20,000 nucleotides of DNA from the sequence record SRR20825019_2182. The stretch is one strand, 5' to 3'. Numbering within the stretch: position 1 is the stretch's first letter; every line of letters begins with the position of its first letter. Below the pieces are notes generated by a model. The model had not been told where the DNA came from. It did no database searches and worked only from the letters and a program-made list of their open reading frames with translations. Position numbers and translations under genes: made by a program. Positions 1-20,000 of the stretch are shown here, piece by piece.

Positions 1-680
1 CTCTTCGCATCCAACCATCCGGCTTCACTGTGTGGCCTTTTCCTTTGATATGGTGTCTTGATTCTCCTTTCTAGTTCTATCCTGTTGTTTTGTCGCTCCG
101 CAAGTCGCCTACGTATATCGGCTCTGATGCAAGTCATGTTTGCCCAGTCTCGATCCTCCGCCGCCATATCATCCTCAAACCTCCGCTTGGACATCAGAGC
201 CGCTTTGAGCTCTTGTTCAGGAGATCTTGTAAAGTGTTTTGGGTTTGGTACTTTGTTTTCGAAGAGGTCATTTGTTGTTGGAAATGGATGACCTCTTTCC
301 TTATATGCGCACTTTTGAGTCCCGCCGCTCACGGATTTCCTCGTCAAAACGTATAAGTGTCGTTCACTGCCTTTCAAAGCCACAGACTTAGCGAACAGGT
401 CGCTCATATCGGTGGCGTCTGATCGAGCGTCATCCCAGTTTATGCTGTCGCGACCACTGCGAACGCTGTTCCGAGAGTCACGTCCACTTGTAGTGTTGGG
501 GCGCCGCGGATCATCTAAGCGAAAACTGGGCTCGTGGAAGGATAGCTGTATTTTAGCCCTTTCTTGTAGTTTCTGCATTTCAAGGTTGCCTGCTGGAGAT
601 TCTTCATCACTCTCACTATCTGGTGTCACAAGTCTTTTCCGTTGCACTGGAGGTCCTGGTTCTTCACCTTCGACAAGCAT
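1..680 (-). CDS. Hypothetical protein, 3'-truncated by the window edge; charged, low-complexity, possible coiled coil
   Basis: Manual translation of the minus strand gives a frame open from ATG at 680 to position 1 (MLVEGEEPGPPVQRKRLVTPDSESDEESP...DIRRRLAERQNRIELERRIKTP..., at least 226 codons), with an in-frame TGA just upstream of the ATG. It is absent from the ORF track, presumably because it has no stop in the window. Upstream exons cannot be excluded. Confidence 0.7.
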   Translation of the reverse strand, partial: MLVEGEEPGPPVQRKRLVTPDSESDEESPAGNLEMQKLQERAKIQLSFHEPSFRLDDPRRPNTTSGRDSRNSVRSGRDSINWDDARSDATDMSDLFAKSVALKGSERHLYVLTRKSVSGGTQKCAYKERGHPFPTTNDLFENKVPNPKHFTRSPEQELKAALMSKRRFEDDMAAEDRDWANMTCIRADIRRRLAERQNNRIELERRIKTPYQRKRPHSEAGWLDAK

Positions 681-969
681 GTCGGGTCATGCAACGGAAG
701 ATCTGCCTCTTAAGTTGTTATATTCAAGGCAGAGTCTTTTACGGCTGTATCGATGCCACACGGTGTTGTACTGATGGGTTCCAGTCTGAGTTAGGGACAC
801 TGTATCAGCTGGCTAATGACGGAGCGTTCGACTTGCTTCCACGGCTGCTATTGGGTGTTCGATAAGACGGCCCCAAAGCAGAAAAATGACGGCCATTAGC
901 GGTCTAGGGAGCACCATAGGTAGCTAGCTACCAAGCGAGAGTACTCATCTATCTCGGAAAGGGTACAGT

Positions 970-1790
970 ACGCCGTCCCGCACCCCGGCCGGCCGGCGCT
1001 CAATTCAACTGATCATGGTCCAGTCTGTGCCGGCGGAGGCAGACTGACGGAGCAGGCGCTGGGCCGGGAACTTGTTGGGGCGCAATCGGGCGAATGCGCC
1101 CTATCACGGCAACGCGTTGTAGCGCTCCGTGCAACTGACCGGACCGCCGGGGCCCGTAGTACAGACGGTGAGAGAGGTCATGAACGTCTTCTTCGTTATG
1201 GTAGGGAGGTCAATCGTTATATCCGGACTCATGAAAGTGCGATGCCAGCCGGCGCCAGCAGTCCGGCCGGCAGCCGGGCTCACGCCGGCCGGGCCGTGGT
1301 CCGGCCACCACGCGCGGCCCCGGGCCGCCGGCCCTCCCCGGTCCGCCACTGGCAGTCACGGCCAGGAGCCGCCGCGCTGAGCTGGTGAGCCGGAGCCGCG
1401 CCGCCCGGGGCGGGGGTGCTGTAGGTACGTGCGGTCGGTCGCGGTCCGCGTCCCGGCGGGTCCCCGTGCTGGCGGGCCGGGGTGGGCTAATTTCAAGAAG
1501 GCGTGGTGTTGGGCGCGGCGCCCACCTGCTGACCCGGCACCGGGCCCCGGGGCCGGCGGCGCCGGCCCCGCGTACTCCCACAGGCTCAGGTGATCCAACC
1601 TCACGTGCCGTTGCTCAGCTCAGCCCGCCGCCCGCCGGGCCCGTCACGGGCAGCCCGGCCCGGCCTGCTGCCGGGCCGGGCGGGCGGGCCGCGCCGGGCC
1701 CTGACATGGATGGCAACTTGACTGACCGGCCGGATGGCTGGATCGTCTCAAGCCGCCAGACCAGACCGGCCGGGCACAACCACGGCTGCG
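970..1790. promoter_or_regulatory. GC-rich intergenic island 1, putative bidirectional promoter region
   Basis: Abrupt shift to CCGG/GGCC-rich sequence between the divergent starts at 680 (-) and 2162 (+). Boundaries are approximate and promoter function is inferred from position. Confidence 0.6.
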
Positions 1791-2161
1791 TCACTGGTAC
1801 TGGTCGGGTGGCTGGTGATCCATTGTCATTGGTACACTGTGGCCTGGACTCACGCATGCCGGCTCCACTAAGGCTTCTAGTGACGTCAGCAGTTCCGCAG
1901 ATTGTTTCGGCGAGGGATATCACGGCGCCTGTAGTTGTGCGCTAGAAGGCTTGTAAGGATATGTTTGAAATATTGTCGGGCTGACTGAATAACTCATAGC
2001 GACCTGGGGGCTGGGAGTTCTGAGAATCCAAACTCCTTGCAGTCTTTCGGGTCAGTCTCTTTCTCCAGCTTGTCAAGACGGGAGGCAGTCAGTCAAGTAG
2101 AAGTGGTGGCGACGGAAGCACTGCATACGAGCCGCTTAATAGTTCTGACCAAATAGACGAA

Positions 2162-3042
2162 ATGAATCGAAGAAGAACAAAAGCAGAGATTCGTCTGAAT
2201 GTATATGATTTACATGATGTAAACCAGTACACTTACTGGGCGGGGGTTGGGGTGTTTCACAGTGGAGTGGAGATTCATGGTGTAGGTGGGTACAGCGGGA
2301 TCTCATCGAGTACTGGTCGTCTCTAAGTTGAAGTTGACAGAGTATACTTTTGGAGGTCATCCGTTTTCTTCCACAGGAGTTTTTGAAGTCGAGCCTAAGC
2401 ATGCTCCAGGGGCTAGGTTTAGGGAAAGTGTGGTGCTGGGTACCACGGAACTGTCACACTATGAGATTCAAAGAGAAGTTCATAAGCTGAAAGCCCCGTT
2501 TGCCGGAAACTCTTACAATATTCTTACGAGGTGTGGATGTTTTGTGCTTTTAAGGAGTTTACCGTCTTATTCGGGACTAGGAACTGCAATCACTTTTCCG
2601 ATGAGCTGTGCAAGCACTTGTTGGGTTCGGGAATTCCTGGTTGGACGAATCGCTTGGCATGGATTGGTGCCCAGCCGTGGGTGCAGTGCATGCTACCGCA
2701 GAGCTTGGGCCTTCAAGTTCCAACCGCAGATGGAGGTATGGCACTGTCATTTGCATCTAGGCATCTTGTTGACTTTCCTTCAGGAGTGGGTACGGCAACA
2801 GTGACGGAGGAAAGGCAGCCATTTGTTGCGTTTAGTGGTATTTGCTGCGGTGAGATGTTTTATGGTCTTTATTCTCACTGTTGGATGTAGGGACTGGCAA
2901 CACGTTGAGTAGTAGCGGTGGTGGTGCAACCATGGCAATTCCTGCCGGGGAAAGTATGGAAGAGACGGAACAAGAGCGTAGGGAACGTGCGGCAAATGCC
3001 GCGATGAAGCGGTTGCTTGCACAACAGAAAGATGACAACTAG
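2162..3042 (+). CDS. PPPDE/DeSI-family peptidase (deSUMOylase/deubiquitinase-like, DESI2-like), about 224 aa, with C-terminal SHP-like and VIM motifs
   Basis: Exons 2162-2285, 2341-2530, 2581-2735, 2784-2837, 2891-3042, joined by GT-AG introns of 55, 50, 48 and 53 nt. The spliced protein has LNVYDL, GVFHSGVEIHGVEYTFGGH (catalytic His, 2258-2260) and YNILTRNCNHFS (catalytic Cys, 2585-2587), then IPGWTNRLA. Confidence 0.93.
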
Positions 3043-3174
3043 TAGAACATTCTGTGATAGATGTGAGTTGTGAGCAAATTGTTGCTAGCACAGCCGTTCG
3101 TGTCAGCATGGGCGCAAGTAAATCGAAGTAGCAATTTTTTGGGGAGTGAGTTAATATTACAATACAGAACAGGT

Positions 3175-3681
3175 TTATTGGAGATAGTTCTCCTGGATGT
3201 ACTCCCAGTTTGCATATGCAAAGGCTGAGAGGGCACCAAACACAACAAGGCCAAAGTAATAGCCGGGGTTGGTACGGCCGTCCTGCTTGGGGACGTATGA
3301 TGCCTTTGCCCTTGCTTCGCGGGCAGCCTTAACCTTTGCCCTTGTCTCCTCGTCCATTTTCAACTCGCCCATATAGTACTGGTCCAGCATAGCCCATGCA
3401 TCATCAGAATGTCCAACATCCTCATAATCTTGGGTAGCATCTTTCCCAGCAATCTCGTGCAAAACCTCCTCACCACCAGGGTGCTCTTCAGCGAACTTTG
3501 TGACGTCAAATACCATGTCGTGAATGACCATCCAGCAGTCGTCTGGAGAGCTATGCTTGGCGACTTCCTCAATGGTGAACGACTTGGCATTGGCGCGAGT
3601 GGGGCGTTTGCGCTGATCAACAGGGCGGTCGGAGGCGAAAGGGTTACGCCCGTACTTCTCAGCAAGGTTTGTCTGCTCCAT
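3175..3681 (-). CDS. CYB5: Cytochrome b5, tail-anchored, 168 aa, intronless
   Basis: FTIEEVAKH, DCWMVIHDMVFDVTKF, HPGG heme ligand, AGKDATQDYEDVGHS second His ligand, and a C-terminal hydrophobic segment YYFGLVVFGALSAFAY. Confidence 0.96.
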   Translation of the reverse strand: MEQTNLAEKYGRNPFASDRPVDQRKRPTRANAKSFTIEEVAKHSSPDDCWMVIHDMVFDVTKFAEEHPGGEEVLHEIAGKDATQDYEDVGHSDDAWAMLDQYYMGELKMDEETRAKVKAAREARAKASYVPKQDGRTNPGYYFGLVVFGALSAFAYANWEYIQENYLQ

Positions 3682-3799
3682 TATATTTTTTTGGTTATAA
3701 TTTTACACAGCCGTGGTTGGTATATTTATGTGAGCGCAGGGGGGTTATCACCGACCAGAAAAGAAGAGGGGTGGTAAGTGGCAAGATAGGAAAGAAGTA

Positions 3800-4760
3800 C
3801 TGGGTACCCAGAGCGCCAGGGAAGGGGGGGGGGGGGGTAGCGGGGCCTGGTACGACAGCGGCGCCTTTTGGAGGGTCCCCATGGCTCAATCAAATCCATG
3901 GCACGGGGTCGTCACTGCCAAGACCTAGCTCAGCAGGGCCACCCGGAGCGTGGAGGCGGGTGGCTCAAAATAACTTCACAGCCCACCCAAAAAAGTAAGG
4001 TTAATGATCCCTAGAGGCTAAAATTAGCCGGGTAAGGATAGAAAATAGATCAACTACTAGTCCAAATTAGTAGCGAGTCAGCTTGGGAACGTGGCCGCGG
4101 AGTCGCCGAAGAGATCGGTGTCCGGGTCACGGTTACACGATTGATGCGATTGCCGGGACGTCAGCCCACGCACGGCTGCCAGTTACGTTACGCTGCAACG
4201 TTCAGTTCTGTGGCATGAACAAGGTCCGACTGGTCCGCCTGTCCGGTCACCATCATCCGGCGGCCGTGGGCGGCTCACCGCCCGTGCGACAAAGGCCGGC
4301 CCGCAGGCCATCCGTTTCAGCCAGCCTTATCCAGTCAGGCCCCGGTGACGACCGGCATCATCACGACGGGCTCAGGCATGCGTGTCGAGCCATGACTGCA
4401 AGGCGCATGGCACGCCCCCGACTTTGGGCCGCCGCAGTGGGCCTTCATTGGCCGATCGGGGCGAAAGGCTGGTGGGACCTCTCCACCTTCACCGGGTCTC
4501 GGGGCGCCGCCCGGCCGAGCTCGTGTGAACGTTACGATGATGCCCGGCCTGGTGAGCCGTGCTCTCACCATAATGCGGGCATGCTGGCCCCCTCGGTCCT
4601 GGCTCTACTAGAGACGAACCGGAGTCGTCATGCTGTCGCGGTGTCCCAGATATCACCGAGCCGCGTGCTGCAACCACTCAGGTTCCAGTGCGGTTCGGAT
4701 ACCCTTGCGCTCTCGGCGGATCAACACTACACGGATGAACGACTGGGGCCGCCGGGTGTG
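3800..4760. promoter_or_regulatory. GC-elevated intergenic island 2 (milder than the others), putative bidirectional promoter region
   Basis: Lies between divergent starts 3681 (-) and 4961 (+). Contains a G14 run at 3824-3837 and a CCGG/GGCC-rich part at about 4090-4760. Boundaries are approximate. Confidence 0.5.
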
Positions 4761-4960
4761 TGAACTTTCCTTTTCAAGCACTCTCTGCAACTTTGGTGAA
4801 GTCCTTGCTATCGTTTTCTTTGGAATATAACAATGCTCTTGACAGTTATAAAATCCTTTAAGACACGGGCGCTGAAATCCCCTTTGGCCAAGTGTGTTCA
4901 TCTAGACCTAGAGACTACTTGGGAGCGGCGGTTGTTGGTCGTGTACATAGAATATAAAGA

Positions 4961-5618
4961 ATGGCGGATCCTAGTTTGCGGTGGCGGACCTTGTTCCAGA
5001 ACGAAGAAGATGACAAATATGAGGAAGCTGACGAGTTCATGGAGGTGAGTGCTGCGTGAACCAAGCATGGGGTATGCAACTCACTCCTTGGTAGGATGGT
5101 CTCGAGGATGAATATGTTGATAGTGAAGAGGAGCAGGTTTTAGACTATGATAACGAGCCTGTGCTCTTGCTGAACTGTCGTGGTTGTGGGGAGGAGCTTT
5201 GCTCCAGGGCTATGAGGGTGGTGCTTATCGCAGACAACAAGACTGAGTTGTTCTCAACTGATCAGCGGTCACGGTATGTAGCATCTTCTCTCCTCATCAA
5301 GCCTCTTGACTAAGTGAATATGATAGAAACGTGTCTGTACATGGGCCTGGGTACACAACGCAAAAGTGCTTGTGTGAAATTAGGGATATATATTGCCTGG
5401 AATGTGGCAATGTAGTGGGTTATCACGTGTGCAACGCCTGCGTATCATGTTTGGGGGCAAGTAACAATGGTCACTACTGGCTGTTCCAGCCGACTGATGT
5501 GACTCCAAAGGAGAGAAAAGATGACCATGGAAGGGTTCTCACCTGGGGTGACAACATTCCCAGCGGAGACTACTGCCCAGCTCCAAAGCAATTTTCCCTT
5601 GTATCTATTGGGCGATAG
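4961..5618 (+). CDS. FAM72: FAM72-family protein (Yippee/Mis18-like Zn-binding fold), about 184 aa, with acidic N-terminal extension
   Basis: Exons 4961-5044, 5095-5273, 5327-5618, with introns of 50 and 53 nt. Spliced protein LLNCRGCGEELCSRAMRVVLIADNKTELFSTD...KCLCEIRDIYCLECGNVVGYHVCNACVSCLGASNNGHYWLF matches the FAM72A pattern as recalled (LCCKFC...SRGMKAVLLAD...LFSTD...CLKCGNIVGYHV...CNNGHFWMF). Confidence 0.92.
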
Positions 5619-5839
5619 CTAGGTACAAGCTACTAACCCTACTCACCTTTTTCAATCTCGCTCACAACAAAGTAACAACCCAAAAACAAAACGAATGATA
5701 TAACTTTGATCGAAATGTCGGAAGTGTAAATACAGGGTTTATACGTGGAATTCTACCAGATACTGGGTCAACTTGGGCCACACATGGCCGGTTTGTGGCC
5801 GGGTTCAGTTTTTCAAGCTCGGTGTTCTCACTGAACCGT

Positions 5840-7711
5840 TCACCCTTGTGCAACTCGTGCAGCCTTGTCCTCTTCATCTTCGTCAATCACACGAGTCTGG
5901 GACAATCCAGCCATTTCTCTGTCCAATTGCTCTAGTCGCTCCAATGCTGCCTGCTTCTTCTCATGCCAAGACATACCATCATGCTCCTCTACGATGCTAT
6001 TGTACAGCTGTCATTACAACAGTGAGTTCGCCAGCAACTGGATGAAAACAACCGCGACTCTTACCTTTACAAAACCCTCGAAATCAATAGGAGCCGAGAT
6101 GCTCAGACGAGTCATGTTTTCTTCTATATCCAATGAAGAAATGGAGGAGACAGTTCCCAGTCTTTGGACGACCTCGCGGGCCCCACTTATCGACATTCGT
6201 CTCCTAAGGTCGTGAGAGCCAAGCTGTCGGCAGAACTCTCGACGAATACGAGCGATTTCGACATCTTTCATAACTGGGAGCATGAAATCCTCTAGACCCG
6301 CGTCATCTCCAACCTCCCTTCTTCTCTCCTCAATAAGCTCGAATCGTTTTACCTCCTCCAGTTCTCCTTCTACCTTGCCAAGGCGTTCGGATAACTGTGA
6401 TATTCTCTCCCGCAAGGAATCTCGCTCAACCTCCATTGCTCTTTTCTTCACACCAATTATCCCGAACGCCTCCTCTTCATTGCTGGTCTGGCGCACCTTG
6501 AAGGCGCTGTACATACACATCAAGGTGGTGGTAGAGTTCGGATTGATGGATAACTCAAGCCAGGCTCTCAAACGTCTCTCAAGCACTGCACGCGGATATT
6601 GATCGAGGCCTGACAACAAAGTTGAAATCAAGGTATTTTTTTCTTCGCGCACCCCTAACTCACCTTTAGTAAGAAGACCTCTTCGCTTACAAGCTAGAAG
6701 TAGTTCCTCCTCCGTCATGTTGCTCACTCCTTCCCAGTAGATGTCCTTGTCATCCTTTCTAATGCTACGCATTTCAGTCCTTATAAGCACACGCAAAGTT
6801 CCACTGGTCAAAAACGGGCTGCCAATATTCAGCATGGCACAAATCCTTTGCAAAACGATGCGGGGAACATCATCGAGGGTTATATGCTTGCTAAACAGCG
6901 GCGCAAGCGATTCCATAAACTCATTCGTGTTGACATGTGTGTTCTCGTCCACAATTCTTTCGTAAATATCCACGATCTTCCTGATGTCATCCGTTGAGAC
7001 ATCTTCATTTTCCTTTTCAACTTCTCGGACAAGTTCAATGGCGGCTTGGCTTAGTAGTTCGGCATTGGCCACTTGCTCTTTCACTCTCTTGTCCAAATCA
7101 GCATCGAATTTTTTCTCGTTAAACCTGCGAAGTATTGGCTTGAAGTGACTAGGGAGAATGACCGGGAAAACCCGCACCTGAACAGAGGGTTAGAACGCCA
7201 GAACCGCTCCCATTCCTCCATATGCTTCACTTACCGTCACCAAGTTTGTGATCGTCATTCCTGTAGTCATCACACTAGCCGCAAACGGCAGCACTCGAAA
7301 GAGGTCCGTGGCTGCTTGACGAAGCAAGTGCCTTTCCCTTCGAGTGTGACGATGGCCTTGAGCATACCGCCGTACCAAACGCAGGGACCACTTTAACTCT
7401 TGGTAGAAAAGTCCAAATGCACGCTTATACTCTAAAAAAATCTCTTTCACAATCTCCAGCTTCCTAAAAAGACCCGACCTCCCGTTTTTATGCTCTGGCT
7501 TTGTGGACTTCTCAGTCGTTCTACCTGCTACCACTTTCTGCTCCGTTGAAAACAAGCGTGTTGAAAGACAACGGGTTGCCGAGGCAGGTTGGCGACATAC
7601 AGGAACCACTACCCTCAGACGTGTCATCCCGAACCCAGTACTAGCAGGCACGGTGTACTTCGTCGAGGAAGCTCGCCACACCGGAAGACCAGCACGAACC
7701 AGACGAATCAT
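5840..7711 (-). CDS. LETM1-domain mitochondrial inner membrane protein (LETM1/Mdm38-like), about 585 aa
   Basis: Exons 7711-7235, 7177-6065, 6007-5840, with two 57-nt phase-0 GTAAG...CAG introns. It has an Arg/Ser/Thr-rich presequence-like N terminus, TRRERHLLRQAATDLFRVLPF, FPVILPSHF, ITLDDVPR, IRKDDKDIYWEGVSNMTEEELLLACKRRGL, LRAWLELS, a coiled coil and a degenerate EF-hand-like IDFEGFVKLY. Confidence 0.9.
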
Positions 7712-7809
7712 ATTGAGCGCGTTTCAGGACAAAGTCTAAAGCGCATCAAGAGACTGCTTCCTTGAAATCGCTGACAGGAATATTAATAACTGTGATGAGT
7801 GTGTGACGC

Positions 7810-8727
7810 TACCGTCACTACCGTCGGCTCACGTACGGCCGGGCCGAGCCGGGCGCTGAACTGGTCCGTCCGAGTTAGGGCGCGTGCGGCGGGTGGACCG
7901 GACACGGTCACGGGGCCAGTGAGCGGGCCCGACCGGGTGGCCCTCGGACGGGAGCCCGGCCGACCGGGCCCCGGCGGGCGGCCCGGCGCCGCGGGGCGGC
8001 GCCGCCCCCCCGCCCGGCCCAACCCGCCCGGCCGCGCCGGCCTGGTCAGGTGACCGCACTGACCGGACCGGACCGGGACGGCGTGGCGGGCCCCCGGCAC
8101 TGGCACCCACTGCGGGCCAGGCTCCCCGGCCGGCGGGCTCCAGTGCCGGCCCGCCGGCACACGGGCCGGGCCGCACGCCGCGACTGCGACCATGGCATGC
8201 CCAGCCGGTGTCCGGTGTCCGCCCGGTCCCCGCACGGCCGGCCCAAGGCCCGGCACGCGGTGATCGGACGGGACGCGATGCCGGGTCGAGCCACCGTGCC
8301 GTGGCACGACCGGACCGCGGCCGGCCCGCCGCCCGGGCGGGCGGGTCACTCAAGCGGGGCAGGCGGGTGAGGGTCGCAGCGGCGCGGGGCGCGGCCCGGC
8401 GCCGCGCGGCGCCTCGACTGACGCCGACCGTGCCGTGGGACGGACGTGAGTGACCCGGGACGCGCGGCCGCCGCGGGGGGGCCGGGGCCCGCGGGTCACG
8501 GAGGGTCAGCGCCCCGAGTCGGGGCACTGCAGGCTGAGCCCCCGGCGCCGCGCGCCCGGCCCGGCCCCGGGGCCCGGGGCCGCCGGCCGGGCCGGCCCGC
8601 CTGAGCCCGGGCGGGAGCCCGGCGGAGTCCGGTCGGGGCGGCCTCCGGTCTCCGGTGACGCCGCGGGCAAGCGTCAGGAGCCGCGGCCTCGGGCACGGAA
8701 CCGGGTGCCGACCGGCCCCTCGGTCAC
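7810..8727. promoter_or_regulatory. Extremely GC-rich intergenic island 3, putative bidirectional promoter region
   Basis: Lies between divergent starts 7711 (-) and 8848 (+). Pure G/C runs at 7964-8020 (57 nt) and 8538-8601 (64 nt), and (GACCG)3 at 8061-8075. Confidence 0.65.
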
Positions 8728-8813
8728 ATGAAATACCCGTTTCCCAGTACGGTCAGTCTAGCAGCAAAAGCACTGCCTTCAGGTTCCCACTGACTAAAGA
8801 ATTCTGTGCTCAC

Positions 8814-8823
8814 GTCACGTGAC
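8814..8823. promoter_or_regulatory. GTCACGTGAC palindrome (extended E-box), candidate bHLH/bZIP site
   Basis: Perfect 10-bp palindrome ending about 25 nt upstream of the ATG at 8848, within CACGTCACGTGACTGACTC. Function is inferred. Confidence 0.35.
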
Positions 8824-8847
8824 TGACTCGCGAGCCGACGTAAAGTT

Positions 8848-9609
8848 ATGAGTGAGCGCTTTACTGTGGACAAGAAGGATAGGTTCATTAGAGAAGCAAG
8901 AGAATATGCAAGTGCAAACTGTGTATCTATACCCCTTTCCGCTATAGAAGAGCTCGACTCGAAAGGGGTGACAGTTCTTGATGGGCTGTTTGAAAGTCAA
9001 AGGAGCATGCTCAAAGAGTTGGGTGGTGATGTGTCGCGGTTGTGCGACAGTGGAGCACTCGCTGCTGCTCAGCAAGGGGCATCTGTGCGGGGTGACAAAC
9101 TTGGGTTGTTTCACGAACACAATGCGGAAGACATGCACGCACATGGCTTGCTTGAGGGTATTTTGGTGATGAAGTCCATTGGACACTCCCTCGAACAGGC
9201 ATGGGCAGAAAAAACAGGCGAGAAGCCTAGTCTCAGGGTGCCTTCACGTGTGATGGCGGCAGTATACGATGGTAGTGGTTCCAAGTATATAGCACACAGA
9301 GATGTCAGGTCTGTAGGATTCGACGATCCGAATTGGTGGATGATGCTGGAGCCCGAAATATGTGAACGGTATGTCACCGCGATTCTTTATCTTCCCAACC
9401 AGGACTGGGAGATTCCGAAAGGAGGGGAGCTTAGATGCTTTTTAGGCGCTCACGAAGATGATATCGAAGGGAAGACCGCCAACGAAACCATGGATATCGA
9501 GCCTGTTCCGGGGCGGCTGGTCTTGTTCATGTCAAGGGACGTTCTCCACGAGGTGCGACCAGCGCACTCACGGCGGATGGCCACCAGCATATGGTTCTTG
9601 AAGAAGTGA
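8848..9609 (+). CDS. EGLN/PHD-like 2-oxoglutarate/Fe(II) dioxygenase (prolyl 4-hydroxylase type), 253 aa, intronless
   Basis: GVTVLDGL, VRGDK, MAAVYDGSGSKYIAHRD (HxD), RYVTAILY, DW...GGELR, IEPVPGRLVLF, LHEVRPA (distal His) and RMATSIWF (2OG-binding Arg). Confidence 0.9.
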   Translation: MSERFTVDKKDRFIREAREYASANCVSIPLSAIEELDSKGVTVLDGLFESQRSMLKELGGDVSRLCDSGALAAAQQGASVRGDKLGLFHEHNAEDMHAHGLLEGILVMKSIGHSLEQAWAEKTGEKPSLRVPSRVMAAVYDGSGSKYIAHRDVRSVGFDDPNWWMMLEPEICERYVTAILYLPNQDWEIPKGGELRCFLGAHEDDIEGKTANETMDIEPVPGRLVLFMSRDVLHEVRPAHSRRMATSIWFLKK

Positions 9610-9611
9610 GC

Positions 9612-12148
9612 TCATTGAACTGTTTCCGTAATAATGTACTCCACTCCGTCAACCTCAAGGCGATGATGCTCGATTGGCGTTTTGTCAAGATCGGGCGGTT
9701 CGCTGGAGTGGACTTGTCTCGAAGTATGAAGCATCTTCTTCGGTTTGGCTGGTGATAATGGCTTCGCAATGTTATACAAGGAGATCGGCCTGTCGATGTG
9801 GCGTTCATGCACGCGGGGTATAGCCTCTGTCGCAAGTGCGGGATTGTTTGCCCTGTCCTTGACCACCTTCTCTATGTCATCGTGGTGGTATATTGCCCTG
9901 CCCAGGAGTAAGCACTACTAGATGCCACACACCACCCAACTTACTTCTTTCTCCTTGTTAATGCAATCTTCTTGTACCCCGTTATAATCCGCGTGGTTGA
10001 ATGTGGAACACGCAAACTTCCAGGCCGCGGTGTCGGGGACTCACCGCCAGCTGTCCATGGTCGTTGGGACCAAGGAAGCACCTTCCGCGGCTCGGGTGGA
10101 ATGGCATACGTATTAGGGGCTTCAAGCCATGGGTATTCGAGGGGTTGTTTAGAAAGCTCATCGTCTTTTGTTACTTCCTGGGGTTGCTCTTTGTCCTTCC
10201 AGCCACTCATGGAGGCCTCCTCCGCAACTGTTTTCTTTGTTTCTTGAGGACATCCACCCCATTGTAAACCCGGTGCCCCCTTTGGAGCGACAGTGTAATC
10301 ACCCAGGTAGTGGTATACCAATGACAATTCTGTGTTGCACATAGAGTGAAGTCCAATGTAGTAAATACCGTCGTCTAGCCCAACAGATTCGGGGTTGAAC
10401 TGAAGTAGAGGCTTGCCCGTCCCATTGAGAGTGTAGATCGCATTCTCAGCACAGGGGTACAGCTCCGAAGAGATGTACGTGACAATGCGAGGGTTCGCTA
10501 GGAAACCCTCGGCCTGTATGGACAGCTCGAATGTCTTCGATAAAGAGTGCTTATACTCAAAGGAAAAGTATTGCACTGAGCCTGCTCGCACGGTGATAGG
10601 GCATCTCTGGTCGGCGTCGATTTCAATCACACGATCCTCACCCTCGGTCACATACATCATGTACGGGCAATCCTTATCACTTGAGATGATGGTAGCATGG
10701 ATCTCTCCCCCAATTCCTATGATGATGTTCTTTGGCCACACAACCACCCGTCGCCATGGTTGATCCTTGGATAAATCAAAAGACAAATCATGCTTCTTGG
10801 CGGTTGGGACACCGTAGTTTGTTAGAAGCAGCCGTACAGTAGATTTAAATGGCATTAGGTTGCTGACATGTATACAAATGGGCTGGTCATGTTTCCTAAC
10901 AGGGATGCGGTACACATTGGGGTGTTTGCTCCTCGCCAGGTGAGTATAATGATAGTTGTGCTTTGCTTGAATAATATTCTGCTTCCCCGATATTCTTGCG
11001 GACACAAAACAGGAAGAAAGCGTGGCGGGACCCTCAATGCTGAAGTAAATCCATCCCGCCTTCAAGTTCTGACTGCATTGCAACACGGTCATACGTTTTG
11101 CATATCTGACAGGGGAATCTTCCCCTCCGCTTTCTCCAGAATCTGAAACCTTTCCCGTACCGGGCTTCGTCATTGACGCTGCCTGATATGATGCGCTGTC
11201 GATAATGACAACCGAACTGGAATTTCTTGTGGTCCATTCACAAGTGCTTCGCGTGGGGTGCGTGCACATCGCACTACAGTACATCTGTCCTTAAGGTCAG
11301 AACAAATTAGCAAATGACTTACTTTTGATCACACTCACATTAACATCGGGGCCTGTCCCTGTATCGACGATGATACTGAAATCGGCGACTACAGGAAGGC
11401 GGAACCTTCCAAAGACATATGTGAGCTCGTTTGGTGAGATGAGTTTGGTAGGCTTGTCTTGGAGTTGAATTGTTAGGATCTGTTCCGGCATTCTGCGGGG
11501 CGACAGAGGTACCGGTTTCTCCTGCTCTGACTCATCTCTACCTGGCGACGGGCTTGTTCCTGTGATAGCATCACTCGTACCGGACACAGTGAATACTTTC
11601 TTGGGAAGACTTGACACATTTGATGAAGGAGACTCAAACGGTATCATGCGTGGCTTGATAATGCTACTCTTTGAGACATCAGCATTATCTGGAGTTCCTT
11701 TGTCGATCGCGGGAAAAGGCCTGTCGCTTGCCATTCCCATGGAGTTTGTTGCGCTGTTAAGGTATCCTGCAGAGTGCGGAGAATCGTCTTTAAGATGCAT
11801 GCCCACATTCACCACTCCAACGTTTGGTAAGACTTGCGGGCTAGGTGACCGACGTAAAGGCCTAGGCTTTATGGGAATCGGGGAGCGTCCTCCCCGGGAT
11901 GGTGGCCGTGTAGCTACAGGATTTTCCATATTCAATGGTGCAAACGATGTCATTGAGTTACTATGCTCCGAGATGACATTGACAAAAGCTGTCAAGGAGT
12001 TTTCGCGGTTTGGATAGCTTGGCATCTTGTCGAATTGTCCATCGGTGTCGATTCCCGGGCTGTGAGGGGTCCATGGGCGGACATGGGAGCTGGTCTCGAC
12101 GGAGACAGATAGGGGTACATGCGACCCCTTCTTGTGAGGTTTACCCAT
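9612..12148 (-). CDS. Large hypothetical protein, about 811 aa: Ser/Pro-rich disordered N terminus and beta-rich, possibly PPC-like, repeats
   Basis: Exons 12148-11339, 11284-9945, 9897-9612. Introns 11338-11285 (54 nt, GTGAGT..CAG) and 9944-9898 (47 nt, GTAAGT..CAG) join three track ORFs in frame. There is a probable 5'UTR intron at 12207-12151 (57 nt). Confidence 0.8.
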
Positions 12149-12479
12149 CCCTGCGATCAGCACTTCATTCGTGGTGCGCTGCTACAGCTCCAACAAAGAG
12201 CACACACCTGTGACTCCGTTCTGATCGATCAGGCACAGGAGGGCTTCATATAGCTTCGTTATGAAGCAACCAACTCTCTAGCTCTGGTTTTGCCCGCTCC
12301 CGTACGTCCATTAGGCAGGATGGTCTCCTTGCTGTCAAAGCGATCGTGGGGACGCGACTGGCGATGACTCGTCCTCATGGCCATAGCATCGTTGCTGTCG
12401 TCCACACGCACAGTACCGTGGGAGGATCGGATTCAACTAGAGTGGAGTGGGCCCGTCCACAGCACTGGCAGTAGTTGGC

Positions 12480-13330
12480 GCTGCTCGGCGACCTCACGGT
12501 GATGCGTGCTGAGGAGGCCGTGGCTGTGTTGGTGTCGCACACCGCCGGCGCCGGCCCGGTTCTGTGAGTGGTCGGCACGACAGAGGCCGGAGTGCCACCG
12601 CGCGGAGGAGGGTCTGGGGCCGTCGGTCCCCGGCCGTCCGGGCGCGCGCCGTCGGGTGCGGGCCGGCCCGGGCTGCCGGCCCGGAGCCCCAGGGAGACGC
12701 CAGCCCCCTCCTGATGAGTGCGGCCGGCCTGGCCCCGGCCGGCGCGGCCGGCCCAGAAATGTGGCCGAAGCCGACACTGTACTCTACCCGTCTGGCGCCG
12801 CGGTCGGCCGGGCGCACCGGCCGGGCGTGCGCGCCCCGGTAACCGCTTCATCAAGTCCATAATCGAGTTAGCAGTCCGAGGGTTGTGGGGACACACCCAG
12901 CCGATTCCGATTCATTACCAGTGCCCGCATGGGCACTCGCAGGTCACACAGTAAAGGAGTGATTTCATTTCATCGACGACGTCAAAACTAAGAGTCCAAG
13001 AAATACAGGAACGTCAACTGCTAGCACACAGTGGAACGCCGCAGCTGCACTGACCCGCCGGCCATCGACGCATGACAGTGGGTGGGTCGCGCCGCGGGCG
13101 GCGGGGGTCGCCTGCCCGGGCGAGCGTCGTTCATTCGGCACGCACACGCGGCGCGGTCGGCGGGCGGTGTGGTGGGCTGGAGTCACCCGCACAGCCCCCG
13201 CCGGGCGCGTTGCGCCGGTGCGGGTGGCCGGTCGGGTAGCCTGCCCGTCGTTGCTGCCTTGCGATTCATAGCTCGGCCGCCGGGGGCGCAGAGACTCATG
13301 AGTGAGCGGCAACGCCCGAGGCTGCCACAG
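12480..13330. promoter_or_regulatory. GC-rich intergenic island 4, bipartite, putative bidirectional promoter region
   Basis: Lies between divergent starts 12148 (-) and about 13524 (+). GC cores at about 12540-12840 and 13055-13290 are separated by an AT-richer spacer. Confidence 0.6.
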
Positions 13331-13523
13331 TGCCAACCTTGCCCTGCCCCTTGATGCCTGGCGGCAGGTGCTTGATGCCTCTTTTCCTTGGCCGGCCTTG
13401 AAAGTGCGCCTGGCCGCTAGGCAGCAGTTCAGGTTTGACTTTGAAGTAGAAGTACATTCCAGAAACCCTATACATAACGGACCTACCACACGAAATCTTC
13501 AGGTTGGCCAGCTCGTATTCAAC

Positions 13524-16500
13524 ATGAGCAATCGCGCCACACAGAAGGCCCTGGAGTACCAAGCTGCTCTCAAGCGTATTACACTGGCCAAACAAAACCG
13601 CAAGCAGAGGAAATTTACCCGGGTAGATGACGATGATGTTCAGGAGTTTGCAAAAGGAATGGGCACAAACACGTATCGACTGCCCCAGCAGTGGACCAAC
13701 GCCGATGCAGAGAGTTCTGCATTGCCGCCAGGTGTGAAATTAGTCCAACCCAAATTCCGCGTGAAGCAGAAAACCACCACCTCCATCTTCAGTATGCAGG
13801 AAATTTATCACAGTTCAGATGAGGAGTCAGTCACTGGCTCAAGAAAGAAAGAGAAAAGTAAGCACAGTTCACCTCAGAAGGGCTCGCAGAAACACAACAA
13901 ATTTGGGTCGGTAATATCTGTGGCGGAGGCACAAGCCAGAAAGAAGGAGGCAGATCAGAGGAAGCTTATGGGTAAGTCAAGTAAGCTGACTACCTTGGAT
14001 ATATTGGAGAGTCTTCTTGACTTGAAGAGGATTGAGAGCCTTCGGTTGCAGTTTGACAAAGAGGAAGAAGGTTTAGACAAGGCGCGATTCGTGCAAATTA
14101 TGGCGGCGCACTGCCCAGAGCTGGAGGGACCCCTACTTATCCCCACACTGGTGGAACTGTTCTCACAGATTGACGCGAACGGAGACGGTGACTTGTCCTG
14201 GGACGAGTTTACGAACTTCATTGTAGAGTCTGGAATGGTGCTACAGGATCGTTACAGGAAAGATGCAATCACACCATACTATCCCAGTCCTATCATTGAT
14301 GACTCCCAGCATCACGCACAAGTCGACAAGGTCTTTTACGTCCGTGCTTTGGATCAGTTGATCATATCAGAACGTTCCTACCCGGTGGTTCTCATGTATA
14401 ATCCCCAAGAGCTGACTCCGACGAGGCAGCTGCGTGGGCATAAGGGCCAGGTGCTTTCCGCAGAAGCAATTCCAGAACACGGGGTCTTAGCAACTAGCGG
14501 TGCTGATATGTCCATTATGTTTTGGGACATGAACACATGGACAAAGAGGAAGTCGATGCATGAGAGATATGCCCAGATGAAGCTATTGTGGAGTCGTGAG
14601 TACGACACCCTTTACTCTGCTGGTGCGGACAGCATCATACGAGGATATGATGTTCGGAATACTAAGGAGAAGTTCCGTCTTGAGGGTCACAACGATATTG
14701 TCATGGACCTTCTTGCAATTCCCGGACTGGATTTCTTGGCATCAGCATCATTAGACCAAAGGATTATTCTGTGGGATATGCCCACAAGACAATTCAAGAA
14801 AGAGCTCAAGGGGCACACGAAAGGAATTTTGTCTCTCACATACTCTCAGGACTACAGGTTCCTTGTGAGTGGTGGGTCTGAGCACGATGCCATTATATGG
14901 AATCCGTTTGTAGAGACTGTCATCTTCCGTCTACGTGGCCATAACAGTTCCTTAATTGGCGTGGAGGCAATCGAGGGAACGCCTCAGATTGTGACCGCCG
15001 ATTCCGAAGGATTCTTCAAGGTGTGGGACATTCGAAACTTCAGATGTGTTCAGACCTTCCAGTCCGAGGATGCGATTGGAAAAGAGATTGCCTCATTCTG
15101 CGCGGTTCCCGCTTACAAGAGGGTGGTTTGCTCGGCACGGAAGCTTATTGCGTTTGACTTTGTCGACAACATGGACCCACGTCTAACTGACCAGACTCCG
15201 GTTCTCTGCACCCTGTACAATCCCGCTTCTTCGACCTTTGTGACTGCAGGGTCAAAAAGCGTTAAGCTTTGGGATGCCGCCACAGGAAAGTTGAAGTGCA
15301 CATACAGGGACCTCTCCCAGCATGAGATTACCTCTTTCTGTCTTGACGACCGCTTGTACAAGTTTGTAGTTGGCGACCACGCAGGAAATATTCGAGTCTT
15401 CAATTACTCCAATGGAGCGTTTATGAAGAGCCTAGAGCCGCACCAGCGAGAAGTTTCTAATTTGATCTATTCTGGTGCCTCAAAGACTGTGATCAGTGGA
15501 TCTTGGGACACTCGTATATGCATTCACGATGAAAACAGCGTTGGTGTCGGCGGTCTTCTACGCGCCATGAAAGCCCACAATAAGGATATCACCTGCATGT
15601 CATACTCGGCCCAGCTTCATCTTGTTGTTTCTGGTTCTAATGACACCCTCCTGAAAGTTTGGGATTACCGAGGTGGAAAACTCGATGGAATGTTCGATTC
15701 GCACGAGGCGGACATCACTGCGGTGACTTTCCTGGGAAAGCACCCCTGTCTCTTTTCTGCGGATAGTTCGGGGGTATGCTGCATATGGACCTCACATCCG
15801 TCTCCTTATAAGGTTTGTGATATTGGAAGTTTATTTTGGTTATTTTGGTTCCTTCACTAAGTATTGTATGCAGTATCGCCTGCTTTTAAAGTTTGAGAAC
15901 AAGTTCACATCCCCAACATCAGGAGAAGAAGTTGCCAGTTGTATTAGCGCTGCTGCGTATTGCGAGTATGAAAGTGTATATATATTGAGAGTGTATTGCC
16001 TAACACAGCAATAGGGATCAGATGATTATGTATACCGGGGACGAACACGGAGAAATCAAGGCGTGGGATATGAAGGCCATTCTCAAGGCCCTCCACATGT
16101 ACAAGGACCCGAACACTGCCGGGGCCAAGGTTGCCCCAGACGATCCCGAGTCCAGGGTCTCACTGCCTGGCGCGATCACTGCAGTTATGGCCGTCAAGAA
16201 GTTCAAAAAGATGTACCGGAAGCGCAGTAGCATCAAGTTGACGGTTCCGTATGTCACAGCTCACCAGATGCCTATGATTGGCCGATGGCAAGCCCACACC
16301 GACGGTATGATGCTTCGATTGTAGTGTTGCGGACTTTGATACTTATGAATTCTTTCAGGTATTCGTCACTTGCATGTCACGGAGGATCCTAGATCTGTGA
16401 TTTCGTCGGGATACGACTGCATGGTGCATATCTGGTCTGCGCCAGACGGAGCCAAGATTGGGTCACTACATCAAGGAATTTCTCCGGAAGAATGGTATTT

Positions 16501-17182
16501 CCCAGTGAATATAGGTAAGAGCAAAAAGAATAGTTGGTATTTCTTGCAGCTAATATTGGAACAGTTGCTCGCGATCGTATGAAGAAACAGGAGGTTGATA
16601 CCGTTATGAACGAATTGGAGGAAATTGATCCCTTGTCGGAGTTGGAAACTGAATCTACTGTCAGTGACCACCCTCTGACTGCCGAGCAAAACCTTTCTCA
16701 GGTAGGACTGATGTGAAACAATGCGCGCCCGGGAATGCTCATTGTGCCATCAGCTATCTATGTTCCTTCCCAAGGACATCGACTGGAAATCAGTTTTGAG
16801 TGATGATATGTTGCACCAGAATACCCAAAAGAAGCCTCCTTCTAGGCGTCCTTTACACCTCCCGAACCGCTCATCAAGTACTCAACCCAGCTTGAGGAAT
16901 TCGTTTGGGATAGACATTTCTCCGCAACATGAGAGTAGCAAGTCCACGACGAAAGTAGGCTCATCTCGATTCACCAAGGAGCAGCGCCGCGCCGCACAGA
17001 AATTCAGTGACTCTCTTGCTGATACGTTGAGCTTCAAGGACGATGATTCATTAGCGGAGTGGTACAGATCGCTAGGAGGTAAAAGACTAAATCCCAAGGC
17101 GGCGGAAGGGAATCCCGTTGCGCACCACTCCAGACCAAGTACTGCCCACAGCCGAATGACAGACAAGGAGAATTTAAGCTAA
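13524..17182 (+). CDS. EF-hand plus WD40-repeat protein (WDR49/EFCAB8/WDR64-like architecture), about 1130 aa
   Basis: The first in-frame ATG is at 13524 (frame open from 13302). Exons 13524-15812, 15874-15965, 16015-16304, 16359-16514, 16565-16701, 16754-17182, with introns of 61, 49, 54, 50 and 52 nt. Canonical EF loop DANGDGDLSWDE at 14172-14207 and many GH...WD repeats. The start codon is uncertain. Confidence 0.88.
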
Positions 17183-17511
17183 ACTTCTCTCGGTCAAAAT
17201 GATTCCATCATAATTAGCTAAAGGACGGTGCGCTAGAGAGTCTTCATGTAATCGGTGCGATGCAACGTGATTGCCTGACAATAAAGGAAGCCCTAACCAT
17301 TTACTTTCAAGGATAGTCATGAGCAAGACATTCGTTCCTATCGCGGCTCTGTCACTGCCAATCTTCGCACAACGTTCACAAGCCGACAAATGCCGCGGGG
17401 CTGCCACCCGAAAACCAAGGATAACTTGGGAAGTGACAATTGAGGCCACAAATTCACAAATCGGAAAGTTTGTAACCATAAGGGATTCGGTGAATACGTT
17501 ATTGTGCTAAA

Positions 17512-17915
17512 GGGGGTCCAGTGGGGTCGACTTGACCGGCACGGCCCGGCCGGCCGGGCCAGGGCGCACCGCGGCGCGGGGGCGGCGGCCCCCCGGGCGC
17601 GGCCGCGGCGCGGGGGCGGCGGGCCCCCGGGCGCGGCCGCGGCGGGGTCGCCCCGGGCCCGCCGGCCCGGCCGCGGCGCTGAAGTTGGCGCCGGGCTTCG
17701 GTTCCCAGTTGCCCGCCGGGCCGGCCCGGCGCGGCCGGCCCCCGGCCCGCGGTCCTGAGGCGCGACCGTGGCCGCCGCCGGGGCACCGGCGACCGCGGAC
17801 GCCGCCAGCGGCACCCAAGGGCCGTGCCCGCCGCCGGCGCCCCGCCCATCGGCGGGCGGGCGGCCGCCACAGGGCGCCCCTGCGCAGCCGCCCGCGGCCG
17901 CGAGGTCCTTGTGAA
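17512..17915. promoter_or_regulatory. Extremely GC-rich island 5 upstream of the 7TM gene
   Basis: A 79-nt run with no A/T at 17569-17647. The island ends about 135 nt before the ATG at 18049, and the flanking genes are in tandem (+/+). Confidence 0.6.
17570..17644 (+). repeat. 34-bp pure-G/C tandem duplication (about 2.2 copies)
   Basis: 17570-17603 CGCGGCGCGGGGGCGGCGGCCCCCCGGGCGCGGC and 17604-17637 CGCGGCGCGGGGGCGGCGGGCCCCCGGGCGCGGC differ by one mismatch, followed by a partial copy CGCGGCG. Confidence 0.85.
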
Positions 17916-18048
17916 AGGCCTAGCACGTCGCAGCTCCGAGCACTGAACTGCACCGCACCCGAACTTCGATGATCTCCGGGGTAGCTTAGTTTATGTATCC
18001 GTTTATGACACTACTAAACACTGTTGAAAATTCAATCATACTTTCAAG

Positions 18049-19657
18049 ATGGGGCGCTTTCCGAAAGGAAGGCTCCTCCCTGTTTTTCTTGGATTGCTTT
18101 GCCTATCAATGGCACCTAGGTTAACCACTGCTCTTACGAAGAACTTTCATATAGGTATTGTGTATCCAGGCTTTGTTTTCTTGCCACGTGGCTAATATAT
18201 GTCCTTGCGTACTAGGTAGTGCTTTATCACGGGTAACATCCGTGCTGGATCAGTTTGGTATCGAGCGTGGGGGCACCATTGACTGTGAACTTCACTTTTT
18301 GTCAACAGACCGTCACTACTTTGCTGCACTTTATGCAATCCAGAAGTGGAGGGACTTCGAAGTCAGAGCCAAACTGAATGAGGAGTGGATTTGTTCATTT
18401 CCTTCAGACATGCGCATAGAGCTTACAGGTCACACACTACAAAACAGCGGAAAGGTGACTATTCAGTTGCACCATGTTGTGAAAAGGACAGACCTCTATC
18501 GACTGGTAATCCTGGACTGCCCTGGTGGCGTCGACCATGGAGAAAGGACTAGTGCACACGGAGGGAGTGGAACGTGCACAATTAAGAACTCTTCAACGGG
18601 CCATCTCCCCCTCGAGGAAGTTCACATCATTGTTTGCATGGATGTTTTGACGGTATTGTACATTGTTTTATTTATTTCCTTTCTTATCTACACGGTCTTG
18701 AAGCGCAAGAATTACACCCACCTTCATGGGATTGTGTGTGTGGCAATGGCCATGATGGCGTTGATGACATCGCAACGCAGCCTCTACCAGAGAACTATTC
18801 AGGACAGCGGCTCTGTGGGAGAGTTTGCGGAGTTTTATTTTATTGTTGTGGAGCTGCTGGCAAACATGTCAGTTTTGGTGGTGATGATGCTTGCCGCGGT
18901 GGGGTGGCAAGTTGTACGCGCAGCGTTGGAGGCCCGGGAGCGTTCCGTGCTTTCATCAGCCTTCATATTTTATGGTTTCCTTGGGTTTTTGTACGAGACG
19001 TGCGAGCAGGAGCACATGTGTGGCGCATACTTGTTGTCTTTCTACGTCGTGAAGTTTCTCATCACCCTGGGTATTATTGTGGGAATGAACGCGACCGCCG
19101 AGCGAATCAGGGCTGATTATTGGGAGCAGGTGTCTGCCCACGCACAGGGAGAATATTTTTCAAAGCTGCGGCAGTATCACCACTTCAGGTGGTTGTTTGC
19201 GGTATATTTATGTATCCCCGTCGCCACCCTGGTTTTGCGTATGTCAGTCTTGACCTGGAACGACAAATGGCTGCTTTATCTCTTTGAAGGGCTGCTGGAG
19301 TTCTATGTGCTTGCCAAATTCTCCATCATATTCCGTCCGAATCACACACCAAGTATTGAGATGCTTCCGCCAGAAAGTGACAGTGAGATGGGAGACCACA
19401 TCAATCGTGAAATTGAGATGGAGAGGCGGAGGCGCGCTGATTTGGATGGGTTCGGGGAAGATGACGATGATGATTTGTTCTTGAGACGCGCGGATGCAAA
19501 TGAAGGAGAACAAGGATCTCGTGATTCGGAAGGAAGTGGGCGTAGTGAAGAGGGCGGTGGCGGTGATGAAGATAGCATGCGTCAGGACTCGTCTTTGTAC
19601 ACCAGGCGGAGAGACGTCAACGGTGTTTATGTCAATGTACCAACATCTGAGGACTGA
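18049..19657 (+). CDS. Signal peptide, luminal domain and seven-TM protein, GOST superfamily-like (GPR107/GPR180/TMEM145/TMEM87), about 515 aa
   Basis: Exons 18049-18154 and 18216-19657, with a 61-nt intron (GTATTG..CTAAT..TAG). Exon 1 supplies a signal peptide (LLPVFLGLLCLSMA). It has FGIERGGTI at the start of the luminal domain, HLPLEE before TM1, THLH, LAAVGWQVVRAAL, about 7 hydrophobic segments, IFRP after the last TM and an acidic tail. Confidence 0.82.
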
Positions 19658-20000
19658 GTTGGGGTGGTGCCGGTGTAAACGAATATATGTGACGGAATGC
19701 CTTTTGAGCGGCGCCTTGTAGTGGCAGTCGTGGCAAGGGGGTGCTCTCGCTGTACATCTTGCGTAAACGGAATTTGTCTGTTTTGAGTTTTTTTGACAGA
19801 CTGGTTTGAGTATTATGAACACATTTCTGGTGCCGTTAAACTTCCGAAATCAAATGCAGGCTGTTCACTTCACGGCCACTGCCGTACACTTTACTCACAA
19901 ATTACAGCCCGAGAAAGAGCATTTATGAGGAGAGAGACCTCAAGTCGGCGTGCAGTTCTGGAGGTACACAGCATCATATCCAAGGTCTTCCGCTTTCTGG

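Follow-up and report, generated by a model that had tools for sequence, protein, structure and literature searches.

Sharply bounded GC-rich blocks upstream of gene starts in a 20-kb window of a compact genome

Introduction

Why should a compact genome hold long blocks of extremely GC-rich DNA between its genes, and why at gene starts rather than where genes end? The question is raised by a 20-kb stretch of DNA (analysed over its whole length and called the window hereafter), in which five GC-rich blocks stand out from a background of 49% GC. Blocks of extreme GC content upstream of gene starts are unusual for a compact genome, and in the open-access papers searched, no account was found of a compact protist genome that carries such blocks wherever a gene starts. 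The original prediction took the blocks for promoter-associated islands of a CpG-island-like architecture, the reverse of the AT-rich promoters of many compact genomes. Here, we describe where the blocks lie with respect to genes and mRNA 5' ends, what they are made of and which process may have produced them.

Results

Nine compact genes occupy the window

Nine gene models were obtained, all without internal stops and most of them backed by spliced cDNA contigs. These transcript contigs come from two runs of one sample in one study and behave as cDNA, showing spliced joints, a poly(A) end and template-switch tags, the identity of the tags having been compared with a published oligonucleotide table. 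They differ from the window at 15 positions, all in transcribed DNA and balanced in direction (7 W-to-S, 7 S-to-W and 1 C>G). Coding sequence (CDS) takes up 12,258 of the 20,000 nt. The 17 introns are GT-AG and 47-61 nt long (about 50); 15 of them are seen as spliced cDNA joints with GT..AG or CT..AC ends and 2 are inferred from sequence alone. As originally proposed, exons are near 50% GC and introns AT-richer (0.496 for the CDS, 0.429 for introns).

Gene A (3..711, minus strand) encodes an unknown protein, its CDS going from 680 down to 3 and running off the window. It is followed by gene B (2001..3042, plus strand; CDS 2162-3042, 4 introns), which carries a PPPDE/Peptidase_C97 domain, by the cytochrome b5 gene C (3175..3696, minus strand; CDS 3681 down to 3175) and by gene D (4860..5691, plus strand; CDS 4961-5618, 2 introns), encoding an unknown protein of 185 aa including the stop position and having a poly(A) loose end in cDNA at 5691. 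The LETM1-like gene E (5840..7755, minus strand; CDS 7711 down to 5840, 3 introns) and the single-exon CDS of the 2OG-Fe(II) oxygenase gene F (8848..9609, plus strand) come next. Gene G (9612..12148, minus strand) encodes an unknown protein of about 812 aa starting with the ATG at 12148; its intron 9898-9944 is a cDNA joint, 11285-11338 is inferred, and one cDNA contig extends to 12213. Gene H (13524..17182, plus strand) encodes 1131 aa with WD40 beta-propellers found by Pfam and an N-terminal part that looks EF-hand-like by eye; among its 6 introns, 5 are cDNA joints or sequence-refined and 16702-16753 is inferred. Finally, gene I (18049..19657, plus strand; intron 18155-18215) encodes a GOST-type seven-transmembrane protein.

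The nine genes form 4 divergent, 1 tandem and 3 convergent junctions. The stop-to-stop distances of the convergent junctions are 132, 221 and 2 nt; 5'-5' junctions measure 1136-1481 nt and 3'-3' junctions 2-221 nt.

Five GC-rich blocks mark the junctions that contain a gene start

We called blocks from the GC profile in 200-nt windows and by segmentation at a 100-nt GC of at least 0.65 with merging, and their cores with a 2-state HMM. Both the profile and the segmentation bear out the five blocks of the original prediction, here called islands and given without strand, with 62-80% GC each and cores of 71-91%. Island 1 (951..1828, GC 0.72) lies in the divergent junction A/B and has a core at 1244-1701 with 81% GC, next to a flank (951-1243) of about 63%. 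Island 2 (3763..4756, divergent junction C/D) is mild, as had been noticed, with a GC of 0.62; its HMM cores are 3813-3865 and 4257-4517 (71%), the DNA between them (about 3866-4256) is of ordinary composition, and a G14 run occurs at 3824-3837. Island 3 (7787..8777, GC 0.80, divergent junction E/F) is one continuous core at 7836-8723 with 84% GC. Island 4 (12437..13417, GC 0.70, divergent junction G/H) is bipartite, with cores at 12477-12839 (79%) and 13037-13289 (77%) separated by a gap of 57% GC. Island 5 (17474..17987, GC 0.80) lies in the tandem junction, between the 3' end of gene H and the 5' end of gene I, and its core at 17536-17902 reaches 91%.

The A/T-free runs reported earlier are exact: 57 nt (7964-8020) and 64 nt (8538-8601) in island 3 and 79 nt (17569-17647) in island 5. 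The accompanying claim of four cores at or above 80% GC holds for three islands, island 4 being borderline with a peak of 0.80 in a 200-nt window. Over the block limits originally proposed, GC is 0.73, 0.63, 0.83, 0.71 and 0.88, against 0.49 outside, and the strength of the islands spreads from 62% to 88% GC. Core size is also variable, from 253 to 888 nt. Island DNA makes up between 13% (HMM cores) and 22% (blocks) of the window. Two minor GC blips, at 10005-10120 and 16075-16174, have a GC of 0.63-0.65.

An island is present in 5/5 junctions with a gene start and in 0/3 convergent junctions (Fisher exact p = 0.018, in one 20-kb window), so the link of the islands to gene 5' ends stands. In the tandem junction, 61 nt separate island 5 from the ATG of gene I, while the stop codon of gene H is 291 nt away on the other side.

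Every island is strand-symmetric (G ~ C, A ~ T), and all dinucleotide observed/expected ratios (o/e) lie at 0.82-1.25, with CpG at 1.01. By island, CpG o/e is 0.91-1.08 (about 1.0) compared with 0.80 outside, where TpG is 1.15 and CpA 1.24; per 100 nt, the cores have 16.9 CpG and the DNA outside has 4.8. The earlier remark that genes show no obvious CpG depletion is broadly correct, although a mild depletion exists (o/e in the CDS of 0.81 for CpG vs 0.95 for GpC). The classical CpG-island thresholds (GC >= 0.5, o/e >= 0.6) are also passed by 108/290 non-island 200-nt windows; therefore, this criterion barely discriminates in the window.

Mapped mRNA 5' ends lie outside the islands

Vertebrate CpG islands enclose the start site. 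In the window, all five promoter-side template-switch-tagged mRNA 5' ends, belonging to genes A-E (711-, 2001+, 3696-, 4860+ and 7755-), fall outside the islands, at a distance of 32-240 nt (240 nt from island 1 for 711, 67 nt from island 2 for 3696 and 32 nt from island 3 for 7755). The gaps that hold them have 36-51% GC and carry TATA-like words. For the other genes, the ATG is 70 nt (gene F) past island 3, 288 nt (gene G) from island 4, 106 nt (gene H) past island 4 and, as said, close to island 5 for gene I; overall, the gaps from island to TSS or ATG have 30-55% GC. The position of the tagged 5' ends indicates that the islands are upstream blocks and not CpG-island promoters enclosing the start site, so the CpG-island-like reading of the original prediction is not supported, nor is the idea that promoters are GC-rich here in reversal of other compact genomes. 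The core promoter is AT-richer here too, and the island is a block upstream of it. Seen from its middle, a divergent junction then consists of the GC block, followed on each side by an AT-rich core promoter, the TSS and the gene.

Both genes adjoining the weak island 2 (62% GC) have mapped transcripts. The cover of cDNA contigs is zero in the island bins 4003-4669, 8005-8671, 12674-13340 and 17343-18009 and almost zero in 1335-2001, which we do not read as lack of transcription because DNA of 80-90% GC is poorly recovered.

Island edges are step-like

We also looked at how composition changes across the HMM core edges. Mean GC is 0.51 in the first 25-nt bin outward and 0.87 in the first bin inward, the latter being inflated by construction since the HMM sets edges at GC runs. 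The eight outward 25-nt bins are flat (0.51-0.56 GC) and show no shoulder. Moreover, GC3 in the first 50 codons of the 9 genes is not raised (0.48 vs 0.53 overall). Therefore, the gradual decay of GC into flanking near-neutral sites that is expected of a peak produced by GC-biased gene conversion (gBGC) at a hotspot is absent from both the outward bins and GC3, and these two observations strain the simple gBGC model put forward originally next to a chromatin or methylation-reading system. Conversion tracts in yeast are hundreds of nt long, and tracts of such length would blur edges of this type.

The islands are non-coding and non-homologous, with a weak internal texture

Several identities were considered for the islands and rejected. 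Protein-coding exons are contradicted by a nearly flat GC content by codon phase (difference of at most 0.08 in any island) and by the lack of a Pfam family in the 5 island ORFs tested; each of the six reading frames of the islands contains long open stretches, as expected considering that stop codons are AT-rich. Neither a tRNA nor an Rfam match was found in the islands. A transposon or dispersed repeat family is not supported either: the top blastn match between islands has 41 bits (81 nt, 73%) while 20 Markov-1 simulations give up to 37.4 bits, and a repeat search returned only compositional 33-nt words with 65-79% identity. Translated exons and a transposon family, two identities that the original prediction had named as contradicting it, are thus set aside. 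Cruciform or hairpin-rich DNA is contradicted by fold energies no better than those of shuffles (z = -0.02 and -1.51), and arrays of G-quadruplexes by the low number of motif clusters, of which the window has only 6 (5 within islands). Along the cores, A/T positions lack the 10-nt periodicity of nucleosomes and only cluster locally, at lags 2-6, and a GTCAC-type motif has 18/59 copies in islands, which represent 22% of the window. In conclusion, the islands are non-coding and non-homologous; they are not an RNA family, repeat or transposon, and they are not unusually self-complementary.

Some texture is nonetheless present. TRF placed 26 of the 28 tandem arrays of the window inside islands, with periods of 4-34 nt. 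These arrays are mostly short and weak (scores 30-78, 61-100% matches), a single one scoring above 100: the sole clear array, at 17562-17679 in island 5, has 3.5 copies of 34 nt (score 159, 85% matches). Most of the island sequence is without tandem organisation, and no motif dominates, the largest 6-mer excess being 1.55x. Among the 4-mers of G and C in the cores, CCGG (1.6x), GCCG (1.42x) and GGCC (1.37x) are in excess, while GGGG (0.47x) and CGCG (0.72x) are rare; G runs and alternating CG are thus avoided, and G-quadruplex motifs are few. The cores also show a G-versus-C autocorrelation at lag 2 (z = -7.9), and short matches between islands number 190 vs 26-74 in the 20 Markov-1 simulations.

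Relatives of the window are distant

A metagenome scan with an exon of gene H returned 13 loci with 25-53% identity. In none of them does any 200-nt window exceed the median GC of the locus by 0.2, and 9/13 have a GC of 0.19-0.31; these loci are too distant to be informative on the conservation of the islands. A protein search with the 2OG oxygenase (gene F) and the GOST protein (gene I) found no relative of near length in 5.8 billion sequences. For gene H, the search gave one specific match, in the labyrinthulomycete Hondaea fermentalgiana (32% identity), the others being generic WD40 proteins.

Discussion

What process could make such blocks at gene starts? Our tentative preference is that the islands are sharply confined hotspots of recombination or repair, shaped by GC-biased conversion, feedback and slippage. 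Recombination or repair would initiate in the chromatin upstream of promoters, at the blocks, and strong gBGC would push their composition to 77-91% GC. Considering the step-like edges and the lack of spill-over into codons, the process would have to act within narrow limits and its conversion tracts would have to be short. It is probably self-reinforcing: CpG-dense and presumably unmethylated DNA would draw the break machinery, so that GC and CpG climb further, and replication slippage may contribute the weak tandem texture. The blocks would then be a by-product of the recombination landscape, maybe co-opted as spacers between divergent promoters but not serving as core promoter. Strand symmetry, dinucleotide ratios near 1, the lack of a motif and of alignment between islands and the shuffle-like fold energy form together the pattern expected of a fixation bias, and a strength ranging from 62% to 88% GC is expected of hotspots that differ in intensity or age. 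As regards position only, the islands also lie where a gBGC hotspot is expected in species in which open chromatin guides recombination (5/5 vs 0/3 junctions). Published accounts point in the same direction: hotspots are reported near TSSs and CpG islands in birds (10.1101/023101), as GC-rich, nucleosome-free sites at divergent promoters in yeast (10.1101/119768) and, as peaks of recombination, just upstream of genes in Chlamydomonas (10.1101/340992); in dog CpG islands, gBGC is described as sharply raising substitution and making new islands, non-methylation attracting recombination (PMC4350167); and in Cryptococcus gene conversion is reported for the GC-rich intergenic DNA that covers the 5' ends of RPO41 and BSP2 (PMC3390403). 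On the contrary, the step edges, the unraised GC3 and the gaps of 30-55% GC count against the hotspot reading, which concerns five islands in one window, and the higher-order texture (CCGG excess, GGGG and CGCG deficit, lag-2 anticorrelation) is not predicted by gBGC alone.

The main rival, possible but rather unlikely in our view, is a selected chromatin element acting via its composition and not via its sequence, either as a nucleosome-favouring, hard-to-melt spacer that sets the place of the AT-rich, nucleosome-free core promoter next to it and keeps divergent promoters insulated, or as CpG-dense DNA on which a reader of unmethylated CpG could dock. This would suit the step-like edges, the presence at every 5' junction and at none of the convergent ones, the high CpG density of the cores, the avoidance of G runs and alternating CG with few G-quadruplex motifs, and the 13-22% of the window given to island DNA despite an otherwise very compact genome; in addition, GC content reportedly dominates intrinsic nucleosome occupancy (PMC2808325) and human regulatory DNA reportedly encodes high nucleosome occupancy (PMC2817738). 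It fits poorly with A/T positions lacking a 10-nt periodicity in the cores, with the inconstant block size and with a weak island 2 whose two genes are transcribed all the same, and it would be unusual for constraint to take the form of selection on bulk composition at 90% GC. Improbable, by comparison, is a GC-rich cryptic simple sequence that expands by itself, units resembling CCGG or GGCC growing by replication slippage or unequal exchange and surviving in 5' intergenic DNA alone, since length is under too much constraint in introns and 3' junctions. The concentration of tandem arrays in islands including the 34-nt array, the excess of short inter-island matches and the doublet texture of the cores all speak for it, but the arrays are mostly weak, the bulk of the island sequence is not tandem, and slippage alone explains neither near-pure G/C units nor a block at every 5' junction.

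It is very improbable that the blocks are something else altogether, such as replication origins, unannotated GC-rich exons or genes, a transposon family or an assembly artefact. Open frames in six frames and the conceivable errors in DNA of such GC, which is hard to sequence, leave some room for this; flat codon-phase GC, the absence of Pfam, Rfam and tRNA matches and of mutual alignment, and five unique, clean-edged blocks free of N argue against it. The least probable explanation of all is that of vertebrate-type CpG islands, that is, unmethylated promoter DNA spared the CpG decay of a CpG-methylated genome. The CpG o/e of islands and surroundings and the TpG and CpA values outside go in its direction; the depletion of the bulk is mild, however, many non-island windows pass the same thresholds, none of the five promoter-side tagged 5' ends falls inside an island, and escape from deamination cannot yield 77-91% GC or A/T-free runs of 79 nt. 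The argument of the original prediction against deamination protection is thus supported as far as protection acting alone is concerned.

A broader picture, which we regard as rather unlikely, is that the source is a deep-branching, poorly sampled protist whose genome carries CpG-dense, sharply bounded blocks throughout, one per gene start, of an evolutionary origin separate from that of vertebrate islands. They would be kept at 80-90% GC because GC-biased recombination or repair and a factor reading CpG-dense DNA reinforce each other, and they would act as spacers defining where the adjacent AT-rich core promoters open. The deep branching is suggested because two of the three proteins searched are without a relative and the third has one at 32% identity. 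If the arrangement is genome-wide, it would offer a very clean natural system to understand why GC- and CpG-rich islands form at gene starts: extreme islands in a compact genome raise the signal far above background, and sharp edges with external start sites separate island from core promoter, unlike in vertebrate genomes. In practice, the blocks would be strong gene-start markers for annotation and are likely sites of dropout in short-read assemblies and RNA-seq.

How do the islands compare with known systems? With the promoter-associated GC peaks reported at hotspots of PRDM9-less eukaryotes (birds, dogs, yeast and also Chlamydomonas) they share the tie to 5' ends and divergent promoters, the strand symmetry and the lack of a motif. 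Their amplitude is however far larger (cores of 77-91% on a 49% background), they have step-like edges, GC3 shows no gradient into the genes, and start sites are outside the blocks. The GC-rich intergenic region of the Cryptococcus neoformans MAT locus (0.614 kb, with further GC-rich hotspots flanking MAT) is likewise described as a discrete block between two gene 5' ends, with gene conversion measured there and a GC peak kept across lineages (PMC3390403); as far as that account goes, it concerns a few special loci, whereas the window has a block at every 5' junction. Vertebrate CpG-island promoters are similar in being CpG-dense blocks of about 0.5-1 kb at 5' ends, often of divergent pairs, with an o/e near 1, and they differ from the window in its external 5' ends, its mild bulk CpG depletion (0.80) and a GC beyond deamination escape. 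In Theileria, 5'-5' intergenic regions are reported as the longest class and 3'-3' as the shortest, as in the window, but there the 5'-5' regions slightly exceed the 3'-3' ones in AT content (PMC2612703), while those of the window hold its most GC-rich DNA.

GC-rich islands lie at gene starts and end abruptly

A 200-nt GC profile of the whole window showed five blocks standing well over a flat background of about 0.45-0.55 GC. Segmentation at GC ≥ 0.65 in 100-nt windows placed these blocks at 951-1828 (island 1, GC 0.72), 3763-4756 (island 2, GC 0.62), 7787-8777 (island 3, GC 0.80), 12437-13417 (island 4, GC 0.70) and 17474-17987 (island 5, GC 0.80), against a GC of 0.49 for the window outside them. 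The high-GC cores found by a two-state HMM were 253-888 nt long with 71-91% GC, together 13% of the window. At 7964-8020, 8538-8601 and 17569-17647 lie the three A/T-free runs announced in the original prediction (57, 64 and 79 nt). The island edges are steps: as a mean over all core edges, GC stays at 0.51-0.56 through the eight outward 25-nt bins but is 0.87 in the first bin inward, the latter value being inflated because the HMM places edges at GC runs, so that the informative part is the flat outward bins. We also observed a 14-G run at the edge of island 2 (3824-3837), the sole long homopolymer of any island; runs of G and of C are otherwise avoided. Islands 2 and 4 are each split into two sub-blocks by an ordinary or AT-richer stretch (3866-4256 and 12840-13036), and neither stretch had a match in Rfam or tRNA searches.

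Genes were modeled using contigs of two public runs from one sample, which contain 63% and 7% of sampled window words. Contigs of both runs are cDNA-like when aligned to the window: 15 listed joints skip 47-61 nt with ends GT..AG or CT..AC, and one loose end, at 5691, carries poly(A). With joints refined to exact GT..AG borders and two further introns predicted from sequence only (11285-11338 and 16702-16753), nine gene models, A to I, translate without internal stops. Pfam assigned a PPPDE peptidase domain to gene B (+), cytochrome b5 to C (-), a LETM1-like domain to E (-), a 2OG-Fe(II) oxygenase to F (+), WD40 to H (+) and a GOST-type seven-transmembrane protein to I (+), with no product assigned to A (-), D (+) and G (-) by this search. 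Coding sequence totals 12,258 of the 20,000 nt (GC 0.496, GC3 0.531), and the 17 introns, all GT-AG and 47-61 nt long, have a GC of 0.429; the most AT-rich are four measured introns of gene H, located in its 3' half (31-37% GC). The convergent genes F (+) and G (-) have their last coding bases at 9609 and 9612, with stops 2 nt apart, and a single cDNA contig (9291-11115) spans both stop codons, so that their 3' UTRs must overlap on opposite strands.

Junctions measured 1481, 1279, 1136 and 1375 nt from ATG to ATG when divergent (n = 4), 866 nt when tandem (n = 1) and 132, 221 and 2 nt when convergent (n = 3). An island was present in all five junctions with a gene start versus none of the three convergent ones (Fisher exact p = 0.018, for one 20-kb window with five islands and nine genes), and no island core overlaps coding sequence. 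In the tandem junction, between genes H and I, only 61 nt separate island 5 from the ATG that follows it, against 291 nt to the stop codon before it, and the island thus belongs with the 5' end. For the other genes whose 5' side is marked only by the ATG, the distance to the island was 70 nt (F), 288 nt (G) and 106 nt (H).

Mapped transcripts start outside the islands

Eight loose contig ends consisted of adapter sequence, and in seven of them this is the SMART template-switch oligonucleotide, represented by its 3' part (ending in ...ACATGGG), a tag that shows where the RNA template had its 5' end; in the published primer table used for this comparison, the oligo-dT primer ends ...GTAC-T30 instead. 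Five of the seven tagged ends are on the promoter side, at 711(-), 2001(+), 3696(-), 4860(+) and 7755(-), mapping the start sites of five of the nine genes with 5' UTRs of 15-161 nt (680-711, 2001-2162, 3681-3696, 4860-4961 and 7711-7755). These starts lie 240, 173, 67, 104 and 32 nt outside the island, respectively. The DNA separating each of these starts from its island has a GC of 0.36-0.51, and a TATA-like A/T word was present at most 40 nt upstream of all five ends, near -10 or -30. The first base was A in four of these five transcripts.

Genomic GGG directly before a tagged end is the usual sign of strand-invasion artefacts, and all seven ends lack it. Stalling of the reverse transcriptase at the GC wall is also an unlikely source, as the ends are away from that wall. 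The remaining two tags, 11577(-) and 19246(+), lie within the coding sequence of gene G and of gene I, where no TATA-like word was seen upstream; they could correspond to broken RNA or to internal starts that lack an island. From 19246, the tagged contig extends beyond the window end.

As other compact genomes do, this one therefore has an AT-richer core promoter, with the island as a block upstream of it. The CpG-island-like promoter architecture originally predicted keeps its geometry, with islands at 5' ends and away from convergent junctions, and loses its promoter part, considering that none of the five mapped promoter-side ends falls within an island.

Texture of the islands and rejected element types

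Every island is strand-symmetric (G close to C, A close to T), with dinucleotide observed/expected ratios near 1 (CpG 1.01). CpG reaches 16.9 per 100 nt in cores versus 4.8 outside; outside the islands, CpG (0.80), TpG (1.15) and CpA (1.24) ratios indicate mild CpG depletion. The G/C-only tetramers of the cores follow a doublet pattern, with CCGG at 1.6x, GCCG at 1.42x and GGCC at 1.37x the even expectation, GGGG at 0.47x and CGCG at 0.72x, and the lag-2 G-versus-C autocorrelation is negative (z = -7.9). Weak tandem arrays were concentrated in islands (26 of the window's 28), and the one at 17562-17679, with 3.5 copies of a 34-nt unit, is the only clear case; short inter-island matches numbered 190 versus 26-74 in simulations. 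A/T-containing words such as ATGAAA are over-represented across islands (ATGAA seen 12 times, 2.8 expected).

Several known kinds of element were tried and rejected. The islands are not exons: the long open frames found in all six island frames follow from AT-poor DNA, the five long ones tested gave no Pfam family, and the three codon phases hardly differ in GC. Searches for known RNAs and tRNAs gave no match. Nor do the islands form a transposon or repeat family, the best inter-island blastn match being 41 bits (81 nt at 73%) versus at most 37.4 bits in 20 Markov-1 simulations, and a repeat search returning only 33-nt words at 65-79% identity. The islands are not unusually self-complementary (fold z of -0.02 and -1.51 against dinucleotide shuffles), G-quadruplex motifs are few, and a 10-nt periodicity of A/T positions was not found.

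Possible origin of the islands

Vertebrate-type CpG islands, kept by escape from CpG decay, are a very improbable explanation: such escape cannot lift G+C to 77-91%, and the start site is not inside the island. Such values call for a force that fixes G and C or for compositional selection. Among known forces, the one linked to promoters is GC-biased gene conversion (gBGC) at hotspots following open or unmethylated chromatin. Position, strand symmetry, motif absence and variable strength all fit such a hotspot. However, the islands lack any shoulder: GC in the flanks is flat, and the first 50 codons have a GC3 of 0.48, not above the gene average of 0.53, so that together with the step edges the simple gBGC reading of the original prediction is not supported. 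For this reason we tentatively favor, at somewhat less than even chances, a confined and probably self-reinforcing hotspot, in which biased conversion would act at confined sites through short tracts, CpG-dense DNA would probably be its target and so reinforce it, and slippage would be superimposed.

The main rival is a selected compositional element, either a nucleosome-favoring spacer or insulator or a platform for a CpG reader, which may account for the sharp edges and for blocks of 0.5-1 kb kept despite 3' junctions of 2-221 nt and introns of about 50 nt. A link between GC content and intrinsic nucleosome occupancy is reported (PMC2808325; PMC2817738). We consider this element possible but less probable than the confined hotspot. 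Pure slippage is unlikely, and other readings have only a slight probability.

Comparison with known systems

One window protein, from gene H, has 32% identity to a labyrinthulomycete protein. The oxygenase (8848-9609) and the GOST-type protein (18218-19654) had no relative at E ≤ 0.001 among similar-length proteins of a 5.8-billion-protein collection in spite of their Pfam domains, which points to a poorly sampled lineage. Such islands were absent at 13 metagenome loci scanned, loci too distant to bear on conservation. Among the open-access papers and preprints searched, none was listed that describes blocks of this kind at every gene start in a compact protist genome. In Theileria, too, 5'-5' intergenic regions exceed the other classes in length, but they are slightly more AT-rich than 3'-3' regions (PMC2612703). 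In the window, the 5'-5' junctions form the longest class and contain its most GC-rich DNA.

Precedents for a promoter-tied hotspot appear in published work: hotspots near start sites and CpG islands in birds (10.1101/023101), gBGC interacting with unmethylated CpG islands and making new ones in dogs (PMC4350167), and related cases at divergent promoters in yeast (10.1101/119768), upstream of genes in Chlamydomonas (10.1101/340992) and in Cryptococcus MAT, where gene conversion was measured at a GC-rich intergenic block (PMC3390403). The islands resemble a gBGC hotspot peak in position and differ from it in gradient, and they depart from the vertebrate CpG-island promoter in its defining trait, a start site inside the island.

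Follow-up and report, generated by a model that had tools for sequence, protein, structure and literature searches.

The window, a stretch of 20,000 nucleotides from sequence record SRR20825019_2182, carries a five-exon gene at positions 2162-3042 of the + strand, and splicing by coordinates yields a coding sequence of 675 nt that specifies 224 amino acids and a stop codon. The arrangement of exons, introns, and tail motifs from the 5' to the 3' end is as follows.

2162..2285, + strand: exon 1, beginning with the ATG at 2162 and encoding the N-terminal part of the PPPDE domain, with the His33 codon at 2258-2260; PF05903 match at E=2.1e-06 and homolog alignment
2286..2340, + strand: intron 1, 55 nt, GT..AG; its excision rebuilds the homolog-conserved block ...HGVEYTFGG
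2341..2530, + strand: exon 2, middle of the PPPDE domain; PF05903 match at E=3.8e-13 over profile positions 45-107
2531..2580, + strand: intron 2, 50 nt, GT..AG; its excision rebuilds YNILTRNCNHF
2581..2735, + strand: exon 3, end of the PPPDE domain, with the Cys107 codon at 2585-2587 (NCNHF); PF05903 match at E=4.9e-11 over profile positions 109-150
2736..2783, + strand: intron 3, 48 nt, GT..AG, in frame and stop-free; retention would add 16 residues
2784..2837, + strand: exon 4, start of the tail, ending with the first half of the SHP box (F-V-A-F-S and the first base of a Gly codon, 2822-2837)
2838..2890, + strand: intron 4, 53 nt, GT..AG, interrupting the SHP box, with an alternative in-frame donor at 2850
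2891..3042, + strand: exon 5, with the second half of the SHP box (2891-2907), a linker rich in Ser, Gly, and acidic residues, the VIM, and the stop codon at 3040-3042
2822..2907, + strand: SHP box FVAFSGTGNTL, residues 170-180, assembled across intron 4, with the strict pattern at 173-180
2980..3012, + strand: VIM RERAANAAMKR, residues 205-215, with the C terminus 9 residues further on; weak match to SVIP, and a helix in the closest homolog

Every exon join is backed by aligned homologs, and none of the 17 homologs aligned across intron 3 has residues at its position.

Exons 1-3 jointly span positions 2-150 of the 151 in the Pfam profile PF05903 (Peptidase_C97, PPPDE). The scores of exon 2 (50.0 bits) and exon 3 (43.1 bits) each exceed the curated cut-off of 29.2 bits, and the 41-amino-acid piece from exon 1, taken alone, reaches 28.1 bits, slightly under that cut-off. 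In the alignment of 24 relatives (alignment A1), His33 is found within GVFHSGVEI in a nearly invariant column, and Cys107, within NCNHF, is invariant. The two residues constitute the catalytic dyad of the PPPDE fold. The enzyme looks catalytically intact because the PPPDE domain is matched and both residues sit in conserved blocks of the family. The protein is a PPPDE/Peptidase_C97 family member and an active-looking cysteine peptidase, in keeping with the earlier note, which had named it a DeSI/PPPDE peptidase.

The reading of the tail depends on the boundaries of intron 4. All 42 GT/AG combinations, with retention included, were evaluated by scoring each product against the profile of the 24-relative family. 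The junction 2838/2890 has the top score of the 42 (268.6 bits), followed by the donor at 2850 (GTGAGA, 260.1 bits), which would place four additional residues inside the SHP box, breaking it and leaving the VIM intact. Retention of the intron scores 237.4 bits and leads to a stop at 2888-2890 (ORF 2486..2890) with neither motif formed, which agrees with the previous statement that neither motif is intact in the unspliced reading frames. The junction score is partly circular, because the profile members were picked for carrying the motifs. If the last intron were spliced at 2850 or retained, the protein would have no SHP box and at most the VIM. In favor of this arrangement, the 2850 donor has the same phase, keeps the VIM in frame, and gives a product that scores close behind; it is nonetheless improbable, as the intron from the 2838 donor has a length of 53 nt, in line with the other introns (55, 50, and 48 nt), compared with 41 nt from the 2850 donor, and the uninterrupted F.G.G..L found in 70 of 160 relatives with tails of at least 50 amino acids is recreated by the 2838 donor only. 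The junction 2837/2891 is well supported by homology, short of proof, and the frame claimed earlier for the last exon is the one that homology backs best.

The tail assembled in this way contains two short motifs. Positions 2822-2836 encode F-V-A-F-S, G2837 joins GG at 2891-2892 in a codon for Gly, and T-G-N-T-L-S-S follows, giving FVAFSGTGNTL as the splice-assembled SHP box that the earlier note had read here. The segment VAFSGTGNTL matches the refined SHP consensus h(x)1-2F/W(x)0-1GxGx2L as quoted in PMC7403338. In human Ufd1, residues 225-235 read FRAFSGSGNRL, with contacts formed by Phe-225, Phe-228, Asn-233, and Leu-235 and with Gly-230 and Gly-232 strictly conserved (PMC5042407), and all six of these positions are identical in FVAFSGTGNTL. 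The second motif lies beyond a 24-residue linker, where the codons at 2980-3012 read R-E-R-A-A-N-A-A-M-K-R, reproducing the exact VIM that had been claimed for this segment. The VIM pattern is Rx5AAx2R, and RERAANAAMKR conforms to it, with Ala at the inner positions compared with Leu in many family members. As far as sequence goes, the tail has all the features of the cofactors that carry an SHP box and a VIM.

Ser, Gly, Ala, Glu, and Arg are abundant in the tail, a composition that favors patterns of this kind by chance. When the 79-amino-acid tail is shuffled 200,000 times with its composition preserved, F.G.G..L appears 378 times and R.{5}AA..R appears 850 times, but the pair appears only 2 times. 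The distribution of the motifs among relatives argues in the same direction. A full and unbiased HMMER scan with the exon 3-4 stretch as query against 1.84 billion representative proteins gave 463 matches at E<=0.001, and among the best 150 of these 463 representatives the strict SHP pattern is present in 43, the strict VIM pattern in 41, and both in 29. Of the best 150, 104 have 50 or more residues in the tail, and among these 42 carry the SHP box, 41 the VIM, 29 both, and 50 neither; with 50 complete-tailed representatives devoid of either motif, the tail is not shared by the whole family. A second set comprises all fetched proteins with tails of at least 50 amino acids (n=160), that is, the relatives from the HMMER scan together with carriers added by a profile search, and it is enriched in motifs because the profile used for the added search included the tails. 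In this enriched set the SHP box is present in 70 proteins, the VIM in 67, and the pair in 53, compared with 0.34, 1.10, and 0.00 expected in shuffled tails of the same proteins. The domain parts of 215 proteins contain zero SHP or VIM motifs. A chance origin of the two motifs from the low complexity of the tail is already refuted by these counts and has practically no probability left.

The position and surroundings of the motifs are also regular. The SHP box precedes the VIM in 52 of the 53 double carriers, with a median gap of 33 residues, and the median distance from the end of the VIM to the C terminus is 10 residues. The SHP box is flanked by Ala at -1 (35 of 67 sequences), by an aromatic residue or Thr at -3, and by Gly or Ser after the Leu. 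An Arg precedes the VIM in 42 of 63 sequences, and a hydrophobic residue follows its last Arg (Leu in 22, Phe in 15, and Met in 10 of 63). The named carriers are Toxoplasma gondii, Hammondia, Neospora, Besnoitia, Polysphondylium violaceum, Thalassiosira species, Hemiselmis andersenii, Diphylleia rotans, and Mantamonas plastica; these apicomplexans, diatoms, a dictyostelid, a cryptophyte, Diphylleia, and Mantamonas represent several eukaryotic supergroups. The proteins of the four apicomplexan genera carry the label "EREBP-4 family protein," a misnomer. When the strict patterns are applied, Eimeria shows the SHP box alone. Neither motif occurs in a mollusc relative (Lottia, P0187), in a grass relative, or in seven of seven further land-plant DeSI-like proteins. 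The nearest full-length relative among the fetched proteins has about 47-49% identity to the window protein. A word-indexed search with exon 2 alone returned two relatives and was insensitive compared with the HMMER scan. The scan of PPPDE homologs proposed in the earlier note thus finds both motifs kept at fixed places of the tail in many eukaryotes. The recurrence of the tail across many protist lineages makes a function in docking very probable.

A FastTree phylogeny of the domain (117 rows) is poorly resolved, with 60 of 112 inner branches open, so that gain and loss of the tail are not separable on it. Motif carriers are placed along the backbone, and one clade of 27 rows and a clade of PITH proteins are without motifs. 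The relatives with a PITH domain (PF06201) include a Symbiodinium protein named DESI2.

The identity of the partner is suggested by comparison with known structures. A search of 177,635 distinct PDB sequences with the 24-member family profile at E<=10 gave eight matches, of which two are DESI1, five are p47 or Ufd1 (E 0.091-2.2), and one is an unrelated chain. The p47 and Ufd1 matches, each weak singly, align exactly on both SHP boxes of p47 and on the SHP box of yeast Ufd1. That the search should have selected these SHP boxes from the PDB is telling, though the single matches are weak. The 49-amino-acid peptide from the last exon of the window protein, used alone against the PDB sequences, gave no match at E<=10.

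A second comparison comes from relatives with a different C-terminal module. In the relative P0179, the PPPDE domain is followed by an SHP box (FSGEGYTL) and then by a UBX domain (PF00789, E=1.8e-12) at the place of the VIM. This UBX domain has 45% identity to that of a UBA-SEP-UBX protein of the p47 type, which itself has two SHP boxes, and it displays a YPR loop where the Phe-Pro-Arg signature is located. Another relative (P0202) combines PPPDE with UBX (E=9.7e-09) and has an FPP loop. Such PPPDE-UBX fusions are rare, with two among the proteins examined. UBX and VIM share the cleft of the p97 N-domain (PMC10641518 and PMC5042407), and relatives of the P0179/P0202 type have therefore swapped one cleft binder for another.

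The AlphaFold2 model of the closest homolog (P0004), predicted from a 24-row alignment, has a mean pLDDT of 77.1 with a confident domain. The tail at residues 138-194 is disordered in the model (pLDDT below 50), with the SHP segment at a pLDDT around 50, and a lone helix at residues 199-217 (pLDDT block means of 83 and 75) spans the VIM at 203-213. The disordered tail with a helix over the VIM, as predicted for this homolog, suits both a linear SHP motif and a helical VIM, which depend on such features. Around the VIM there is also a weak resemblance to SVIP: the SVIP family profile PF15811 matches the tail of the window protein at E=0.076 with 13.6 bits, below the Pfam cut-off of 27 bits, and gives weak matches in 4 of the 24 family members (best E 0.0028), all under the same cut-off. 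Membership in the SVIP family is ruled out by this score, the resemblance being limited to the surroundings of the VIM; SVIP itself is without a catalytic domain.

The tail could in principle be conserved for a reason other than p97, such as another partner, a basic nuclear-localization patch, or an amphipathic membrane helix, with a coincidental likeness to SHP and VIM. Both patterns are short and degenerate, the VIM region is rich in Arg and Lys, and the similarity to PDB entries and SVIP is weak, with E values of about 0.003-2, all of which would be compatible with such an origin. Against it, two independent motifs for the p97 N-domain are found in fixed order in 53 proteins where 0.00 are expected, every contact residue described for Ufd1 is retained, the PDB matches outside the family are, bar one, the SHP boxes of p47 and Ufd1, and a true UBX domain takes the place of the VIM in one relative. 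A conservation unrelated to p97 is very improbable on this evidence. Docking of the tail on Cdc48/p97 is likely and has good comparative support.

The combination of an SHP box and a cleft binder has precedents in several p97 systems. The yeast WLM metalloprotease Wss1 and SPRTN are proteases that reach Cdc48/p97 by means of an SHP box and a VCP-interacting motif (PMC7782752), and the co-occurrence of the two motifs in Wss1 had been stated in the earlier note. They resemble the window protein in joining the same pair of short motifs to a catalytic domain, but theirs is a zinc metalloprotease acting on DNA-protein crosslinks, whereas the window protein is papain-like with a PPPDE fold. No WLM domain is found by Pfam in the pieces of the window protein, and the single match among the 24 relatives, at E 0.54, is noise; membership in the WLM/Wss1 family is ruled out, and the likeness lies in the proposed docking only. 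In p47/Shp1 and Ufd1-Npl4, binding to the p97 N-domain is in two parts, an SHP box contacting the Nc lobe and a second element in the cleft (PMC5042407). The two-site logic of p47 (SHP and UBX) and of Ufd1-Npl4 (SHP and UBX-like) is the same as that proposed here, and the family profile aligns on their SHP boxes. They differ in being non-enzymatic adapters that recruit substrates, and the cleft binder of the window protein would be a VIM helix in place of a UBX or UBX-like fold.

YOD1/OTU1, VCPIP1, and Ataxin-3 are deubiquitinases bound to p97, on which these deconjugating enzymes act as substrate-processing cofactors (PMC10641518). They share this function with the one suggested for the window protein but are built on OTU or Josephin folds, with UBX-like domains or a VBM as their binding elements. 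Human and mouse DESI1 and DESI2 (PPPDE2/PPPDE1) have the catalytic fold in common with the window protein. DESI1 in the PDB (2wp7, E=7.1e-18; 3ebq, E=2.1e-17) matches the family profile over the domain, but these chains of 168 and 170 amino acids cover profile positions 8-127 only, and the tail is unmatched. This agrees with the doubt, expressed beforehand, that human DESI1 and DESI2 have the motif pair, as does the lack of the motifs in the animal and land-plant relatives described above. Human DeSI1 has been found to co-purify with VCP, NPL4, UFD1, BAG6, and ubiquilins in a 2026 preprint (PMC13596326). PPPDE-PUB fusions are annotated in apicomplexans (PMC12604037), and PUB binds the C-terminal tail of p97 (PMC10641518). 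Compared by description, these fusions are similar in joining PPPDE to a p97-binding module and differ in that a folded PUB domain is aimed at the C terminus of p97, in contrast with two linear motifs for the N-domain.

The comparisons suggest a mechanism in which the disordered C-terminal tail of ~75 residues would dock the protein in two parts on the p97/Cdc48 N-domain. FVAFSGTGNTL, the SHP box, would occupy the outer (far) face of the Nc lobe, and the helical VIM RERAANAAMKR, reached past the flexible linker of 24 residues, would insert into the Nn-Nc cleft. In PDB entries 5GLF and 3TIW, named in PMC10641518, an SHP box extends the sheet of the Nc lobe and a VIM helix occupies the Nn-Nc cleft. 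The tethered peptidase could then act as a substrate-processing cofactor that strips a ubiquitin-type modifier from clients of the unfoldase, in the way that YOD1, VCPIP1, and Ataxin-3 trim on the unfoldase in humans (PMC10641518). Physical binding, the location of the contacts, the type of bond cleaved (ubiquitin, SUMO, or acyl thioester), and action on extracted substrates are all inferred. Taken as a whole, the protein is probably an active-looking PPPDE peptidase docked at two sites on the p97/Cdc48 N-domain and removing a ubiquitin-type modifier.

The chemistry admits a variant in which the tail docks on p97/Cdc48 as proposed but the group removed is an S-acyl (palmitoyl) thioester or another ubiquitin-like modifier. 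The chemistry of PPPDE proteins is disputed, with SUMO, ubiquitin, and palmitoyl thioesterase activities all on record (PMC13015453), and a weak similarity to the LRAT family in 11 of the 24 family members (best E 0.0086) would favor this variant. Enzymatic p97 cofactors, on the other hand, mostly target ubiquitin chains, glycans, or protein backbones (PMC10641518), and a different chemistry at the unfoldase appears rather unlikely. The preferred reading is still the removal of a ubiquitin-type modifier.

A link between PPPDE and p97 is not wholly new, in view of the PPPDE-PUB annotation (PMC12604037) and the co-purification of DeSI1 with VCP (PMC13596326). Obtained with human DeSI1, the co-purification suggests that a functional connection may persist where the motifs have been lost. 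In the text of the 2023 review PMC10641518, DESI or PPPDE has zero occurrences among the human p97 adapters. Among the matches listed for "EREBP-4" in the full-text literature there are plant papers only. No description of SHP or VIM motifs in PPPDE/DeSI proteins was found in the full-text literature searched, which contains few subscription journals and lacks the founding PPPDE paper (Iyer, Koonin and Aravind 2004), and an earlier mention is possible. The best reading of the sequence is an enzymatic p97 cofactor docked by linear motifs.

PPPDE/DeSI enzymes are present eukaryote-wide, and their substrates are contested (SUMO, ubiquitin, and acyl groups). The two-motif tail extends across much of eukaryotic diversity and is easily testable by simple point mutants. 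If correct, the conserved tether would place the work of PPPDE enzymes at Cdc48/p97 in apicomplexan parasites, diatoms, dictyostelids, and other protists, and it would add a fourth deconjugating-enzyme fold to the substrate-processing cofactors of p97. Relatives with UBX or PITH instead of the tail likewise point to the unfoldase and the proteasome. A more tentative proposal, possible but somewhat doubtful, is that the SHP and VIM tail is ancestral in DESI2-like PPPDE peptidases of early eukaryotes, that these began as Cdc48/p97-coupled deconjugases, and that the tail was later lost (in animals, land plants, and others) or exchanged for UBX, PITH, or PUB. If true, this would give the DeSI/PPPDE family its first general cellular context, the processing of clients of the unfoldase and the proteasome.

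The PPPDE peptidase gene and the neighbouring cytochrome b5 gene are arranged tail-to-tail with approximately 130 nt separating their stop codons, and the cytochrome b5 product carries a hydrophobic C-terminal stretch. The PPPDE gene's neighbours in the window include no Cdc48 gene and no ubiquitin-system gene, and two open reading frames, 9941-12181 (minus strand) and 3-686 (minus strand), have no match in Pfam. The genes assigned in the window around the PPPDE gene are as follows.

Genes in the window other than the PPPDE gene
3175-3702, minus strand, cytochrome b5 gene (PF00173, E=3.9e-27)
6014-7189, minus strand, LETM1-like gene (PF07766)
8827-9609, plus strand, 2OG-Fe(II) oxygenase (PF13640)
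13302-15860, plus strand, gene for a long WD40-repeat protein
18155-19657, plus strand, gene for a GOST-type seven-transmembrane protein (PF06814)

The window is also marked by sharp G+C-rich islands at 1001-2000, 4001-4500, 7501-9000, 12501-13500 and 17501-18000, with a G+C content of 0.61-0.83 (500-nt windows) compared with approximately 0.45-0.52 in the genes flanking them. The islands have in common degenerate low-complexity repeats of the GGCCCGG type rather than long repeated elements. They may represent islands at promoters, the remains of a decayed element or a kind of spacer specific to this genome.

The apicomplexan PPPDE proteins P0183, P0184 and P0037 are named 'EREBP-4 family protein' in the public records. 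The papers listed under 'EREBP-4' are all on plants, and the label seems uninformative about the apicomplexan proteins. Two Eimeria proteins of 482 amino acids (P0233 and P0234), named 'acyl-CoA dehydrogenase, putative', cluster at 90% identity with a PPPDE protein of 213 amino acids (P0207), which suggests that their gene model was merged or that their name misleads.

Fusions of the PPPDE peptidase to a UBX domain are seen in only two of the fetched relatives, P0179 and P0202. P0179 retains the SHP box N-terminal to the UBX domain, which gives this peptidase a p47-like docking module. Fusions to PITH (PF06201), a module interacting with the proteasome, form a clade composed of P0195, P0197, P0200, P0201, P0203, P0204, P0206 and P0211, which includes a Symbiodinium microadriaticum protein named DESI2.

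In the PPPDE gene itself, intron 3 (2736-2783) is 48 nt long, in frame and free of stop codons, and its retention would lengthen the beginning of the tail by 16 residues with the frame kept. A second GT donor (GTGAGA), at 2850-2851, shares its phase with the donor at 2838 that is proposed for intron 4. Use of the 2850 donor could produce an alternative isoform whose SHP box is interrupted by four additional residues, and the choice between the 2850 and 2838 donors would be a possible means of switching p97 docking by splicing.
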